The notes under the pieces were generated by a model. The model did not search any database. It saw nothing but the letters and a program-made list of their open reading frames with translations, and had not been told where the DNA came from. Position numbers and translations under genes: made by a program. Shown here in pieces: positions 1 through 64,000 of a stretch of 64,000 nucleotides of DNA. Position 1 is the stretch's first letter. The number at the start of each line of letters is the position of its first letter. The DNA is from a virus (Duplodnaviria; Caudoviricetes): positions 40 to 64,039 of IMG/VR virus record IMGVR_UViG_3300042015_000154; one strand, 5' to 3'.

Positions 1-88
1 GGAACCTCTCACAATGCGTAATCAGATCCTCACCGCGCTGGCTTTGCTGGCGCTCTCCACGGTCGCCAACGCGGGCAACGACAACGGC
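1..88. repeat. Left copy of 88-bp terminal overlap (genome circularity / terminal redundancy)
   Basis: Bases 1-88 (ggaacctctcacaatgcg...acaacggc) are identical to 63913-64000. Confidence 0.95.
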
Positions 89-1012
89 CCGACGTTCTTT
101 GGCGACACCACGAACAACAACCAGACCTACAACCAGCCCACCGCGCACGGCGGTGCTGGCGGCAACGCCAGCTCGATCGCGACGGGTGGTAACGCCACCG
201 GCGGTAACGCTGCGGCTACCGGCGGCAGCGTCGGTGACATCCGCAACACCAACACCGCGCTGGGCGGTGCCGGCGGTGCGGTGGTCGGCTCGGGCAACTC
301 GGACAACACCAACGTGAACACGGCGTTCGGTGGGCAGGGCGGTCAGGGTGGCCGCGGCGGTGACGGCGGCAACGCCGTGCAGGGCCAGCAGCAGGGCCAA
401 GGCCAGCTGCAGGGCCAGCAGCAGTCGAACGTCGGCATCAACGGCCAGTCGCAGGGCCAGAGCACCGATGTCGACACCCGCACCAGCACGAGCACTGCGC
501 AGGGCCAGTCGCAGGACGCGTCCTCGCAGAACGCCAACGACAACCGCTCCAGCGCTGCAGGCAACAGCACCAGCGTCGGCGGCCAGTCGGTGTCGTACTC
601 CAGCACCTACGTCGCCCGCCGCAATGCGGCGTCGAGTGCGTACGCCCCGGCGGTGTACCCGACGGCCTCGTGCCAGAAGGGCATCAGCGTCGGTATCTCG
701 GGCCTGATCGCCGGCCTGTCGGCGGGTGGTTCCATCACCGACACCGACTGCCGGATCGTCGTGCTGGGCCAGAATCTCGCTTCGCTGGGTGACCGCCAGT
801 CGGCGTGCGAGACGTTCAAGGCCACGGCGGCCTACACGGACGCCATCGCGGCGAACCCGAAGCTGGCGCAGGTGCTCCGCTGCGAGGCCCTGATCGATCT
901 GGTGGAAGTCGAGATCGAGCAGCCGCAGGCCGTGACCCCGGCGCAGAAGGCGCAGGAAGCCGGCTCGAAGTTCAAGTACCACACCGTGATCGAGAACGGC
1001 CGCAAGCTGTGA
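14..1012 (+). CDS. Secreted Gly/Asn/Gln-rich low-complexity protein with Cys-containing C-terminal domain
   Basis: Signal-peptide-like N-terminus MRNQILTALALLALSTVANA; GGNA/GGAGG and QGQQQGQ repeats; strong codon bias; upstream AAGGA. Confidence 0.85.
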   Translation: MRNQILTALALLALSTVANAGNDNGPTFFGDTTNNNQTYNQPTAHGGAGGNASSIATGGNATGGNAAATGGSVGDIRNTNTALGGAGGAVVGSGNSDNTNVNTAFGGQGGQGGRGGDGGNAVQGQQQGQGQLQGQQQSNVGINGQSQGQSTDVDTRTSTSTAQGQSQDASSQNANDNRSSAAGNSTSVGGQSVSYSSTYVARRNAASSAYAPAVYPTASCQKGISVGISGLIAGLSAGGSITDTDCRIVVLGQNLASLGDRQSACETFKATAAYTDAIAANPKLAQVLRCEALIDLVEVEIEQPQAVTPAQKAQEAGSKFKYHTVIENGRKL

Positions 1013-1015
1013 TGC

Positions 1016-1043
1016 TTGACTCCTGATGGCGTCGCTGTAATGT
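1016..1043 (+). promoter_or_regulatory. Putative sigma70-type promoter TTGACT-N16-TAATGT
   Basis: Near-consensus -35 directly after the stop of ORF 14..1012; same spacing as the candidate at 63817. Confidence 0.45.
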
Positions 1044-1045
1044 CG

Positions 1046-1075
1046 CACTGCCGGGGTTAAACCCGGCAGTGTTTT
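1046..1075 (+). terminator. Rho-independent terminator
   Basis: Perfect 10-bp stem CACTGCCGGG/CCCGGCAGTG, 6-nt loop, then TTTT. Confidence 0.7.
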
Positions 1076-1146
1076 GGAGACCACCCTTGCCATGCCAACC
1101 CTTTCCCGTACGTGGACTGGTGAGCGGCGAGGGTGGTTTCCAAAGC

Positions 1147-1162
1147 ACTAAAACGTTTTAGT
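1147..1162. promoter_or_regulatory. Palindromic motif copy (ACTAAAACGTTTTAGT)
   Basis: Perfect 16-bp palindrome; same core as ten copies at 47.7-61 kb; precedes the RBS of ORF 1180. Confidence 0.8.
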
Positions 1163-1179
1163 CTCGGGGGAGACACAAC

Positions 1180-1521
1180 ATGGACTTCGCTGCATCCCTT
1201 CGCTATATCGCGCAGGAGAATCCCGAGCTGCTTGCCGACATGCAAGCGCTCGTCGCTGCGTGCCCCGCCGAGCGGGAACGCCTCAACCGCATCTTCGTTG
1301 CGATCGGCCTGATTAAAGGCCAGTGCGTCGAGAAGCGCAACGCGGCGATGAACCTGATCGGCTTCCGCGGCACTGGCTTCAACGGCGAGTTCACCAAGTC
1401 GCAGACGCTGCGACAACCCCCCGATGTAATGATCCGTCGCCTCTGCCAGATCGCAGAAGTGGCGCACGAATATGCCGGTGACCCGGCTTTCCTAGACGCC
1501 TTGGAGGCGCGCAATGGCTGA
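1180..1521 (+). CDS. Hypothetical protein
   Basis: GGGGGAG RBS, ATG start, overlaps next gene. Confidence 0.7.
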   Translation: MDFAASLRYIAQENPELLADMQALVAACPAERERLNRIFVAIGLIKGQCVEKRNAAMNLIGFRGTGFNGEFTKSQTLRQPPDVMIRRLCQIAEVAHEYAGDPAFLDALEARNG

Positions 1522-1888
1522 AGTCACCATCAATGACCTGATCGGCAAGGTGCTGGTCGGTGTCGACTTCGATCCGCAGGTGCAGGAAGCCAAGCGCGTG
1601 GTGTTCCACTGCATGACGGGTGAGCGTTACGAGATGCTGCACCATCAAGACTGCTGCGAGTGCGTCGAGCTGCACGACATCTGCGGCGACATCGCCGACC
1701 TGCATGGCCTCGTGATCGACGCACGGGAAGAGCCGGGCGAGAGCAAGAAGGAAGGCGAAGAGGGCGACTACGAGTCGTGCACGTGGACGTTCTATGTCAT
1801 CCAGACCGAGAAGGGCGCGGTGACGCTGCGCTGGCTCGGCGTGTCGAATGGCTACTACAGCGAAGGCGTTGACTTCCAACGCTGCTGA
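1514..1888 (+). CDS. Conserved phage protein (HHQDCCE...WTFY...WLGxSNGYYSE type)
   Basis: GGAGG RBS; motif pattern recognisable from a widespread phage hypothetical family. Confidence 0.8.
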   Translation: MAEVTINDLIGKVLVGVDFDPQVQEAKRVVFHCMTGERYEMLHHQDCCECVELHDICGDIADLHGLVIDAREEPGESKKEGEEGDYESCTWTFYVIQTEKGAVTLRWLGVSNGYYSEGVDFQRC

Positions 1889-1901
1889 TCAGGAGAGTGT
1901 C

Positions 1902-2096
1902 ATGGCTGAGAAACAACCCAGTGCATACGTTGTGAGCCGGTACGCCCTGCCCACCCCGCGGAACAACTTCCACATCGGCGACAACATTCCGGTCAAGGTG
2001 TACGACACCCGCCGCAAAGCCCGTGCCTACGAGCAGCTGATGTCCAAGCGCTCGAAGACGTACGGCTACGTCGTCCACCGCGTGAAGCAGGGCTGA
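1902..2096 (+). CDS. Small basic hypothetical protein
   Basis: AGGAGAG RBS before ATG 1902. Confidence 0.6.
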   Translation: MAEKQPSAYVVSRYALPTPRNNFHIGDNIPVKVYDTRRKARAYEQLMSKRSKTYGYVVHRVKQG

Positions 2097-2185
2097 GCCG
2101 TGAAGCGCGCCATCATTGCCGTAACCGCTTTCGCTACCGGCGTAGCGTTCTCTGTTGTAATCGCCGCGATTATGGAGCTAGCAAA

Positions 2186-2896
2186 ATGAGCTACACGAAA
2201 CTCAAGGACTTCGCCACCTGCATGGTGAACGAGGACGGATCTTACGTGCGGACCACCCCGTCGCCGAAGCAGACGGTGTACATCGAGAAGGTCGGCGACA
2301 TGCGCATGTTTATCTTCGTGCCGGAGTTCATGGCGAGCGCGCTATTCGGCAGCTGGAAGCCGAAGCAGGCCGGTGTCGAGCTGTCGGTCATGGGTCTGAC
2401 CAAGCGCAACCGCTACACGAAGGACAAAGAAACCGGACGCATCCTCGCCGGCCGTTCACCCGAGTCGCTGGAGCAGGCATGGCGTGATATGTGCACGGCC
2501 TTCAGCCAGCTGGTGACCACGACCACGCTGGAACCGCGCATCGTGATCCGCAATACGCGTGACAACTTCCGAGACCACAGCGCCACCAACAACGAGACGC
2601 GGATCAGCTTCGACTTCTACCGCTACCTGCACAACACGCGCGAACCGAAGGACCGGTACGACACCGTCGACCACTACGAGTGGAACGAAGACAACAAACC
2701 CGTGCGACGCCGCAGCATGTTCATTCGCGATGAAGACGTGGAGGTGGTGTACGACCCCGTGCTGTGGGAGCGGCTGTGCCTGCTGCGGGACCAGATGCGT
2801 GCGGCGAGCAAGCAGCTCGACTCGCTCATCAAGAACAAGTCCATCGTGGAGCGCCTGCTGTCCGGCAAGTCGCCCCTCATGCTGGAGGCCAAGTAA
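2186..2896 (+). CDS. Hypothetical protein
   Basis: GGAG RBS, codon bias, abuts the polymerase gene. Confidence 0.75.
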   Translation: MSYTKLKDFATCMVNEDGSYVRTTPSPKQTVYIEKVGDMRMFIFVPEFMASALFGSWKPKQAGVELSVMGLTKRNRYTKDKETGRILAGRSPESLEQAWRDMCTAFSQLVTTTTLEPRIVIRNTRDNFRDHSATNNETRISFDFYRYLHNTREPKDRYDTVDHYEWNEDNKPVRRRSMFIRDEDVEVVYDPVLWERLCLLRDQMRAASKQLDSLIKNKSIVERLLSGKSPLMLEAK

Positions 2897-4867
2897 GTGT
2901 CGCTGGTGATCGTCGACTTCGAGACGTTCTATGGGCCGGGTTACGGGCTGAAGGAACTGACGACTGAAGAGTACGTTCGTGACCATCGCTTCCAAGTGAT
3001 TGGTGTGAGCCTCAAGGTCGACGATCATCCAGCGAAGTGGTACAGCGGGTCGCACGAATACATCAAGTCGGTGCTGGCTCAGATCCCGTGGGATCGCGTG
3101 GTGATGGCGGCGCATAACGCACGCTTCGACGCGACGATCCTGAACTGGATCTTCGGCTTCAAGCCCAAGAAGTACCTGTGCACCATGCAGATGGCGCGCG
3201 GCCTCGTCGGTCTCGACACCTCCTGCTCGCTGGAGAATCTGGGCAAGTATTTCCAGCTCCAGCGGCAGAAGGGGCACGAGGTGGTGAAGGCGTACGGCAA
3301 GCGGCTCGAAGACTTCAACGCCTACGAGCTGGCCGAGTACGGCGCCTACTGCGAGAACGATTCGGAGATGTGCCGCGAGCTGGTCGACATCCTGCTGCCC
3401 TGCACGCTGCAGTCGGAAGTGATGCTGCAGGACTGGACGATCCGCAGCTATGTCGAGCCGAAGCTGGTGCTCAACGAGAAGGTGCTGACGGACGAGCTGG
3501 CGGCGTATCAGGTGCGCAAGGGCCAGCTGCTGGCGGCGTGTGGTGTCAACAACGTGGAGGATCTGCGATCGGACGACACGCTGGCCGAGCTGCTGGTCAG
3601 CATCGGCTGCGCTCCGCCGATGAAGTTCTCGCCCAAGCGCAAGGATCCAGTGACGGGCGAGCCGCTGGAGGTGTACGCGTTCGCCAAGAGCGACCCCGAG
3701 TTCTTCGACTTGTTGGATGACCCGGACGAGCGCGTAGCGGCACTGGTCGAAGCGCGTCTGGGCCTGAAGACGTCGATCGTGGAGTCGCGCCTGCTCCGCC
3801 TCATTGGTATCGCGCGCCGTGGCCCGATGCCGATGCCGGTTGTGTATGCAGGCGCGACTCCCACCCGGCGCTGGGCAGGCGACGAGAAGATCAACGTACA
3901 GAACTTCCCGCGCAGTAAGCCGGCGCGCAACCCGGACCGGTCTATCATCCTCGACGCGAAGGGCAAGCCGGTGATCACGCCCTCGCCGCTGCGCAAGGCG
4001 ATCTGCGCCCCGCCGGGCAAGAAGATGGCGGCCGCGGATCTCTCACAGATCGAGCTGCGCGTGAACTGCTGGCACTCCGGGCAGCGCGACATCCTCGACG
4101 CCTTGGCCGGTGGCGGCGACACGTACAGCGACATGGCCACGGTGGCGTTCGGGTTCCACGTCAACAAGCACGACCACCCCAACGAACGCTTCGTCGGCAA
4201 GACCGCCACGCTGGGCTGCGGTTACCAGTGCGGCAGCAGGAAGTTCCAGACCATGCTGCGCGTGGACTCGCGCAAGTACGACATCGCGCTGGACGACGAG
4301 TCGTTCGAGTTCGCCGATCGCGTGGTGAAAGCGTTCCGCGCGAAGAACACGAAGATCGTGGACTTCTGGTATCGCGCTGCCGACGCGTTGCCGCTGATCG
4401 CCTACGGACAGGACGGCCACATCGGCCCGTACGAGATCCGCGATCGGAAGATCTGGCTGCCCAACGGCAGCTACCTGTACTACCCCGACCTGCGCTACAC
4501 GGAGAAGGAAGGCGAGAACGAGCAGGGGTGCGAGTGGACCTACCTGCGCATGTTCAAGCGCAACAAGATCCGCAAGAAGATCTATGGCGGGTTGCTCACC
4601 GAGAACATCACGCAGGCAGTGGCTCGCCTGTTCGTGTCGGACGCCATGCTGCGATTGGAGTCGGTGAAGTACAACGACGGCCGGCAGGTGTTCGATATCG
4701 TGTTCACCGTGCACGATGAAATCGTCGTGCTGTTCGATGAAGGCCTCGACGAAGACTGGGTGCGCGCCACGCTCAAGTGGGCGATGACGACGAACCCGAT
4801 CTGGGCCCCTGACCTGCCGCTCGCCTGCGACATCGGCATCGGCTACAACTACGCGGAGTGCAAGTAA
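2897..4867 (+). CDS. DNA polymerase, family A, with N-terminal 3'-5' exonuclease
   Basis: ExoI IVDFET, ExoII HNARFD, ExoIII YCEND; motif A DLSQIELR; motif B RFVGKTATLGCGY; motif C VHDE. Confidence 0.95.
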   Translation: MSLVIVDFETFYGPGYGLKELTTEEYVRDHRFQVIGVSLKVDDHPAKWYSGSHEYIKSVLAQIPWDRVVMAAHNARFDATILNWIFGFKPKKYLCTMQMARGLVGLDTSCSLENLGKYFQLQRQKGHEVVKAYGKRLEDFNAYELAEYGAYCENDSEMCRELVDILLPCTLQSEVMLQDWTIRSYVEPKLVLNEKVLTDELAAYQVRKGQLLAACGVNNVEDLRSDDTLAELLVSIGCAPPMKFSPKRKDPVTGEPLEVYAFAKSDPEFFDLLDDPDERVAALVEARLGLKTSIVESRLLRLIGIARRGPMPMPVVYAGATPTRRWAGDEKINVQNFPRSKPARNPDRSIILDAKGKPVITPSPLRKAICAPPGKKMAAADLSQIELRVNCWHSGQRDILDALAGGGDTYSDMATVAFGFHVNKHDHPNERFVGKTATLGCGYQCGSRKFQTMLRVDSRKYDIALDDESFEFADRVVKAFRAKNTKIVDFWYRAADALPLIAYGQDGHIGPYEIRDRKIWLPNGSYLYYPDLRYTEKEGENEQGCEWTYLRMFKRNKIRKKIYGGLLTENITQAVARLFVSDAMLRLESVKYNDGRQVFDIVFTVHDEIVVLFDEGLDEDWVRATLKWAMTTNPIWAPDLPLACDIGIGYNYAECK

Positions 4868-5583
4868 TGCCACGTCCCATCATTGCATGGAGCTACAGCG
4901 GTTTGACGAACTTCGAGGGCTGCCCGCGGCGGTTCTGGGCGACGAAGATCGGCAAGGTGGTGAGCGACGTCAACCAGTACAACCTCAAGGGCGACGAAGA
5001 GCACCAGTCGCTGCAGCTGCGCCTGACACACAACATGCCGCTGCACCGGAACCTCGCGCCGCTCGAACCCCTGATGCAGAAGCTCGCCGCCGCGCCGGGC
5101 CAGCAGTACGTGGAGCGCAAGCTCACGCTGCGGCAGGACTACGTGCCGTGCCGCGGTGACGACTGGAACAACGCGTGGGTTCGCGGCGCAGCGGACTGGG
5201 TGAAGATCTACAACGTCAATGGCATCTACATCGACTGGAAGTCGGGCAAGCCCCGCAACGACTTCGAGGACCAGATCAACCTCACCGCGCTCCTGCTGTT
5301 CGAGCACTTCCCCGCATTGCAGACCCTCAAGGGCTCGATGCTGTACTACCGCCACAACAAGCTCACGCCGCCCCACACCGTCACCCGCGCCGACGCACCG
5401 CTCCTGTGGAACGGCTACATCTCCCGGGTGAAGGAACTGGAGCAAGCGAAGATCAACGACAACTGGCCGACGAACCCGTCGCCGCTGTGTGGCTGGTGCC
5501 CGTACAAGGCCTGCCCGTTCAACAAGATGGACGAACGCCTCGCTACCGAGGCGCAAGGCCTGAAGTGGAAGTTCTCTCAATAA
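4867..5583 (+). CDS. Cas4-like PD-(D/E)XK exonuclease
   Basis: WSYS...CPRR N-terminus, D...IDWKSGK core, C-terminal CGWCPYKAC; TAATG coupling to the polymerase. Confidence 0.85.
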   Translation: MPRPIIAWSYSGLTNFEGCPRRFWATKIGKVVSDVNQYNLKGDEEHQSLQLRLTHNMPLHRNLAPLEPLMQKLAAAPGQQYVERKLTLRQDYVPCRGDDWNNAWVRGAADWVKIYNVNGIYIDWKSGKPRNDFEDQINLTALLLFEHFPALQTLKGSMLYYRHNKLTPPHTVTRADAPLLWNGYISRVKELEQAKINDNWPTNPSPLCGWCPYKACPFNKMDERLATEAQGLKWKFSQ

Positions 5584-5604
5584 CTCGCCCACAGGGGGCT
5601 TAGC

Positions 5605-6045
5605 ATGGAAACCGCAATCCGCCGCTTCACCGCATTCCGCCGCAACCTCTCCGAGCGTGGCTCGCATACCGAAGCACAACGCAATGCCGACGACCAACCG
5701 CAGTACGAGGGCGTCGTGTTTTCCAGTGGCCGTTGTGTCATCCAGTGGCTGACCAGCGCGAAGTCAATCGCGATCTTCGATACGTTGGAGCAGATGCTGC
5801 AGATCCACGGCCACCCGGAGTACGGCACCGAGATCCTGTGGCACGACGAGCACATGCCGCTGGAGTGGGAGAAGATGCTGGTCGCGCACGCCGAGAAGCG
5901 GCAGGCCGAGTTCCACCACGCGGATATGTCCGACGTGACGCTGCGCGAAGAGCGCGATGCGGACGGCCACCTCATGCAGCTGCAGCTGGTGCTGCCGGCC
6001 AGCAACGAGACGCTGGAGTACATCTACCCGGTGGCGCTGCCATGA
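5605..6045 (+). CDS. Hypothetical protein (EGVVFSSGRCVIQW...IHGH type)
   Basis: ORF with codon bias inside the operon. Confidence 0.7.
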   Translation: METAIRRFTAFRRNLSERGSHTEAQRNADDQPQYEGVVFSSGRCVIQWLTSAKSIAIFDTLEQMLQIHGHPEYGTEILWHDEHMPLEWEKMLVAHAEKRQAEFHHADMSDVTLREERDADGHLMQLQLVLPASNETLEYIYPVALP

Positions 6046-6299
6046 GTACCGAACGCGAGGGCGCCGAGATCACGCTGGAGATGATGGGCGATATCCTCGA
6101 ACAGCGGATCATTTCAGCACTGATGGACCGGTTGTCACTGCGCCTCACGGTTCGGCAGCATACCCAATCTACTCTGACGCTACGGGCCGAGCTTGTGGAC
6201 ACGCGTACGGACAGGCAGGTGATGTCGAGTGAGGTACCGCTCTCGATCGTACCGGATCAGTGGCGCGTGCCTCGACTGGCATCGACGTTTAGCCAATGA
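6042..6299 (+). CDS. Hypothetical protein
   Basis: ATGA overlaps at both ends. Confidence 0.55.
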   Translation: MSTEREGAEITLEMMGDILEQRIISALMDRLSLRLTVRQHTQSTLTLRAELVDTRTDRQVMSSEVPLSIVPDQWRVPRLASTFSQ

Positions 6300-6634
6300 C
6301 CAAGAAGACGCCCGAAGACAAGGCCAAGGATGAGGTGAAGGCCGTCATCAAGGAAGTGTGCGCGGCGCGCGGGCTGAAGTACCGCATCGACTGGCACGCC
6401 GGCAGCGCGTTCGAGTCGACGCTGGATGGCACGGGGGTGATCGCCGGTCACCCCTTCATCTGCGAGATCAAGCGGTTCGACGAGAACGAGCAACCCACCG
6501 CACGCCAGAAGATCCACATGCAGGACTACAACGATGCCGGCGCTAAAGTGTTCGACCTGATCGATCGCACCGCGCTGCACGCCCTACGCTATTGGCTGGA
6601 AACGCTGGAACCCCGAGAGCCCCACGACCCATGA
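6296..6634 (+). CDS. VRR-NUC-like nuclease / possible Holliday junction resolvase
   Basis: PE..K..V start, D...G.PFICEIKR, PTARQ motif; replication-module context. Confidence 0.75.
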   Translation: MTKKTPEDKAKDEVKAVIKEVCAARGLKYRIDWHAGSAFESTLDGTGVIAGHPFICEIKRFDENEQPTARQKIHMQDYNDAGAKVFDLIDRTALHALRYWLETLEPREPHDP

Positions 6635-7017
6635 ACACGATGACTAAGCCCGAAACCGAGAAGCTGCCGGAGTTCACTATCGTGGCCGGCGCAGAGTGGG
6701 AAGTCGAAGCAGTCGTAAACGCACACCTTCGCGAAGGCTGGGCACTACATGGCGGAATGTCTGTTGTCTCAGTTGTTGGTAACTACGACGTGCCTGCTGT
6801 TCGTTGCATTCAGCCGATGATCCGCGCGCAGACCGGCGGGGCCACGCCAGACGCCGCGCCCGATGCGGTGGAGTGGCAGGACATTCTGCGCGACATTTGC
6901 GAGTCGCCAGTGGCTGATCCAGACCACACCAACACGATCTGCATCGACCGCGACTTCCTGCAATCCATTCTGGAATCGCATCTCGCCCACGCCCGCAGCG
7001 CTGGAGGGGAAGGGTGA
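6631..7017 (+). CDS. Hypothetical protein with DUF1737-like N-terminus
   Basis: VNAHLREGWALHGG...QPMIR pattern; overlapping start/stop codons. Confidence 0.55.
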   Translation: MNTMTKPETEKLPEFTIVAGAEWEVEAVVNAHLREGWALHGGMSVVSVVGNYDVPAVRCIQPMIRAQTGGATPDAAPDAVEWQDILRDICESPVADPDHTNTICIDRDFLQSILESHLAHARSAGGEG

Positions 7018-8579
7018 AAGCAATCCCGTACCGTGGCCACCTGATCATCCCGGCGGACAACCGCGTCGCCGTGATGATCCCGCACGCCAAGCCGTTCGTG
7101 TCCGAAGGGCAGCAGCTCATGCTGGTGCCGCACGGTGTGGACGAGACGGCGCTGCTGCGTAACCTCGACTACGACGTGCGCCCGCCGGTCATGCTGCAGT
7201 ACGACTGGCCGTCGCCGCTGGGCAAGCCGCCGTTCGACGCACAGAAGCAAACCACGGCCCTGATCACCTCGAACCGCCGCAGTTACGTGCTCAACGGTCT
7301 GGGCACTGGCAAGACGCGCGCAGCGCTGTACGCCTACGACTACCTGCGCAAGTCGCAGCTCAGCCGCGCCGGCAAGCTGCTGGTCACCGCACCGCTGTCG
7401 ACGCTGCGCCAGACGTGGGCGAAGGAAATGCTCATGGTGTTCCCCGAGATGAAGTACGAGGTGCTGCACGGGAGCAAGGCCAAGCGCGTGAAGCTGCTCG
7501 ACAGCGACGCCGACGTGTTCATCATCAACCACGATGGCGTGGAGGTGATCATCAACGAGCTGATGGAGCGCAAGGACAAGTTCGGCATGGTGGTGCTCGA
7601 CGAGCTGTCCGTTTACAAGAACGCACGCACCGAGCTGTTCAAGAAGACGTATCGCTTCGTGTCCGAGATCGACCGGGTGACGGGGCTCACCGCAACGCCG
7701 ATGCCGCAGGCAGCGACCGACGCGTACGGGCAGCTGAAGATGCTCACGCCGGCGGCGCTGAAGGGCATGCCGTTCGGACGGTTCCGCGAGATGATGATGA
7801 AGAAGGTCTCGCAGTTCCGCTGGATCAACCAACGCGATGCGGTCGAGCGCGTGCACCAGCTCATGCAGCCGAGCGTGCGCTTCACCCGCGACGACTGCTA
7901 CGACATCCCGCCGTGCCAGACCATGACGGTCGAGGCGCAGCTGACGCCGCAGCAAACGAAGTGGTTCCAGCAGATGGCAGCCGAGAGCGCGATCCCGGAC
8001 CACAACGTGGTGGCGGTGAACGCGGCGGACGAGATCAACAAGCTGCTGCAGATCGCGCTGGGTGTGGTCTACGACCGCGACCACAACGTGATCACGCTGG
8101 GCTGCCCGAGCCGCCTTGCCGAGATGGACAACATCATCGAGCAGTCCGACAGCAAGGTGATCATCCTCACGCCGTACAAGCACACGCTGGCCATGCTGGT
8201 CGAGCACGTGCGCAAGCGCTGGACGGCCGAGTTCATCTCCGGCGACGTAACCCCCACGGCCCGCGAGAAGATCTTTACCGCGTTTATGCACGCTCCGGAC
8301 CCCCACGTCCTGATCGCCCACCCGGACACGATGTCGCACGGCTTGACTCTTACCGAAGCCAGCACGATCATCTGGTTCGGCCCCCCTCAATCGCTCGAAA
8401 CCTACGAGCAGGCGAACGGCCGGATCACCCGAGCAGGGCAGCGCTACAGTCAGCTGATCGTGCATCTCATCGCAACGAAGCTGGAAGCCGAGATCTTCAA
8501 ACTGCTCGAACGCCGCGCGATCACCCAGCAGTCGCTGCTGGATATGTTCGAGTCGCAGGACAAAGGTGATCTGCTGTGA
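7014..8579 (+). CDS. SNF2-like superfamily 2 helicase
   Basis: Walker A GLGTGKT, DELS motif II, TATP motif III, HGLTLT, QANGRITRAGQ motif VI. Confidence 0.92.
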   Translation: MKAIPYRGHLIIPADNRVAVMIPHAKPFVSEGQQLMLVPHGVDETALLRNLDYDVRPPVMLQYDWPSPLGKPPFDAQKQTTALITSNRRSYVLNGLGTGKTRAALYAYDYLRKSQLSRAGKLLVTAPLSTLRQTWAKEMLMVFPEMKYEVLHGSKAKRVKLLDSDADVFIINHDGVEVIINELMERKDKFGMVVLDELSVYKNARTELFKKTYRFVSEIDRVTGLTATPMPQAATDAYGQLKMLTPAALKGMPFGRFREMMMKKVSQFRWINQRDAVERVHQLMQPSVRFTRDDCYDIPPCQTMTVEAQLTPQQTKWFQQMAAESAIPDHNVVAVNAADEINKLLQIALGVVYDRDHNVITLGCPSRLAEMDNIIEQSDSKVIILTPYKHTLAMLVEHVRKRWTAEFISGDVTPTAREKIFTAFMHAPDPHVLIAHPDTMSHGLTLTEASTIIWFGPPQSLETYEQANGRITRAGQRYSQLIVHLIATKLEAEIFKLLERRAITQQSLLDMFESQDKGDLL

Positions 8580-8902
8580 AGCGGCGCTACACCGATGCAG
8601 ACATTCTCCGCATCCGTAAGGCCCGCGGCACGCACAAGGAAATCGCTGCACGGGAAGGGTGTAGTCCGTCCTATGTAACGATGGTCAAAACCCGGCAACG
8701 CCGGGGCAAAGTCAAACAGAAGCGCCAGCGCACCGGTGCTCCTAACCGCTTCGCTCCGCGGCCTAACCGCCGCAAGTTTCCGGACGAGGTGATCACAGCT
8801 GTTCGCAGTGCCGTAGGAAAGGTGAAAGCAATCGCTCTGCAGTGGGGCATGAGCGAGTCGTACGCTTCCGAGATCCGCAACAAACAACGCCGCCAAAGGT
8901 AA
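8576..8902 (+). CDS. Basic DNA-binding protein with two HTH-like repeats
   Basis: THKEIAAREGCSPSYVTMVK and VKAIALQWGMSESYASEIR. Confidence 0.65.
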   Translation: MKRRYTDADILRIRKARGTHKEIAAREGCSPSYVTMVKTRQRRGKVKQKRQRTGAPNRFAPRPNRRKFPDEVITAVRSAVGKVKAIALQWGMSESYASEIRNKQRRQR

Positions 8903-8908
8903 CCTCTC

Positions 8909-9352
8909 ATGACTATTCGAGCATTCGAGTACGAACCGCTGCCCTCCGCAGCACCGCCTGCACCTCTGCCCAACGCGAACGAACTCACCGACAAGTATCG
9001 CGAGCTGCGCGATCGCAAGTCCGCGATCGAGCTGCAGATGAAGTCTGCAATGAAGCCGCTGACCGAAGAGATGGTCCGCATCGAAGGTGAGTTGATGAAC
9101 CTGCTCAACGCCACCGGCGCGCAGAACATCAACACGCCCAGCGGCACGGCCTACAAGTCCGAGACCCGCCGCTACTCCGTCGACGACCCGCACATCCTGA
9201 AGGAATGGGCGGAAGCCAACGGCCGCTCCGACATCTTCGAGAACCGTGTCTCGAAGGAAGCAATGGACGCCTTCATCGAAGCCCACGGCACGCTGCCGCC
9301 GGGTGTCAAGCTGTCCACGTTCGTCACCGTCAACATCCGCGCAAGCAAGTAA
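8909..9352 (+). CDS. Conserved phage coiled-coil protein of the replication module
   Basis: Coiled coil followed by TPSGTAYK and LPPGV; usual position before the SSB. Confidence 0.7.
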   Translation: MTIRAFEYEPLPSAAPPAPLPNANELTDKYRELRDRKSAIELQMKSAMKPLTEEMVRIEGELMNLLNATGAQNINTPSGTAYKSETRRYSVDDPHILKEWAEANGRSDIFENRVSKEAMDAFIEAHGTLPPGVKLSTFVTVNIRASK

Positions 9353-9364
9353 CCGAGGCTCATC

Positions 9365-10651
9365 ATGTCCGACAACGCCATTGCCCTGCTCCAGCAGGGT
9401 GCCAGCCAACTCCCCGCCGCAATCCGCGCTCAGATGGAGTCGATGACTTCCAGCGAGCTGCAGGCCAATGTCGGCGCCAGCTTCGCCGTGATGTCGATCA
9501 AGGGCAAGTCCTTCTCGATCAAGTTCGGCGGCCAGACCACCCTGCTCGTGATGGAAGCCGGCGGCCAGCAGTACCCCGCCCAGTTCTTCGACTGCGTGAT
9601 CCCGATTGCGAAGGCCGAGCTGTCGAAGACGTGGTACAAGGGCACCTACTCCGAAGGCGACGACGGCCAGCCCGACTGCTATTCCGAGGACGGCATCCAC
9701 CCGCTCGCACCGATGCAGCAGCGCCCGCTCGTGAACGGCTCGCCGTGCATCGACTGCCGCGTCTGCCCGAACAACATCTTCGGCTCGAAGGTCTCCGACA
9801 ACGGCTCGCGCGGCAAGGCGTGCAGCGACACCCGCAAGGTGCTCGTGCTACCGATCGACAGCCGCACCGGCCTGCTCGACGCGCACAACGTCAAGTTCGG
9901 CGGCCCCATGCTGCTGCGCATCCCGCCGGCCAGCCTGCGCGTGCTGGGCGACTACGACGCGAAGCTCAACCATATGGGCGCCAGCTACATCGGTGTCGTG
10001 ACGCGCATCGAGTTCGACCCGACCGTGGCGTTCCCGAAGCTGGTGTTCAAGGCGCTGCGCTACCTGAGCGACGCCGAAGCCGCCGACGTGCTCGAAGTGC
10101 GCAACGGCCTGCAGGCTCGCCAGATCCTCGAATCTGGCCAGACCGGCGCAGCCCCGCAGGCCCCGGACCCGTCCGTCGCTCAGCTCACCGGGCCGATGCC
10201 GGTCGCCCAGCCCGCCCCGACGAACGTGGTGCCGATCCACGCCGCTCCGCAGCCGGCGCCGGTGGCCGTGGCCAACCCCACGCCCGTCGCGCCTGCGCCC
10301 GCTCCCACGCCCGTTGCTCCCGCTCCGGTGGCCGCTGCTCCCGCGCCTGTTGCTCCCGTTCCGGCGCCTGTTGCTCCGCCGGTCCCGGTCGCTGCACCCG
10401 TCGCCCCGGCGTTCCCGCCGGCGGGCTGGCAGGCGCACCCGACCGCGCCGGGCTACTTCCACGACGGGGTACAGGCCATCAGCGAGGCCGAGCTGCGGCT
10501 GCGCATGCAGGCCGCGGCAGCCCCGGCCGCACCGCCGGTGCCCGCGATCCCTGCCGCTGCCGTAGCGGCCGCTCCGGCGCCCTCTGACGCCGTGGCGGTC
10601 ACCCCGCAGATGATGGCCTCCGTGGACAACATGCTCGCCGGCCTGCAGTGA
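9365..10651 (+). CDS. Putative ssDNA-binding/annealing protein with Cys cluster and long Pro/Ala-rich tail
   Basis: PDCYSEDG..P, CRVCP.N.FGS, GKAC, LRIPPASL motifs; strong codon bias; function inferred from context. Confidence 0.65.
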   Translation: MSDNAIALLQQGASQLPAAIRAQMESMTSSELQANVGASFAVMSIKGKSFSIKFGGQTTLLVMEAGGQQYPAQFFDCVIPIAKAELSKTWYKGTYSEGDDGQPDCYSEDGIHPLAPMQQRPLVNGSPCIDCRVCPNNIFGSKVSDNGSRGKACSDTRKVLVLPIDSRTGLLDAHNVKFGGPMLLRIPPASLRVLGDYDAKLNHMGASYIGVVTRIEFDPTVAFPKLVFKALRYLSDAEAADVLEVRNGLQARQILESGQTGAAPQAPDPSVAQLTGPMPVAQPAPTNVVPIHAAPQPAPVAVANPTPVAPAPAPTPVAPAPVAAAPAPVAPVPAPVAPPVPVAAPVAPAFPPAGWQAHPTAPGYFHDGVQAISEAELRLRMQAAAAPAAPPVPAIPAAAVAAAPAPSDAVAVTPQMMASVDNMLAGLQ

Positions 10652-10657
10652 CTGGTG

Positions 10658-10689
10658 GGGGCGGCGGCGCGGGTGCCCGCCGCCCCTTT
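10658..10689 (+). terminator. Putative terminator
   Basis: GGGGCGGCGG/CCGCCGCCCC stem followed by TTT. Confidence 0.55.
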
Positions 10690-10715
10690 AGTTCGCTACG
10701 TCACGCGGGGGAGCA

Positions 10716-13700
10716 ATGTCTACCGAGAACTTTCTAAATGCGGTGCTGCCCACACAGGGGCATCGTTTCAGCCTAGTCAACTTCGGCAAGCAGGGCGATC
10801 CTGACTTCCGTCCGGTGCAGCGCCAGTTCCTGCCCGGTGACACGGTGAACCTCATCGAGCACGCGCAGTGGGGCTCGCGCCAAGGCGGCAACTCCTTCTT
10901 CGCCGTGGGCGGCTTCAACATCGGCTTCAACGAGAAGGGCAACCCTGCGCGCTTCGCTGAGCTGGCCGTATGGCATCGTTGCCTGCGGCTGGATCTCGAC
11001 TGCGGCGCGGCGAAGGCGGTGAAGGGCGAGGGCTACCTCGACAAGCGCACGGCGCTGCTCGCGATCCTGTCGTTCTGCCAGCGCTTCGCCCTGCCGACCC
11101 CGTGGCTCGTCGACTCCGGCGGCGGCGTGCACGTGTACTGGGCGTTCGACCGCGACGTGTCGCTGCAGGACTGGCTGCCGATGGCGCAGCGCCTGCAGGC
11201 GGCCTGCGACGCGGCCGGCGTGATCGCTGACAGCACGACGACGTGCGACGCGGCGCGCGTGCTGCGCGTCCCGGAGACGATCAACCACAAGCCCGAGCTG
11301 GCCAAGCCCGTCGTGCGCGTGATGCAGGAGGGCCACAGCGTCGCGCCCGAGACGATCGTGGCCAACTTCCCGGCGGTGGCCCCGGCGATCGCGGGGCGCA
11401 TGCCGAACGTGCTGCGCAGCCGCGGCAGCGAACTGCAGGCGAACCTGCACCAGCCATACTTCATGCGTGAGCTGCTGCGGCAGTGCCCCGGCATGCGTGC
11501 AATGCTGGCCAACGGTGGCGCCAGCGCGAGCGAGCCGCTGTGGAAGCTGGCGCTGGATCTGGTCAACAAGTCCGACAACGACGAGGACCAGAAGTGGGAG
11601 GTGGCCAAGGCTATCTCCAAGGGCCACTCGTCCTACGACGAAGGCGCGCTGTCCGCGAAGTGGAGCCAGACGCAAGCGCAGGACTACCACCCCCCGACCT
11701 GCAATCGCCTCGCCGGTGCCGGCATGCGCGAGTGCAAGTCGTGCCCCCTACAGGGCAAGATCTCGTCACCGCTGGTGCTGGGCCGTCCGGTCCTCGAAGC
11801 GCCGCGTGACGAGATCGCGCCCGCCCCCATGTCGCCGGCGGCGACGGTTGCGGACCACCCGCCCGCAGTTGCTGCCGTTCCCCTCCCCCCGGAAGCGCCC
11901 CAGCCGCCGGCGACACCCTCTGTCCTGCCCCCGCCGGTGCCGGCGTTCGTCCAGCAGATCCAGATCTTCGAGATCTCGAACATCTCGAAGGTGAAGATCA
12001 TCGACGGCCGCCTCACCAGTCGACTGCTCGTGGCCAACGGCGTGCCGATGCAGGTGAAGGACAGCCAGCCCGACGCCAACGGCGTGCGCACCCAGTACAA
12101 CCAGCGGTTTTTCGACTACAAATTGCTCAGCGTCGAGCGCATGCTCGACCACAGCGCGCAACGTGGCGCTACGGTCCTGACGTTCGAGCGCCCGAAGGAC
12201 GGCCCGGTTGAAGTGGAGTTCGACTCCAAGGACTTCGCCGAGCCGCGCAACTTCTACCTGAAGATGCACGACGCCGGCCTGTACGCGCCCCGCAAAGACG
12301 TCACCGAGTTCGTGGAAAAGTTTATGACCGAATTCCTCGCCGCCCTACAGAAGTCACGCGCCGCCTCGCAGATCTCCGGCCGCTGCGGCTGGACGGAGGA
12401 CATGAAGTCGTTCGTGCTGGGCAACGTGATCTATAACGACGATGGCACCAGCCAGCACATCCGCACCGCTGTCGCGCCGGGCGAGATGGACGGCTATCAC
12501 GCTGCCGGCGATGCCGCCGCGTGGCGTGCCGCCTTCGACATCGCGTTGTCCGGCGGCGTCGACCGGCAGTGCGTGCTCGCCCTGTCGATCGCCGGTCCGC
12601 TGATGGTGTTCACCGGCCTCGACGGCGTGTTGCTCAACGCCTACTCGCCCGAGTCGGGCGTGGGCAAGTCGACGCTGTGCGACGCCGCCCTGTCGATCTG
12701 GGGGGCGCCGAACGTGCTGCGCAAGGACTTCCGCGACACGGCGAACGCGACGTTCAAACTGGCCAGCGTCATGGGCAACATGCCGATGGTGATCGACGAG
12801 TTCACCAACGTCGAAGGCAAGGCCCTGTCGGATTACGTCTACACCATCACGCAGGGCCGCGAGAAGCACCGCCTCGGCAGCGACGCGCGCCTGAACCAGA
12901 ACGCGCAGCGCTGGTGCCTTGCCGCGATCGCGACGTCGAACAACTCGGTGCACGAGAAGCTGCAGGACTACCGCCGCGACGCGACGGCCGAAGCGGCACG
13001 CGTGTTCGAGCTGCGCTTGCACCCGCTCGTGCTCACCGACGAGCAGCTGGCCATCAACAAGGACCGGCTGGGCGCGCTGCGCAGCAGCTACGGGTTCATG
13101 GGGCCGGCGCTGGTGAAGCTGTTCATGGGTCACCCGCCCGCGGTGTGGCGTGCGCTGGTGATGAAGAAGATCCAAGAGTGGGACCGCCGCGCCAGCCAGT
13201 CCGCCGGCGATCGCTTCCGCTCCGCGACGTGCGCGCTGATGGAGATCGGTGCATCGCTGGGTGCATCGCTGGGCTACGCGTTCGACCCCGCCGCCGTCAC
13301 CGAGCTGCTGGCGTCGCACTGGAACAAGCAGGTCGACGAGTTCGAGGCCGAGCGCCTGCGCCCGGTCGACTTCGTGAACGGGTTCGTGCTGGAGCACCTG
13401 TCGGATCTCGCGCAGATCTCCACCGACTCGAAGAGCGGCGCGACCAACTGGCTCAACAGTCAGCAGATGCGCAAGGTGGTGGGCGAGACGCGCGGTGCGA
13501 TCGTCAACGGCCAGTTCCGCCCCACCACCGTGATGATCCCGCTGAACCACCTGCGCGAGTACGTGAAGGACAAGCACGGCAACTACAAGGCCGTGATCGA
13601 GTGGCTGTCGAAGGCGAGCATCGTCTCGCGCATCGGCATGCTGGGTTACCTGTCCGGCACGAACTCCCAGATCCAAACCCAAGCCGTTGAGCTGCAGTGG

Positions 13701-13766
13701 AACGGCGTCATGGGGCTCCCGTCACTGCAGGCCGTCGACCCACCCTCTCAGGAGAACGTAGCATGA
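10716..13766 (+). CDS. Primase-helicase (RepB/AEP-like primase, DUF927-like region, P-loop helicase)
   Basis: LDLD, DSGGGVHVYW, RVLRVPET primase motifs; Cys cluster TC...CKSCP; Walker A SGVGKST; Walker B MVIDE. Confidence 0.9.
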   Translation: MSTENFLNAVLPTQGHRFSLVNFGKQGDPDFRPVQRQFLPGDTVNLIEHAQWGSRQGGNSFFAVGGFNIGFNEKGNPARFAELAVWHRCLRLDLDCGAAKAVKGEGYLDKRTALLAILSFCQRFALPTPWLVDSGGGVHVYWAFDRDVSLQDWLPMAQRLQAACDAAGVIADSTTTCDAARVLRVPETINHKPELAKPVVRVMQEGHSVAPETIVANFPAVAPAIAGRMPNVLRSRGSELQANLHQPYFMRELLRQCPGMRAMLANGGASASEPLWKLALDLVNKSDNDEDQKWEVAKAISKGHSSYDEGALSAKWSQTQAQDYHPPTCNRLAGAGMRECKSCPLQGKISSPLVLGRPVLEAPRDEIAPAPMSPAATVADHPPAVAAVPLPPEAPQPPATPSVLPPPVPAFVQQIQIFEISNISKVKIIDGRLTSRLLVANGVPMQVKDSQPDANGVRTQYNQRFFDYKLLSVERMLDHSAQRGATVLTFERPKDGPVEVEFDSKDFAEPRNFYLKMHDAGLYAPRKDVTEFVEKFMTEFLAALQKSRAASQISGRCGWTEDMKSFVLGNVIYNDDGTSQHIRTAVAPGEMDGYHAAGDAAAWRAAFDIALSGGVDRQCVLALSIAGPLMVFTGLDGVLLNAYSPESGVGKSTLCDAALSIWGAPNVLRKDFRDTANATFKLASVMGNMPMVIDEFTNVEGKALSDYVYTITQGREKHRLGSDARLNQNAQRWCLAAIATSNNSVHEKLQDYRRDATAEAARVFELRLHPLVLTDEQLAINKDRLGALRSSYGFMGPALVKLFMGHPPAVWRALVMKKIQEWDRRASQSAGDRFRSATCALMEIGASLGASLGYAFDPAAVTELLASHWNKQVDEFEAERLRPVDFVNGFVLEHLSDLAQISTDSKSGATNWLNSQQMRKVVGETRGAIVNGQFRPTTVMIPLNHLREYVKDKHGNYKAVIEWLSKASIVSRIGMLGYLSGTNSQIQTQAVELQWNGVMGLPSLQAVDPPSQENVA

Positions 13767-14278
13767 GTACCGAAACCCCCCGCCTTACTCCCTTCGATGC
13801 CGTCAAGTCGCTCGACTCCATTGAAGGCGTGAAGTCCTTCATCAACGACATCGCCGAATCCGACAGCAAGGCTGTGCTGCTGCAGGGTCTCCAGACCGCT
13901 GCGCTCGCGCTGCGCCCGCACTGCGACCCCGACGACTTCCGACTGATCGTGCCGGCCGAAGCGCTGGCCGCGATCCAGTCCATCCCCCCGCTCGACATCG
14001 CCGAGTACCCGCCGGAGCTGCACGCCGTTGCGGCGTCGACCCCCGATGCGATGTTCAGCGTGCTCGTGCAGCTGCGCAACACCACGCAGCAGGAGATCCT
14101 GAAGGCGCTGGGGTTCTACCTCCCATGCAACTGTGGCGTTGAAACGCGTCACGAGCCCTTCGCCGAAGGCGTGTGCGCGCTGAACGACCAGCTCGAACTC
14201 ACGATCGCCGCGGCCGGCAACGCGCCGGACATGGTGGTCGAACTCTGCCCGGAGGACGACGATGAAGTGGCTCGCTAA
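13763..14278 (+). CDS. Hypothetical protein resembling addiction-module antidote (HI1420/HigA-like) proteins
   Basis: AGGAG RBS; N-terminus LTPFDA..LDS.E and later ILKALGFYL; similarity judged by eye. Confidence 0.55.
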   Translation: MSTETPRLTPFDAVKSLDSIEGVKSFINDIAESDSKAVLLQGLQTAALALRPHCDPDDFRLIVPAEALAAIQSIPPLDIAEYPPELHAVAASTPDAMFSVLVQLRNTTQQEILKALGFYLPCNCGVETRHEPFAEGVCALNDQLELTIAAAGNAPDMVVELCPEDDDEVAR

Positions 14279-14909
14279 TCTGTTCGCCCCCGCGCCCGAG
14301 GCCGCGCCCGAGGCCGCGCAGCTGTCGCCGTACGGGCGGCAGATCCTCGCCTCGATGTCGATGACGCCGGACGAGTGGTCGCTCGGCGAGGACGTGGCCA
14401 GCCATCCGACGTTCGGTGGGTTCAGGCACACCACCAGCGGGTGGCAGCCGAAGGTACCGACCACGTTTGCCACCGGCGACGTAAAGGCAGACAAGAAGTA
14501 CCGCCGGTTCAATCGCTACGATCGTGCAGCGATCGCGCAGCGCATCGACGCCATGCTGGAAAGCGAGCTGATCATCGAGACGTCGAAAACGGAGCAGTCT
14601 CACGCCGCGCTGGGGCCTATCGCCCAGCGCGTGGGAGCAGCTTTGGGCATGGGGCCACCGACTGCCCCGCCTCTCAAGGCTACGGAGCTACGCGCAAAGA
14701 TGCAGGAAACCGCGGAGCGGATCGCGCAGGCCCAGCAGCGAATGGACAAGCCTCAGGAGGCTATGCTGATGGATCGCATGAAGCTGCTGGCGGACGAAAT
14801 TGTGATCGTCGAGGCCCAAGATGCGCACCTGCAGCAGCGCGCCATGTACGACCAGATGCTCTCGATGAATGCGATCGCCCAAACCTTCGGGTTGAAGCAG
14901 AACTACTAG
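14262..14909 (+). CDS. Hypothetical protein
   Basis: GGAGG RBS; last + strand ORF before the convergent terminator. Confidence 0.65.
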   Translation: MKWLANLFAPAPEAAPEAAQLSPYGRQILASMSMTPDEWSLGEDVASHPTFGGFRHTTSGWQPKVPTTFATGDVKADKKYRRFNRYDRAAIAQRIDAMLESELIIETSKTEQSHAALGPIAQRVGAALGMGPPTAPPLKATELRAKMQETAERIAQAQQRMDKPQEAMLMDRMKLLADEIVIVEAQDAHLQQRAMYDQMLSMNAIAQTFGLKQNY

Positions 14910-14973
14910 CAGTGCTACGCTGGCCCCGTCACGTTTGAGAGGACGTGGCGGCGATCTCTCCCCTGAGAGCCCC

Positions 14974-15012
14974 GAAGGCCCGGTGCCCCCCTGCACCGGG
15001 CCTTCACTTTTT
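14974..15012 (+). terminator. Terminator between the convergent replication and structural modules
   Basis: 13-bp perfect stem GAAGGCCCGGTGC/GCACCGGGCCTTC followed by ACTTTTT. Confidence 0.8.
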
Positions 15013-18000
15013 ACTGGCCCAGCAGTTTCTTGACCGCGGCCTCGTCCTTGCGCAGCCCGCCGCCCTCGCGATCGCGCTTGGCTTCCTTCGCCTTCGCGAT
15101 CTGGTCCTGCGAGATCCGGAACGGCCGCGGCGCGTTGGCGTTGAACTCGCGGATCTCGTCGGCCACGTCCTCGCCAGTACGCGCCGCCTGCATCAGCCGG
15201 CGGCGTTCGTTGATGATCCGCGCGCTGGTCTGCTTCAGCTCGGTGCGATCGCTGTAGGCGCGGCTGGTGGCCAGCGGGGTCAGGCCCAGCGTGTTGATCG
15301 CGAGGTTCCCCCATCCCAGCTCGCTCGGCGGCACGAACGTGTCGCCATCCTTGTCGACGATGCCCTCGCGTGCCCACTTCATCGAGCGCGCCACCGAGCG
15401 TGCCGCGGCCGGCAGCCCGTTCACCGCGCTGCTGAAGTCGCCGTTTGCTGCAGCAGCGGTACCGGCCACCACGCGCTTGGCGTTGGAGTACGGTGCGCCC
15501 AGTCCGTAGATCACCCACTTGTCCATCGTCTGGCCAGCGTTGTCGCCTTCCTTGATGTTGGCGAAGCGGCTGTCGGCCAGCACGGGGATGCCGATGCGAT
15601 CGCTCATGTCCACGCCCAGCACCGCCGGCAGGCCCTTCTCGGCGACGGTGCCGCCGTATTCGCCGAAGGTGTCCTGCAGCAGATCCTTGAGCAGCTGTTC
15701 GCCCGACTTCCAGTCGTCCTCATCGTCCGGTGACATCGCCGCGAACGCGAGCAGCGCCATCTTCGCCAGCCACGCTGCAGGCCCGAGCCCCGCTGCACCC
15801 GCCGCGGCTGCGTGCGTGGCCATCAGGTAGGCGAACGTGCGACGTCCCTGCTTGCGTTCCTCCGGGGTCTTGCCGCGCATCGCCAGCGCTGCGTTGCGGG
15901 CGAACAGCGCGTACATGCCCTGCATGTAGAGCTTGAACTGCAGGATGACGTTGAGCCCCAGCTTGTTGAACGCGAGGGGGCGATTCATCCGCGAGTAGTC
16001 GAGCTGGGTGTCCGCCACCATGTCGTCGGCGAACTGCTGCAGCAGCGTCTCGTCGGTCGGATCCACGATGCGCTCGTCCTTGGCCAGACGGTAGGCGGCG
16101 AGCGCGGTGGTGACGCGGTTCATCGCCTCCACCTGCTGCGGGAAGGCCATGCCCATGCGCTGCAGGTTCGACCACTTCTGCGACGCCGTGCCCGACGCCA
16201 TCGCATCCTCCAGCGACGACAGCCAGCTGAAGTCGAGCGTGCCGCGCTCCAGCAGCGACTTCAGCATCTTCTTCTCGCTGTCGGTCTTGCCGAAGCGCTC
16301 GACGATATCCTCCGCCGTCTCCTGCAGGGTCTGCTCGTTGCCCTTCTTGCCCATCAGGCCCTTGGTCTCGTTGATGAAGTCCGAGAACCCGCGCTTGGTG
16401 AAGAACGGCAGTGCGCCGGCGTATGCGTCCTTCATGTACTTCGCCGCCTTGGCCATGCCGATCGACTGCCCGCCGGGCGTGGTGAGCCCCGCGATCGTCG
16501 GCAGCGCCACCGTCCACGGCTGCAGCGAGTTGGTGAGCACGTACGCCGGGTTGAAGCCCAGCGAGTACAGCGAGCTGGCTTCGGTGATCGTGTTCATCAC
16601 CCGGTTGCCCACGTTGTCCGCCATGCGCGCGGCGATCGCCTTCTGGTTGGACGCCAGCGAGTTGAGCACGCGTGCGGTGGGCTCGTACGTCTTCGCCTTC
16701 TCCCACGCCGCCTGCCAGTTCTTGTTGATCTGGGCGCCGTGCTCCACCGCGCTGTAGTGGTGCGCAGCGCCTTGGTACCGGTGGGCGTACGCACGCAGCA
16801 TCTGCTTGCTGGCGCCGAACACGTTCTGGCGCGGCAGCAGCGACTGGCGGTAGTTGTTCTCCGGCAGCGACTCGATCGCCAGACGCTCCAGCACCGCGGC
16901 GATCTCGGGGTCGAGCTTGTTATCCGACACCAGCGTGCGCACCTCCTGCATGAACTCCGGCGATGCACGGCGCGTGTCGGCGTAGTCGTCACGGTTGCCG
17001 GTCGGGTTGGAGATGATCGGCGACTTCTCTCCGTCCTCGCCTTCCGGCATCGCCTCGCCCGCCTCGTCGAAGTCGACGTTGTTGGCCATGTAGTGCTCGC
17101 GCACCTCCGACTCGATGTCGGCGCGGGCAGCGTGCGCCGCGGCCGCCGACTCGAAGAAGTACACGCCCTTCTGGAACACACGCACGAGGTACTTGCCTTC
17201 GGGCGTGCGCTCGACGCGGATGGACGCGCCGGGGTTGAGCGCGCGCTGGTTGCGCATCTCGTCCCGCGCTTCGGTCTTGGTGTCGAAGAACTCGCCGCCT
17301 TCCTTGCCGCCCTGCCCGACATAGAACGCCGGCAGCTGCACGGTCACGCGCCAGTCGCCGAAGCGCATCAGCGGGAAGTACGGGCCCTCGCGCATCTCCG
17401 CCTGCTGGTGCTTGATGCGCTTGATGATCTGGTCCTTGGCCTTGTCGCTGAAGTTGGCCGTGGACACGTTCTCGATCATCTTCTCCAGCGTCTTCTCGTG
17501 CAGGCTGGTGAACGCGTTGCGCAGGCCGGCGTAGATCTCCGCCGTCTTCGGGTCGGCCTTCACCATCGCGGTGTACAGGTCAGCCACGCCGGTGTAGCGC
17601 TTCTGCTGCACCGTCACCACGTCCTGCGAGCCCCGCAGCAGGTGCGCGTTCGCCTTGTCGGTGATCGGCAGCTCCGGGTGCACCTTGAAGTGCGTGGACT
17701 GGTACATCACCTTCTCCAGCGTGGTGCGCACGCGCGCATCGAGCTGGTTGGCCTGCTCCATCCACTTCGAGCCGTCCTCCATCGTCGCCTTGGCGGTCTT
17801 CGCCTTCAGCTGCTGGTTGCGCACCCAGCCCGACAGTGCCGGGCCGAGGGGCGTGTCGCGGTACTGACGCTCGATCTGGCGAAGCGTCATCAGCGACAGG
17901 CCGAAGCGCTTGAGCTGTTCGGCCGAACGACTCTTCACCACCGGCTGCATCGCCTCCTGCACATCGGCCATCGTCGCTTCGCCCGACATCATCGAGCGCA

Positions 18001-21000
18001 GCGGGGCGAGCGCGTTGGTCGCGGTGCGGGCCAGCAGGTTGGTGCCGGCGCGCGCGGCGGGCTCGCTATCATCGGCGAACTCGGCGTGGTCGTAGTTCGT
18101 GCCGGGAACGCGCGGCATCTCGCTCAGCACGAGCGTGCCGTTGACCCAGCGGTCGAGCGCTTCGGCCCACGCCGCGTCGGGCTTCGGGGTGCCGGTGACC
18201 GCCGCGTAGATCGCGCGCATGACGTCGGCGATCTTCTTGAAGAACTTCTCCACGGCGCCCAGATGCGGGCGGTTCGGGTCCAGCAGGTACAGCGCTGCGT
18301 TGCGCGCCGCCCACTCGTGGAAGCTCTCGGCGTACGCGCGGTTCGTCGCCCCACCCTGATACACCGCGCGCTCGATGCCGGGCATGTGGTCCTTCAGGAT
18401 GTCGTCGACCGAGCGCCCCTGCTGCAGCTTCAGCCACGCGCTGTACGCGCGGTCGATCGCACGCTGGGTGCGCGGGTCGGCGCGGCCGAACAGCTCGGTG
18501 CTGACCATGTGGCCGTACTCGTGCGCCAGCACCTCGATCGCAGCGCCCTCGAACTTGAAGCGCGGCCAGTCGACGGCGAGCACGTAGTTCGTGGTCTTGT
18601 TCGCCGCGTCCGTCTGGCGGATGAACTTGCCGTTCGGGATGCGGCCGTTCTTGAACGCACCGGGGAAGTAGCGCATCGCGTCCTTCACCGACATCACCGT
18701 CACCGGCGCGGAGAACTTGTTGCCGCCCTTCTCGAACTGGCGCACCCAGTCGTTGACGAGCCCCTTCACCGCTGCAGGGATCTCGCCCAGCTCGGTGGCG
18801 TGCGGCTGCTTGTCCTGCGACTCGTGGTCGGCCATGTCCGGGATGCGCGAGCCGATGGTGTCGTTCTCGGCGCGGCGGATGGCGTGCGCCACCTCCGTGG
18901 CACCGCGCATGACCTGCTTGGCCACCGTCGAGTCTTGGATGCGCTGGTACGTCGACTGCAGCGTGGCTTCGAGCTGCGCGTCGGTCTGGCCGGCGATCAC
19001 CTTCAGGATCTGCTTGCCCTGCAGCTCGTTCTCCAGCACGTTGTCGAGCGCCGGCGAGATGGCCGTGATCATCTGGCGTGCGGTGGACTGCGAGGGGAAG
19101 TAGCCGCTGGCCAGCTCGGCCTTTGCTTCGGCGCGCATCACCCGCAGGAAACCGCGCGCTTCGCTCACCACCAGCGGCAGGTACGCGATCGGCGACGTCT
19201 TCGGGCGCTCGCGCGGTCGACCACGCTCACCCTGCTTGGCGGTGTGCTCCAGTTCGAGCTGGCGCTTGGTGGCCTCGCGCTCGAACGCGGCGCCGTCGGG
19301 GGAGTCGGCGACGACGGTGCGCAGCTTGTCCTCCGCGGCCGACACGGCGGCATCGAGCATCGTGTCCATCTGGTCGAACGCGGTAGCGGCCGCTTCCACC
19401 TTGGCGCGGTCGACGGCGCTGAGCGTCTGCCCGTCCATCGCCTGACCCACGAGGTAGCGCGCGTCCTCGTCGATCGCCTGCACGCGCAGATCCACCTCTG
19501 CGCCCTTCCGCCCCGTGAGGGTGGTCAGGCGCGTCGGCAGCTTGATGCGCTTGTTGTCCTTGCCCCGGACTTCTTCCGGCTTGCGCGTGGTAGCGCGCTC
19601 TACCGTATCCGCCGCGGGAAGGGCTGGCGCTTGCGCCGGCTTCTCGGCTCGCGCCATCGCGCGTTCCGCGCGGGTGGAAGTGTCGTTGTCTTTGCGGCCC
19701 GGGCGTTCGTCTTCATCCTTCGCCTTTCGCTTGAGCGTCTTCTTCGCGGGGGTGGAGGGTTCCTTCGGCTTGGCCATCGACCGGCGGGCTTGTGCCTTCT
19801 CCGGCGTGGTCACCTCCACCTTAGCGCCCTTCGGGGCGAGGCGCTTGACGGCCTTCGTTGCCGCCGGGACGTCGCTGGCCAGCTGCTCGGCTGCCACCGC
19901 GCCGGTGGGCGTCTTGGCCTGCACCACCTTCGCACCCTTGCGCAGTGCCTTCGCCTTGGGCTCGCTGTAGCCCACCAGCTTCGCGATCGAGTCGTCGGTC
20001 ATCCGCTTCATGCGGAACGCCTTCGCCTTGGCCGGGTCGGTGGTGATCAGGGTGCCGACGCCGGCACGGGTGACGCGCTGCGCGCCGGGCGGCAGCTGGC
20101 TGGGGATCTGGGCCTCGTTCCCGCTGGCCACGAACACGGCGTCGCGGGCGCTCTCCGGATCCGCCAGCGCGTCGAGCTGGGCGGCGATGTCCTCCGCCGG
20201 CTCAGGGGTGCTGGGGCTCACCTGCTGCTCGCTGGTGGCCACCACGGCCTCCGCGGCGGGCGTGGTGACGCCCGGGGCGGCGCCCGCCTTGCCACGGCGC
20301 AGGCGCTGCGTCTGCTGCCGGCTGGCCGCTTCCTCCGGGGACATCGGCACCGGGTTCTCGATCGGCGGCGGGGCGACGCCCATCGGGCGATCGCCGGTCG
20401 GAGCCACCTCGCCCGGGGGAGCGATCGGCTCGGACACCTCCACGGCGGCCGGAGCGGCAGCGGGCTCCACAGGAGCGGCTACAGGCTCCACGGCGGCGCC
20501 CGGCGCTACGCCGGTCGGCTCGCCCTCCTTCGCGGCCTGCCAGCGCTGTTCTGCGTCGGCCAGCGCAGCTTCGAGCCGCTGGATCTCGGCGGCCATCGCC
20601 CGGTTCTGCATCGAGCGGCCGCGGTTGCCGCCGCGCTGGTCGAATACGGCGCGGGCGTCGTCGAGCTGGTCTTCGAGATCGAAGATCTCCTGCTCGATCG
20701 AACGGGACTCCGGCTGCGGCAACGCCTGCGGGTTTTGTTCGCTCTGTGCGAGGCGGTCCTGCTGGCGCATGGACTGGGCGGCGCGGCGCTCGTTGAGGTT
20801 CGGGGCCGGGGGCTCGCCCTGCGGCACGCTGGCCGGCGCTGGGGCCGTGCCGTCGCCGAATGCGGGGCCCTGCAGGCTCGGCTGGCCGGCGAACACCGGG
20901 GCCTGTTCCTGCGGCTGTCCGAGGGGCTGGGGGGCGCCCTGACCGTAGCCGCGCTCGTACGCCGGGTTCATGCCCTGCTCGCGCGCCTGCTGTTCGAGCG

Positions 21001-22636
21001 CGATCAGCTGGCCCAGCAGCTGGCGGGTCTCCGGGCGGGCGGCCGCTTCGTCCGGCGACCAGTCCGGCTTACCGAGGCGCTGGGCGATCACGTCCTCGAT
21101 CTGGGTGGCGACTTGGTTGTATTCCTCGCCCGCCTGCAGGAGCGTCGACTCGCGCTGCATGGCCTGTCCACGCACGCGCTCGCCGGTCTCGCCCAAACCC
21201 CGCAAAGACGGGGGGAGCAGGTCGCGGTCGGGCGTACGCTCGACTTGGAGCACTTCTGCCCGGTTTACCTCCGGGGATCCGTCGATCGACAGGGCGGCGG
21301 CGATGTCCGAGTTCTCGATCGGCGCGGCGTTCGAGCGGCTGGCGCCAAACGCGCCGAACAGGCCACCGCCCAGCGCGGCCTGAATGCCCTCGTCGATGTT
21401 CGCGTGGGCCATCGGGTCGGCGTTGCCGATGCCTGTGGTCCGCGCGCCGGCGGCCTGACCGAGCATGGTCTCCAGCATTTCCTCCGCGCCTGCGCCTACG
21501 CCACCGATCGCCGTGCGCCCCGAGGTGCGTGCGATCGAGCGCCCGATGCCGGTCTTGCGCGCGGCCGCGTCGACGGCGGAGCCCATGATCGCCTTGCGCA
21601 CGCCCATCCGGGCCAGCAGGTTGCCGGCCAGCTTGCCACCGACCATTGCCTCCGCGGCACCCAGCAGCGATGCCGTGCTGCCCGCTGCGCGTGCGCCTTC
21701 GATAGCCACCTGACGGACCGCTTCGTCGTGGTCCATGTTCGGGTTTTCGCTGACGATCTTCCGGTACAGCGGGCTGACCTGTTCGAGCTGGCCGGGCGAC
21801 ATCTTCTGCATCGCGTCGGTCGCGGCGTCGTAGAAGTCCGTCGCCTGCTCGCCGAACGCGGCCAAGCCACCGGTGGCGGCGAGGCCTGCGCCGGTGATCG
21901 CACCGGGCAACGCGCCTGCACCGCCGGTGGGCGCACCGCCTGCCACTGCGCCGACGACCACGCCCGGCACCGCACCGACCGCCGTGCCGCCCACGTTGCC
22001 CGCCGTCTCGCCGAGCGCGTTGATGAAGCTGTCGATGCCGGAGTACCAGCGGCCGCGCGACGCCTTCAGCTGGCCGATGGACTGTGCGTTCTCATGCTCG
22101 CCCTGTGCACGCGACCACGCGTTCGACGGGTCGTCGTTGCCCACCATCGCGTCCATCGCGCTGGCGATCAGGCCGAGCGTCGTCTTGCCGCTGGAGATCG
22201 CCTCGCCCCAGAAGTCGCTTTCAGTCGGCACCGCTTCGGTGTCGCTGACCAGCTTCTGGTGGCTGTAGGGGCGGAAGCCCTTCTGCTGCAGCGAGGCCAT
22301 CGTCTCCGACGACATGCGCGGCAAGGGCTGGCCATCGTCGCTCTTCAGCGTGGCCAGCTGCAGGATCACAGGTGCGGTGATCTTGACCACCTGCCCGTTC
22401 GGCAGGGCGATCTCGCCTGTTCGCGCGTTCATGGCGAATTCGGCGGGGCCGAACTCGTCGCTGCCTGTGGTGGCCGGCTGGCGGATCGTCGTGTCGATGC
22501 TCGCGGTGCTGCGATCGACACCTTCGCCGTATCGCTGCACGCCTTCGTCGAGGATCCGGTTCGCGTCGTCGAGGCCCACTGACCGACGGATCGGTCCACG
22601 CTTCAGGTCGAGGGTCGGATCGTTCCAGACGGCCAT
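15011..22636 (-). CDS. Very large internal virion / DNA-ejection protein of polyvalent type (zincin HExxH and PLxRFG motifs)
   Basis: 2541 aa; last gene of the structural operon; LAHEYGH...FHEW and YFPLMRFGDW; GAGG RBS. Confidence 0.85.
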   Translation of the reverse strand: MAVWNDPTLDLKRGPIRRSVGLDDANRILDEGVQRYGEGVDRSTASIDTTIRQPATTGSDEFGPAEFAMNARTGEIALPNGQVVKITAPVILQLATLKSDDGQPLPRMSSETMASLQQKGFRPYSHQKLVSDTEAVPTESDFWGEAISSGKTTLGLIASAMDAMVGNDDPSNAWSRAQGEHENAQSIGQLKASRGRWYSGIDSFINALGETAGNVGGTAVGAVPGVVVGAVAGGAPTGGAGALPGAITGAGLAATGGLAAFGEQATDFYDAATDAMQKMSPGQLEQVSPLYRKIVSENPNMDHDEAVRQVAIEGARAAGSTASLLGAAEAMVGGKLAGNLLARMGVRKAIMGSAVDAAARKTGIGRSIARTSGRTAIGGVGAGAEEMLETMLGQAAGARTTGIGNADPMAHANIDEGIQAALGGGLFGAFGASRSNAAPIENSDIAAALSIDGSPEVNRAEVLQVERTPDRDLLPPSLRGLGETGERVRGQAMQRESTLLQAGEEYNQVATQIEDVIAQRLGKPDWSPDEAAARPETRQLLGQLIALEQQAREQGMNPAYERGYGQGAPQPLGQPQEQAPVFAGQPSLQGPAFGDGTAPAPASVPQGEPPAPNLNERRAAQSMRQQDRLAQSEQNPQALPQPESRSIEQEIFDLEDQLDDARAVFDQRGGNRGRSMQNRAMAAEIQRLEAALADAEQRWQAAKEGEPTGVAPGAAVEPVAAPVEPAAAPAAVEVSEPIAPPGEVAPTGDRPMGVAPPPIENPVPMSPEEAASRQQTQRLRRGKAGAAPGVTTPAAEAVVATSEQQVSPSTPEPAEDIAAQLDALADPESARDAVFVASGNEAQIPSQLPPGAQRVTRAGVGTLITTDPAKAKAFRMKRMTDDSIAKLVGYSEPKAKALRKGAKVVQAKTPTGAVAAEQLASDVPAATKAVKRLAPKGAKVEVTTPEKAQARRSMAKPKEPSTPAKKTLKRKAKDEDERPGRKDNDTSTRAERAMARAEKPAQAPALPAADTVERATTRKPEEVRGKDNKRIKLPTRLTTLTGRKGAEVDLRVQAIDEDARYLVGQAMDGQTLSAVDRAKVEAAATAFDQMDTMLDAAVSAAEDKLRTVVADSPDGAAFEREATKRQLELEHTAKQGERGRPRERPKTSPIAYLPLVVSEARGFLRVMRAEAKAELASGYFPSQSTARQMITAISPALDNVLENELQGKQILKVIAGQTDAQLEATLQSTYQRIQDSTVAKQVMRGATEVAHAIRRAENDTIGSRIPDMADHESQDKQPHATELGEIPAAVKGLVNDWVRQFEKGGNKFSAPVTVMSVKDAMRYFPGAFKNGRIPNGKFIRQTDAANKTTNYVLAVDWPRFKFEGAAIEVLAHEYGHMVSTELFGRADPRTQRAIDRAYSAWLKLQQGRSVDDILKDHMPGIERAVYQGGATNRAYAESFHEWAARNAALYLLDPNRPHLGAVEKFFKKIADVMRAIYAAVTGTPKPDAAWAEALDRWVNGTLVLSEMPRVPGTNYDHAEFADDSEPAARAGTNLLARTATNALAPLRSMMSGEATMADVQEAMQPVVKSRSAEQLKRFGLSLMTLRQIERQYRDTPLGPALSGWVRNQQLKAKTAKATMEDGSKWMEQANQLDARVRTTLEKVMYQSTHFKVHPELPITDKANAHLLRGSQDVVTVQQKRYTGVADLYTAMVKADPKTAEIYAGLRNAFTSLHEKTLEKMIENVSTANFSDKAKDQIIKRIKHQQAEMREGPYFPLMRFGDWRVTVQLPAFYVGQGGKEGGEFFDTKTEARDEMRNQRALNPGASIRVERTPEGKYLVRVFQKGVYFFESAAAAHAARADIESEVREHYMANNVDFDEAGEAMPEGEDGEKSPIISNPTGNRDDYADTRRASPEFMQEVRTLVSDNKLDPEIAAVLERLAIESLPENNYRQSLLPRQNVFGASKQMLRAYAHRYQGAAHHYSAVEHGAQINKNWQAAWEKAKTYEPTARVLNSLASNQKAIAARMADNVGNRVMNTITEASSLYSLGFNPAYVLTNSLQPWTVALPTIAGLTTPGGQSIGMAKAAKYMKDAYAGALPFFTKRGFSDFINETKGLMGKKGNEQTLQETAEDIVERFGKTDSEKKMLKSLLERGTLDFSWLSSLEDAMASGTASQKWSNLQRMGMAFPQQVEAMNRVTTALAAYRLAKDERIVDPTDETLLQQFADDMVADTQLDYSRMNRPLAFNKLGLNVILQFKLYMQGMYALFARNAALAMRGKTPEERKQGRRTFAYLMATHAAAAGAAGLGPAAWLAKMALLAFAAMSPDDEDDWKSGEQLLKDLLQDTFGEYGGTVAEKGLPAVLGVDMSDRIGIPVLADSRFANIKEGDNAGQTMDKWVIYGLGAPYSNAKRVVAGTAAAANGDFSSAVNGLPAAARSVARSMKWAREGIVDKDGDTFVPPSELGWGNLAINTLGLTPLATSRAYSDRTELKQTSARIINERRRLMQAARTGEDVADEIREFNANAPRPFRISQDQIAKAKEAKRDREGGGLRKDEAAVKKLLGQ

Positions 22637-22672
22637 GTTTTTAACCTCAGGGGTGGAGCCCCCGAGGGGGCT

Positions 22673-24886
22673 TTACTGTTGCGAGCGCATGAAGTCTGCC
22701 GCAGCGCCATAGCGCTTGTACAGGTCCGCCGCTTCGCGGTCGGTCTGGGCGGTGACTACCTTCCGGCGCAGGGCCTGCGCAGAACCACGGGTATCTTCCG
22801 TGGCGCCTTCCATCCGCTCCCGGGCCGTGTCCAGCTCGGCCGCCAGTCGATCGCGCACCGCCTGCTGGGTAGCCGTCAGGTTCGGGCTGCCCACGGCCGG
22901 CACGCGCGGATCCACGACACGGCGGGGGCCGCCGCCCTTGAAGTCGGCGTCGAACCGCTCCAGCGCCTGCTTGGCGGCGTCGTAGGTGGCGCGAGCGTCG
23001 TCCAGCTGGCCCTTCGCCGCCAGCACGCCCTCGCGCGAGATCCCGCGACGCGGCGCGGTGGCAACGGGCTTGCGGAGCGTGGCGGGGGCCGGACCCTCGT
23101 CGCTACCGCCGGCGACCACGTTGCCTCGCGAGGCGTCCATGATCGAGCCGCGCTGGGTGTTGCCCGTCTCGAACTCGGCCATCGCTTGCTGTAGGCGCGG
23201 GATGTCGGCCTTCGACAGCGAGTCGCCCGGACGCACGCCCAGACGCGAAGCCACGTAGTTCACGTAGTTGCCCGTGCTGCCCGCCTGATTCGTCGGGTCT
23301 GCCTGTGGCGACCACGTGCCCACGATGTCCTGCACGGTGGTGAGCGGCTGGCCGGTCGTCTTGCCGTCCATGTACCGCTCCAGCTGCTGCGCCTGCGCGG
23401 CGTTGCCCGCCTCCGGGGTGCGGAAGCGAGCGAAGCGGCCATCGCTTCCGAGGTAGTCCGGGTTGTCCCGGAACTGGCCGCGGTCTTCGATGTTTCCCGG
23501 GTTGTTGTTGCGCTCGCCGCGGGAGCCACCGCCGCGCGAGATCCCCGGCGCTGGGCGGCCGCGCTCCTGCGACTCGAACGAGTTCAGCAGTTCGAGCTGC
23601 GTGCGGATCGCGTTGGCCTTCGCCTCGTAGTTGCCCTTCGCCATTTCGCGACCGAGCGCGATTACCGTGCGCTGGATGTCGTTGCGGACGGCGCGGTCCA
23701 TCGCGCTGGCCGGCACGGGCTTGTTGTCTCCCGTAGTGACCACAATGGTACCGCCCGCCTCGCCCTTGCCCGGATCCGCCGCCACGTTGGTCTTGACCAC
23801 GAAGGTCTCGCCGCCGACGCGCACCATGTACGTGTTCGGCTCGGCGCCGATCTCCTGCAGCTGCCAGCCGCCCGAGCCGCCGGAGTCCCCGCTGCCGATC
23901 ACCTTCGTGAGCAGTTCCTTCGGCAGATCCGTCGACTCCGACAGCTTCTGGATCGCGGCGATGCGCGCCTCGCTGTACCGCGTGGCGGTCGCGCTGTCGG
24001 ACTTCTTCGAGTCGGCGATGTTCTGCAGGCGCGTGTTGTACATCGACTGCACCGCTTCACCCGGCTTCTGCGTGAACGAAGCCAGCATCGAGTTCAGCTC
24101 TTCGACGTCGCCCGGATCCTGTGGGTTGAGCGAGCCGGTCGCTTTGCCGTTCGTGTAGATGGTCCACACGCCGTCCTCGCCCACCTGCACGTCGGTGTCG
24201 CCCAGCTCCGGCACGTTGTTCTTCAGGTTCGCGAACATACCGCGCACGCGATCGGGGCCCGCGACTTGCGGGTTGGTGAAGGCGCGCTGCAGCTGGTCGG
24301 CCACCGCAGCGGCCGCCTGCAGGCGGAACGTCGGCGCGGCAGCCTGCTGCGCGTTCGCACCCTGCACGTCGCCGTAGCGCGCGGCCACGCCGGCGAGACC
24401 CTGCGCGCCACGCCCCATGTCGTAGGTGCCGTCCGGGTTCATCGCGCCGCTGGTGGCGGCCACCGTGTCGCGCGCGAGCGCTGCGTTCTGGGCGCCCTCG
24501 AAGTCGCCGCGCGCGGCCGCGTTGCGCGCAAGGATCCCCTGTCCGCCGCCCACGTCGCCCCTCACCAGCGCCGTCGCGGCTTCGCGCTGGCCCAGCCGGC
24601 CGATCTCGTCGCGCAGGTTCGCGCCGTACTGCTGATCGAGCGTCTGGCCTCCCCGGGTCATGATGCCGCGGCGCGTGGCGCCCGAGCGCTCAGCGGCTTC
24701 GCGCAGCGCGGTCTCCATCTCCGGCAGGAACGAGTCGATCGGCACCTGCTCGGTGGCAGCGCGCTGCTCGAACTGCTCGCGGATCTTCGCCGCCCGGCGC
24801 TGGAAGCGCATCGTGGCGAAGTCCTCGCCGATGGCGCGACCACTCGCGTAGCTGCTGCCCAGCGTCTCGCCCCATGTCTGTGCCAT
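22673..24886 (-). CDS. Internal virion protein with lysozyme-like (RNNNPGNI) domain
   Basis: RGERNNNPGNI...FARF.TPEAG...WSP..D..N..Y motif set typical of virion muralytic domains. Confidence 0.75.
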   Translation of the reverse strand: MAQTWGETLGSSYASGRAIGEDFATMRFQRRAAKIREQFEQRAATEQVPIDSFLPEMETALREAAERSGATRRGIMTRGGQTLDQQYGANLRDEIGRLGQREAATALVRGDVGGGQGILARNAAARGDFEGAQNAALARDTVAATSGAMNPDGTYDMGRGAQGLAGVAARYGDVQGANAQQAAAPTFRLQAAAAVADQLQRAFTNPQVAGPDRVRGMFANLKNNVPELGDTDVQVGEDGVWTIYTNGKATGSLNPQDPGDVEELNSMLASFTQKPGEAVQSMYNTRLQNIADSKKSDSATATRYSEARIAAIQKLSESTDLPKELLTKVIGSGDSGGSGGWQLQEIGAEPNTYMVRVGGETFVVKTNVAADPGKGEAGGTIVVTTGDNKPVPASAMDRAVRNDIQRTVIALGREMAKGNYEAKANAIRTQLELLNSFESQERGRPAPGISRGGGSRGERNNNPGNIEDRGQFRDNPDYLGSDGRFARFRTPEAGNAAQAQQLERYMDGKTTGQPLTTVQDIVGTWSPQADPTNQAGSTGNYVNYVASRLGVRPGDSLSKADIPRLQQAMAEFETGNTQRGSIMDASRGNVVAGGSDEGPAPATLRKPVATAPRRGISREGVLAAKGQLDDARATYDAAKQALERFDADFKGGGPRRVVDPRVPAVGSPNLTATQQAVRDRLAAELDTARERMEGATEDTRGSAQALRRKVVTAQTDREAADLYKRYGAAADFMRSQQ

Positions 24887-26358
24887 CACGCATTCTCCCG
24901 GTGGTACTTGCTCACCATCTTGTCGAAGAACTCGATGCCCTTCGATGCCACGACATCCGCGGGGATGACGTACTCGCCTTCAGCGAGGTACGCGGGCAGC
25001 ATGTCGCGCGACTGGCGGCGCGGCAGTGCACCGCGTGCACGCTGGGGCCCGCCCTCCGCTGCATACACCGGCGGGGTCTGGCGCTGCATCGGGGCCTGCG
25101 GCATGTAGTCCTGCTCGGCCCAGACGTTGCCCGGGTCGTGCGCAGCCGCGTTGTCCACGCCCGCCTGCAGGCGCGCACCCATCGTGATGTTCGGCCCACC
25201 TGTTGGTGCGCGCGAGATCGGTGCACGTGCCATCGCGGCCGACGCCTCGCGGCCTGTGCCGCCGACGTCGCCCAGCAGTGCGCTGGCCAGCGGGAAGTCG
25301 GCGCGCGAGACCGCCGGGCCACCCTCCGCGCGGCGCACGGGGCCGCCTTCCGCCATCATCATGCCCGCAGCCATGCCGGCGACGGACATGATGTTGCTGA
25401 AGTTCTGTTGGCTTTGCTCCTGCCCGGCCTTCCAGCTCGACATCTGGTTCGAGAAGTTGCTGGACATCGTGTTGCCGGCGTTGCCGTAGGCGTTGCCCGC
25501 CGCGCCGAGGTTGTTGCTGCCCAGCCCCGCCCACGCCATCGGCGAGCCTGTGAGGTTGGACAGGTTGCCCAGCGCCTGCGAGCGGAAGCCCAGCGCAGTG
25601 GAGCCAACGCCGGCGCCGCCCGAGATAGCACCGAGCTGTGCGGCCTGCCCCGCCTGCCCGGCACCGAGTGCTCCCTGACCAGCGGCGCCGGCGCCGGCAA
25701 AGCCCTGCGTGGCCTGCGACGGCAGGCCCATACCCATGTTCACCGCATCGGCGCGCAGGGCGCGGCCGCGGTCTTCCACGCTGGTCCGGGCCTGATTCGC
25801 GGCCGCAGCCTGCTGCGCAGCGGTGGCCACGTTCTGGGTGTCCAGCAGCGTTGCGCTGCGCAGCTGCGAGGGGTCGAGACCCATCGAGCGCAGGCGACTA
25901 TCACTGTTCGCGCGCGCAGCTTCGGCGGCGCGCTGGATGTCGACTGTTGCGCGCGACGCTTCGGCCTCGCGGCGCTCGGGCGTGTCGTAGGCGTTGGCCT
26001 CCGCGATCATGCGGTCCTGCATCGGCAGGAACGTCTTCTCGTAGCGCTCGCGATCGCGCTTCGCGTAGTCCATCTGCAGGTTCATCGCATCGATCTGCGA
26101 CTGGCCTACCTGCTGGGCGAACTTCCGCGCTTCCTCGTCCGAGGCGAAGGCCTTGTTCTGGAACTCGAACAGGCGGTCGGCCTGCTGGCGCGCAAGGGCC
26201 AGCTCTTCCTTCGCGTTCTCCGACAGGAAGTCGAACTGCTGCTGGGACAGGCCCAGCTGCTGGCGCGCGATCTCGTTGGTCTCCTTCGCGATCGCCATCT
26301 GCGCGTTGGAGATCGGGGTGAGATCAGGAGCCTTCGGGGGCGGGCTCTTCTTTCCCAT
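24886..26358 (-). CDS. Internal virion / DNA pilot protein
   Basis: MGKKSPPPKAPD start, Gln/Ala coiled coil, Gly-rich region, C-terminal AYLAEGEYVIPADVV. Confidence 0.7.
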   Translation of the reverse strand: MGKKSPPPKAPDLTPISNAQMAIAKETNEIARQQLGLSQQQFDFLSENAKEELALARQQADRLFEFQNKAFASDEEARKFAQQVGQSQIDAMNLQMDYAKRDRERYEKTFLPMQDRMIAEANAYDTPERREAEASRATVDIQRAAEAARANSDSRLRSMGLDPSQLRSATLLDTQNVATAAQQAAAANQARTSVEDRGRALRADAVNMGMGLPSQATQGFAGAGAAGQGALGAGQAGQAAQLGAISGGAGVGSTALGFRSQALGNLSNLTGSPMAWAGLGSNNLGAAGNAYGNAGNTMSSNFSNQMSSWKAGQEQSQQNFSNIMSVAGMAAGMMMAEGGPVRRAEGGPAVSRADFPLASALLGDVGGTGREASAAMARAPISRAPTGGPNITMGARLQAGVDNAAAHDPGNVWAEQDYMPQAPMQRQTPPVYAAEGGPQRARGALPRRQSRDMLPAYLAEGEYVIPADVVASKGIEFFDKMVSKYHRENA

Positions 26359-26743
26359 GATGGCGTTCCTCGAAGGCTTCTAAGGTGAGGTTGTAGTGGA
26401 CGAAACCGTCACGATCCACACCGATGGGGACAGCCCCCAGCTTGCGCGTGACTATAACCGAAGGGAAGTTCAGGGGGTGGACCATGTGCTTGGTCACCCC
26501 CCGCTCCCGGAGCCACAGGTGGAGGATCTGGAAGGCCTCCACGGACGCCCGGATCCGCTCCCGGCGGGGCCACGCCGCGATGACGTAGCCGTTGATCAGG
26601 GCCATCACGCCCGACTGCCCGACCGGGTACACCTCCAGATCCACGGCGTTCTCATCGAGCCGGTCGATGGTGTCGCCGCGGCGCGCTGCCTCTTCCGACA
26701 GCAGCGCATGGAGCCGGTCGAGCAGCTGGCGCTCGTCGTTCAC
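26324..26743 (-). CDS. Hypothetical protein, possibly GNAT-like virion morphogenesis protein
   Basis: V.P.N.PS....RKLG resembles a GNAT C-terminal motif; position before the pilot protein. Confidence 0.5.
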   Translation of the reverse strand: MNDERQLLDRLHALLSEEAARRGDTIDRLDENAVDLEVYPVGQSGVMALINGYVIAAWPRRERIRASVEAFQILHLWLRERGVTKHMVHPLNFPSVIVTRKLGAVPIGVDRDGFVHYNLTLEAFEERHHGKEEPAPEGS

Positions 26744-26898
26744 TTCGGCTGACGCGGGCCGCTGTCGCCGTTGCCACCGCCACCGTAGGTCGGCGGCTTG
26801 GCGGCCTTCTTGGCGGCGCGGTGCTTGTAGTAGGTATAGGCGCCACCCACGACGAGGGCGAGGACGACGGCGGCAATCACGTAATCAAGGGGGGTCAT
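26740..26898 (-). CDS. Small membrane protein
   Basis: GAGGA RBS; MTPLDYVIAAVVLALVVGGAYTYYK has one TM helix. Confidence 0.65.
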   Translation of the reverse strand: MTPLDYVIAAVVLALVVGGAYTYYKHRAAKKAAKPPTYGGGGNGDSGPRQPK

Positions 26899-26908
26899 GG
26901 CAGGTTCC

Positions 26909-27418
26909 TCACAGGTTGTAGAAGAAGGTGACGCTGACGTTGACGTCAACGAACGCACTGGTGGTGCCATCGCTGATGGTGCAGCGATACACGCCAGATC
27001 TGGTCTGGTTCCGACCAACGCTGCCGTGGTGGAACAGGTTGCTGGCCGCGCTGGTCGACCAGCCGGTGAATGTGTCACCCGAGATGTGCTGCCAGAAGTA
27101 GGTGTAACCGCCGTTGCCGCCACCAGCGATCGCGTCCACCACGTTGGTGGAAATGCCCACCGTCGTCGGGCCAACCGGCGGCGGCGTGTAGTTGAAGGAA
27201 CCGCTGGCGTTACCCGACTTGCCGGCCGTGACGTTGGTATACCGCGCCGAGCCTGCCAGCTGCGACAGGTGAATGGGCAGGCCTGTTGGTACGTTCGCGT
27301 TGATCGGCGTGTTCGGCACGATGCCGGCGCCGCGTCGGAACGCAGACAGCGGCGTGTTGCTCGCCACGAGGTATTCGGCGCACACCTGTGTCAGCGTCGG
27401 GTTGGCGGGGACGGTCAT
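26909..27418 (-). CDS. Tail fibre-associated protein / adhesin tip
   Basis: Gly/Thr/Ser-rich beta protein following the fibre chaperone; GGAGG RBS. Confidence 0.6.
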   Translation of the reverse strand: MTVPANPTLTQVCAEYLVASNTPLSAFRRGAGIVPNTPINANVPTGLPIHLSQLAGSARYTNVTAGKSGNASGSFNYTPPPVGPTTVGISTNVVDAIAGGGNGGYTYFWQHISGDTFTGWSTSAASNLFHHGSVGRNQTRSGVYRCTISDGTTSAFVDVNVSVTFFYNL

Positions 27419-27891
27419 CAGGCTTCCTCCGGCGGCGGGGGCGTCTCAGTATACGGCTCGCCATTCCAGCCGAAGGCCCCCGGCTGTGGGAGCTGGGCGA
27501 TCACTTCCTCGATCGTCGGCACGGTCGGTGGCAACTGGCCGTTGAGGCCGTCGCGCCATGCGTACGCCGCCACCCACACCGCGTCGCGCCAGCGGATGAT
27601 CGCCTCAGCGTCCGCCTTGAACTCCGGCACGGTGCTGGTCGCGTACGTCGCGCACGACACCACGCTGTCGTAGCCCTTCTGGCGCGCGGTCATGTCCATC
27701 CACGCCTGCACGCCCGGAATCACCGCGGCGAGGATCGCCTCGAACGTCAGCCCGGGCGGCGGCAGGGGCGTGTTGCCCGCGGCCAGCCAGTCCTCGTACT
27801 CCGCCCACAGGCGGTGTCCGCGCGGGATGGTGGTGTTGGTGTCGACCAGCGTGATCAGGTCGGCATTGGTGGTCAACTGGTAGGTGGTCAT
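27418..27891 (-). CDS. Tail fibre assembly protein
   Basis: YEDWLAAGNTP and GYDSVVSCATYA.S...F..DA.A...WRDAVW motifs. Confidence 0.75.
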   Translation of the reverse strand: MTTYQLTTNADLITLVDTNTTIPRGHRLWAEYEDWLAAGNTPLPPPGLTFEAILAAVIPGVQAWMDMTARQKGYDSVVSCATYATSTVPEFKADAEAIIRWRDAVWVAAYAWRDGLNGQLPPTVPTIEEVIAQLPQPGAFGWNGEPYTETPPPPEEA

Positions 27892-29120
27892 AGCTCGCTA
27901 TCCAGATCGACGGTGGCGTTGGCGGATTGACCATCGGCTGCTTGCAATGAGCCCGCCTCACCCACCGTGCCCGAAGCCACGTTCGACAGGATCACTGCCG
28001 TTTGTGATGTGGCATCACTTACACCCGACGAGGTGACCGCAACCGCGCCGGTCGGCGTCAGGATGCGCCACGTCGACGCAGCCGAGACGGTGACGGCCGG
28101 TGGTGCGCGCATCTGCTGGAACATGAAGGGGGTGAAATACTGCAACCCGGTGCGACAGAACCCGAGGCCCATGTTGATGCGAAAGCCGGATTCACCGCCG
28201 AAGCGGCGGAAGAAGCGCTGGCACTGGATCAGGCTGATGGCGTCGGGCAGGAACTCGAAATCCGTGACCGTATCGCCGTCCTCGACCTGCAGGCATGCGA
28301 TGTCGACGAACCCGGTCGACGCGTTGGTCATGCCGCCGCTGCGCAGCTGGAAGTTAGCGTCAGAGCCCGCCGCGAACCAGAAGTGGATGAGCAGGCAGCT
28401 GTCGCCCATGTTGTGGACCTTGCCCAACATCGACGGCATTGTCACCGTGCGCGAGAAGCGCTGCCAACTGGTGGTCAGTTGATACTTCCGGTCGGCGTAG
28501 ATGTTCTCTGTTGCCGAGCCGCCGCTACCGTAGTTCAGAATGAGTTCCAGCGACATCTCGCGCGCGCCGGTCACCGTTTTGGCGTACCACGAGATCGTGA
28601 TCTGCTTGTTGGCGAAACGGCGCAGGTTCTCGATGCGCTGGAAATAAACGGTGTACGCCGTCGCGCCCGCATCCACCGTGTCGATCGAGCAGCGCTGGAA
28701 AAAAACCGGGTTCCCGGGCACGTCCGTCTGCCCCATGTCGAACGCTTGCCGGTTCGTGGAGATGTTGTTGAGGGCACTCGCAAAGGCCCAGCGATCTGCG
28801 CAATACCTCTGGCCGTTGGTGAACGAAGATACCGACGTGCCGCGCTGCCACCAGCGGTGGTGGCCATTGATGAGGTAGTTCTTGAACGACATGCCGCCCA
28901 GCGGGTCATCGCCGAACGCACGACCAGCGACCAGAACGCCATTCGCGTTGTACTGCAGCACGCCGGCATCGATCAGCTCGCCAAGGCGCACAGCGCTCTG
29001 CATGGGGTCGCCGATGCGGCCCAGCAGATTCATCGCCATGTTCAACTTCTCGACGGGCGCCTGCAGGTTGAGACCGCCACGCGCGGGCAGAAGCGAAGGC
29101 TTTTCGATCTTGAACGTCAC
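27888..29120 (-). CDS. Tail fibre / receptor-binding protein with carbohydrate-binding-like domain
   Basis: NYLING...WQRG...ADRW and QVEDG..TDFE...CQRFF patterns typical of phage tail proteins. Confidence 0.7.
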   Translation of the reverse strand: MTFKIEKPSLLPARGGLNLQAPVEKLNMAMNLLGRIGDPMQSAVRLGELIDAGVLQYNANGVLVAGRAFGDDPLGGMSFKNYLINGHHRWWQRGTSVSSFTNGQRYCADRWAFASALNNISTNRQAFDMGQTDVPGNPVFFQRCSIDTVDAGATAYTVYFQRIENLRRFANKQITISWYAKTVTGAREMSLELILNYGSGGSATENIYADRKYQLTTSWQRFSRTVTMPSMLGKVHNMGDSCLLIHFWFAAGSDANFQLRSGGMTNASTGFVDIACLQVEDGDTVTDFEFLPDAISLIQCQRFFRRFGGESGFRINMGLGFCRTGLQYFTPFMFQQMRAPPAVTVSAASTWRILTPTGAVAVTSSGVSDATSQTAVILSNVASGTVGEAGSLQAADGQSANATVDLDSEL

Positions 29121-30961
29121 GGGATCTGCTCCAGCGCCTTCACCGTGTCAGCGACGACGAGCGAGAACAGCGGCGACACGCCCTGCACTTCGAGTTCCCA
29201 CATCGTCGCCTTGTAGCCGCTGGGCAGGCGCACCGGGTTCTCGTCCATGACTTCGCTGAAGAATCGCAGGATGCCGTCGCCGTAGAGCTTCACAGCGATG
29301 CCCACACCGGTGACCTCGCCCTCCGTCGGCGAGATTCCAAGGATCTGCCAGTCCGGCGGACCATTGAGCGAACCGCCGTAGTACGGCACGCCGTCGACGG
29401 GCGCGAGCGTGGTGCGTCGGCCGCCACCGATCGCCAGCGAGTTGATCGAGTAACCGGTCAGCTGCTGGGCGGGAGGCAGTGGGATGCCGCCGCTGTTACC
29501 GATGAAAGATCCGCGCACCTGCATCGCACCGAAGTTCACGGGCTTGTTCTGCAGGAACTGCTTGGAGCGCCACGTGTACACCTCCTGCTGCGTGGTGTCG
29601 CCGTCCCACTCACAGATCCGATCGGGGCCGCCTTCCGGGTCAATGACGGTCACCAGCGTCTGGCCGGTGAGCGCGTCGGTGTCCACCGACAGCACGCCCT
29701 CCTGCTGCAGCTGCGTCCAGCCAGTCACCGGGTCGTCGAAACCGACCGTGTAGCCCAGCTCGTCGGTGTAGAACGACAGGTAGCGATCTTGGTAGATCGA
29801 CGCGAGCGTGCTGCGCGGCGTGAACTGCGCAAGCCACTCGTCCTTCGTCACCCAGTTGCGCGACACGATCTGGCCGCTGTTCGCGTTGCCGTCGATCAGC
29901 ACCAGTCCGTCCGTGCTGGGGTACAGCACACCGGCCACTGTGTTGGCGATGCCGCGCTTGGCCAAACAGGGCTGAATCGACTCCATCTTCTGGAGCATCA
30001 GCGACTCGGGCGTCTGGCCAACGAGCAGGTACGGGCGCCCTTCTGTGAGCACCGCGATCGTGTTGCCGAAGGTGGCGAGCCCAACGATGTTGTCCTCCAC
30101 CGCCCACGCGTAATCGTCCGGCCACGCATGCGGGTAGTACGGCACGCACGCACGCACCGTGCGGCCGGTGAAGCCCACCATGAAGCCGCCGGCAACGCCG
30201 GTGAGGCCCAGCAGGTTGGCCGGCGGCAAGCCCCAGCCCAACGAATCGAGCGGCGGGTTGTCCGCGAGATCCACCGCCGTCACGTTGTCGACGTACGACG
30301 CCGGGCGCGACCCGATCGCCCACTCGTTGACCATGCGGTAGTCGACGCCCGTGGCAGATGTGATCGTGCGGTACAGGCGCAGCGTGGTGACGTTGCCGTA
30401 GCCGGCCGGGATCGTCAGCGCGTTGAGGCCGTTGATCGTCCACGTGCCGTCCGCATTACCAGCGGCGCTCACCACCGCGCCGGGTGCGCTCTCTTCGCCG
30501 AAGCTGGTGACCAGCGACACGGTGTACACGCGCGTTTCGGCGTTCGCGACGGAGCCGCCGGTGGGCACGACGGTGAAAGTGCCGACTGGCGACGGAACGC
30601 CCAGCTTGAACGGTGGGTTGCCGTCTTCGATGCGCTGCGTCGTGGTGACGTACGCGCCGGTGGGGTCGGTGTAGTACAGACGACCCAGCGTCTCGTTCAG
30701 CAGGGGCGCCTTCACCACGTCCGCGTCGGTGGCGAACGTCAGGTAGCGATCGAACGTGTTGTGGCGGTAGTGGAAGACCTTGCGGGTAGCGCCGGGGGCC
30801 TGCGCGGACTCGTCGAGTGCACGCAGGTGATTCCACGAACGCAGCTCGCCGCTGTATAGCTTTGCGTTGAGCGCGAACTGCGCAGCATTGTCCGGCAATC
30901 CACGGTCGGCTAGACGCGGGATGATGCCGCCGAATAGCGTGACGCGGATTGCTGCGGCCAT
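29117..30961 (-). CDS. Tail tubular / DNA stabilization protein (nozzle)
   Basis: FGGIIPRL start, PHAWP, YTWRSKQF; 614 aa in the podovirus nozzle position. Confidence 0.7.
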   Translation of the reverse strand: MAAAIRVTLFGGIIPRLADRGLPDNAAQFALNAKLYSGELRSWNHLRALDESAQAPGATRKVFHYRHNTFDRYLTFATDADVVKAPLLNETLGRLYYTDPTGAYVTTTQRIEDGNPPFKLGVPSPVGTFTVVPTGGSVANAETRVYTVSLVTSFGEESAPGAVVSAAGNADGTWTINGLNALTIPAGYGNVTTLRLYRTITSATGVDYRMVNEWAIGSRPASYVDNVTAVDLADNPPLDSLGWGLPPANLLGLTGVAGGFMVGFTGRTVRACVPYYPHAWPDDYAWAVEDNIVGLATFGNTIAVLTEGRPYLLVGQTPESLMLQKMESIQPCLAKRGIANTVAGVLYPSTDGLVLIDGNANSGQIVSRNWVTKDEWLAQFTPRSTLASIYQDRYLSFYTDELGYTVGFDDPVTGWTQLQQEGVLSVDTDALTGQTLVTVIDPEGGPDRICEWDGDTTQQEVYTWRSKQFLQNKPVNFGAMQVRGSFIGNSGGIPLPPAQQLTGYSINSLAIGGGRRTTLAPVDGVPYYGGSLNGPPDWQILGISPTEGEVTGVGIAVKLYGDGILRFFSEVMDENPVRLPSGYKATMWELEVQGVSPLFSLVVADTVKALEQIP

Positions 30962-30962
30962 A

Positions 30963-31160
30963 TCAGTCTCCGGGGGTGTTCGGGGTGTTCGGGGTGTTCG
31001 GGGTGTTGGCCTTGGCGGCCTCTTCCGCGGCCTTCGCCGCCAGTTCGAGTTGCTTGTTCAGCCAGTTGTTCACCTGCACAAAGGCAGGAACTTCGACGCC
31101 TTTGAGTTCCGTCCGCTTCAGGAATTCAGCGCAGGTGTGGATGCACTCTTGGTCGTTCAT
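30963..31160 (-). CDS. Small hypothetical protein with NTP tripeptide repeats
   Basis: 65-aa ORF filling the gap between tail genes. Confidence 0.55.
   Translation of the reverse strand: MNDQECIHTCAEFLKRTELKGVEVPAFVQVNNWLNKQLELAAKAAEEAAKANTPNTPNTPNTPGD
30972..31007. repeat. 9-bp tandem repeat (GGGGTGTTC), about 4 copies
   Basis: Directly visible; encodes NTPNTPNTPNTP. Confidence 0.9.
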
Positions 31161-31163
31161 AGA

Positions 31164-32399
31164 TCACCGCAGGTTGAGGGCCTTTTTGATCTTCTGGATC
31201 TCGATGTGGTTGGCCAGACCCACTTCGAGACCGATCTTCGCGTAGTCCACCGAGCGGTTGCCGGGAACACCGCCGACGAAGCGATCGAGCTTGCGGCGCA
31301 GAAGATCCTGCGCGACCAGACCGAAGCCTTCGCGGTCATCGGACTTGTTGAGCCAGTCCTTGAACAGCAGCTTCCCGGGCAGCTCGACGTCCACGTCGCG
31401 GCGCTTGATGTTGTACTTGAAACGCTTGTCCGAGTACGACTGCACGTCGACGAACTGGGCGAGGCCGCTGGCGTTGATCACGCCATGATTCGTGCCGTTG
31501 CCGACACCGTGCGGGCGCAGGTAGATGCCGCCGCCCGAACCGCCCAGCACGAGATCCGTGCCACCCGACTGCACCCGGCCGTCACCAACGGTAATGGCAG
31601 CGGAAGTAGTGAGGCTGCCAGATACGCTCGGGTTGCTGACGTTGAGCTTCGAGTTCGGGTCGAAGTTACCCGTCGTCCACAGGTTCTGCCCGTCCGCCGT
31701 AAAAGCGCCACCGTTCCAGCCGATGTTGTGGTTGCCGGTGCCGAACGCGAGGAAGCCCACCGCCGCATTCGCGACACCTTGCAGACGCATCATGTTGGCG
31801 ACGTTGCAGTCGATCAGCACCGCATCGTTGCCGACCTTCAGCGAGGCCGAGCCCGTACCCGCCACCTCGACCACGAGGTTGCCGGTGATCGACAAGTCGC
31901 CGGTGATCGTACCGCCGGTCTTGTCGAGCTTCAGCGCCAGCTCGACGTCGGTGGCGACCGCGGGAGGGATCACCGCCATATCGAGCACGCCACCGGTGAG
32001 GGTTGGCACATTCGTCGGCAGCTGGGCCGCTGTCAGCTTCGCCGTGCCGTCGAGCGTGGCCACACCGTTGGCCAAACCGGCCATCGTGTGCCAGTCGATG
32101 TCGCGCAGCAGCTGCGCGGTAGCACGCAGCTCGACCACCGAACCTGTGGTCATCGCGACTGCACTGGTGCCGTCCTGCCCGCGCGTAACGGTCAGGGTGT
32201 CCGCCGACTTCGCGGTCACCTTCACGATCTCGACGGTGCCGAGCGTGTTGTGCACGATGGTGGCGTAGTACCAGTTGCCCGCCGTGACGGCGGGGAAGCT
32301 CGAACCCTGCCCAGCACCGAGCAGGATCGCAGTGTCGGCCGGGCCGATGTTCGCCGCGAGCAGGCCGGCAACGTTGTTGGCGAAGATGGGCTGCGGCAT
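31164..32399 (-). CDS. Tail fibre protein with C-terminal S74-type intramolecular chaperone
   Basis: EIVKVT...LTVTRGQDGT anchor domain, LDKTGGTITGDL, SDKRFKYNIK...GLVAQD...VDY; GGAG RBS before MPQPIF. Confidence 0.85.
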   Translation of the reverse strand: MPQPIFANNVAGLLAANIGPADTAILLGAGQGSSFPAVTAGNWYYATIVHNTLGTVEIVKVTAKSADTLTVTRGQDGTSAVAMTTGSVVELRATAQLLRDIDWHTMAGLANGVATLDGTAKLTAAQLPTNVPTLTGGVLDMAVIPPAVATDVELALKLDKTGGTITGDLSITGNLVVEVAGTGSASLKVGNDAVLIDCNVANMMRLQGVANAAVGFLAFGTGNHNIGWNGGAFTADGQNLWTTGNFDPNSKLNVSNPSVSGSLTTSAAITVGDGRVQSGGTDLVLGGSGGGIYLRPHGVGNGTNHGVINASGLAQFVDVQSYSDKRFKYNIKRRDVDVELPGKLLFKDWLNKSDDREGFGLVAQDLLRRKLDRFVGGVPGNRSVDYAKIGLEVGLANHIEIQKIKKALNLR

Positions 32400-32400
32400 G

Positions 32401-33036
32401 TCAGGCTCCGAATCCCGCGACACCGCGGAACGTGCTTTGGTTTGGCTGGCCACCGTCGCGGAGGTTGCCGCGGATGGTACGGATGGCGCCGTTGAATGTG
32501 CGGCCGGCTTCCTTCGCCGCTTGGCCCGCCGTCCACGGCTTGCCCGGCATCGCGTACATGATCGCCATGACGCCGGCAGCGATCGCTTCGGCGTGGTGCG
32601 CTAGCAGTTCTTCGGGGAACGTGGTCGCGTCCTGCTTGAGCGTGGTCGCTGCGCGCACGCTGATCGTGTAGATCGCGTCGGGCGTCGGCGACAGGGTGAT
32701 GATGTCCGGCAACGACGTCCACCAGCTGTCGGGCTTCGCCGGCGAACGCAGGTAGCGTGCGGACTCGGGACGGGCGCGAAGCTCGCGCTCGATGCCGCTG
32801 CCGGGCTCGTCGTAGAACACCTCCAGCACGCTCGACACCTGACCGAAGCCCGGGATCAGCTGGTAGGTGGACATGCCCGCAGTGGTGTCGAAGGCGAACG
32901 TCTCGCGCACGAGTGTGGTGCGCTTCATGAACTCGCGCAGCACCTTGCGGATCTGCTCGTTGATGAAAGCCGGCTCCGCGCCGGGGAGGTATGGGCGGAC
33001 TTGATCGTAGAGGGTGCTGAAGGGCACGTTGGCCAT
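32401..33036 (-). CDS. Head-tail adaptor / tail tubular protein A-like
   Basis: Position after the capsid; V.PYLPGA, LSPTPD, MPGKPWT patterns. Confidence 0.7.
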   Translation of the reverse strand: MANVPFSTLYDQVRPYLPGAEPAFINEQIRKVLREFMKRTTLVRETFAFDTTAGMSTYQLIPGFGQVSSVLEVFYDEPGSGIERELRARPESARYLRSPAKPDSWWTSLPDIITLSPTPDAIYTISVRAATTLKQDATTFPEELLAHHAEAIAAGVMAIMYAMPGKPWTAGQAAKEAGRTFNGAIRTIRGNLRDGGQPNQSTFRGVAGFGA

Positions 33037-33039
33037 GAC

Positions 33040-33378
33040 TCAAACCCCCTTGATCAGCTTGCTGTTGAGTGCCTGCTGCAGAACCATCGCGCGACCGTCG
33101 ACGGCGAACTCATCATCGCGCATCTCGGCGCTGCCCGTCACGAAGTCGACGACGGCGCGGAAGAACTGGTCGGGGAGGGGGAACGGATCGGTGAGCTGCA
33201 GCTCATCCGGCACCGTTGCGGTGAAGTCGGTCACGAACAGATCAGGACGCACCGAGCGCGCCTGATGCAGCGCATCAAGCACGTAGGCCTGCATGTCGCC
33301 GTCGGGGTAGCGCGTGCCCGCGTTGTCGTTCAGCGGGATGCGTGCGCGCACGATTACGTCCTGAACTGTCCGTGCCAT
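33040..33378 (-). CDS. Head-tail adaptor-like protein
   Basis: LND..GTRY.D...RPDLF pattern; position. Confidence 0.65.
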   Translation of the reverse strand: MARTVQDVIVRARIPLNDNAGTRYPDGDMQAYVLDALHQARSVRPDLFVTDFTATVPDELQLTDPFPLPDQFFRAVVDFVTGSAEMRDDEFAVDGRAMVLQQALNSKLIKGV

Positions 33379-33388
33379 GTCAGCTTAC

Positions 33389-33754
33389 TCAGGCGATGGG
33401 CGGGAGAACCGGGGCCGGCATGACGGGCGCCGGGGATACCGGCTGCGGCGCGACCGGGGCGGCAACGACGGGAGCTTCTGCGACCACAGTGGGCTGCGGC
33501 ACGACGGTGACCGGCTCGTCCTCTTCGGCGAGCTGGATGGTGCTGGGCTGCACGGCGGCCTGTACCGGGGCCGACAGCGAGATGGCCTGCACCGGGACGT
33601 CGACGTCGCCGCGCAGGTACTTCTCGATCTCGTTCTGGTTGGCCGGGCGCCACTCGGTCAGGTGTTCGTCTTCGTAGCCTTCGGCCGCGCCGGACTGCGC
33701 CGGGTAAATGCCGTTGTTGAACAGGCTGACGTAGTGGGTGAACTTGGCAGGCAT
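33389..33754 (-). CDS. Hypothetical protein with Pro/Val-rich tail
   Basis: AGGAGA RBS. Confidence 0.65.
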   Translation of the reverse strand: MPAKFTHYVSLFNNGIYPAQSGAAEGYEDEHLTEWRPANQNEIEKYLRGDVDVPVQAISLSAPVQAAVQPSTIQLAEEDEPVTVVPQPTVVAEAPVVAAPVAPQPVSPAPVMPAPVLPPIA

Positions 33755-33767
33755 GGGTGGTCTCCTA

Positions 33768-33802
33768 AGAAAAACCCCGCCGGGGGAGTCCGGCGGGGCT
33801 TA
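33768..33802 (-). terminator. Terminator after the major capsid gene
   Basis: CCCCGCCGG/CCGGCGGGG stem followed by TTTTTCTT on the - strand. Confidence 0.8.
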
Positions 33803-33823
33803 ACTTATCACGGCTGCAGGCGA

Positions 33824-34750
33824 TCAGCCCTTGACCACGACGCCCTCGACCAGCAGCGTCGGCTGGATCACCGCACGGCCGTAGACGAGCAGGCCGCGCA
33901 TCAGGGTGCCGAAGGTCGACTCGGCGCGCAGGCTTTCGGTCTTGGTCAGCTGCGTGGCGAAGGTCAGGGCCTTCGGGTGCAGCGCGAACACGTAGTGGTT
34001 CGCACCCGTCTTGGGCAGCAGGTTGGACAGGTAGACCTCGAAGCGGTCGATCATGCCGAGGCGGCCGTTGCGGGCGATCGACACCGAGTCGCCAGTCAGG
34101 GACGCATCCTTCAGATCGGACTTCTTGATCATGCCCGCGAACCATGCCGGGATGACCAGCTTGCGGCCGGTTTCCGGAACGTTCGCCTCGTCCATCACCG
34201 TGCCCAGATCGACGATGTAGTCGATGACGTTGGTCTTGGTGATTGCGACCGGAGTGGCCGCGATGCCCAGGTTGATGTTCGCCGAGATGCGACCCGCGGT
34301 GGCGCCGCGGTTGGCCGCGTCCGCCTTGCCGACGAGGTACGCCAGTACGTCGGTGTCGACCACGATCTTCAGCTGTTCGGAGGCGTTCTCGGCCCACTTC
34401 GGAACCATGTTGATCATGGCCTGTGCATCGGCCACGTCATCCATGATGAAGTTCCAATACTTGCCCTGATCGATCAGCAGGCTCACCGTGTCGGCGGCCG
34501 GACGCTGGACGTTCAGGTTGTCGCCCATGCGGTAGTTGCTGATCGTGATATCCGGGATCTTGTTGATGATCACGGTATCGCCGAAGTTCTTGATCTCGCC
34601 TTCGTAGTCGGTGGTCGAGATCTGCGTGAGCACTGTTGCGTCATAGAAACGCTCCAGCGTCTTGCGCGACCACAGCTGCGGAATCAGCTTGCCCGAGTAA
34701 TCCGGGTGCGCCGGCGGGGTGGGACCGGGAGTTAGCGGGAAAACTGCCAT
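33824..34750 (-). CDS. Major capsid protein
   Basis: IPQLWS, TDYEGEIKNFGDTV.I, LLIDQGKY, RGLLVYG; follows the scaffold gene and precedes a terminator. Confidence 0.9.
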   Translation of the reverse strand: MAVFPLTPGPTPPAHPDYSGKLIPQLWSRKTLERFYDATVLTQISTTDYEGEIKNFGDTVIINKIPDITISNYRMGDNLNVQRPAADTVSLLIDQGKYWNFIMDDVADAQAMINMVPKWAENASEQLKIVVDTDVLAYLVGKADAANRGATAGRISANINLGIAATPVAITKTNVIDYIVDLGTVMDEANVPETGRKLVIPAWFAGMIKKSDLKDASLTGDSVSIARNGRLGMIDRFEVYLSNLLPKTGANHYVFALHPKALTFATQLTKTESLRAESTFGTLMRGLLVYGRAVIQPTLLVEGVVVKG

Positions 34751-34781
34751 TTTGGCGTTCCTCTACGTCGGGGTTGGTGGG

Positions 34782-35798
34782 TCACTGGTCAACGATCACG
34801 CGACCACCAGCCAGCGCTGAGAGGTAGCGTTGTTCGAGGTTGTTGAAGTCCGCGTCCGAGATGGTCCCCTTCCGCTTGCGCTCGTACAGTTCGTTGACCT
34901 GACTCATCGTCCACTGTTCACCAGTGGGCTGCTGGGTCGGGGCCGCGGCGGCGGGGGAGGTTGCGGGGGCGGCCAGACTGGTCGGATCGACCATCGGCTG
35001 CGGAGCTGTGGGCTGTGCGGACGGTGCCGGCGAGGCCGGGGAATCCTTTACAGCGGTCGGGTCAAAAACCCGGAACAGCGCAACTACGCGACCAGCATCG
35101 AGGCTCTTGTGGGCGTCGGACAACAGGTCGCCGTACTTTCGGCCGGACAATACATCCCTCGTGTCAAGCCAGTCAAGGAACTTCGCGTTGTTCTGCAGCA
35201 CCTCCCACGTCGGCACCTTTTCGTCGAGCACCGCCTCGTACCGCAGGGTGCGCTGCTGGAGCGTTTCCTGCTGCACGGAGGTGGCCAGCGTAGTGGCGCG
35301 GCCAACGCTGCCTTCGAGGCCGGCAAGGCGGTTGCTGATCTCGGTGAGCTGGCGGCCAAAATCACCCGTGTGCTGCCGGATCATGCGCTCTACGAAGTCG
35401 ACGGTCTCGGCGCCGAACTCGCTACGGTCCTGTTCCGTGATCAGGTTCACAGGTGCGGGCGCCGGCGCGGGCGGAGCGGCGACCTGCTCGCGCAAGCGGC
35501 GGATCTCTTCCTCCAGCACGCGGTTGCGCTCGCGCTCGGCCTCTGTGCGGCCGCGCATCGATGCCAGTTCGTGCGACAGCTGCGACAGCTGCTGGGTCAC
35601 ATCGACGGGGACTGCGCCCGGGGCCTGCGGCGGCGGGGTCGGATCCTGCGGCGGAGCAGCGGCGGCTGGCGGGGCGGTCGGATCCGGGATGGTGATGGTC
35701 GCGGGTTCCGGGGCGGTCTGGAGCTGCTTAGCCAGTTCTGCCAGCTGTGCATCTGCCTGAGCACCATCAGCCACGACACGGTGGGGGATGTTGTTCAT
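34782..35798 (-). CDS. Capsid scaffolding protein
   Basis: Pro-rich plus coiled coil, FLDWL, C-terminal ALAGGRV; lies between portal and capsid. Confidence 0.75.
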   Translation of the reverse strand: MNNIPHRVVADGAQADAQLAELAKQLQTAPEPATITIPDPTAPPAAAAPPQDPTPPPQAPGAVPVDVTQQLSQLSHELASMRGRTEAERERNRVLEEEIRRLREQVAAPPAPAPAPVNLITEQDRSEFGAETVDFVERMIRQHTGDFGRQLTEISNRLAGLEGSVGRATTLATSVQQETLQQRTLRYEAVLDEKVPTWEVLQNNAKFLDWLDTRDVLSGRKYGDLLSDAHKSLDAGRVVALFRVFDPTAVKDSPASPAPSAQPTAPQPMVDPTSLAAPATSPAAAAPTQQPTGEQWTMSQVNELYERKRKGTISDADFNNLEQRYLSALAGGRVIVDQ

Positions 35799-36010
35799 TT
35801 GAGATCCTTGAGTTCTTGGAGGTTTTCCTGCAGCTGCTTGGCCCGACCTTGGATCTCGGGGAGGGCGGCCACAGGTGTGGTTACCAGCAGAGTCTTCATG
35901 TACTCCAGCAAGGCGTGCTGATGCGCCATGTAGGTCTGGAAGTCGGGGTTGCTCATCAGGCGTTTCATCGCCTGTTCGGTGCGCGGTTCAGGACGCGGCT
36001 TGGTCATCAT
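35795..36010 (-). CDS. Small conserved protein between portal and scaffold
   Basis: IQGRA..L..L motif; overlapping stop/start codons. Confidence 0.65.
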   Translation of the reverse strand: MMTKPRPEPRTEQAMKRLMSNPDFQTYMAHQHALLEYMKTLLVTTPVAALPEIQGRAKQLQENLQELKDLK

Positions 36011-38112
36011 CCACCTGCAGGTGCGGGTGCCGACTGCGGGTTACGCGCAGTGCCGGCGGTCTGGTTGGGTGGCTGCCCGCCACCCGGGGGAGGTGCGTTG
36101 GCGCCGGGGCCGCCGCCATTGGCGCCCAGTGCCTGCTGGAGCATCATCTGCGAGATCTGCTCGGCCTGCTGCGAGGTGAGGGCGAGCGAGTCGGCGGTGG
36201 GCATGCCCAGATCGCGCGCGACTTCCTTGAGGATGTTGAAGCGGCCTTCCACGCCGACCAACTGCTGGTCGATCGGGTTGTTGGTGATCTGCAGGAATTC
36301 GAGGCGGCGCATGCGCAGCGTCTCGCGCTGCATCAGTTCGACCGCGCCACGCGCGACCACCGAGATGTCGCCTTCCATCACCACGTCCGGACGGGTGAGC
36401 GCGAGGAACACGTTCAAGTCCTCCACCACCGCCTCGATCACGTTGTTGTCGATCGAGCTGACGGTCTGCTTGATGGTGCGGTTGCTCGCCTCCATCAGCA
36501 TCGACAGGCCCGCGGCTGTGCGCCCGGCACCGCCCACGCCCTGTCCTTGACCCTGCATGTAGCGCGGGATCGTCGACAGCTCGTCGGCCATGCTGAGCAT
36601 CTGTTGGTAGACCATCATCAGCTGCTGGACGTTGTTGTCCGGCTGGAAGAAGTCCATCGGCTTCTCACTGGTCGACGCCGACGACATCGGGTCGGTGAAG
36701 CGCCAGATCTTCCACGGCCACAGCTTGTCGGAGGTGTTGTCGTTCTCCGCGATGCGATCCTCGTTGATCCAGCCCATCGGGCCGGACGCGATGGACAGGT
36801 TGTTCACCAGCGCACGCAGGGCGGCGTTGCCCACGCCCTGCACGTCTTCGATCAGGTCCGGGATCGCGTTGCCGTAGCAGCTGCCCGGCACGCGCTCGAA
36901 GCTGTCGACGTAGAACGGCAGGCGGCCGGTCGGGTGCGGGTTGAGCGTGACGCCGATCACTTCGCCGCCGAGCAGGTACACGAAGACGTTGATGTCCTTC
37001 GTCGGATCCGGCACGCGGGCCTTGTCGACACCCCAGTCGATCAGCATCTGGCCGTTGACGCTTCCGTAGAACGACAGCATCGGCATCGGGCGCTCGTTGG
37101 CGTCGGCCGAGTAGATGGTGCCCAACTGCGAGTCGCGCTGCTCCAGCGTGGCGCGCTCGCTTTCGTTGTAGTCGTACCACTCGCAGGACTTGCTGCCCCA
37201 GTTGTTGAGTACGCGATCGATCGCTTCGTTGTTGTAGTTGGGCAGTCCTTTCATGGACTGGATGTTCGCGCGCGACACGCGCTCGCGATGGATGATGTAG
37301 CCGTCCTGCGGGTTCTGGGCCCACGGGGCGAAGTACACGTCGAACGGCGAGCAGCGGAACCACAGCGGCACGGGGCGGTAGGTTGTCGTCGGCTTGCCAT
37401 TGTCATCCCACGTGAGCACGTTCTTCATGCGCACGACGGGGCCCTTGATCACCGCGAACGGGAACGTCGCGATGTCCCCGAGGAAGTCGCTCAGCGCCTC
37501 GTAGAAGCCGCCTTCCCACAGCACGTCGTCGATCACGGCGGTGCGGGTCTGCAGGGCCTCGTCGGCCACCTTCCGGCGCTGCTGCAGGATCTCGTCCTTC
37601 AGGGTGGCGGCGCGCGCCTTCAGGATCTGCAGCTGGGGCGGCTGGCCTGTGGCCACCATCAGCTCCGACACCTCTGCGGTGAGGACGGCCTTGACCGCCT
37701 CTTCGAGCGAGGGGCCGGCGAGCTGGGGGTCAGGCGTGGGGGACAAAGCCCACGGGCGTTCGACGGAGTTGTACACCTCGCGCAGCAGGGCGGCGCAGCC
37801 GCGCACCTTGCTGGCGGTGATGCGGGCGTAGATCTCGCTGCCGCCGAAGGCCTTGATCGCCGTCAGGGTCTCGGTGTCGTATTCGCCGCGCAGCGATCGC
37901 AGCGCTGACATCATGCGCTCGTCGACGTTCTGGTTCTGGCGGTTGTCTGCTGCGCTGCGGTAGCAGGTCTGGATGTACCCGGACAGGCCGGTCAGCAGCT
38001 GTTCGCTACCCACACCTGTGCCGGGAATTGACGGCTGGGGAAGGGAGCTGTCCGGCGGCAACACGGGTGCCGGGGCGCTGAAGTCGGCACGGATGAGGGG
38101 AGATGCGGCCAC
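36007..38112 (-). CDS. Portal protein
   Basis: About 700 aa; VIKGP, SPFDVY, PGSCYGNAIPDLIEDVQ, RTAAGLSMLM; start placed at GTG 38112 after a GGAGA RBS. Confidence 0.88.
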   Translation of the reverse strand: MAASPLIRADFSAPAPVLPPDSSLPQPSIPGTGVGSEQLLTGLSGYIQTCYRSAADNRQNQNVDERMMSALRSLRGEYDTETLTAIKAFGGSEIYARITASKVRGCAALLREVYNSVERPWALSPTPDPQLAGPSLEEAVKAVLTAEVSELMVATGQPPQLQILKARAATLKDEILQQRRKVADEALQTRTAVIDDVLWEGGFYEALSDFLGDIATFPFAVIKGPVVRMKNVLTWDDNGKPTTTYRPVPLWFRCSPFDVYFAPWAQNPQDGYIIHRERVSRANIQSMKGLPNYNNEAIDRVLNNWGSKSCEWYDYNESERATLEQRDSQLGTIYSADANERPMPMLSFYGSVNGQMLIDWGVDKARVPDPTKDINVFVYLLGGEVIGVTLNPHPTGRLPFYVDSFERVPGSCYGNAIPDLIEDVQGVGNAALRALVNNLSIASGPMGWINEDRIAENDNTSDKLWPWKIWRFTDPMSSASTSEKPMDFFQPDNNVQQLMMVYQQMLSMADELSTIPRYMQGQGQGVGGAGRTAAGLSMLMEASNRTIKQTVSSIDNNVIEAVVEDLNVFLALTRPDVVMEGDISVVARGAVELMQRETLRMRRLEFLQITNNPIDQQLVGVEGRFNILKEVARDLGMPTADSLALTSQQAEQISQMMLQQALGANGGGPGANAPPPGGGQPPNQTAGTARNPQSAPAPAGG

Positions 38113-38170
38113 GGGTGTCTCCGGGTGTTCGTTGCGGTAGGCTACCACCAACCCTGACTTGGGCAACTGC

Positions 38171-38713
38171 ATGACCACCAAAGTGCTCGCGCCATCGGAT
38201 GTCGGGATCTCCCTCGACTTCATGCGGCGTGGTATCGCGGAGCTGGCGCGCGACATCGTATGCGCTGTGGACTCCCCCGACAACTTGGCCGCCTCCTTCG
38301 GCCTCACCCGGATCCAGTGGCAGACCCTGCAGGAGTGGCCGGGCTGGGTCCAGCTTCTAGCCGAGATCCGCGAAGAGCTGGGGGGCACAGCCGGTACGGC
38401 TGAACGCGCCCGCCGCCGGGCCTCGATCGCGATGTCCGAGTTCATCATCCAAGACATGGCCACGATCGCCGGCAGCCCAAACGCCTCGAACCGGGATCGC
38501 ATCGCGGCCGCCGAGATCGTGAAGGACGTGTCCGGACTGAGCGCCAAGCAGCAGGCGATCGCCGCCGCCCAGACGGGCTCGCCAGTCGGTTATGGCGGCC
38601 CGCTGATCCAGATCATCGTGGAGGGCAAGCCGACCATCAACGTCGGGGAAGCTCCCGCGCTACCGCCGCCGGCGCCGATCCTTGAAGGCACCGTCGTGCG
38701 CAAGGGGGACTGA
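38171..38713 (+). CDS. terS: Terminase small subunit (putative)
   Basis: Helical protein with HTH-like segment, TGATG-coupled to the large subunit. Confidence 0.65.
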   Translation: MTTKVLAPSDVGISLDFMRRGIAELARDIVCAVDSPDNLAASFGLTRIQWQTLQEWPGWVQLLAEIREELGGTAGTAERARRRASIAMSEFIIQDMATIAGSPNASNRDRIAAAEIVKDVSGLSAKQQAIAAAQTGSPVGYGGPLIQIIVEGKPTINVGEAPALPPPAPILEGTVVRKGD

Positions 38714-40113
38714 TGGGCCGCCAGTATCGCGCGCCGCCGACGATCGGCGCCTTCATCGAAAACTCGAACCGCCTGCAGTTCCTCTTCGGACCGCTGGGCG
38801 GCGGCAAGACCACCGGCGCGCTGATGAAGCTGCTGAAGCTGGCACACCAGCAGCGGCCGAACGAGAACGGCGTGCGCAAGACGCGCTGGGCGATCGTGCG
38901 CAACACGCGACCGCAGCTGCGCGACTCCGTGCTGAAGACCGTGTTCGAGTGGCTGCCGCCGAACGGCAAGTCGATCCGCTGGAACGAGACCAACATGGAC
39001 ATGGTGCTCGATCTCGCGCTGCCCGACGGCACGCGTGTGAACTGCGAGCTGATGTTCCGCCCGCTCGATGACGAGCGCGACGAGCGCCGCCTGCTGTCGG
39101 TGGAGTACACCGGCGGCTGGATTTCCGAGTTCCGCGAGATCCCGTTCACCCTGCTCACGTCGCTGCTGTCGCGCACAGGTCGCTACCCGTCCGCGATCGA
39201 AGGCGGCGCCGATTGGTACGGCGTGTTCGGCGAGTCGAATATGTGCACCAAGGGCAGCGACTGGTACGACTACCTGATGGTGCGTCGTCCGTCCTACTGC
39301 AGCGTCTACATCCAGCCCAGTGGCATCGGCCCGGACGCGGAGAACCGCGCGAACCTCAAGCCCGACTACTACGAGATGCTGCTCGACGGCAAGGGCGAGA
39401 ACTGGATCCAAGCCCACATCACCAGCATCTTTCCCGACTCGCTGGACGGTAAGGCGGTGTGGGGCGCGAGCTATGACTACGCGCGGCACGTGGCGCAGGA
39501 GATCCTGCTACCGAAGGGATCCTCGCCGATCATCATCGGTGTCGATCAGGGTCGCTCGCCGGCCGCGGTGGCGACGCAGATGCTGGGCTCGCAGCTGCGC
39601 GTGTTGCGCGAGACCTACGCCAGCGGCATGGGCATGAACCGCTTCGCCGTGGAGTACCTGCGGCCGATGTGTGCGGAGTTCTTCCCCGGCCTGCCGATCC
39701 TGCTGGTGATCGACCCGGCCGGCTGCCGCAAGTCCGAGGTGAACGACGAGTCGCCGAAGGACGTGCTGGAGAAGGAAGGGTTCAAGGTGATCCCAGCGCC
39801 GTCGAACGACATCGATCGGCGACTGGGCGCGGTGGAGCGGCAGATGGTGCTCCACAACGGCATCCTGATCTCGCCCGCGTGCAAGGTGCTGCTCAACGCG
39901 GTGGCGTCGGAGTACCGCTTCAAGACCAAGAAGAACGGCGAGCTGGAAGACACGCCGGAGAAGAAGCACCCGATCTCCGACGTCGCCGATGGCCTGCAGT
40001 ACGCAACGATGGTGGCCAGCGGCGACGTCTACGGTCGCGTGATGCGGGTGCTCAACCGCGGAAAGCGCCGGGAGAACTCGGCGGCTGCACCGGTAGCGCG
40101 GGGTTGGACCTAA
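38713..40113 (+). CDS. terL: Terminase large subunit
   Basis: Walker A GPLGGGKT, IVRNTRPQL, WISE, nuclease IGVDQG, IDPAG, SDVADGLQY. Confidence 0.92.
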   Translation: MGRQYRAPPTIGAFIENSNRLQFLFGPLGGGKTTGALMKLLKLAHQQRPNENGVRKTRWAIVRNTRPQLRDSVLKTVFEWLPPNGKSIRWNETNMDMVLDLALPDGTRVNCELMFRPLDDERDERRLLSVEYTGGWISEFREIPFTLLTSLLSRTGRYPSAIEGGADWYGVFGESNMCTKGSDWYDYLMVRRPSYCSVYIQPSGIGPDAENRANLKPDYYEMLLDGKGENWIQAHITSIFPDSLDGKAVWGASYDYARHVAQEILLPKGSSPIIIGVDQGRSPAAVATQMLGSQLRVLRETYASGMGMNRFAVEYLRPMCAEFFPGLPILLVIDPAGCRKSEVNDESPKDVLEKEGFKVIPAPSNDIDRRLGAVERQMVLHNGILISPACKVLLNAVASEYRFKTKKNGELEDTPEKKHPISDVADGLQYATMVASGDVYGRVMRVLNRGKRRENSAAAPVARGWT

Positions 40114-40418
40114 CGCGGAAAGGACTGCAGCGTGCCGCAACCGGGGCACAAGATCCCGTCGGTCTGCACGAAGAACAGGTCATTGCCGCAGTTACACGCC
40201 CAACTGTAAGTATCTTCCTCCGGGTAGAACGGGTGCTTGAAAAACCCTTTGCCCGACGCGCACGAAGGGCACTCGAAGAACCGAGTGCCCGCCGGTGCGA
40301 CCGCAATCCACTCGTGCTTACAGTCCATGCATCGAGCCGGGCCAGTTGCCCACTGCGACGTGTCGTCGTTGGCACTGCCCAACGCCTTCTTTTTGCCCAG
40401 CTCTACGACGTCACCCAT
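40110..40418 (-). CDS. Small double Zn-ribbon protein
   Basis: CMDC, CPSC, CNC, CPGC. Confidence 0.7.
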   Translation of the reverse strand: MGDVVELGKKKALGSANDDTSQWATGPARCMDCKHEWIAVAPAGTRFFECPSCASGKGFFKHPFYPEEDTYSWACNCGNDLFFVQTDGILCPGCGTLQSFPR

Positions 40419-40683
40419 CTTGAAGTGCCTTCATTTCCAATGCGTGCGCAAGATCAAGCAACAGAATGGCTTGGTGGTACGTCGAATCGCCAACTGCGAA
40501 GGTTTGTGCAGAGCGGTTCGACTTCATCACCGACAAGATGCCGTACTGTATCTGTAGCTCACCGGAGCGCAACTGCGAAGCTACTGCTTCGAGGTTCTGC
40601 GCCATTACTTCCGCCGTGCTGTTCTCGTCCGCGGCGGTAATCGCGCCGGGGAAGAGGGGGCGGATTTTCTGGTCGTCAGCCAT
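40411..40683 (-). CDS. Hypothetical protein
   Basis: Part of a chain of overlapping ORFs. Confidence 0.6.
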   Translation of the reverse strand: MADDQKIRPLFPGAITAADENSTAEVMAQNLEAVASQLRSGELQIQYGILSVMKSNRSAQTFAVGDSTYHQAILLLDLAHALEMKALQDG

Positions 40684-40924
40684 CTTTAATCACCGTGCCC
40701 TTGGCGTACTCCAGAATACCCACCGCGTCGAGCTTGGTAACGCCACCGAGAGTGAAATGCACTACATGGCTGTCGTGATCGAGAATAACCACCATACCGA
40801 ACTGCGGCTGGTACGTGCCGCTGGTGATGTGCTCGCGAACCAGATCGAGATCCGCGAGGATGTCCTCGACCGACTTGGGCGTCACGAAGACGCCCTCGCG
40901 GATGGACTTGACCTTACCGTCCAT
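40676..40924 (-). CDS. Hypothetical protein
   Basis: Part of a chain of overlapping ORFs; ends AVGILEYAK. Confidence 0.6.
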   Translation of the reverse strand: MDGKVKSIREGVFVTPKSVEDILADLDLVREHITSGTYQPQFGMVVILDHDSHVVHFTLGGVTKLDAVGILEYAKGTVIKDG

Positions 40925-41414
40925 GCTTGCGGTTCCACTCTAGAATAGCGGCGCGGGAGCCGTTGTACATTTCGACGCAGGCGTTGCGCTCGTCGACAAC
41001 CCCGTCGGCAGCGAAGGCGGTTCGTAGAGCGTACTCTTCCAGCTCCGGGTGAAGTCCACTTCCAGTACCGGGCACGTCGCCATCCTGCCCGGGAGTTCCG
41101 GCGGGACAGGTGCCGGTGCGCCACCGGTCGCGCACGACGAGCTGAGTGCGCACAACAGGGTTAGCACGCAGATAAGCGAGATCGTCTTCCAGCACTTTGC
41201 GTCGCGCACGTTCGTTCTCCTGTACCTTCTGGGCAGTGAGGTTGGCGGTCCGCTGCAGCTCGGCCGTCATGTCGCGGGAGTCCTCGCGCGCAGCGGTGTT
41301 GCCTTCCTTGAACTTGTTCTCGTAGTGGTTCTTCCAGTACCAGTTCCACCCGCCGAACACGAGTGCGGCCGCCAGCGCAGCCGCAAGGATGGTTTCAATC
41401 AGGCTGAGTCGCAT
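40914..41414 (-). CDS. Rz: i-spanin (Rz-like)
   Basis: N-terminal TM, coiled coil, AD...ERNAC..Y C-terminus; AGGAGA RBS. Confidence 0.75.
   Translation of the reverse strand: MRLSLIETILAAALAAALVFGGWNWYWKNHYENKFKEGNTAAREDSRDMTAELQRTANLTAQKVQENERARRKVLEDDLAYLRANPVVRTQLVVRDRWRTGTCPAGTPGQDGDVPGTGSGLHPELEEYALRTAFAADGVVDERNACVEMYNGSRAAILEWNRKHGR
40940..41209 (-). CDS. Rz1: o-spanin lipoprotein (Rz1-like) embedded in the i-spanin gene
   Basis: Alternative frame fully inside Rz; hydrophobic signal, lipobox-like LSSSC, Pro-rich mature part. Confidence 0.65.
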   Translation of the reverse strand: MRDAKCWKTISLICVLTLLCALSSSCATGGAPAPVPPELPGRMATCPVLEVDFTRSWKSTLYEPPSLPTGLSTSATPASKCTTAPAPLF

Positions 41415-41643
41415 CACGGATCTCCTGCAGCTTGGCGCGCATGCTCAGGATCTGGTGGAGGCTGCCCAAGAGGGTGGCCTGCATGGCGAGCAGATCGCGC
41501 TCGTGCATGGGCAGCGCTGCATGCTCGGCGGTCAGGCGGTAGTTGCCCAGCTCGTTGCACTTGCCGAGCGTCACCGCGGCTTCGGTGTACAGGCGGTCGG
41601 CAAAGGACGGTTCGGGGGTCGGCTGCTGCAGTTCTTCGCTCAT
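41395..41643 (-). CDS. Small coiled-coil phage protein (crAss001_48-like pattern)
   Basis: DRL..E...L...L...ERDLL..Q...L..IL..R pattern; GGAGA RBS. Confidence 0.55.
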   Translation of the reverse strand: MSEELQQPTPEPSFADRLYTEAAVTLGKCNELGNYRLTAEHAALPMHERDLLAMQATLLGSLHQILSMRAKLQEIRDATQPD

Positions 41644-41855
41644 TTCGGGATCTCCAGTTGGGCTCGGTTGCGCCGCCACGCCGTGAGCTTCTTCACCGCT
41701 TCCTTCAGGAGCACCAGCTGCGCATCGAGATCTTCAGCACTGTGGCTGGGCATCGAAGTCGCATAGAAGTCGGTGGAGATGACGATCACGTCGGGGCTAA
41801 CGTGGGGGATGGCATCGCGCAGTGCGCGCACAGCCTTGACGCGGGGATTGGCCAT
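41640..41855 (-). CDS. Hypothetical protein
   Basis: ATGA overlap with the next gene. Confidence 0.5.
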   Translation of the reverse strand: MANPRVKAVRALRDAIPHVSPDVIVISTDFYATSMPSHSAEDLDAQLVLLKEAVKKLTAWRRNRAQLEIPK

Positions 41856-42014
41856 ATCAGAACTCGTAGATGATGTCGACGATCGCAACGGCGAGCCACG
41901 ACAGCTTCATCGGTGGCTGCGGGTAGTGGAGGATGAACGGCATCAGGTGTAGAGGGGCACGCATGGGCACAACCCGGGGGAGGTGGCCTCAGCCTAGTCC
42001 CCCGTCCTCCAAAG

Positions 42015-42890
42015 TCAAGCTGCGAGCGGCGGGGCCGACACGTACGGGTGGCTGGAGTGCAGGATTGACGGGGCAAGGCCCAGACCGGGCTCGCCTGCAA
42101 GCCATCCCTCGAACCGCTCGCAGTCCGCGTCGGTGAGCACGTAGTCCATGATCGCGCCGTAGAACATCTGCACCCACGCCTGCGCGGTGGTGCCGGCGTT
42201 GAAGAACCCGATGTAGGCGCTGTTCGTGTCCGAGGTGTTGCCGCTGCCCAGACCGGTCGCTTCCGTCACCACCTGCATGGCGAGCGCCTGCCGGCTCAAC
42301 CGGAAGTGCTTGGTCGGCGTACCGCCACCGATCACCGCACCGGTGTGGTCCACGCGCATGATCGCGATCCACGGCACGAGGCCGAGATTCGCGCTGCCGA
42401 TGTCGTCGCCGTTGGCGCTGTCGGCATCGAGCCGGCGGATGGTGTAGCGCGGGCAATTCGACACGCTGGAGCTGGTCGCGATCGACGCGCGCGTACCGCT
42501 GGACGTGTTGCCGCTGACGTTGACGATCGCGCTGTTGAACGCGCCGGGGTTGGCCTGCGCGAACTTGCCGCAGAAGATCAGCGTGCAGCCCGCCTTGTTG
42601 CGCACCAGATTGGCGAGGTTAGTGCTGAAGTTGCACGACTGCGCGGAGGTGCCGGGCGTGTCGATCGACGGGCGGTTGTTCAGCGCCGCGTTCGCCGTGG
42701 TGAGCGTGATCAGATTCAGCGCGTTCGACGCGACTTCGCCGTGCACGGTCTTGATCGAGCTGATCGTGCTGCCGGCCAGCGTCATCAGGTCCGTGCGGCG
42801 CGCATCCAGCGACAGCTGCGGCGGCACGGCGAGTTTCCCCGGGTGCCACAGCGGCCGGTAGCGCGGCGACGCGATCACGCCGGGAATCAT
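42015..42890 (-). CDS. Virion-associated beta-sandwich (lectin/LamG-like) protein
   Basis: MIPGVIAS start, LNNRPSI, C-terminal EGWLA...L...HPY..APP; follows the head fibre gene. Confidence 0.6.
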   Translation of the reverse strand: MIPGVIASPRYRPLWHPGKLAVPPQLSLDARRTDLMTLAGSTISSIKTVHGEVASNALNLITLTTANAALNNRPSIDTPGTSAQSCNFSTNLANLVRNKAGCTLIFCGKFAQANPGAFNSAIVNVSGNTSSGTRASIATSSSVSNCPRYTIRRLDADSANGDDIGSANLGLVPWIAIMRVDHTGAVIGGGTPTKHFRLSRQALAMQVVTEATGLGSGNTSDTNSAYIGFFNAGTTAQAWVQMFYGAIMDYVLTDADCERFEGWLAGEPGLGLAPSILHSSHPYVSAPPLAA

Positions 42891-43612
42891 GCTGCCACCG
42901 TCACGCCGAGCACGTCGGCTTCGCCGGCGGCCACGATCTTGACCGTGAAACCACCCCCGGCCGGGACCACCAGCGTGCCGCCTGCAGGCGCGTTGAGCAC
43001 CATGCCGCCGGCCGCGGTGAGGGTCAGGTTGCCCGCGCCCACGTTGCGGCCGTGGAACTCGCTGCCGACCACGTAGGTGTACGTCGTGCTGTTGAACGTG
43101 TAGGTCTTCACCGCGGCGTTGGTGAACCGCGTGTAGAAGCCGGCGTCTGCCAGCGACGCGGCACGGGCTGTGGTTGACTCGACCTGCACAGGCGCTTCCA
43201 CCCCCAGCACGCCGGCGATGATCGACAGGCCCGGGCCCACCTTGACGCCGCCCAGCACCGAGCTGGTGGCCGTGGGCAGGGTGTAGCTGTAGGTCGTGCT
43301 CAGGGTGCCGTCGCCGGCCACCGCGAGGCCGCTGCCGACCTTGACGCCGCCGAGCGTGCCAGCACCGGCGACGGGCAGCGTGTACGGCGCTGCAGCGCTC
43401 AGGATGCCGCTGCCGTCGATCGACAGGTTCGCGCCGACCCGGATACCGCCAAGGACGCCCGCGCTTGCGATCGGAAGGGTGTAGGGGCTGCCGAGCCCGG
43501 CGATGAAGTTCAGCCGCGAGATCTTCTTCGCCTGTCCGGCCTGCCAGATCGGAACGAAGTCGCCCGAGTTGATGGTGCCGGTCTCGTCGAGCTGGTCGAA
43601 GTTCTTGGCCAC
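42887..43612 (-). CDS. Head fibre-like protein
   Basis: Three YTLPxA...LGG[IV][RK]VG repeats. Confidence 0.75.
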   Translation of the reverse strand: MAKNFDQLDETGTINSGDFVPIWQAGQAKKISRLNFIAGLGSPYTLPIASAGVLGGIRVGANLSIDGSGILSAAAPYTLPVAGAGTLGGVKVGSGLAVAGDGTLSTTYSYTLPTATSSVLGGVKVGPGLSIIAGVLGVEAPVQVESTTARAASLADAGFYTRFTNAAVKTYTFNSTTYTYVVGSEFHGRNVGAGNLTLTAAGGMVLNAPAGGTLVVPAGGGFTVKIVAAGEADVLGVTVAA

Positions 43613-43621
43613 GGTGCGCTC

Positions 43622-43900
43622 CTACAGGATGAGTTCTTCGCCAGTGTGGGTGACCAGCGCCTCACCCGTATGGGTGACGATGGCTTCGCCGCTGACCGGG
43701 CCGGGCACAGTGCCGATCGCGTCGAGCATTGTGCTCCACGGCACGCGGTATGGGTTGCCCGCCGGGTCCAGCACCGCGAACAGGTCGGTGGGCAGGACGC
43801 CGCGCACGGGTGCGCCGGCGAAGGGATTGTTCGAGATCCCCACGCCGACGCCTTCGTTGACGATGATGACAACGGTACCGGGGCCGGGCTGCAGTGCCAT
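43622..43900 (-). CDS. Hypothetical virion-associated protein
   Basis: AGGAGG RBS; VTHTGE repeat. Confidence 0.65.
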   Translation of the reverse strand: MALQPGPGTVVIIVNEGVGVGISNNPFAGAPVRGVLPTDLFAVLDPAGNPYRVPWSTMLDAIGTVPGPVSGEAIVTHTGEALVTHTGEELIL

Positions 43901-43927
43901 AGGGGCGCCTCCTGCCGGGCCCGGGGA

Positions 43928-44149
43928 TTACTTCTTGCGAGCGGCGCCGCGGTTGCGCGCCATCGTCGACGGGCTGTCGTCCAGCTTGCGGTGCTGCTGC
44001 GGCATGCCCTGCGCGCGGCGGTTGATCTCGCCGGCCGGGGGCGTGCTGCGGGCGCGCTCGCGCGGGACGTACTTCTGCGACTCGCCGAAGGTGCGGGCGC
44101 CGGTGATGTCGCCGCCTTCAGCTTTTCGGAGGGGCTTCTTGGCCTTCAT
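43928..44149 (-). CDS. Small basic protein with KAEGG motif
   Basis: GAGGTG RBS; Lys/Arg-rich. Confidence 0.6.
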   Translation of the reverse strand: MKAKKPLRKAEGGDITGARTFGESQKYVPRERARSTPPAGEINRRAQGMPQQHRKLDDSPSTMARNRGAARKK

Positions 44150-44489
44150 GGGTGGTCACCTCTGTGCTGGTCTGGGTGTTGATGGTGGCGGTCTCGCCGG
44201 TGCCCATCGTAACCCCAACTTGTGGCGGAGCCACGGCGGGTACGTTCTTGGCCAGATCCGAGATCGTCGCGTCCTTCTTCAAGTTGCCGCTGGACTGGCC
44301 GAAGAAAAACGACACCACCGCCAGCATGATGTTCTGGATGGTGGTGATCTGCTGCACGATCAGCTGCTGCGACTCCAGTGGGATCACCATGAAGTACGGC
44401 GCGACCGTCACCCAGCCGAACAGGCTGACGAAAGCGACCACAAGAAACGTCGCCATCGCTTCGAGCGTTTGCTGGGTCCGAGTGTTCAT
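44118..44489 (-). CDS. Putative holin
   Basis: Two hydrophobic segments, VVSFFFGQSSG motif, near the endolysin. Confidence 0.65.
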   Translation of the reverse strand: MNTRTQQTLEAMATFLVVAFVSLFGWVTVAPYFMVIPLESQQLIVQQITTIQNIMLAVVSFFFGQSSGNLKKDATISDLAKNVPAVAPPQVGVTMGTGETATINTQTSTEVTTHEGQEAPPKS

Positions 44490-44500
44490 GGCGCACCGTG

Positions 44501-44983
44501 TCAGGGGGTGGTCTTCATGCGTTCGAGCTGGAGCTTGATCTCTTGGATCTCGCGCGGGGTCTGCAAAACCGGGTTGAGCGCCCACACCAGCACGCCGAGA
44601 ATCAGCGCGGCCACGCCGGTGAGCACCCACAGGCCGCCCTTGGCGAACTGCGTGCTGCCTTCCTGCTTGGTGATCGCCGCGGCGTTGGTGTCGCACTTCT
44701 GCTCGACACGCGCAATCTCGCTCTTGACGAGCGTTTCGACGGCCTTGATCTCACCGAACGCGCGCGCAAGGCCCTCGCTGTGCGAGCGCTGCTCAGCCGC
44801 CATCGAGGCGATGATCGCGCCTTGCTTCTGGATTTCGTCGAGCTTTTCGACGATGGCCGACATGCCATCGCTGTTCGACTTGACCAGTTCCGTTACGCGC
44901 TCTTCGAGGTGGCGGGTGGTCGTCTGGAGGACGGCAACGGCCGCCTCCTGACCAAGCGGCTGCTGCTGGGTCTGGGGAGTCAT
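44501..44983 (-). CDS. Coiled-coil membrane protein (holin/antiholin-associated)
   Basis: Coiled coil, C-terminal TM GGLWVLTGVAALILGVLVW. Confidence 0.6.
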   Translation of the reverse strand: MTPQTQQQPLGQEAAVAVLQTTTRHLEERVTELVKSNSDGMSAIVEKLDEIQKQGAIIASMAAEQRSHSEGLARAFGEIKAVETLVKSEIARVEQKCDTNAAAITKQEGSTQFAKGGLWVLTGVAALILGVLVWALNPVLQTPREIQEIKLQLERMKTTP

Positions 44984-45119
44984 GGCGTGCTGTCGTCGTG
45001 GCCGCGGGTAGCGGGACATGCGGAGTTTCCTTGGGAGGGGACGCGGGGTCAACCCTACCTGCGGGACAGCGAGCACCGCGTCACGAAGGTGAGGGGGGTG
45101 TGAGCCCCCCTCTTGACTT

Positions 45120-45332
45120 TCAGTCGATGATGCCCTTCGCGCGCAAGGCGGTCAGCAGGGCATTCAGCTTGGTCTTCAGCGCGTTGGCCAACGCCTGTGT
45201 GGTCGCGAGATCCGAGCCGTTGGCGGTGGACTCGTTGGCGATCGTGGTGTCGGCAACGGCGGTCAGCTCGCGCAGCTTGCCCTCGTTGATCTTCAAGTCC
45301 GACAGCGCCTGCTGGGTGCGGTGCATGCTCAT
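45120..45332 (-). CDS. Small virion/head decoration-like protein
   Basis: C-terminal KLNALLTALRAKGII helix typical of head fibre/decoration proteins; GGAGA RBS. Confidence 0.6.
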   Translation of the reverse strand: MSMHRTQQALSDLKINEGKLRELTAVADTTIANESTANGSDLATTQALANALKTKLNALLTALRAKGIID

Positions 45333-45373
45333 GGTCTTCTCCGGAGAAGGTGGGCGGGATGCCCGGCGGCAGT

Positions 45374-46051
45374 CTAGCTCAAGGCTGCGACGTACTTCTC
45401 AAAAAGCGCCTGCCTGTCTTCGAGCCCGTTGTAGCCGCCGTTGACCTTCTTGGTCACGGCCCGGACGTCGCCGCTGTCGGCCAGCTTGTTGAGGTTCCGC
45501 GACATCCAGAACCACACGAAGCTGCCCACAGACAGGTCGACGTCGGTGCGCACCTTGTCCGGGTTGCGCACCAGCTCGTCGGTGCCCAGCTCCCACTGGC
45601 TGTAGGCGGTGTAGTTGTCGCGGCCGGTGAGCTGGCCAAGACCGCCGCCGCGGAACCGCCAGCCATCGCCGGCGACGGTGTTGCCCAGATGCGTCTTGCC
45701 CCACGCACCGCCGTAGAGGATGTTCGCCAGCGCGTTCTGGTGCGCCGGCTGGTCCTGCAGTTTCGTCCCCGTGCGCGCACGCACCTTCTCGTCGATGCGG
45801 CCGAACTTCCACGCGTCGGCGTTGCTGATGCGGCCGGGGAACACGTCGTCCACCTTGTCGGCGGCGTAGTCCAGCGACTCGGACGTCTTGGTGAACCCGC
45901 CACTCTCGTGGTGCATCTGCGCGAGGAACATCGCTGCACGGGTGGGGTTAAGGTCGATGCCGTGGTCCTTCATCTTGCGACCGATGGCAGGCAGGAACTT
46001 CCCGATCGACGGAGCGATGCGGGAAAGTTTGTTGAGCGGCAGGGGGACCAT
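45374..46051 (-). CDS. Endolysin, glycoside hydrolase family 19
   Basis: FLAQMHHESGGF, GDGWRFRG.G..QLTGRDNY, VTKKVNGGYNGLEDR; GGAGG RBS. Confidence 0.92.
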   Translation of the reverse strand: MVPLPLNKLSRIAPSIGKFLPAIGRKMKDHGIDLNPTRAAMFLAQMHHESGGFTKTSESLDYAADKVDDVFPGRISNADAWKFGRIDEKVRARTGTKLQDQPAHQNALANILYGGAWGKTHLGNTVAGDGWRFRGGGLGQLTGRDNYTAYSQWELGTDELVRNPDKVRTDVDLSVGSFVWFWMSRNLNKLADSGDVRAVTKKVNGGYNGLEDRQALFEKYVAALS

Positions 46052-46191
46052 CAGATGCCTCCGGACGAGAGGAAGAACGACAGCGCCCAGCATGCGGCGC
46101 CGAGCCAGCCCAACTGTACACGCGCGGCGACGCCGAAGGCAGCGGCGAGGAACAGCAGGATGGCAACGATCAGCAGCACGGCGGAAATCAT
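46051..46191 (-). CDS. Small two-TM membrane protein (possible holin)
   Basis: 46 aa, hydrophobic, TGATG-coupled to the endolysin; GGAGA RBS. Confidence 0.6.
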   Translation of the reverse strand: MISAVLLIVAILLFLAAAFGVAARVQLGWLGAACWALSFFLSSGGI

Positions 46192-46230
46192 GGCACGTCT
46201 CCAGTCTGTGACGCACCTCACAATACAACG

Positions 46231-46261
46231 AAACCCCGGCAGGGGTGCGTGCCTGCCGGGG
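46231..46261 (-). terminator. Putative terminator
   Basis: CCCCGGCAGG/CCTGCCGGGG stem followed by TTT on the - strand. Confidence 0.6.
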
Positions 46262-46301
46262 CTCCGGGCCACCGCAATCCACGGCGACCAACCGCTGACG
46301 C

Positions 46302-47027
46302 TTACAGCTTCGAGAACACGCTGCCCGGCTTGTTCGGCTGCGGCAGGATGTTGCTGCTCGACACCGGCGGGCTCGGGCTCAAGTCCTGCCCGGGCGCCAG
46401 ATCGCGGATGTCGGCCACGCCCGTACCCGGGATGTTCCGCGCCACCTGCCCCACCGGGCCCGTGGTGGGCGAGGTGACGTCGGGGCTGATGCCGGTGGGG
46501 TGGGCGATGTCGTTGCGCTTCTGCATCGCGTTGTCCATCGGCGCGCGCAGGCCCTGCTCGCCCGGGGTCGGCGTGCCGGCCGGCGGGCTGACGCTCTGCA
46601 GGCGCTCCACTTCCGCCTGCGCCAGCTGCGCCTGCTCGGTGGCGGCCAGCGCCTTCGCCTGTGCGGCACGCAGCGCGACGGCCTGATCGATGTCGCTCAC
46701 GTACGCCTGCACCTGCTGGTTCACCGGGTCGGTGTTGCCGCTGGTGGCCATGCGCCCGGCCATGACGCTCGCGGCGTTCAGCACCTCGATCGGGGCGTCG
46801 GCGAGCGTGCGGTTCTGCACGACGGGGCTGTCCGGCACCGACGTCACGGCCGCGGCGGTAGTGGCGGCAGTGCGCTGCGCGGCAGCGAGCGCGTCCTCCT
46901 GCGACACCTGCGGGATCGAGTCGCGCTCTTCAGCGTCCTGATTCGGCGTCGCCTTCTGGACGTTGGTGGTGGCGGGCTTGCCGGCCTGCTTGGCGGCGGT
47001 CTTGCGGGGTGCTTTCTTGGCGGCCAT
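46302..47027 (-). CDS. Hypothetical protein with histone-like basic N-terminus
   Basis: MAAKKAPRKTAAKQAGK; GGAGA RBS. Confidence 0.7.
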   Translation of the reverse strand: MAAKKAPRKTAAKQAGKPATTNVQKATPNQDAEERDSIPQVSQEDALAAAQRTAATTAAAVTSVPDSPVVQNRTLADAPIEVLNAASVMAGRMATSGNTDPVNQQVQAYVSDIDQAVALRAAQAKALAATEQAQLAQAEVERLQSVSPPAGTPTPGEQGLRAPMDNAMQKRNDIAHPTGISPDVTSPTTGPVGQVARNIPGTGVADIRDLAPGQDLSPSPPVSSSNILPQPNKPGSVFSKL

Positions 47028-47134
47028 GACACGTTCTCCGGGGGCGGATCGCCCTTCGATGGGATGCGCGGAAGTGCGCGCGTTCCTCATACGCCCCGGG
47101 GCGTGAAGGGGGCCTCCATGCCCCCCGTTTACGT

Positions 47135-47491
47135 TCAGGTCTCGTGGCGGCTGTCGTAACGCTGCGGCGACTCGCCCGGCGGCGGGTAGTAGATCGAGGC
47201 GGTGGAGGGCGTCTCCGGCACCGAGCCCGCCGGGTTGCGGATCTTGTCGATCGTCTTGCCGTTCGCGTTCTCGACGATCAGGTACTCGTTGCCACGCAGC
47301 GGCCAGTCGGTCGTGCTGCCGTCCAACAGGTGCATCACCACGGAGGCGTACTGGTTGTAGTCGCTGGTGGGTCCGATCGGCGGCGAGATCTCGTACGACA
47401 GTACGGCCATCGCGCGGTAGGTGGGGATCGGCGGGTGGACATCGCCGTTGCGTGCGAACGTCGGGCCGCTGAAGAACTTGAGGGTGAACAT
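47135..47491 (-). CDS. Hypothetical protein (IVENANGKTID motif)
   Basis: First ORF of the - strand block. Confidence 0.6.
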   Translation of the reverse strand: MFTLKFFSGPTFARNGDVHPPIPTYRAMAVLSYEISPPIGPTSDYNQYASVVMHLLDGSTTDWPLRGNEYLIVENANGKTIDKIRNPAGSVPETPSTASIYYPPPGESPQRYDSRHET

Positions 47492-47740
47492 GGTCTGGTC
47501 TCTCTGTCTGTCTGATGCGCGGATGCGCACAGGTAGGGTGACCGGGTGGGCGGAGAAGTCAAGACCCTACGGGGCTAGGAACCGAGGGGTGGAGGGGCGC
47601 CTAAACGGGGCGTATATACGGCGTTTAGAGGTACCCCTGTTTGAAATTTTTGGTTTGGAATTCTCCACCACGTGAAGGAGGGGGGTGGGGGGTCGAAGTC
47701 CTTGGTCCACTGTGGGGGGTACCCCCTCCCCCTAAAGCCC

Positions 47741-47756
47741 ATTAAATCGTTTTAAT
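47741..47756. promoter_or_regulatory. Palindromic motif variant ATTAAATCGTTTTAAT
   Basis: One mismatch to the consensus; upstream of ORF 47840. Confidence 0.75.
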
Positions 47757-47839
47757 CCAACCTTGTGAGGAAACGTTCCCCTGTGAGATGCTTTTCTCAC
47801 GGCGAGGGCATCCCGTCCCGCCATTCCGGAGTGAACCTC

Positions 47840-48538
47840 ATGAACGCCAAGTCCACCAACGTTGTCTCCATCAATGCCAAGGGCGATAAGGCCCTCGCCG
47901 ACAACGCCCACAAGGCCGACCGTATCGCGATCCTCGAAGCGATCGACACCGCGTCCGATCTGCTGGGCGCCTCGCTGCTCGAAGGGCTGCGCATGACGGC
48001 GCGCTTTGGCCTCACATCCAAGGCCGAGGTGGCCGAGGGCTGGACGCGCTGCAATAACCCGGACGTCTACGCGGCCAACTTCAACCGCGGCTACAAGGCC
48101 ATGCAGATCGTCGGCGAAAAGCTGGCGCTCGAAGTCATCGACAAGGCCGAGCGCGCAGGCACCACGGCCCGCAACGGTGGCGGCTACGTGCGCGCGCTGG
48201 CTGCCCTGAAGGCCATTTGCGACGAGGCCAAGTCGGCCGGCGTGAAGGAACTGACGGGGCGCAAGGCGACCGAGGCCGTGAAGGCGGCCGTCGCGTTCGC
48301 GGCCAAGCCCACGGCGAAGAAGTCCGCCACGCGTGCGCCGCAGGGCCCGACGACGGCCACGCTCGCAAAGGCCGCGCTCGCGATGGGCAATGGCCATGCC
48401 GAAATGGCCGCGTTCCTGAAGACGGCGAGCCATGCCGCCCAGCAGCTCCCAGTGCCTGAGGGTCGCGAGACGGCGCACCGCGATGCGCTCGAAGCGCTGG
48501 CCGATGCCGCCGAGGCGTTCTCGGTCTTCGCCCGCTGA
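47840..48538 (+). CDS. Ala/Lys-rich hypothetical early protein
   Basis: GGAG RBS, strong codon bias. Confidence 0.75.
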   Translation: MNAKSTNVVSINAKGDKALADNAHKADRIAILEAIDTASDLLGASLLEGLRMTARFGLTSKAEVAEGWTRCNNPDVYAANFNRGYKAMQIVGEKLALEVIDKAERAGTTARNGGGYVRALAALKAICDEAKSAGVKELTGRKATEAVKAAVAFAAKPTAKKSATRAPQGPTTATLAKAALAMGNGHAEMAAFLKTASHAAQQLPVPEGRETAHRDALEALADAAEAFSVFAR

Positions 48539-48750
48539 TCCCTCCTGCCGCCGGGCCCTAAACCCGGCGGCTCACCCCGACTTAGAGGCTGCCGCTATGA
48601 TCCGTATATCCGCCACCTTTGCGCCCGGCTGTGATGTGCACCTGTTCGCCCAGAACTGGAGCATGGCGGGGCGCCTCGCCCGGTTCCTCATGACCGAGGG
48701 GGCGCAAGTCGTCTGCTTCGCGTAGACCGGCCCGCAGCATCGAGACACAG

Positions 48751-48776
48751 AACCCCGCCGCTTGGCGGGGTTTTTT
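48751..48776 (+). terminator. Rho-independent terminator
   Basis: AACCCCGCC-GCTT-GGCGGGGTT followed by a T run. Confidence 0.85.
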
Positions 48777-48784
48777 GTGCCCGG

Positions 48785-48800
48785 ATTAAATCGTTTTAAT
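48785..48800. promoter_or_regulatory. Palindromic motif variant ATTAAATCGTTTTAAT
   Basis: Identical to the 47741 variant. Confidence 0.75.
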
Positions 48801-48959
48801 CGCCCTGCCAATATGCGGCGTTTATGATAGGACGCGAATGCCACGGCCTCTTAGAACGTATTACCGATGACCCCCACTTCGCAAAGGCAACGCGCCTAGC
48901 GGCAAGGGGGTGGCGCGGCGCCGCAATACAACAAAGGGGTGGGGCAAAAGCGGGGTCTG

Positions 48960-49070
48960 GGGGCTATATCGATAATATGGCCATAATTAGGGGTATATAT
49001 ATTAATTAAATAAGAATAAGAATATATATATATAGAGAATTACATTAAGACTATTTTCGCTCTAAAAAGA
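48960..49070. other. Very AT-rich non-coding tract (candidate origin or genome-end region)
   Basis: TATATATATTAATTAAATAAGAATAAGAATATATATATATAG in an otherwise GC-rich genome. Confidence 0.55.
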
Positions 49071-49286
49071 CACACCCCCGTCTGCGATCCCCCGGCTCCC
49101 TCAAATCGGTTTGGCCCCTCAGAAGGTCCGGCCTCTGTTTTTGGAACTCATCTTTACCGGACTAACTTTGCCCCTCCATCCCTCAGATGTTCCATGTTTA
49201 CGCCCCTCAATCCCCCGTTTTACGACCCTGCTCCGCGCCGTCCTCTCCACCCCCAATTTGCCTAAAGCCTTTTTTCCATAACGCTA

Positions 49287-49354
49287 TTGCCTTTTCGCCT
49301 TGCCGTGGTATTGTTTCGGTATATCGCGCTATATCGGCCAATTAAAACGTTTTA
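49287..49354 (+). promoter_or_regulatory. Putative promoter (TTGCCT-N16-TATTGT, TGn extension) plus palindrome at 49343-49354 overlapping the AGGAGG RBS
   Basis: Motifs seen directly; promoter activity inferred. Confidence 0.55.
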
Positions 49355-49366
49355 GGAGGACACCCC

Positions 49367-50320
49367 ATGAAGTCGCTACACGGCAAGCTCACCCCCGAAG
49401 AGATCCAGCAGCGCATCGACATGGCGACGCGGGGCATGCACCCAGACGCCACGACGATGGCCGCGATCAACCCAGTCGTTGCCGAAGGCCGCACCGGTGT
49501 CGAGACGTTCGCCGACAAGGCACGCCGCGAACGCGACGCACTGCGCGCAAGGGTGCTGGACGACAGGCAGTGGCGGGGGCTGTCGTACCCGGAGCGGGTG
49601 GAGCTGTGCCGGCAGGCGCAGGTGCTGCCGCACGAGCCCGACATCATGCGGTTCGACCTGTACCGGTCGATGGTGCCGCGTGAGTTCTCCCGGGACCGGT
49701 CGTCGCCGGCCGGCAAGCGCTACAACTCGCTGAGCGTGGCGGCGACGAAGGCGCGCAAGGCGCTGAGCCCGGAGCGGGCGGCGTATTGGGAGCAGTGCCG
49801 CGAGGCGCGCATGGCCGGTGGCTGGACGCAGCAGGGCGACCGCGCCGTGTGGGCGGTGCCCGAGCCCGTGCAGGACGCGCGCGAGGCGGCGCTACAGGCG
49901 CACGTCGAGGCCGGCACGCTGCCCGAGGATCCGATGCCGGGGGAGCGCAGCACTGAGGCGGTGGCGCTGCGACGTCGCGCCCACGCCGATCGGCAGGAGG
50001 TGAAGCGCCGGCTGGCGGCGAAGGTGAAGACCGACGAGCAGGCGGCACGCGACGACCGCGAGGCGTTGGCCATCGTGATGCGCGAGCTGGCCAGCGCGGC
50101 GCCCCTCGACCCCACGGCTGCGGCGAGGCTCGACGCCCTGCGTCGCCACGAGGCCGGCGCGGCCCAGTATGCGAAGAGCTACGCGCTGCGTGCGGCGGAG
50201 GACTTGGCCCTGATCCTGCGCATGGGGCGGCCGTGCCCCATCGCGTCGCGACACCGCTGTGGTGACGAGGTGATGCACCGTCGACCGCGGTTCTATCATT
50301 CCGACCGGGGGAGCATCTGA
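49367..50320 (+). CDS. Hypothetical early protein
   Basis: AGGAGG RBS; 317-aa ORF. Confidence 0.7.
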   Translation: MKSLHGKLTPEEIQQRIDMATRGMHPDATTMAAINPVVAEGRTGVETFADKARRERDALRARVLDDRQWRGLSYPERVELCRQAQVLPHEPDIMRFDLYRSMVPREFSRDRSSPAGKRYNSLSVAATKARKALSPERAAYWEQCREARMAGGWTQQGDRAVWAVPEPVQDAREAALQAHVEAGTLPEDPMPGERSTEAVALRRRAHADRQEVKRRLAAKVKTDEQAARDDREALAIVMRELASAAPLDPTAAARLDALRRHEAGAAQYAKSYALRAAEDLALILRMGRPCPIASRHRCGDEVMHRRPRFYHSDRGSI

Positions 50321-50399
50321 CGTGGGCGCGTCACAGGGTGGGCCTTGTCCCTTCAACCCTCCACGTATTCGCCGCACTGCACGCGAGGAACGCGAGTAC

Positions 50400-50630
50400 A
50401 TGACCCCGCACCCGATGGAGATCCTGTCGGGGGCGATGGAGAGGCACTGGATGGAATACAGGCAGCGCAGGCGTTTGGACGAACGCTTCGACTCTACCGT
50501 GTTCGGCGATGCCCGGATGCACGCCATCGGACAGATGATCGCGCAACGCCCACAGGGATGGCTGAGCGTTGACTTGGCGTGGCTCCGACTCATGGCCATC
50601 ACGCGTCTCGACCGGTCGAAGTGTGATTGA
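50400..50630 (+). CDS. Hypothetical protein
   Basis: GAGGA upstream; stop codon overlaps the next -35. Confidence 0.45.
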   Translation: MTPHPMEILSGAMERHWMEYRQRRRLDERFDSTVFGDARMHAIGQMIAQRPQGWLSVDLAWLRLMAITRLDRSKCD

Positions 50631-50698
50631 CACTTAACCCCACCTATGCGACAATGACGTTGTGAGTGGGGCGACCGTGCCCGATTAAAACGTTTTAA
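50627..50698 (+). promoter_or_regulatory. Repeated early promoter (TTGACA-CTTAACCCCACCTATGC-GACAAT) plus palindrome at 50685-50698
   Basis: Consensus -35, 17-bp spacer; near-identical copies at 55276 and 58456. Confidence 0.85.
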
Positions 50699-50711
50699 GG
50701 GAGAGACCATC

Positions 50712-51011
50712 ATGCGTAAGGAAGTCACGATCCAGCTCATCCCGTTGTTCGACGTCGTGCGCAGCCCTGACGACCCCGTGTCGATCGAGTGGGAAGTGGA
50801 CGGGGCGTCGGGCTCGACGCAGTGCGAGGCATGGCGCGGGCAGCACGAGATCGAAGGACTCGAACGTGCGGGCCACACCATTGTGCGCATCACGGTGAAC
50901 GGCATCGAGGTGTACAGCACGCTCAAGCTGAAGCCGGTTGACCTGAGCGAATGCGAGGGGCGCATCCACCCCGACACGCTCGACCACTACGCTGGCCGCG
51001 AGGGAGGCTGA
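50712..51011 (+). CDS. Hypothetical protein
   Basis: GGGAGAG RBS after the promoter. Confidence 0.75.
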   Translation: MRKEVTIQLIPLFDVVRSPDDPVSIEWEVDGASGSTQCEAWRGQHEIEGLERAGHTIVRITVNGIEVYSTLKLKPVDLSECEGRIHPDTLDHYAGREGG

Positions 51012-51012
51012 C

Positions 51013-51246
51013 ATGGCCAAGTCCATCACCATCACGATCGACATCAGCGTGTACAACGTGCGCGCGTTTGTTCGTGCCGCACGGGAGCGGGCGCGCAAAG
51101 AGGGACTGGACGAAGAACAGGTGAGGGAGTACAGCGCGACCAACCTCACCGGCTGCGCCGTCATGCTGTTCGACCCGGGCTCGGGCCCCGCAGGCTGTGA
51201 GATCCAAGACAGCTCGGCCGAACGCAACGAAATGTTCGACGACTGA
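51013..51246 (+). CDS. Hypothetical protein
   Basis: GGAGG RBS. Confidence 0.7.
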   Translation: MAKSITITIDISVYNVRAFVRAARERARKEGLDEEQVREYSATNLTGCAVMLFDPGSGPAGCEIQDSSAERNEMFDD

Positions 51247-51247
51247 C

Positions 51248-51502
51248 ATGATTATCCGCGACGCCATCACCCTGTTCGCGATGATCGGCGAGCACCCCGA
51301 CGCTCTGTTGGGTTTCCAAGAGGGGAGGCAGTGGACGTCGATTTATCATGCGCGCTGCCTGCAACGCGAGGACGCGGCGGGCAGTCAGATATACACGTTC
51401 GAGAACTTTGCCATGCTCGCGCTTCGGCAGCAGCTGACCCTCGTACTCGAACTCGACATGCCGCCAGAGTGCTCGCTCAACTGCCCGCTTTGCACCCACT
51501 AA
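51248..51502 (+). CDS. Cys/His-motif paralog 1 (IIRDAITLFA; HARC; CPLC)
   Basis: Shared family motif; its TAA stop is part of the palindrome. Confidence 0.7.
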   Translation: MIIRDAITLFAMIGEHPDALLGFQEGRQWTSIYHARCLQREDAAGSQIYTFENFAMLALRQQLTLVLELDMPPECSLNCPLCTH

Positions 51503-51512
51503 AACGTTTTAA
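51500..51512. promoter_or_regulatory. Palindromic motif copy
   Basis: TAAAACGTTTTAA. Confidence 0.8.
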
Positions 51513-51527
51513 TCACAGGAGTGCGCC

Positions 51528-52046
51528 ATGAACCAGCCCACCACCGACCAGCCCGTGCCGCCCCGCTACCGCATCGACCACAACCCCAGCCACTCCACCG
51601 TTGGCATCGATGCAGTGATGACTTATGCCGGCGGCTCGTACACCGAGGCATACCAGAAGTTCCGCGCCACCGATGCACTGGAGGGGGAGTACGTCACGAT
51701 GTCGCAGTGGAACCGTCGCACCTGCGACTACGACGTCATGCACTCCAAGGCAGCCACGATGCACAAGAAGAACCCCGCCACCCCCGTGATCGAGAAGATG
51801 ACGGCTCGCCCGGTCACCATCAAGTTCGGAATCCACGTGTCGCTCGAAGGTGACCTCGATGCGTGCGTCAACCACCCGCCGATCAACGTGCCGGTGACGC
51901 TGGAGGCGGTGCTCGAATCCATGAAGAACCTGTGCTTCATCGTCGAGACGGTCGCGCACCTGCAAGGCAAGGAACGCGAGCTGCTGCCGCAAGCGGAGAC
52001 GGCGCGCTCTATCATCGCCGCGCTGCAGCCACGGGTGCGGCGGTGA
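51528..52046 (+). CDS. Hypothetical protein
   Basis: AGGAG RBS after the palindrome. Confidence 0.75.
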   Translation: MNQPTTDQPVPPRYRIDHNPSHSTVGIDAVMTYAGGSYTEAYQKFRATDALEGEYVTMSQWNRRTCDYDVMHSKAATMHKKNPATPVIEKMTARPVTIKFGIHVSLEGDLDACVNHPPINVPVTLEAVLESMKNLCFIVETVAHLQGKERELLPQAETARSIIAALQPRVRR

Positions 52047-52340
52047 GTGATGGACAAGGGTGCATACTTCATCGCGAAGGACGAGATCACGCTGATTGCG
52101 ATACTCGGACAGGTGCCGGGCGACTGGCTGGTGCGGGAAGTGTCAACGCGTAATGGCGCCGACGGATGCCGGTATGCGCGCGCCGATTGCGTGCTCGCAC
52201 GCGGGTTTCTGTATGGGCGCTTCTATGCAATGCCGGAGCAAGTTGACCAGTGGGAAGTGTTTTGCAACGACAACCAGTTTGCGGAGGAACCCTGCTACTG
52301 CGAGGGCTCGGATCACAGATGTAATCAGGAACACCCATAG
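52047..52340 (+). CDS. Cys/His-motif paralog 2 (KDEITLIA; RADC; CYC)
   Basis: Shared family motif. Confidence 0.65.
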   Translation: MMDKGAYFIAKDEITLIAILGQVPGDWLVREVSTRNGADGCRYARADCVLARGFLYGRFYAMPEQVDQWEVFCNDNQFAEEPCYCEGSDHRCNQEHP

Positions 52341-52342
52341 TC

Positions 52343-52603
52343 ATGGACCTGCTCACTGCCATCGCGCTCGCCCCCTCACAGCCCGACTGCTACGTGCTGG
52401 TGTACTGCGCTGCCTTCACCGACGGACCGAAGAATCGCGGCACGTACTACTGTCGGTTGGACTGTTTCGAGCGTTTCGGCATCTCGACCTTCGTGACTGA
52501 TATCGAAGAGTGCGAGTTTGTGCTCGTCAGCGGCGCTGAGAATTTCTACTGTACGTGCGGTGGGCCAAAGCTGCACCGTTTGGACCAACCCCACCCGAGG
52601 TGA
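52343..52603 (+). CDS. Cys/His-motif paralog 3 (MDLLTAIA; CRLDC; CTC)
   Basis: Shared family motif. Confidence 0.65.
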   Translation: MDLLTAIALAPSQPDCYVLVYCAAFTDGPKNRGTYYCRLDCFERFGISTFVTDIEECEFVLVSGAENFYCTCGGPKLHRLDQPHPR

Positions 52604-52606
52604 CTT

Positions 52607-52897
52607 ATGCGCGTTGTAAATGACACCCTGACCGCGATCGCTTTGTCGAACCAGTACCCGGTGATGGTTGTTGGCGATTTCTCTTACTACGCCACGGTGC
52701 ACGGTCACTGCGCGCAGAGCATCACGCTTTACGATGGCGACACGATCGCCCTATATACCGACTGGCAGGAGTTTCAGCAGGCATACAACGACTTCCTCGC
52801 CGACAAGCGATACCGCGGCCTGTCGGACCACTTCATCTGTGTGTACTGCAAGCGGCGGATGCACGAGCCGACCGAACAGCTCGACCTGATCCGTTAA
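52607..52897 (+). CDS. Cys/His-motif paralog 4 (NDTLTAIA; HGHC; CVYC)
   Basis: GAGGTG RBS; shared motif; stop lies within the palindrome. Confidence 0.7.
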   Translation: MRVVNDTLTAIALSNQYPVMVVGDFSYYATVHGHCAQSITLYDGDTIALYTDWQEFQQAYNDFLADKRYRGLSDHFICVYCKRRMHEPTEQLDLIR

Positions 52898-52907
52898 AAC
52901 GTTTTAA
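52894..52907. promoter_or_regulatory. Palindromic motif copy
   Basis: TTAAAACGTTTTAA. Confidence 0.85.
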
Positions 52908-52920
52908 TCCAAGGTGTGCG

Positions 52921-53280
52921 ATGGATATCTCGACGTTCTATCATCGACCACTGGACGAGATCACTCTGCTCGCCATCTCTCCCTATATGGACGCAGGCGA
53001 CTGCATTGAGGTGATCTTCCCCGTCAGCAATAAACCCGTTAGCAAAAAGCGCAAGGGCATGGTGGTGGCTGGGTACGCTCGCGTGCATGCATGCTGTTAC
53101 ACAGATTTGCGAGAGGGGGTCGCGCCGCGCTCCCCGAGCTACGTGGACCGATTCAACAAGGCAACGGATAGATCCGGCGCAGAGCTGTTCCTACGAGACG
53201 GCAATTACTTTAGAGACGAACGCGACTTCTGCTGCCTGTGCTGGGGCATGATCAATACCATTCCGGAGGCAAAATCATGA
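52921..53280 (+). CDS. Cys/His-motif paralog 5 (LDEITLLA; HACC; CCLC)
   Basis: AAGGTG RBS; shared motif. Confidence 0.7.
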   Translation: MDISTFYHRPLDEITLLAISPYMDAGDCIEVIFPVSNKPVSKKRKGMVVAGYARVHACCYTDLREGVAPRSPSYVDRFNKATDRSGAELFLRDGNYFRDERDFCCLCWGMINTIPEAKS

Positions 53281-53453
53281 GCATCGGTGCCAACAACGAA
53301 CAGGACTACGAGTCCTCCCTGCGCGAAGAGAACAAGGCCGCGCGTTTCTTCACCGTTCTCCTGCTGGCGATGTTCGCCGGCGGCGTGATCGGCTACACGT
53401 GGGGCGTGGGTGTCGGCGAGCGCAACGCCGTCATCGCATGCTGGAAGCGGTGA
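53277..53453 (+). CDS. Small membrane protein
   Basis: GGAGG RBS; one TM helix; overlaps at both ends. Confidence 0.65.
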   Translation: MSIGANNEQDYESSLREENKAARFFTVLLLAMFAGGVIGYTWGVGVGERNAVIACWKR

Positions 53454-53722
53454 TCATCCGCGACGAGCTGACGCTGATTGCGCTAGCGCCCACGCTTCCG
53501 TCGAACAGCGTGATCCGATTCGTGCTCGACGACGGAGCCGACGACTTCTTTGTTCGCGGGGATTGCTATGCGGAAAGGGGGCGGGGGAATGGTGGCATGG
53601 CCGACGGACAGGAGATCACGGCCATCGAAATCGGAAACGTGTTTGAGGGGCAGACCTACAGCCGATTGTGCTTCTGCGGTAGGACGAGCGGAGCGCGGGA
53701 ACTGAGGGAGTGCGGCCTATGA
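53450..53722 (+). CDS. Cys/His-motif paralog 6 (IIRDELTLIA; RGDC; CFC)
   Basis: GTGA overlap; shared motif. Confidence 0.7.
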   Translation: MIIRDELTLIALAPTLPSNSVIRFVLDDGADDFFVRGDCYAERGRGNGGMADGQEITAIEIGNVFEGQTYSRLCFCGRTSGARELRECGL

Positions 53723-53988
53723 TCATCCGCGACGAACTGACGCTGATCGCGGTGTGCGGTGCGCCTGACCTGCGCATCCGCATCACATGGAAAGGGTCGG
53801 GCGACTGGAGCCTCGCGCACGGTGAGTGCTGCACCCGCGACCCGCGCAACTGGGCGTCCATTATCAGCTACCTCAATAGCAAGGGCACGGTGCTTCGCTC
53901 GGTCAAGCGCACCTCACGCGGTAAGATGCGATGCGTGTGGTGCCGCCAGCCCACGGACAAGCCGTACGATCCCGCTTTGGGGAAGTAA
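53719..53988 (+). CDS. Cys/His-motif paralog 7 (IIRDELTLIA; HGEC; CVWC)
   Basis: ATGA overlap, GGGAG RBS; shared motif. Confidence 0.75.
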   Translation: MIIRDELTLIAVCGAPDLRIRITWKGSGDWSLAHGECCTRDPRNWASIISYLNSKGTVLRSVKRTSRGKMRCVWCRQPTDKPYDPALGK

Positions 53989-53990
53989 TC

Positions 53991-54290
53991 ATGAAGACAC
54001 CAAAGCGACAGGTCATGCGCATCCACGACGCGATCACGCTCTATGCGCTGGCCGCCGACCCGGACGTGCGCATCCGCGTGCAGTGGCTGGGCGGCAAGGT
54101 GGGGAGGTGGTCCTACTACCACGGCCCATGCGCAGTTGCAGCCGATGTTGTGCGACTCATCGACATCAACCCACAACGCGCTAGGCTGCACGCCGTGTGC
54201 AAGCAGCAGGATCGTTGGGCGCACTGGCGCGCAACGTGCTCCTATTGCCGCGCTGCGATCAACCAGCCCTTCCCCGGAGCCGTGCCATGA
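53991..54290 (+). CDS. Cys/His-motif paralog 8 (IHDAITLYA; HGPC; CSYC)
   Basis: Shared motif; PDVRIRVQW resembles PDLRIRITW of paralog 7. Confidence 0.75.
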   Translation: MKTPKRQVMRIHDAITLYALAADPDVRIRVQWLGGKVGRWSYYHGPCAVAADVVRLIDINPQRARLHAVCKQQDRWAHWRATCSYCRAAINQPFPGAVP

Positions 54291-54721
54291 ACACCGAACC
54301 GCAACGCTTCCTCGTCCCCGACCTGCTCACGCTGATGGCGGTGTCGTCTGTGTATCCGCGTGCGTTCGTCGCCCCGGGCGCGACGAGCAAGCAGTTTTAC
54401 TGCCTGCGAATCCTGATGGCCAGTGACTCGGCGATGGACAACTTCGAGACGTCGCGCCGCATTCAGACATGGAGCACCAAGCGCAAGCAGTATGAAGACG
54501 TGATCCTGCCTATCATTCTGTACCCGACGTGGCGCGATGCGGACCTGATGGTGAACGAGTCGGGCAACGTCAAGTGCTACGCTTGCGGCCGCCTGCTGAC
54601 CCAACACGGAGAAGACGATGGGCGACCAGACGATCGACCGGATGGCTTGGTGCCTCCGCAGCTACAAGAACGCAACGGCCAAGGGCCTTCCCGTCAGCGA
54701 GGACGTAAAGCGTACCGCTGA
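54287..54721 (+). CDS. Cys/His-motif paralog 9 (PDLLTLMA; single central C; CYAC)
   Basis: GGAG RBS, ATGA overlap; central pair incomplete. Confidence 0.6.
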   Translation: MNTEPQRFLVPDLLTLMAVSSVYPRAFVAPGATSKQFYCLRILMASDSAMDNFETSRRIQTWSTKRKQYEDVILPIILYPTWRDADLMVNESGNVKCYACGRLLTQHGEDDGRPDDRPDGLVPPQLQERNGQGPSRQRGRKAYR

Positions 54722-54803
54722 GCGTGCGCTCGCCGAGTACGACCAGATGCGCGCCGACCAGCTCGCGCAGACGCAACAGACATCGTTCAAACCGAGGATC
54801 TAG
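54618..54803 (+). CDS. Hypothetical protein
   Basis: GGAGA RBS; overlaps the tail of the previous ORF. Confidence 0.5.
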   Translation: MGDQTIDRMAWCLRSYKNATAKGLPVSEDVKRTAERALAEYDQMRADQLAQTQQTSFKPRI

Positions 54804-54805
54804 CC

Positions 54806-54955
54806 ATGCGAGTTGATCCGGTAACACTAGGCTTGCTGGCCGCGGCCGGCATCGCCTTCATCTTTCAAGCCGTCGGTCCCGGGCTGTTCTTTGCCTTCTT
54901 CGGCGGGCTTGGCCTTTGGTCCGACTGGGAGATGCGTCATGACAAACGTTCTTAG
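54806..54955 (+). CDS. Small membrane protein (not in the ORF track; MRVDPVTLGLLAAAG...)
   Basis: GAGGA RBS; 49 aa, hydrophobic. Confidence 0.55.
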   Translation: MRVDPVTLGLLAAAGIAFIFQAVGPGLFFAFFGGLGLWSDWEMRHDKRS

Positions 54956-55160
54956 CCTACGCACGCTGCGCCGCCTCATCCCCGAGCCCGTGCGCCCCTC
55001 CAAGCCGTGGCCGCTGCTACCCGGCGCGACGCGCCCCGAAGAGACGCAGGTACGCATGCGCGCGCAGTCACTGCTGACGGGCGAGCTGATCGGCGGCGCG
55101 TGCCCACCCCTGACCTACGAGCAGGCGTGCGACGTGTTGCGCTGGGCGGGTGAGAAATGA
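54939..55160 (+). CDS. Hypothetical protein
   Basis: GGGAG RBS before ATG 54939. Confidence 0.55.
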   Translation: MTNVLSLRTLRRLIPEPVRPSKPWPLLPGATRPEETQVRMRAQSLLTGELIGGACPPLTYEQACDVLRWAGEK

Positions 55161-55279
55161 AGACCCTCGACGTCCTGATCACCCTGCCGTTCCTCGTGCT
55201 CGGATTCGTCTTCGAGTCCTGCTACCGGTCTTTCAAGGCAGGCCGCCTGCTGTGGCGCCGGTGGGCAAGCGTGGATTGA
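55157..55279 (+). CDS. Small membrane peptide (not in the ORF track; MKTLDVLITLPFLVLG...)
   Basis: ATGA overlap; 40 aa; stop overlaps the next -35. Confidence 0.5.
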   Translation: MKTLDVLITLPFLVLGFVFESCYRSFKAGRLLWRRWASVD

Positions 55280-55347
55280 CTCTTAACCCCACCTGTGAGA
55301 CAATATGCTCTCAGGTGGGGAGTTCCACCCGGATTAAAACGTTTTAA
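55276..55347 (+). promoter_or_regulatory. Repeated early promoter (TTGACT-CTTAACCCCACCTGTGA-GACAAT) plus palindrome at 55334-55347
   Basis: Second copy of the promoter/palindrome unit. Confidence 0.85.
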
Positions 55348-55359
55348 GGAGTGACCATC

Positions 55360-55749
55360 ATGCGCGTCATAGAAGAGCAAATGCTGGCGGCAATCGAGGA
55401 CTACAAGAACTGGAAGTGCCGCAACACAGAAGTCCGCATCGACCCCGTGGTCGGGGGCAGCGAAGTCGAGGTGTACCTGCATGGACATCTCATCGCCAAG
55501 CGCTACTTCTTCGGTAGCGACAAGGCGTACATCGGCGAGTGGGAGATCTGCCTCTGTCGCTGGAATACACCGACGACCCGCTCGCGCCTGAACGCTATTA
55601 TCGGCTCGCTGGCGAAGCTCGGACGTCCCGGCCAGTGGCCTAGCGGAGCAGGCGTGTCGACGAACCGAGGCGTGATCACTCTGCGCGATGCGCGCGGCGA
55701 GACGACGATCGACTCATTCGACTGGCACAAGGTTGTGGTGCGGCTATGA
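55360..55749 (+). CDS. Conserved phage protein (VYLHGHLIA...WNTPTTRSRLNA)
   Basis: AAGGAG RBS; recognisable phage hypothetical motif. Confidence 0.8.
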   Translation: MRVIEEQMLAAIEDYKNWKCRNTEVRIDPVVGGSEVEVYLHGHLIAKRYFFGSDKAYIGEWEICLCRWNTPTTRSRLNAIIGSLAKLGRPGQWPSGAGVSTNRGVITLRDARGETTIDSFDWHKVVVRL

Positions 55750-56123
55750 GCTTCGACGGTAGCATCCAGCTGCCCGCGCTCGACGCGATCACCGTGATCG
55801 CCTGTCTCGGGAACTACCCGCTGGAGTCGACGACGGTGAAGTTCACACGCACCGGTATGCAGTTGTCCAAGGGATGGGTGCGGTACGCCGACGGCCAGAC
55901 GAACGTGGAGAGCACCCAGTGCCTGAAGTGCGCATGCCTAGCGCGGGTGAGAGATCCGAATAGCGACGGCCGCGAGGAATTCCTCCACGCGGTGTTGAAT
56001 GGCTGGATCATCGTGCACGGGTTCGCACCGAAGTCGGACCTGTTCAAGTGCGCATGCCGCATCCTGCCGGACCAGCGACCGCGAGCGAGGGGAACATGGG
56101 CCAAACCAACCCACCAGTTCTAG
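55746..56123 (+). CDS. Cys/His-motif paralog 10 (LDAITVIA; CLKC; CAC)
   Basis: ATGA overlap; shared motif. Confidence 0.65.
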   Translation: MSFDGSIQLPALDAITVIACLGNYPLESTTVKFTRTGMQLSKGWVRYADGQTNVESTQCLKCACLARVRDPNSDGREEFLHAVLNGWIIVHGFAPKSDLFKCACRILPDQRPRARGTWAKPTHQF

Positions 56124-56566
56124 ACCTGATCACGTTCCATGCGCTCAAGGGTGAGGACGCGGCGGGCTACCGTGTGTTCGCAAAACAGAAAAACCTAGCG
56201 CCGGACGTCTGGACGGCGTGGCGCAGCGAGCGCACGTGGTGCCGCGCCTGTGCGATCGTGGAAGCGGTGTACCGCGCAATTGCAGCGCATTCGCCTACGT
56301 TTAGCTGGACCCAGCTAGCTGGGGGAGTATTAGGCAGCGCAATTCACAACAGTGTCAGCTCGAAGGACATACTGGCCGAACTGGTGGGGGAAGATGACGG
56401 CACGAGCCCCTACGTCATCGCGCTGGCCAACCACGGCCGCTGCGACCTGTGCGGCAAGATCTTCGGCCACTTCCCCACCATCCCGCCGTCGTCGATGCAG
56501 ATCACCGCGCCCGACCCGCACCGCCACGACACGTGGCGCAAGAAAAACCGCTGGAGGATTCGATGA
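56096..56566 (+). CDS. Cys/His-motif paralog 11 (LDLITFHA; CRAC; CDLC)
   Basis: GAGGGG RBS; shared motif. Confidence 0.65.
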   Translation: MGQTNPPVLDLITFHALKGEDAAGYRVFAKQKNLAPDVWTAWRSERTWCRACAIVEAVYRAIAAHSPTFSWTQLAGGVLGSAIHNSVSSKDILAELVGEDDGTSPYVIALANHGRCDLCGKIFGHFPTIPPSSMQITAPDPHRHDTWRKKNRWRIR

Positions 56567-56811
56567 GGTTCAACTACTACCTGATCGCCCACAACCTGCC
56601 GCTCGACCCCACACCTCTGCCGGAGCCGAAGGTAGTGGCGTCGATCACGGTGGACCCCGCCTTCATCGGCAAGCTCAACCCGCACGAGCACCTGAAGGCG
56701 CTCGCCGGGAAGATGGGCCTGCTTGACTTCACCATCGAGTCGGCCGAAGCTCAGGACCGCCCGGGCTACCAGCTCGGCTTGCCGTTCCCGCGCCCGAGGA
56801 AGAAGCATTAA
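56563..56811 (+). CDS. Hypothetical protein
   Basis: GGAGG RBS; stop lies within the palindrome. Confidence 0.7.
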   Translation: MRFNYYLIAHNLPLDPTPLPEPKVVASITVDPAFIGKLNPHEHLKALAGKMGLLDFTIESAEAQDRPGYQLGLPFPRPRKKH

Positions 56812-56821
56812 AACGTTTTAA
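56808..56821. promoter_or_regulatory. Palindromic motif copy
   Basis: TTAAAACGTTTTAA. Confidence 0.85.
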
Positions 56822-56843
56822 CCCTTGTTCTGGAGAGACCATC

Positions 56844-57071
56844 ATGACCACGCGCAAGCTGACCAAGCCGCAGAAGACTCTCGCCGCTATCATCGAGACC
56901 GAGGGTGCAACAATCCTCGCCTTCCGCAAGGCAACCAAACACCTGAAGGTGGACTTCACCTTCGACCAAGGGCAGAGCGTGCACACGCAGACCCTGCCCT
57001 ATGGTGACCCCATCGGCTCGCGCTGGGAGGCCAACTTCCGCGCCGCCGTACGCCGCTGTAAACCCAACTGA
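56844..57071 (+). CDS. Small basic hypothetical protein
   Basis: GGAGAG RBS. Confidence 0.7.
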   Translation: MTTRKLTKPQKTLAAIIETEGATILAFRKATKHLKVDFTFDQGQSVHTQTLPYGDPIGSRWEANFRAAVRRCKPN

Positions 57072-57079
57072 GAGAAGCC

Positions 57080-58186
57080 ATGAACCCGAACCTTCCCGCC
57101 GTCGCAGCCTTGCTGACCGACTTCAAACTCACCGATGCGCAAAGTGCACTCTCGGCCGGCAGCGTGCTGGCTCGTGCCCTCTCCATCTCCATGCAGAACA
57201 CCGCGCCCTACAACCTGCCGATCGACCAGACCCTGCCGGACAGCGACACGCGTGCCGAAGCGATCGCGGCCACGGTGCACCCGCACAACATCGCCAGCGC
57301 CCTGCTGTCCCTGCGCCATGCCGGTGTCGGCGTGCAGGGTGGCCTGCAGGTGTACGGCCCGACCGGCTGGCAGCTGCTCGACCAGCTGGCCATCCCGATG
57401 GTGCAGGTGACCCTGCAGGCGGCGCCTCCGGCTCCCGCTCCCGCGCCTGCACCGGCTCCCGCTCCCGCGCCTGCACCGGCCCCGGCGCCCGCTCCGGCGC
57501 CTGCCGCGGCCTCGACCCCGATCGTGGACCCGTCGGCGCTGGTGGCGGCTGCGGTGGCCGGTGGCGAGCGGCCTATCATCGAAGGCTCGTCGCAGCGCAT
57601 CACCACGCCGCAGGAGTTCGACGCGGCCCGGCAGGCGCAGGGCCACCCGCCGCTGGCCGGCGTCGTGAGCGGCTACGAGGCCGCCGTGGCCCCGGTGACC
57701 ACGCAGGCAGCGCAGCCGGTGACGGTCCCCGCGCCGACCCCGCACGTGACGCACGCGCAGGCCGTGGCGGCCGCAGCGACGGCCCCGACCGAGGAAGTGG
57801 CCGGGCTGCCGGACCCGTCGGTGCTCAACGAGCGCACGGGCAAGAGCGGACGTCCGCAGAAGTCGCCGTTCGAGAAGAAGGTCGAGAAGCGCTCGAAGGT
57901 GGCCGCGCCGCCGTTCTGGTGGGAGTCGCTGCGCTACAGCCTGCCGCGCGTGTTCGTCGACCACCCGGCGCAGGCGCTCGACCCCAGCTCCGACGGTGCG
58001 GGCCCGGTGCAGGCGTACATGGTCGGCATCGCGATCCTGCAGGAAGCGCTGCGCGCTGCCGACGGCACGCTGACGGTCGCCCAGCTGCGTGCGTGGCTGC
58101 GCGAGGTGGAGACCGGCGTCACGGCGCTGGACGACTCCGCCGCGATCAACCAGCTCGTCGGCCACCTGTTCGGCAAGGCCGAGTAA
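57080..58186 (+). CDS. Hypothetical protein with long (AP)n linker
   Basis: 368 aa, codon bias; PAPAPA tract around 57425-57505. Confidence 0.75.
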   Translation: MNPNLPAVAALLTDFKLTDAQSALSAGSVLARALSISMQNTAPYNLPIDQTLPDSDTRAEAIAATVHPHNIASALLSLRHAGVGVQGGLQVYGPTGWQLLDQLAIPMVQVTLQAAPPAPAPAPAPAPAPAPAPAPAPAPAPAAASTPIVDPSALVAAAVAGGERPIIEGSSQRITTPQEFDAARQAQGHPPLAGVVSGYEAAVAPVTTQAAQPVTVPAPTPHVTHAQAVAAAATAPTEEVAGLPDPSVLNERTGKSGRPQKSPFEKKVEKRSKVAAPPFWWESLRYSLPRVFVDHPAQALDPSSDGAGPVQAYMVGIAILQEALRAADGTLTVAQLRAWLREVETGVTALDDSAAINQLVGHLFGKAE

Positions 58187-58228
58187 GACACACGGGCCAC
58201 GGACGGCCCCCTTTCCGGAGTCACCCTC

Positions 58229-58459
58229 ATGGACCACATCGCCACCCGCGAGCACTACCTGCAGCAGCCGCTGACCCAGCAGCTGAAGATCGCCGAGCTG
58301 CTGTCGTACCTCGACCAGAACAAACACTCCTGCCGCTGCGTCATGGCAGGCGGTCGCGACTTCACCGTCATCGTCGGCGCCGGCTACTCCAGCGCCCGTT
58401 ACTGGGCCGACAAGTTCGATCTCGAACTTCACACGGCGGCAGACGCCCACAGGAGTTGA
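58229..58459 (+). CDS. Hypothetical protein
   Basis: GGAG RBS; stop overlaps the next -35. Confidence 0.7.
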   Translation: MDHIATREHYLQQPLTQQLKIAELLSYLDQNKHSCRCVMAGGRDFTVIVGAGYSSARYWADKFDLELHTAADAHRS

Positions 58460-58532
58460 CACTTAACCCCACCTGTGCGACAATATTCACACTGGATGCA
58501 ACGTCCAGCCACCAACAATTAAAACGTTTTAA
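58456..58532 (+). promoter_or_regulatory. Repeated early promoter (TTGACA-CTTAACCCCACCTGTGC-GACAAT) plus palindrome at 58519-58532
   Basis: Third copy; lies upstream of the AAA/vWA operon. Confidence 0.85.
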
Positions 58533-58544
58533 GGAACCAACCTC

Positions 58545-59651
58545 ATGAGCACGAACGGTTACCGCATCAAGGCCGACAAGATCGCCGACTACGCCTCCGT
58601 CTTCTACAACTCCGGTCGCACTCCCCTCTTCATCGGCCCGCCGGGCATCGCCAAGACCGCGTTCGTCCGAGTGGCTGCGAAGGAACTGGCCGCGCAGCGT
58701 GGCATCGAGTTCCTGCCGGTGCGCGAGCTGCACCTCGCTTCCATGTCGGAAGTCGACGTGCGTGGTTACCTGATCCCGGACGGCGACAAGGCCGTGTTCA
58801 CCAAGCCCGAGTTCTGGGCGACGGTCGAGGCGCACCCCGAGGGTGGCATCCTGTTCCTCGACGAGTTCGTGCAGGCCACGCACGAAGTGCAGAAGGCGAT
58901 CGCCCCGCTGATCCTCGAAGGTCGCATCGGCGAGTACGTCCTGCCGCCGACGTGGCGCGTGTTCCTCGCCGGCAACGGTCTGGCCGATGGCGCCGGCGCC
59001 AACACGCTGCTGTCGCACATCATCAACCGCGTCGTGATCGTCGAGGTGGAAGCGCCTGACGCGGACGTGTGGATGGTGTGGGCGGCGGGCGAAGGCAACA
59101 TGCCGTCGGAGCTGATCGCGTTCGCGATGTCGCAGCCGGCGGTCGTGTTCGAGCCCGACGTGTCGCAGCTGGGTCCGGATGAGCCGTTCTGCACGCCGCG
59201 CTCGCTGCATGCGGTCGGCGATCTGGCCAACGCGTTCCCCGGCGGTGTCGAGGGCATGGTCTCCGACCCGGTGGGCATGGCGTTCATGTCCGGTGCGATC
59301 GGCACGGCTGCAGCGTCCGCACTGGCGGTCTTCATCCGCATGGCGATCAGCCTGCCGAGCTACGACGACATCGTGAACAAGCCGCTGCAGACCATCGTGC
59401 CGGATCGCGTCGACCAGCAGTACGCGATGGTGATCATGATCGCCTGCCGCGCCAAGCACGAGGATCTGCAGCCGCTGATGCAGTACCTCACCCGCTTCGA
59501 CAACAACATGATCCTCACCGGCCTCGCCGCGCTGACGCGTCGCGACAAGACGATGACCCACAACCAGTACGTGCTGGCGTGGATCATGGCCAACCAGACG
59601 CTGCTGGGCAAGTTCGCCAAGTACATCTCGAAGGCGGTGCGAGCATCATGA
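58545..59651 (+). CDS. MoxR/dynein-related AAA+ ATPase
   Basis: Walker A GPPGIAKT, Walker B ILFLDE, AGN sensor, NR finger, TPRS. Confidence 0.92.
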   Translation: MSTNGYRIKADKIADYASVFYNSGRTPLFIGPPGIAKTAFVRVAAKELAAQRGIEFLPVRELHLASMSEVDVRGYLIPDGDKAVFTKPEFWATVEAHPEGGILFLDEFVQATHEVQKAIAPLILEGRIGEYVLPPTWRVFLAGNGLADGAGANTLLSHIINRVVIVEVEAPDADVWMVWAAGEGNMPSELIAFAMSQPAVVFEPDVSQLGPDEPFCTPRSLHAVGDLANAFPGGVEGMVSDPVGMAFMSGAIGTAAASALAVFIRMAISLPSYDDIVNKPLQTIVPDRVDQQYAMVIMIACRAKHEDLQPLMQYLTRFDNNMILTGLAALTRRDKTMTHNQYVLAWIMANQTLLGKFAKYISKAVRAS

Positions 59652-60793
59652 GCACGAAGGCCAAATTCAACGAAGCGGTCACTGCACTGCTGATGACACA
59701 GCCGTTCTTTGGCCACCTGCTCCTGAAGATGAAGCACGTCGAGTGCGACACGTTGCGGCCGGCGACGATGGCGGTGTCGCGCACGACGATCTACTACCAC
59801 CCGCAGCTGATCGCGGAGCTGGAGGTGGATTGCATCATGTTCATCCTCGCCCACGAGGTTGCGCACAAGGCGTTCGACCAGATCGAGCGCGCACGCCACT
59901 ACCAGAAGTGCGGTACGGGGCCGGACGGCAAGCCGCTCGACTTCCACCTGTTCAACTGCGCGATGGACTACGTGGTCAATAGCGGACTGGAGGCGCAGGG
60001 CGTAGGGAAGTTCCCGGGCTTCGGCTGTCTCGACCAGCGATTCACGCACGAGATGACGCCCGAAGAGGTGTATTGCATCCTGAAGAAAGAGCAGGAGGAC
60101 GGCAAGCGCAGCCCCGTCGGCGAGCCGATGGACGGCCACGACACCAGCGAGGGCGACGAAGAGCTGGACCCGATCACGCAGGCGGACGTCATCCAGTCTG
60201 CGGACAACCACCGCCGCCTGATGGGCAAGTACCCCGCCGGCATCGAGCGCCTGATCGGCGAGCTGAAGAAGCCGTCGATGTCGCCGTGGCGTCGCCTGCG
60301 TCAGTTCGTCACGACGAACCTGCCCGGGCACGATGCGTCGACGTGGCGTCGCCTGCAGCGCCGCCCGCTGGTGCGTGGCATCGGCATGCCGGGTCGCGTG
60401 CAGCAGGGTGCTGGTCGTGTGGGCGTCGTCGTCGACACGTCGGGCTCGATCGGGCAGGAGATGCTGAACCTGTTCTCCGGCCACATGGCGGCGATCATGG
60501 ACGACGCGATGCCGCGCGAGGTGTACGTGTACTGGGTGGATGCCGTCGTGCAGCGCCGGGACATCGTGAAGAACGGCTCGCAGCTGCGCGCCCTGTTCTC
60601 GAAGCCCGTGCCCGGCGGTGGCGGCACCGACATGCCCCGCGGCGTTCGCGCTGCGGTGGAGGACAAGTGCGACGCTGTTGTCGTGCTAACCGACGGTTAC
60701 ACCGGGTTCGGCCAGAAGGAAACCAAGCCGGTGCTGTGGGCGATCACGTCGCACCAGATCAGCGCACCGCACGGCATCACCATCCACATCTGA
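59648..60793 (+). CDS. Metallopeptidase-like (HExxH) plus vWA domain protein (DUF2201-type)
   Basis: LAHEVAH, N.AMDYVVN, MIDAS DTSGS, GGGGTD, LTDGY. Confidence 0.9.
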   Translation: MSTKAKFNEAVTALLMTQPFFGHLLLKMKHVECDTLRPATMAVSRTTIYYHPQLIAELEVDCIMFILAHEVAHKAFDQIERARHYQKCGTGPDGKPLDFHLFNCAMDYVVNSGLEAQGVGKFPGFGCLDQRFTHEMTPEEVYCILKKEQEDGKRSPVGEPMDGHDTSEGDEELDPITQADVIQSADNHRRLMGKYPAGIERLIGELKKPSMSPWRRLRQFVTTNLPGHDASTWRRLQRRPLVRGIGMPGRVQQGAGRVGVVVDTSGSIGQEMLNLFSGHMAAIMDDAMPREVYVYWVDAVVQRRDIVKNGSQLRALFSKPVPGGGGTDMPRGVRAAVEDKCDAVVVLTDGYTGFGQKETKPVLWAITSHQISAPHGITIHI

Positions 60794-60802
60794 GGTGCAA
60801 TC

Positions 60803-60997
60803 ATGCCCAAGTTCAGTATCTACAAAGATCTGCGCCTGAAGGTGGAGGTGGAAGCCGACACCGCACAAGAGGCGTACCAACAGCAGCTCATCATGGATGA
60901 CAACGAGTTCGAGGTGCTGGAGTGTGATTATGAGGTCTACCTGCAGGACAGCGCGGGTGGCGACACCGAGTGTATCGACGACTACGACGCTGATTAA
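60803..60997 (+). CDS. Small, highly acidic protein
   Basis: GAGGTG RBS; VEVEADT..EA motif; stop lies within the palindrome. Confidence 0.75.
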   Translation: MPKFSIYKDLRLKVEVEADTAQEAYQQQLIMDDNEFEVLECDYEVYLQDSAGGDTECIDDYDAD

Positions 60998-61007
60998 AAC
61001 GTTTTAA
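60994..61007. promoter_or_regulatory. Palindromic motif copy
   Basis: TTAAAACGTTTTAA. Confidence 0.85.
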
Positions 61008-61029
61008 CCCCTCTTCTGGAGATACCATC

Positions 61030-61917
61030 ATGTCCATCATCCCGACCCTGCGCGACAGCGCCATGCTCGTGAACGTGTCTATCAGCGTGTGGTCCGCACG
61101 CAAGCTGGACCGCAAGCAGACCACCAAGGCGATCAAGGGCGCCAAGGCGACCAGCGATGCCGCACGCGTCAACAAGAACCTGCTGGCCAGCGCCGACGCG
61201 CAGCTGCGCGAGGTGCACCGCAAGGCGAAGGCGATCCGCAACTTCGTCGACGACAACTCCGTGCCGTGGGACAACGCAGGCAACCGCCTCGTCACCAACG
61301 ACCGGGCGCTCACGCTGGTGGGCGAGCTGAAGCAGCTGCAGGACGAGTTCGCCGCGGCGGTCGACGCGTTCGTCGACGAGTACCCGATCCTGCGTGCGCA
61401 GGCAGTGTCGAACCTTGGCGACATGGGCGACGACAGCGACTACCCGCAGGCGGAGGTGGTGCGCCGCAAGTTCGGCGTGGAGATCGAGTTCCAGCCGATC
61501 GCCCAGAACTTCAGCGACGTGCGCATCGGCCTGAGCGAGACGCAGGCCAAGGCGTTCCAGCAGCACTTCGAGGGCAACGTGCAGAAGCAGATGGCCAACG
61601 CCGTGCGCGCTGCATGGGGGCGCCTGCAGGAAAACCTCCAGCGCTACAGCCAGAACCTCGACCTGCGCGATGACGACAGCGGTAAGATGAAGATCTTCCG
61701 CGACTCGATGGTCACGCAGTTGCGCGATACCATCAGCCTGCTGCGTGGGCTGGGCAACTTTGGCGACGACAACATGGCGGCCATCGTCGCCCGGTTGGAG
61801 AAGGACGTCGCGGCATTCGAGGCTGGCCAACTGCGCTCCAGCCCCGCCACCTCTGTGGGCGTGAAGGCGCAGGTCGACGACATCCTGAAGAAGATGAGGG
61901 GGTTCCTTGACCAGTAA
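61030..61917 (+). CDS. DUF3150-like helical protein
   Basis: SISVWSARKLD, KNLL, F...Y, DYP....VRRKF, KIFRDS; usual neighbour of AAA/vWA pairs. Confidence 0.7.
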   Translation: MSIIPTLRDSAMLVNVSISVWSARKLDRKQTTKAIKGAKATSDAARVNKNLLASADAQLREVHRKAKAIRNFVDDNSVPWDNAGNRLVTNDRALTLVGELKQLQDEFAAAVDAFVDEYPILRAQAVSNLGDMGDDSDYPQAEVVRRKFGVEIEFQPIAQNFSDVRIGLSETQAKAFQQHFEGNVQKQMANAVRAAWGRLQENLQRYSQNLDLRDDDSGKMKIFRDSMVTQLRDTISLLRGLGNFGDDNMAAIVARLEKDVAAFEAGQLRSSPATSVGVKAQVDDILKKMRGFLDQ

Positions 61918-62725
61918 AGACCAGCGAGACCTGCGCGAAGAAGGCTGGCGTCGGAGCGTGGACAACGCGCTCATGAATCTGCAAACGTCCGGCCGCTACC
62001 TGCGCATCGACCCGAATAACATGACCATGATCGCCAACGCGCTCGGCTCGGTTCGAGCGGGAGTCATGGCGCGCTACGCGGTCGAGCCCATTGCCCTGAA
62101 GAAGATCTGGGACGTACAAACGGTCACCTTCGAGCAGCGGGTCATCATGCAGGTCGGCCTGCTGGTGCAGCGGGGTCTCGGCGTGCCGGAGGCCCTGCGG
62201 TTCTGGAAGAACCTGCGCTTCGCCATCGGGGCCAACATCAACCCGCACGCCATGCAGTTGTGGAACCGGGAACAGATCGTGGAAGAACTGGGCTCGGCGT
62301 TCGGCCACCCGGTGGCATCGGCGATCGCCGACCCGCCGTCGAACCCCGTGCTGCACGCGCTGATGTTCAAGACCCACGGCGTGCAACTGTATCGCTCCGC
62401 TTCGCTGGCGTGGTGTGTTGCTACGGTCACGGGCGAGCGTGGCAAATCGAGGGTTGCGTTCACGCCGCCGTCGGGCATCCGTGAGGGCGAAGTCCCTACA
62501 CCGGACCAGCCGTTGACCGATCTCACGGTCGGTGCAGCGGAAGGGTATTATCGGTCGGCAACCGATGGGATGCACCTCGACTTCACCTTTTGCCTTGACC
62601 CCGTGGAAATGGATTATGCAGACGAAGCTGAAAAAGCGGTACGGGAAACTGACGGTGACGGGGATGACCCGCGAGACCGGAGAGCGCCCCCGCGCCGACG
62701 TTACCTGTCAATGTGGTCGCCGTAA
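61907..62725 (+). CDS. Hypothetical protein
   Basis: GAGGGGG RBS, TTG start. Confidence 0.6.
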   Translation: MTSKDQRDLREEGWRRSVDNALMNLQTSGRYLRIDPNNMTMIANALGSVRAGVMARYAVEPIALKKIWDVQTVTFEQRVIMQVGLLVQRGLGVPEALRFWKNLRFAIGANINPHAMQLWNREQIVEELGSAFGHPVASAIADPPSNPVLHALMFKTHGVQLYRSASLAWCVATVTGERGKSRVAFTPPSGIREGEVPTPDQPLTDLTVGAAEGYYRSATDGMHLDFTFCLDPVEMDYADEAEKAVRETDGDGDDPRDRRAPPRRRYLSMWSP

Positions 62726-63026
62726 GTCGGTGCTCGTGCAGTCCCTGCTCAATGGCAGCACGCGGACGTGCGGCGCAGGCGCCTGTCGCGTGGCGAAGGT
62801 GAAGGCGGACAAGGCCTATCATCCGCGCGGCACGAGCGCGCTCACGCTGCGCCAGCTGCAGGGTGCATGGGCGGCGTACCACCGCACGCGCCAGCCGCTG
62901 TCGCTCACGGCGCTGGCGGAGAAGTACCAGATCAACCGCGAGACGTTGCGCTCGCTGTTCCGAGCCGTCCGGAAATGCGGCGGCATTGAGAGTTACACCC
63001 AGCATGTCAACCCGCCGGAGGAATGA
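62616..63026 (+). CDS. Putative DNA-binding protein (YGKLTV...CQCG...TCG Zn domain plus HTH-like C-terminus)
   Basis: N-terminal module typical of phage HNH/AP2-associated proteins; SLTALAEKYQINRETLRS. Confidence 0.6.
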   Translation: MQTKLKKRYGKLTVTGMTRETGERPRADVTCQCGRRKSVLVQSLLNGSTRTCGAGACRVAKVKADKAYHPRGTSALTLRQLQGAWAAYHRTRQPLSLTALAEKYQINRETLRSLFRAVRKCGGIESYTQHVNPPEE

Positions 63027-63030
63027 AGTC

Positions 63031-63264
63031 ATGGCTGAGCGCGAGCGCAACTACCGCAAGGAATACGACACCTACCACGGCACACCTGCACAGAAGAAAG
63101 CGCGGGCCAGCCGCAACGCTGCACGGGCCGCCGAAGAGAAGGCGGGCAACGTGCGCAAAGGTGACGGGAAGGAAGTCGACCACAAGGATGGCAACCCGTT
63201 GAACAACAAGCCGAGCAATCGACAGGTGATGTCGCGTTCGGCCAACCGGAGGAAAGGCGGATGA
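63031..63264 (+). CDS. Small HNH endonuclease-like protein
   Basis: RNYRKEY...GDGKEVDHKDGNPLNN..SN......ANR; GGAGG RBS. Confidence 0.8.
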   Translation: MAERERNYRKEYDTYHGTPAQKKARASRNAARAAEEKAGNVRKGDGKEVDHKDGNPLNNKPSNRQVMSRSANRRKGG

Positions 63265-63644
63265 ATCTCGGGCTTCTCAGGGCGGGGGATACGTTTATCG
63301 GTGTGACGCGCGGCGACCCCGGGCGACGCAACGACCCGGACAAAGCAGCCGACTACGTGGTGCTCCGCATTGGGCGGAAGTACCTGTACGCCAAGCGCGT
63401 CGATGGACACTTCGGCGAGGTGGCGTTCGGCATCGAACATGGGCTGGAGAAGGCAGGCTACAAGCCGATGCGTGCTTATCCGAGCCGAGCGCAGTGGGAA
63501 GCGGAGCAGCGACGCGAGGCGCAGCTTGAACGCATTCGTCGCCTTGCGCGCGACATGGGCTACGGCGTGAACCGACTGGCGCAGAACGAACTCGACCAGC
63601 TGGAAACCATTCTGCTGCGCGCCACGCAGGTACCGCCGCCGTGA
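63261..63644 (+). CDS. Hypothetical protein (V.RIGRKYLY motif)
   Basis: ATGA overlap. Confidence 0.7.
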   Translation: MNLGLLRAGDTFIGVTRGDPGRRNDPDKAADYVVLRIGRKYLYAKRVDGHFGEVAFGIEHGLEKAGYKPMRAYPSRAQWEAEQRREAQLERIRRLARDMGYGVNRLAQNELDQLETILLRATQVPPP

Positions 63645-63816
63645 TCACGCCCCGCCAAGCCGCGTTCGCCGTGGCCGGCTGGGGTGCGTTCACCGGCTAC
63701 GGCTTTTTCGGCTGGATGGGTGCGTTCTTCATGTCGGCCGCGGTGTACGCACTTGTGCGCATGATGCTGCGCGACGTCGATTTTTAGTTGCGACGAATCT
63801 TTTGGTTGTGTGACGC

Positions 63817-63844
63817 TTGACACGGTTTAGCGCAAGCGTAACGT
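63817..63844 (+). promoter_or_regulatory. Putative promoter TTGACA-N16-TAACGT for the secreted-protein gene
   Basis: Consensus -35; lies upstream of ORF 14..1012 across the circular junction. Confidence 0.55.
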
Positions 63845-63912
63845 AGGCACCACGAAATCACCCACTGCACTGGAGGGGGCAAGTGCAGCGGGCCCTTTAC
63901 GCCTCCGAAGAA

Positions 63913-64000
63913 GGAACCTCTCACAATGCGTAATCAGATCCTCACCGCGCTGGCTTTGCTGGCGCTCTCCACGGTCGCCAACGCGGGCAACGACAACGGC
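63913..64000. repeat. Right copy of the 88-bp terminal overlap
   Basis: Identical to 1-88. Confidence 0.95.

What the first reader, a model, noticed from the sequence alone, without database searches (positions are those of the whole stretch)
51248..56566. Array of about 11 hyper-diverged small metal-binding paralogs sharing an N-terminal D-x-[IL]-T-x-x-A tag
Seen: eleven ORFs of about 84-156 aa (starts 51248, 52047, 52343, 52607, 52921, 53450, 53719, 53991, 54287, 55746, 56096) all carry a motif near the N-terminus: DAITLFA, DEITLIA, DLLTAIA, DTLTAIA, DEITLLA, DELTLIA, DELTLIA, DAITLYA, DLLTLMA, DAITVIA, DLITFHA. Each then has a central [H/C/R]xxC-type pair (HARC, RADC, CRLDC, HGHC, HACC, RGDC, HGEC, HGPC, incomplete in no. 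9, CLKC, CRAC) and a C-terminal CxxC or CxC (CPLC, CYC, CTC, CVYC, CCLC, CFC, CVWC, CSYC, CYAC, CAC, CDLC). The sequences between motifs look almost unrelated. The genes are tightly coupled and lie behind strong early promoters. Inference: a constant docking helix plus a Zn-stabilised scaffold with variable surfaces, i.e. a repertoire of specificity adaptors or host-defence inhibitors that plug into one shared partner. I do not recognise this as a described family.
Basis: partly seen in the sequence, partly recalled or inferred. Interest (0 to 1): 0.9.

Follow-up and report, generated by a model that had tools for sequence, protein, structure and literature searches.

The report
Phage array of zinc mini-protein paralogs
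An uncultured 64-kb soil phage carries eleven old, very diverged copies of one small, probably zinc-binding protein in its early genes; the family is undescribed, and it most likely supplies a set of different binders used at the start of infection, though no target is known.

Summary
All 11 ORFs exist and have a coding signature. The motif D-x-[IL]-T-x-x-A occurs 11 times in the six-frame translation of the window. All 11 lie near the N-termini of these ORFs. Leave-one-out profiles recover 10 of 11 members.

The family has no match in Pfam, NCBIfam or PHROGs. Related phage DNA carries more arrays: 16 members in one phage, at least 9 on a metagenome contig. An exhaustive search gave 25 further cluster representatives.

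Over 52 members the pattern is an apolar N-terminal helix, then Pro, [C/H]xxC and CxxC. Cys and His alternate at the first ligand, which points to one zinc site. Only 6 of the 11 window copies keep the canonical set.

Two AlphaFold models share the element order in their confident N-terminal halves. No solved fold resembles the better model (best Z 4.3).

Function is inferred, not shown: early-made binders whose variable segment lies between the two knuckles. The "docking helix" and "shared partner" ideas remain untested.

Paralog expansions of small zinc proteins are already in print for Bacillus phage G. This scan has also noted them in other phages. I therefore class this as a new family of a known kind.

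The parts
51248..51502 (+). member 1, 84 aa (DAITLFA; HARC; CPLC)
   Evidence: leave-one-out E 1.2e-6; called as P0004
52047..52340 (+). member 2, 97 aa, or 96 aa from ATG 52050 (DEITLIA; RADC; CYC...HRC); first-site ligand missing
   Evidence: leave-one-out E 3.4e-8; AlphaFold model pLDDT 70, N-terminal half confident
52343..52603 (+). member 3, 86 aa (DLLTAIA; CRLDC; CTC)
   Evidence: leave-one-out E 0.0012
52607..52897 (+). member 4, 96 aa (DTLTAIA; HGHC; CVYC)
   Evidence: leave-one-out E 8.6e-5; BLASTP to metagenome protein P0026 E 3e-5
52921..53280 (+). member 5, 119 aa (DEITLLA; HACC; CCLC); follows a palindrome copy
   Evidence: leave-one-out E 0.043, marginal; two-phage profile E 5.9e-4 for the whole library
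53450..53722 (+). member 6, 90 aa from GTG 53450, or 94 aa from ATG 53438 (DELTLIA; RGDC; CFC); first-site ligand missing
   Evidence: leave-one-out E 1.2e-5; database form P0043
53719..53988 (+). member 7, 89 aa (DELTLIA; HGEC; CVWC); start overlaps the stop of member 6
   Evidence: leave-one-out E 8.2e-8
53991..54290 (+). member 8, 99 aa (DAITLYA; HGPC; CSYC)
   Evidence: AlphaFold pLDDT 80.3, pTM 0.72; ortholog P0024, 44% identity, E 1e-28
54287..54721 (+). member 9, 144 aa (DLLTLMA; single Cys at the first site; CYAC; basic tail)
   Evidence: leave-one-out E 0.032; ortholog P0047, 44% identity, E 4e-38
55746..56123 (+). member 10, 125 aa (DAITVIA; CLKC; CAC), behind the second promoter cassette
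   Evidence: leave-one-out E 1.5e-5
56096..56566 (+). member 11, 156 aa (DLITFHA; CRAC; CDLC); weakest member
   Evidence: leave-one-out rank 13, E 0.94; two-phage profile E 2e-6 (P0020)
50627..50681 (+). sigma-70-like promoter cassette 1 (TTGACA, 17 nt, TG-n-GACAAT) upstream of members 1-9
   Evidence: (family D5)
55276..55330 (+). promoter cassette 2, upstream of 55351-55749 and members 10-11

Best explanation
The eleven genes are old paralogs of one phage-specific family. Each is a small single-domain alpha/beta protein.

Shared plan:
- a short strand;
- an almost wholly apolar helix (D-x-[LI]-T-[L]-x-x-[LIVM]-A) closed by a Pro;
- a beta-hairpin;
- a [C/H]-x-x-C at the start of the next helix;
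- a segment that varies in length and sequence;
- a C-terminal C-x-x-C knuckle.

The two pairs most likely hold one structural zinc ion. The N-terminal helix is most likely the hydrophobic core of the fold, with Asp and Thr capping it.

The genes sit in the host-polymerase-read early region, packed for coupled translation. I infer that they are made together at the start of infection. I infer that each binds a different host molecule through its variable inter-knuckle segment, most likely a protein of host metabolism or defence.

Shown: family membership, the ligand pattern, the arrays in related phages, and the absence from libraries. Predicted: the fold and the zinc site. Inferred only: early expression, binding, and the kind of target.
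For: Family:
- Leave-one-out recovery of 10 of 11 members.
- The window-only profile ranks ORFs of the syntenic array of a related phage (L004; ATPase 56% identical) as 9 of its 10 best non-window hits.
- The two-phage profile finds 46 proteins at E<=1e-3 among 1.84 billion representatives. Nine are window members, 10 are from L004, 25 are new, and 2 are false repeat proteins.

Arrays: 16 members in L004 and 9 on the 4.7-kb contig L019.

Metal site: C/H alternation at ligand 1 (35 C, 14 H, 3 R of 52). The other three ligands are Cys in 48, 50 and 52 of 52.

Fold:
- Member 8: pLDDT 80.3, pTM 0.72.
- Member 2: pLDDT 70, with residues 51-80 of low confidence.
- The order b1-a1-b2-b3-a2 is the same in both, and each has a later strand b4. 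Member 8 also has a helix a3 that member 2 lacks. The C-terminal knuckle block of member 8 has pLDDT 91.

Selection:
- Orthologs elsewhere are 44% identical and keep the strand after the helix and both knuckles.
- By my count on the printed alignment, only about 4 of 25 positions between the knuckles are kept in member 8 against P0024.

Varied targets: pI of the 11 runs from 4.5 to 10.0, with 5 acidic, 1 near neutral and 5 basic.

Early context: sigma-70-like cassettes, small gaps or 4-nt overlaps between genes, and Shine-Dalgarno-like stretches upstream of most starts.
Against: - No experiment and no RNA data exist. No RNA run holds this DNA.
- No partner is known and the host is unknown.
- Three of the 11 copies lack a first-site ligand and four have CxC instead of CxxC. 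Zinc binding may be lost or rearranged in part of the array.
- The helix is better conserved than the other core elements. A purely structural role does not obviously predict that.
- Both models are predictions from shallow alignments (27 and 52 rows). I could not inspect coordinates, so neither the burial of the helix nor the geometry of the site was measured.
Confidence: 0.5

Rival explanations
1. Adaptor repertoire. The invariant N-terminal helix is an exposed docking element. It plugs every paralog into one shared partner, for example the phage MoxR-type ATPase / vWA-peptidase / DUF3150 module just downstream, or a host hub. The variable part selects different targets.
For: - The helix columns are the best conserved non-ligand columns: D 48, T 48 and P 48 of 52.
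- Related phages with the same ATPase module carry unrelated paralog families upstream of it, in some with further copies elsewhere in the locus. Each family has its own conserved N-terminal motif that looks apolar and helix-like: 12, 9 and 8 copies of an 'ARAMLLG' family in L005, L008 and L014, and 6 copies of an 'IRELIWG' family in L015.
- That recurrence could reflect a shared logic.
Against: - Positions 15 and 17-21 of the helix are mostly apolar on all faces. This suits a buried helix.
- The ARAMLLG family is unrelated by profile comparison (probability 0.7%).
- Position next to the ATPase is also simply the early region of these genomes.
- No co-variation or binding result exists.
Confidence: 0.15
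2. Nucleic-acid-binding regulators. The paralogs are sequence-specific DNA- or RNA-binding zinc proteins that time phage or host transcription. This was proposed in print for the roughly 35-copy zinc-ribbon expansion of Bacillus phage G.
For: - Small phage zinc proteins often bind nucleic acid or RNA polymerase.
- Iyer et al. 2021 suggest specific transcription factors or structural DNA-binding proteins for the phage G expansion (PMC7824862, passage read).
- Outside the window many members keep a basic 'PRRA' right after the helix.
- Five of the 11 window copies are basic.
Against: - Five of the 11 window copies are acidic, pI 4.5-5.3.
- The 'PRRA' is not kept in the window copies.
- The frequent palindrome TTAAAACGTTTTAA of this early region is absent from the 21 kb of L004 that holds 16 members. 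It is therefore not a conserved target.
- No match to any DNA-binding family.
Confidence: 0.2
3. DNA-level or neutral feature. The shared 5' segment is kept by gene conversion or unequal recombination between cassettes, and many copies are drifting duplicates without a function of their own.
For: - In L004 two neighbouring members share about 47 of the first 52 coding bases, including a 36-base identical run. After that they fall abruptly to background identity.
- Gene ends and starts are reused.
- The tree is star-like, with 39 of 54 inner branches unresolved.
Against: - All 11 frames are open with a coding GC3 signature.
- The motif codons of the window copies differ at the DNA level: 75-83% identity over 24 nt, family D2.
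- The residues are kept across phages at the protein level.
- Orthologs at 44% identity keep ligands and core.
Confidence: 0.07

Closest known systems
Lineage-specific expansion (about 35 copies) of a zinc-ribbon protein in Bacillus phage G (Iyer et al. 2021, PMC7824862; passage read)
   Same: Many diverged copies of one small zinc-binding protein inside a single phage genome. The function is unknown and is thought to be specific binding.
   Different: Phage G is a jumbo myovirus of Firmicutes and its protein is a classical zinc ribbon. tblastn of one canonical member (P0033) against 50,697 phage records found nothing at E<=1. The family here has an N-terminal helix and a mixed alpha/beta plan. 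The paper's Supplementary S1.4, which I could not open, may hold details that bear on this comparison.
Arrays of small zinc proteins noted by this scan in other phages (e1-5816497, e1-5674956, e1-1991448, e1-227818; AI notes)
   Same: Tandem, diverged CxxC mini-proteins in early or non-structural regions, with reused gene joints, read as sets of binders.
   Different: They lie in other genomes and other families. A word look-up with P0033 found no look-alike stretch in the scan. I did not test those notes.
Rip1 (ring interacting pore 1), prophage anti-phage protein, PDB 9oox
   Same: The 52-member profile aligns from the Pro after the helix to the second knuckle with Rip1 residues 96-156, which hold CxxC...CxxC (E 0.011). 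The review PMC13434031 (section 5 read) describes an N-terminal helix plus a C-terminal contact domain.
   Different: The score (19.5 bits) is barely above unrelated RING and zinc-finger chains (17.5 bits). The N-terminal motif is not aligned. 9oox does not appear in my fold-search lists, and I do not know whether those libraries hold it. This is a lead only.
T4 internal proteins IPI-IPIII with a shared N-terminal capsid-targeting sequence (recalled, from no call)
   Same: A constant N-terminal tag on otherwise unrelated small proteins, at least one of which is an anti-restriction factor.
   Different: Those are late, packaged, proteolytically processed and have no zinc site. The genes here lie behind host-type promoters in the early region.
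P2 Ogr / P4 Delta four-Cys transcription activators (Pfam PF04606; family name and accession recalled)
   Same: Small phage proteins with two Cys pairs.
   Different: This family is not among the families printed by the Pfam scans, which show only the first 25 of 49 matched. It is single-copy, not an array.

Membership tests
The new family defined here (DxLTL helix / Pro / two knuckles) | N-terminal D-x-[LI]-T helix followed by Pro about 11 residues after the Asp | tested here: met
   The D-x-[IL]-T-x-x-A motif is in 11 of 11 window members. The Pro column is invariant in alignment A1, although the 27-sequence alignment A2 places member 5 differently. D, T and P are each present in 48 of 52 family members.
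The new family defined here (DxLTL helix / Pro / two knuckles) | [C/H]-x-x-C first site and C-x-x-C second site | tested here: inconclusive
   Canonical in 6 of 11 window members and near-canonical in 2; the first site is incomplete in 3. Outside the window the first ligand is C or H in 41 of 41.
The new family defined here (DxLTL helix / Pro / two knuckles) | Recovery by a profile that does not contain the sequence | tested here: met
   10 of 11 are the first non-training hit. Member 11 fails (E 0.94) in the window-only test but scores E 2e-6 with the two-phage profile, which did contain it.
Pfam, NCBIfam and PHROG zinc-ribbon or zinc-finger families | Score at or above the curated cut-off, or a family shared by many members | tested here: not met
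   No family is matched by more than 2 of 52 members. All E-values are >= 0.0003 and none is near a cut-off.
Classical zinc-ribbon fold | Two knuckles on beta-hairpins forming a three-stranded ribbon | tested here: inconclusive
   In the models the first pair sits at the start of helix a2, not on a hairpin. The fold searches give nothing above Z 4.3.
Phage G zinc-ribbon expansion | Sequence similarity to its members | tested here: inconclusive
   Only one query (P0033) was run by tblastn against the phage collection, with no match at E<=1. No profile search of phage G itself was run.
Rip1-like proteins (PDB 9oox) | Significant sequence or fold match to the C-terminal ring-binding domain | tested here: inconclusive
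   E 0.011 and 19.5 bits, at noise level for Cys-rich profiles. 9oox is not listed in the fold searches.
'ARAMLLG' paralog family of Rhizobium-phage-like relatives | Profile-profile similarity | tested here: not met
   hhalign probability 0.7% over 10 columns.

The most novel reading that the evidence does not exclude
The locus upstream of the conserved MoxR-ATPase / vWA-peptidase / DUF3150 module is an expansion site. Each phage lineage there grows its own multigene family of small proteins with a lineage-specific invariant N-terminal helix. The zinc family is found here, 'ARAMLLG' in Rhizobium-phage-like relatives, and 'IRELIWG' in another relative.

In this reading the helices are handles that deliver many different captured host proteins to one shared phage machine. 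That would be a phage counterpart of F-box-type substrate adaptors.
Probability: 0.12. Interest if true: 0.85.

Novelty: new member of a known kind. Interest (0 to 1): 0.5.

Why it matters
About 8% of a 64-kb phage genome is spent on eleven versions of one tiny protein. Related phages spend as much on 9 to 16 further versions. Such an investment in the first genes expressed suggests an arms-race function.

The family is absent from Pfam, NCBIfam and PHROGs. Its predicted fold has no solved look-alike. It therefore offers a compact, probably zinc-stabilised scaffold with a naturally hypervariable segment.

If partners can be found, the array would give a ready-made panel of specific binders against host functions or defences of soil bacteria. 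The clade-wide replacement of one paralog family by another at the same locus would then become a tractable case of how phages renew their early arsenal.

Tried and rejected
Library searches
- Pfam, PHROGs and NCBIfam gave no shared family.
- Word-indexed protein searches returned only window or L004 proteins and three others. They are limited to 100 words and say nothing about family size.
- The ESM Atlas gave no named neighbour. Scores were 0.79 and 0.91, with no Pfam family.

Fold searches of the member 8 model
- Foldseek against the PDB and against BFVD found nothing at E<=0.001.
- VIA-align against 48,161 representatives, and against Foldseek's top 998, gave a best Z of 4.3: a designed binder, rmsd 2.8 over 65 residues. 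Nothing reached Z 5.
- A weak or missing match does not prove a new fold.

Collection scans
- blastn of the 6-kb region against phage records found no match.
- tblastn of P0033 found no match.
- A viral-contig scan with P0024 found no relative.
- DNA pattern scans found only L004's own contig in viral contigs.
- They found one true contig, L019, in metagenome contigs.
- They found one false hit, L020, in genome contigs.

Other steps
- Homodimer co-fold of member 8 with zinc: 'no answer', score 0.00. This is no evidence either way.
- Sequencing runs: no RNA holder is listed. Three rhizosphere metagenome runs hold the DNA. One may be the source, and two hold only short identical pieces at low depth. 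They show nothing about gene content.
- The tree of 57 members is unresolved. I therefore claim no order of duplication.
- Literature: searches for the nearest cultured phage's name, Rip1, zinc-ribbon expansions and tandem early paralogs found no paper on this family. Only the phage G passage is close. I searched no other terms. Supplements are closed.
- I rejected the idea that the ARAMLLG family is a Cys-less branch of this family.

Full report
**What the window is.** The window is nearly all of a 64,039-base virus record with direct terminal repeats, rated complete. GC content is about 65%.
- Plus-strand genes run from about 47.7 kb through the end and on to 14.9 kb. They include DNA polymerase, helicase, primase, a MoxR-type ATPase, a DUF2201 metallopeptidase/vWA protein and a DUF3150 protein.
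- Structural genes lie mainly on the minus strand between 15 and 47.5 kb, with the large terminase on the plus strand.
- No tRNA gene was found.
- The nearest cultured relatives are Rhizobium phages of the RHph_TM3_14A type, with 39% portal identity and the same gene order.
- Near-identical DNA is held by three rhizosphere metagenome runs, one of which may be the source.

**Checking the observation.**
- The motif D.[IL]T..A occurs 11 times in all six frames of the 64 kb. Every hit lies in this 5-kb stretch, on the plus strand, 2-14 residues after a start codon.
- Shuffled translations give 2.9 +/- 1.6 hits, at most 8 in 200 shuffles.
- Each ORF has its highest GC at codon position 3 in the claimed frame, 0.68-0.84.
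- Only 3 of 55 pairs are similar by BLASTP at E<1e-3.
- A profile built from ten members finds the eleventh as its first new hit in 10 of 11 trials. Eight of these have E below about 1e-3 and two are at 0.03-0.04. Member 11 fails this test. A later profile that included it scores it well.
- The members are therefore true but very old paralogs.
- They are not one unbroken array. A 172-aa ORF, a 71-aa membrane-like ORF, a block of small ORFs and a 132-aa ORF lie between them. The 132-aa ORF belongs to the Kyano_Gp96 / phrog_554 family of unknown function.

**Regulatory surroundings.** Three mutually similar cassettes lie at 50627, 55276 and 58456. Each has TTGACA, a 17-nt spacer and an extended -10.
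- The first cassette precedes members 1-9 and the second precedes members 10-11.
- Their number is not above chance in the simple scan, but they share 55 aligned bases at 67-76% identity.
- A 14-bp palindrome, TTAAAACGTTTTAA or a one-base variant, stands 10 times between 47742 and 61007. It lies shortly before ribosome-binding sites and often supplies the previous stop codon.
- Neighbouring members are separated by 2-3 bases or overlap by 4. Stretches resembling Shine-Dalgarno sites lie upstream of most starts, in several cases inside the preceding gene's last codons.

**Relatives.** No Pfam, PHROG or NCBIfam model fits.
- One IMG/VR phage (L004, 60.9 kb; ATPase 56% identical) has a syntenic region with 16 small ORFs. 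They start with MDxLTLxxLAxxQP and carry CxxC...CxxC.
- The window-only profile ranks nine of these among its ten best outside hits.
- A 27-sequence profile was scored against 2,685 ORFs of the window and 14 other loci (L004 to L017). It finds only the 27 training sequences (E<=3e-7). The next score is E 0.06, so the more distant relatives lack the family.
- The same profile was read against 1.84 billion representatives and gave 46 proteins at E<=1e-3. Nine are window members and 10 are L004 members. Two are false positives: a cytochrome c repeat protein and a RING repeat protein. The other 25 are new.
- Two of the new ones lie on a 4.7-kb metagenome contig (L019). It holds nine members in a row behind homologs of window genes 47765-48538 and 49367-50320.
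- Others sit on contigs of 63,186 and 61,463 bases that I could not fetch.
- P0024 and P0047 are 44%-identical orthologs of members 8 and 9.
- The ten clusters that I looked up have only one or two member sequences each.

**Anatomy of the family.** Counts are from the 52-member alignment.
- Asp, Thr and Pro of the N-terminal segment are each present in 48 of 52.
- The positions between them are Leu, Ile, Val, Met, Ala or Thr in most members.
- The first metal position is Cys in 35, His in 14 and Arg in 3.
- The next three metal positions are Cys in 48, 50 and 52.
- Exchange of Cys and His at one fixed position is what a metal ligand does and what a disulfide does not.
- AlphaFold2 gives member 8 a confident model (pLDDT 80.3, pTM 0.72). 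Its elements are strand 9-11, helix 14-21 (the motif), strands 26-32 and 39-44, helices 45-50 and 53-59 and strand 64-70. The C-terminal knuckle block has pLDDT 91.
- Member 2 is acidic and lacks a first-site ligand. Its elements come in the same order through helix 45-51. It lacks the second helix of that pair, has low confidence from 51 to 80, and has a later strand at 68-71.
- No solved or predicted viral structure resembles the member 8 model. Foldseek finds nothing at E<=0.001, and the best VIA-align Z is 4.3.
- Between orthologs the identities cluster in the strand after the helix and around both knuckles. The stretch between the knuckles is nearly free to vary.
- Among all members that stretch also varies in length.
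- The pI of the window copies ranges from 4.5 to 10.0.

**How it most likely works.**
- Shown: one family, arrays in at least three phage genomes or contigs, a conserved four-position Cys/His pattern, open frames with a coding signature, and orthologs that keep the Cys/His ligands they have and the core.
- Predicted: a small alpha/beta domain pinned by one zinc.
- Inferred: the genes are read by the host polymerase at the start of infection, and each protein binds its own target through the inter-knuckle segment.
- I read the N-terminal helix as the core of the fold, because it is apolar on all faces.
- Three window copies (2, 6, 9) lack a first-site ligand and four have CxC. Part of the array may have changed or lost its metal site. 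Member 9's ortholog shares the reduced set, so that state is maintained rather than decaying.

**Rivals.**
- A role as DNA- or RNA-binding regulators was proposed for the phage G expansion. It is weakened by the five acidic copies. It is also weakened because this genome's palindrome is absent from the 21 kb of L004 that holds 16 members.
- A DNA-level explanation has one point in its favour. Two L004 neighbours share an almost identical first 52 bases and then diverge abruptly, which suggests occasional conversion or recombination at the shared 5' segment.
- That explanation cannot account for protein-level conservation across phages with differing codons.
- The adaptor model gains a little from a comparative point. 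Related phages with the same ATPase module have, upstream of it, arrays of unrelated small paralogs with their own conserved N-terminal segment.
- The largest of these families is unrelated to the present one.

**Comparison with what is known.**
- Expansions of small zinc proteins in phages are in print for Bacillus phage G (passage read). AI notes of this scan report several others in other genomes.
- The present family is a new sequence family and probably a new small fold, but it is the same kind of thing.
- A borderline profile match to the prophage defence protein Rip1 is at noise level and unsupported by the fold lists.

**Verdict.** The docking helix, the shared partner and the anti-defence role are untested. 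Interest is moderate (0.5). The family is solid and well delimited and takes up an unusually large share of a mid-sized phage genome. Its function is unknown, and the general phenomenon has been seen before.

Noticed in passing
window 47742-61007: The 14-bp palindrome TTAAAACGTTTTAA, or a one-base variant, occurs 10 times. Each copy lies 10-25 nt before a start codon, and several supply the upstream stop codon. It is absent from 21 kb of the related phage L004. Its role is unknown; it could be an operator, a processing site or a phage promoter.
   Followed up: partly
window 50627-50681, 55276-55330, 58456-58510: Three promoter-like cassettes share 55 aligned bases at 67-76% identity. Each has TTGACA, a 17-nt spacer and TG-n-GACAAT, and each is followed by a GC-rich inverted repeat and the palindrome.
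   Followed up: partly
L005:10751-14127 (also 23475, 26608); L008:4510-8202 (also 13495-14011, 20517); L014:4562-8175: Related phages, including Rhizobium phage RHph_TM3_14A, carry 12, 9 and 8 copies of a different small paralog family upstream of the same ATPase. Its motifs are 'xEHxARAMLLGxxY' and 'DADTLEP', with no Cys. One L008 row looks like an off-frame ORF. The family has no Pfam match and is unrelated to the zinc family.
   Followed up: partly
L015:7535-9266; L010:6435-10338; L012:5571-14591: Further lineage-specific small paralog sets lie upstream of, or around, the same ATPase gene. They are 6 copies with 'IRELIWGVPGDV' plus Gly-rich tails, 4 copies with 'AAFAAAL...LIYG', and 3 copies with 'DPWWP'.
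   Followed up: no
L004:1992-2575: Two neighbouring family members share about 47 of their first 52 coding bases, including a 36-base identical run, and then drop abruptly to background identity. This suggests recombination or conversion at the shared 5' segment.
   Followed up: partly
L004:1740-5271: The C-terminal '[FY]-E-[DE]-I-P-W' motif of many L004 members encodes the GAGGA ribosome-binding site and the ATG of the next gene in another frame. Part of that protein motif may therefore be a gene-junction constraint.
   Followed up: partly
window 55351-55749: A 132-aa ORF inside the array region is the only early small ORF with a library match: Pfam Kyano_Gp96 (E 8e-15) and phrog_554, both of unknown function.
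   Followed up: no
window 15011-22636 (- strand): A 2,541-aa ORF has no Pfam match at E<=0.001. The Rhizobium phage has a hypothetical protein of similar size at the same place.
   Followed up: no
window 57164-57527: A Pro-Ala repeat stretch inside the 368-aa ORF 57080-58186 draws many unrelated metagenome contigs: depth 56-106 against about 37 elsewhere in X1. This is a low-complexity artefact of mapping.
   Followed up: no
window 49367-50320; L004:820-1740; L019:1520-2344: A charged protein of about 300 aa with no library match stands upstream of the zinc-protein array. It lies directly upstream in L004 and L019 and about 1 kb upstream in the window.
   Followed up: partly
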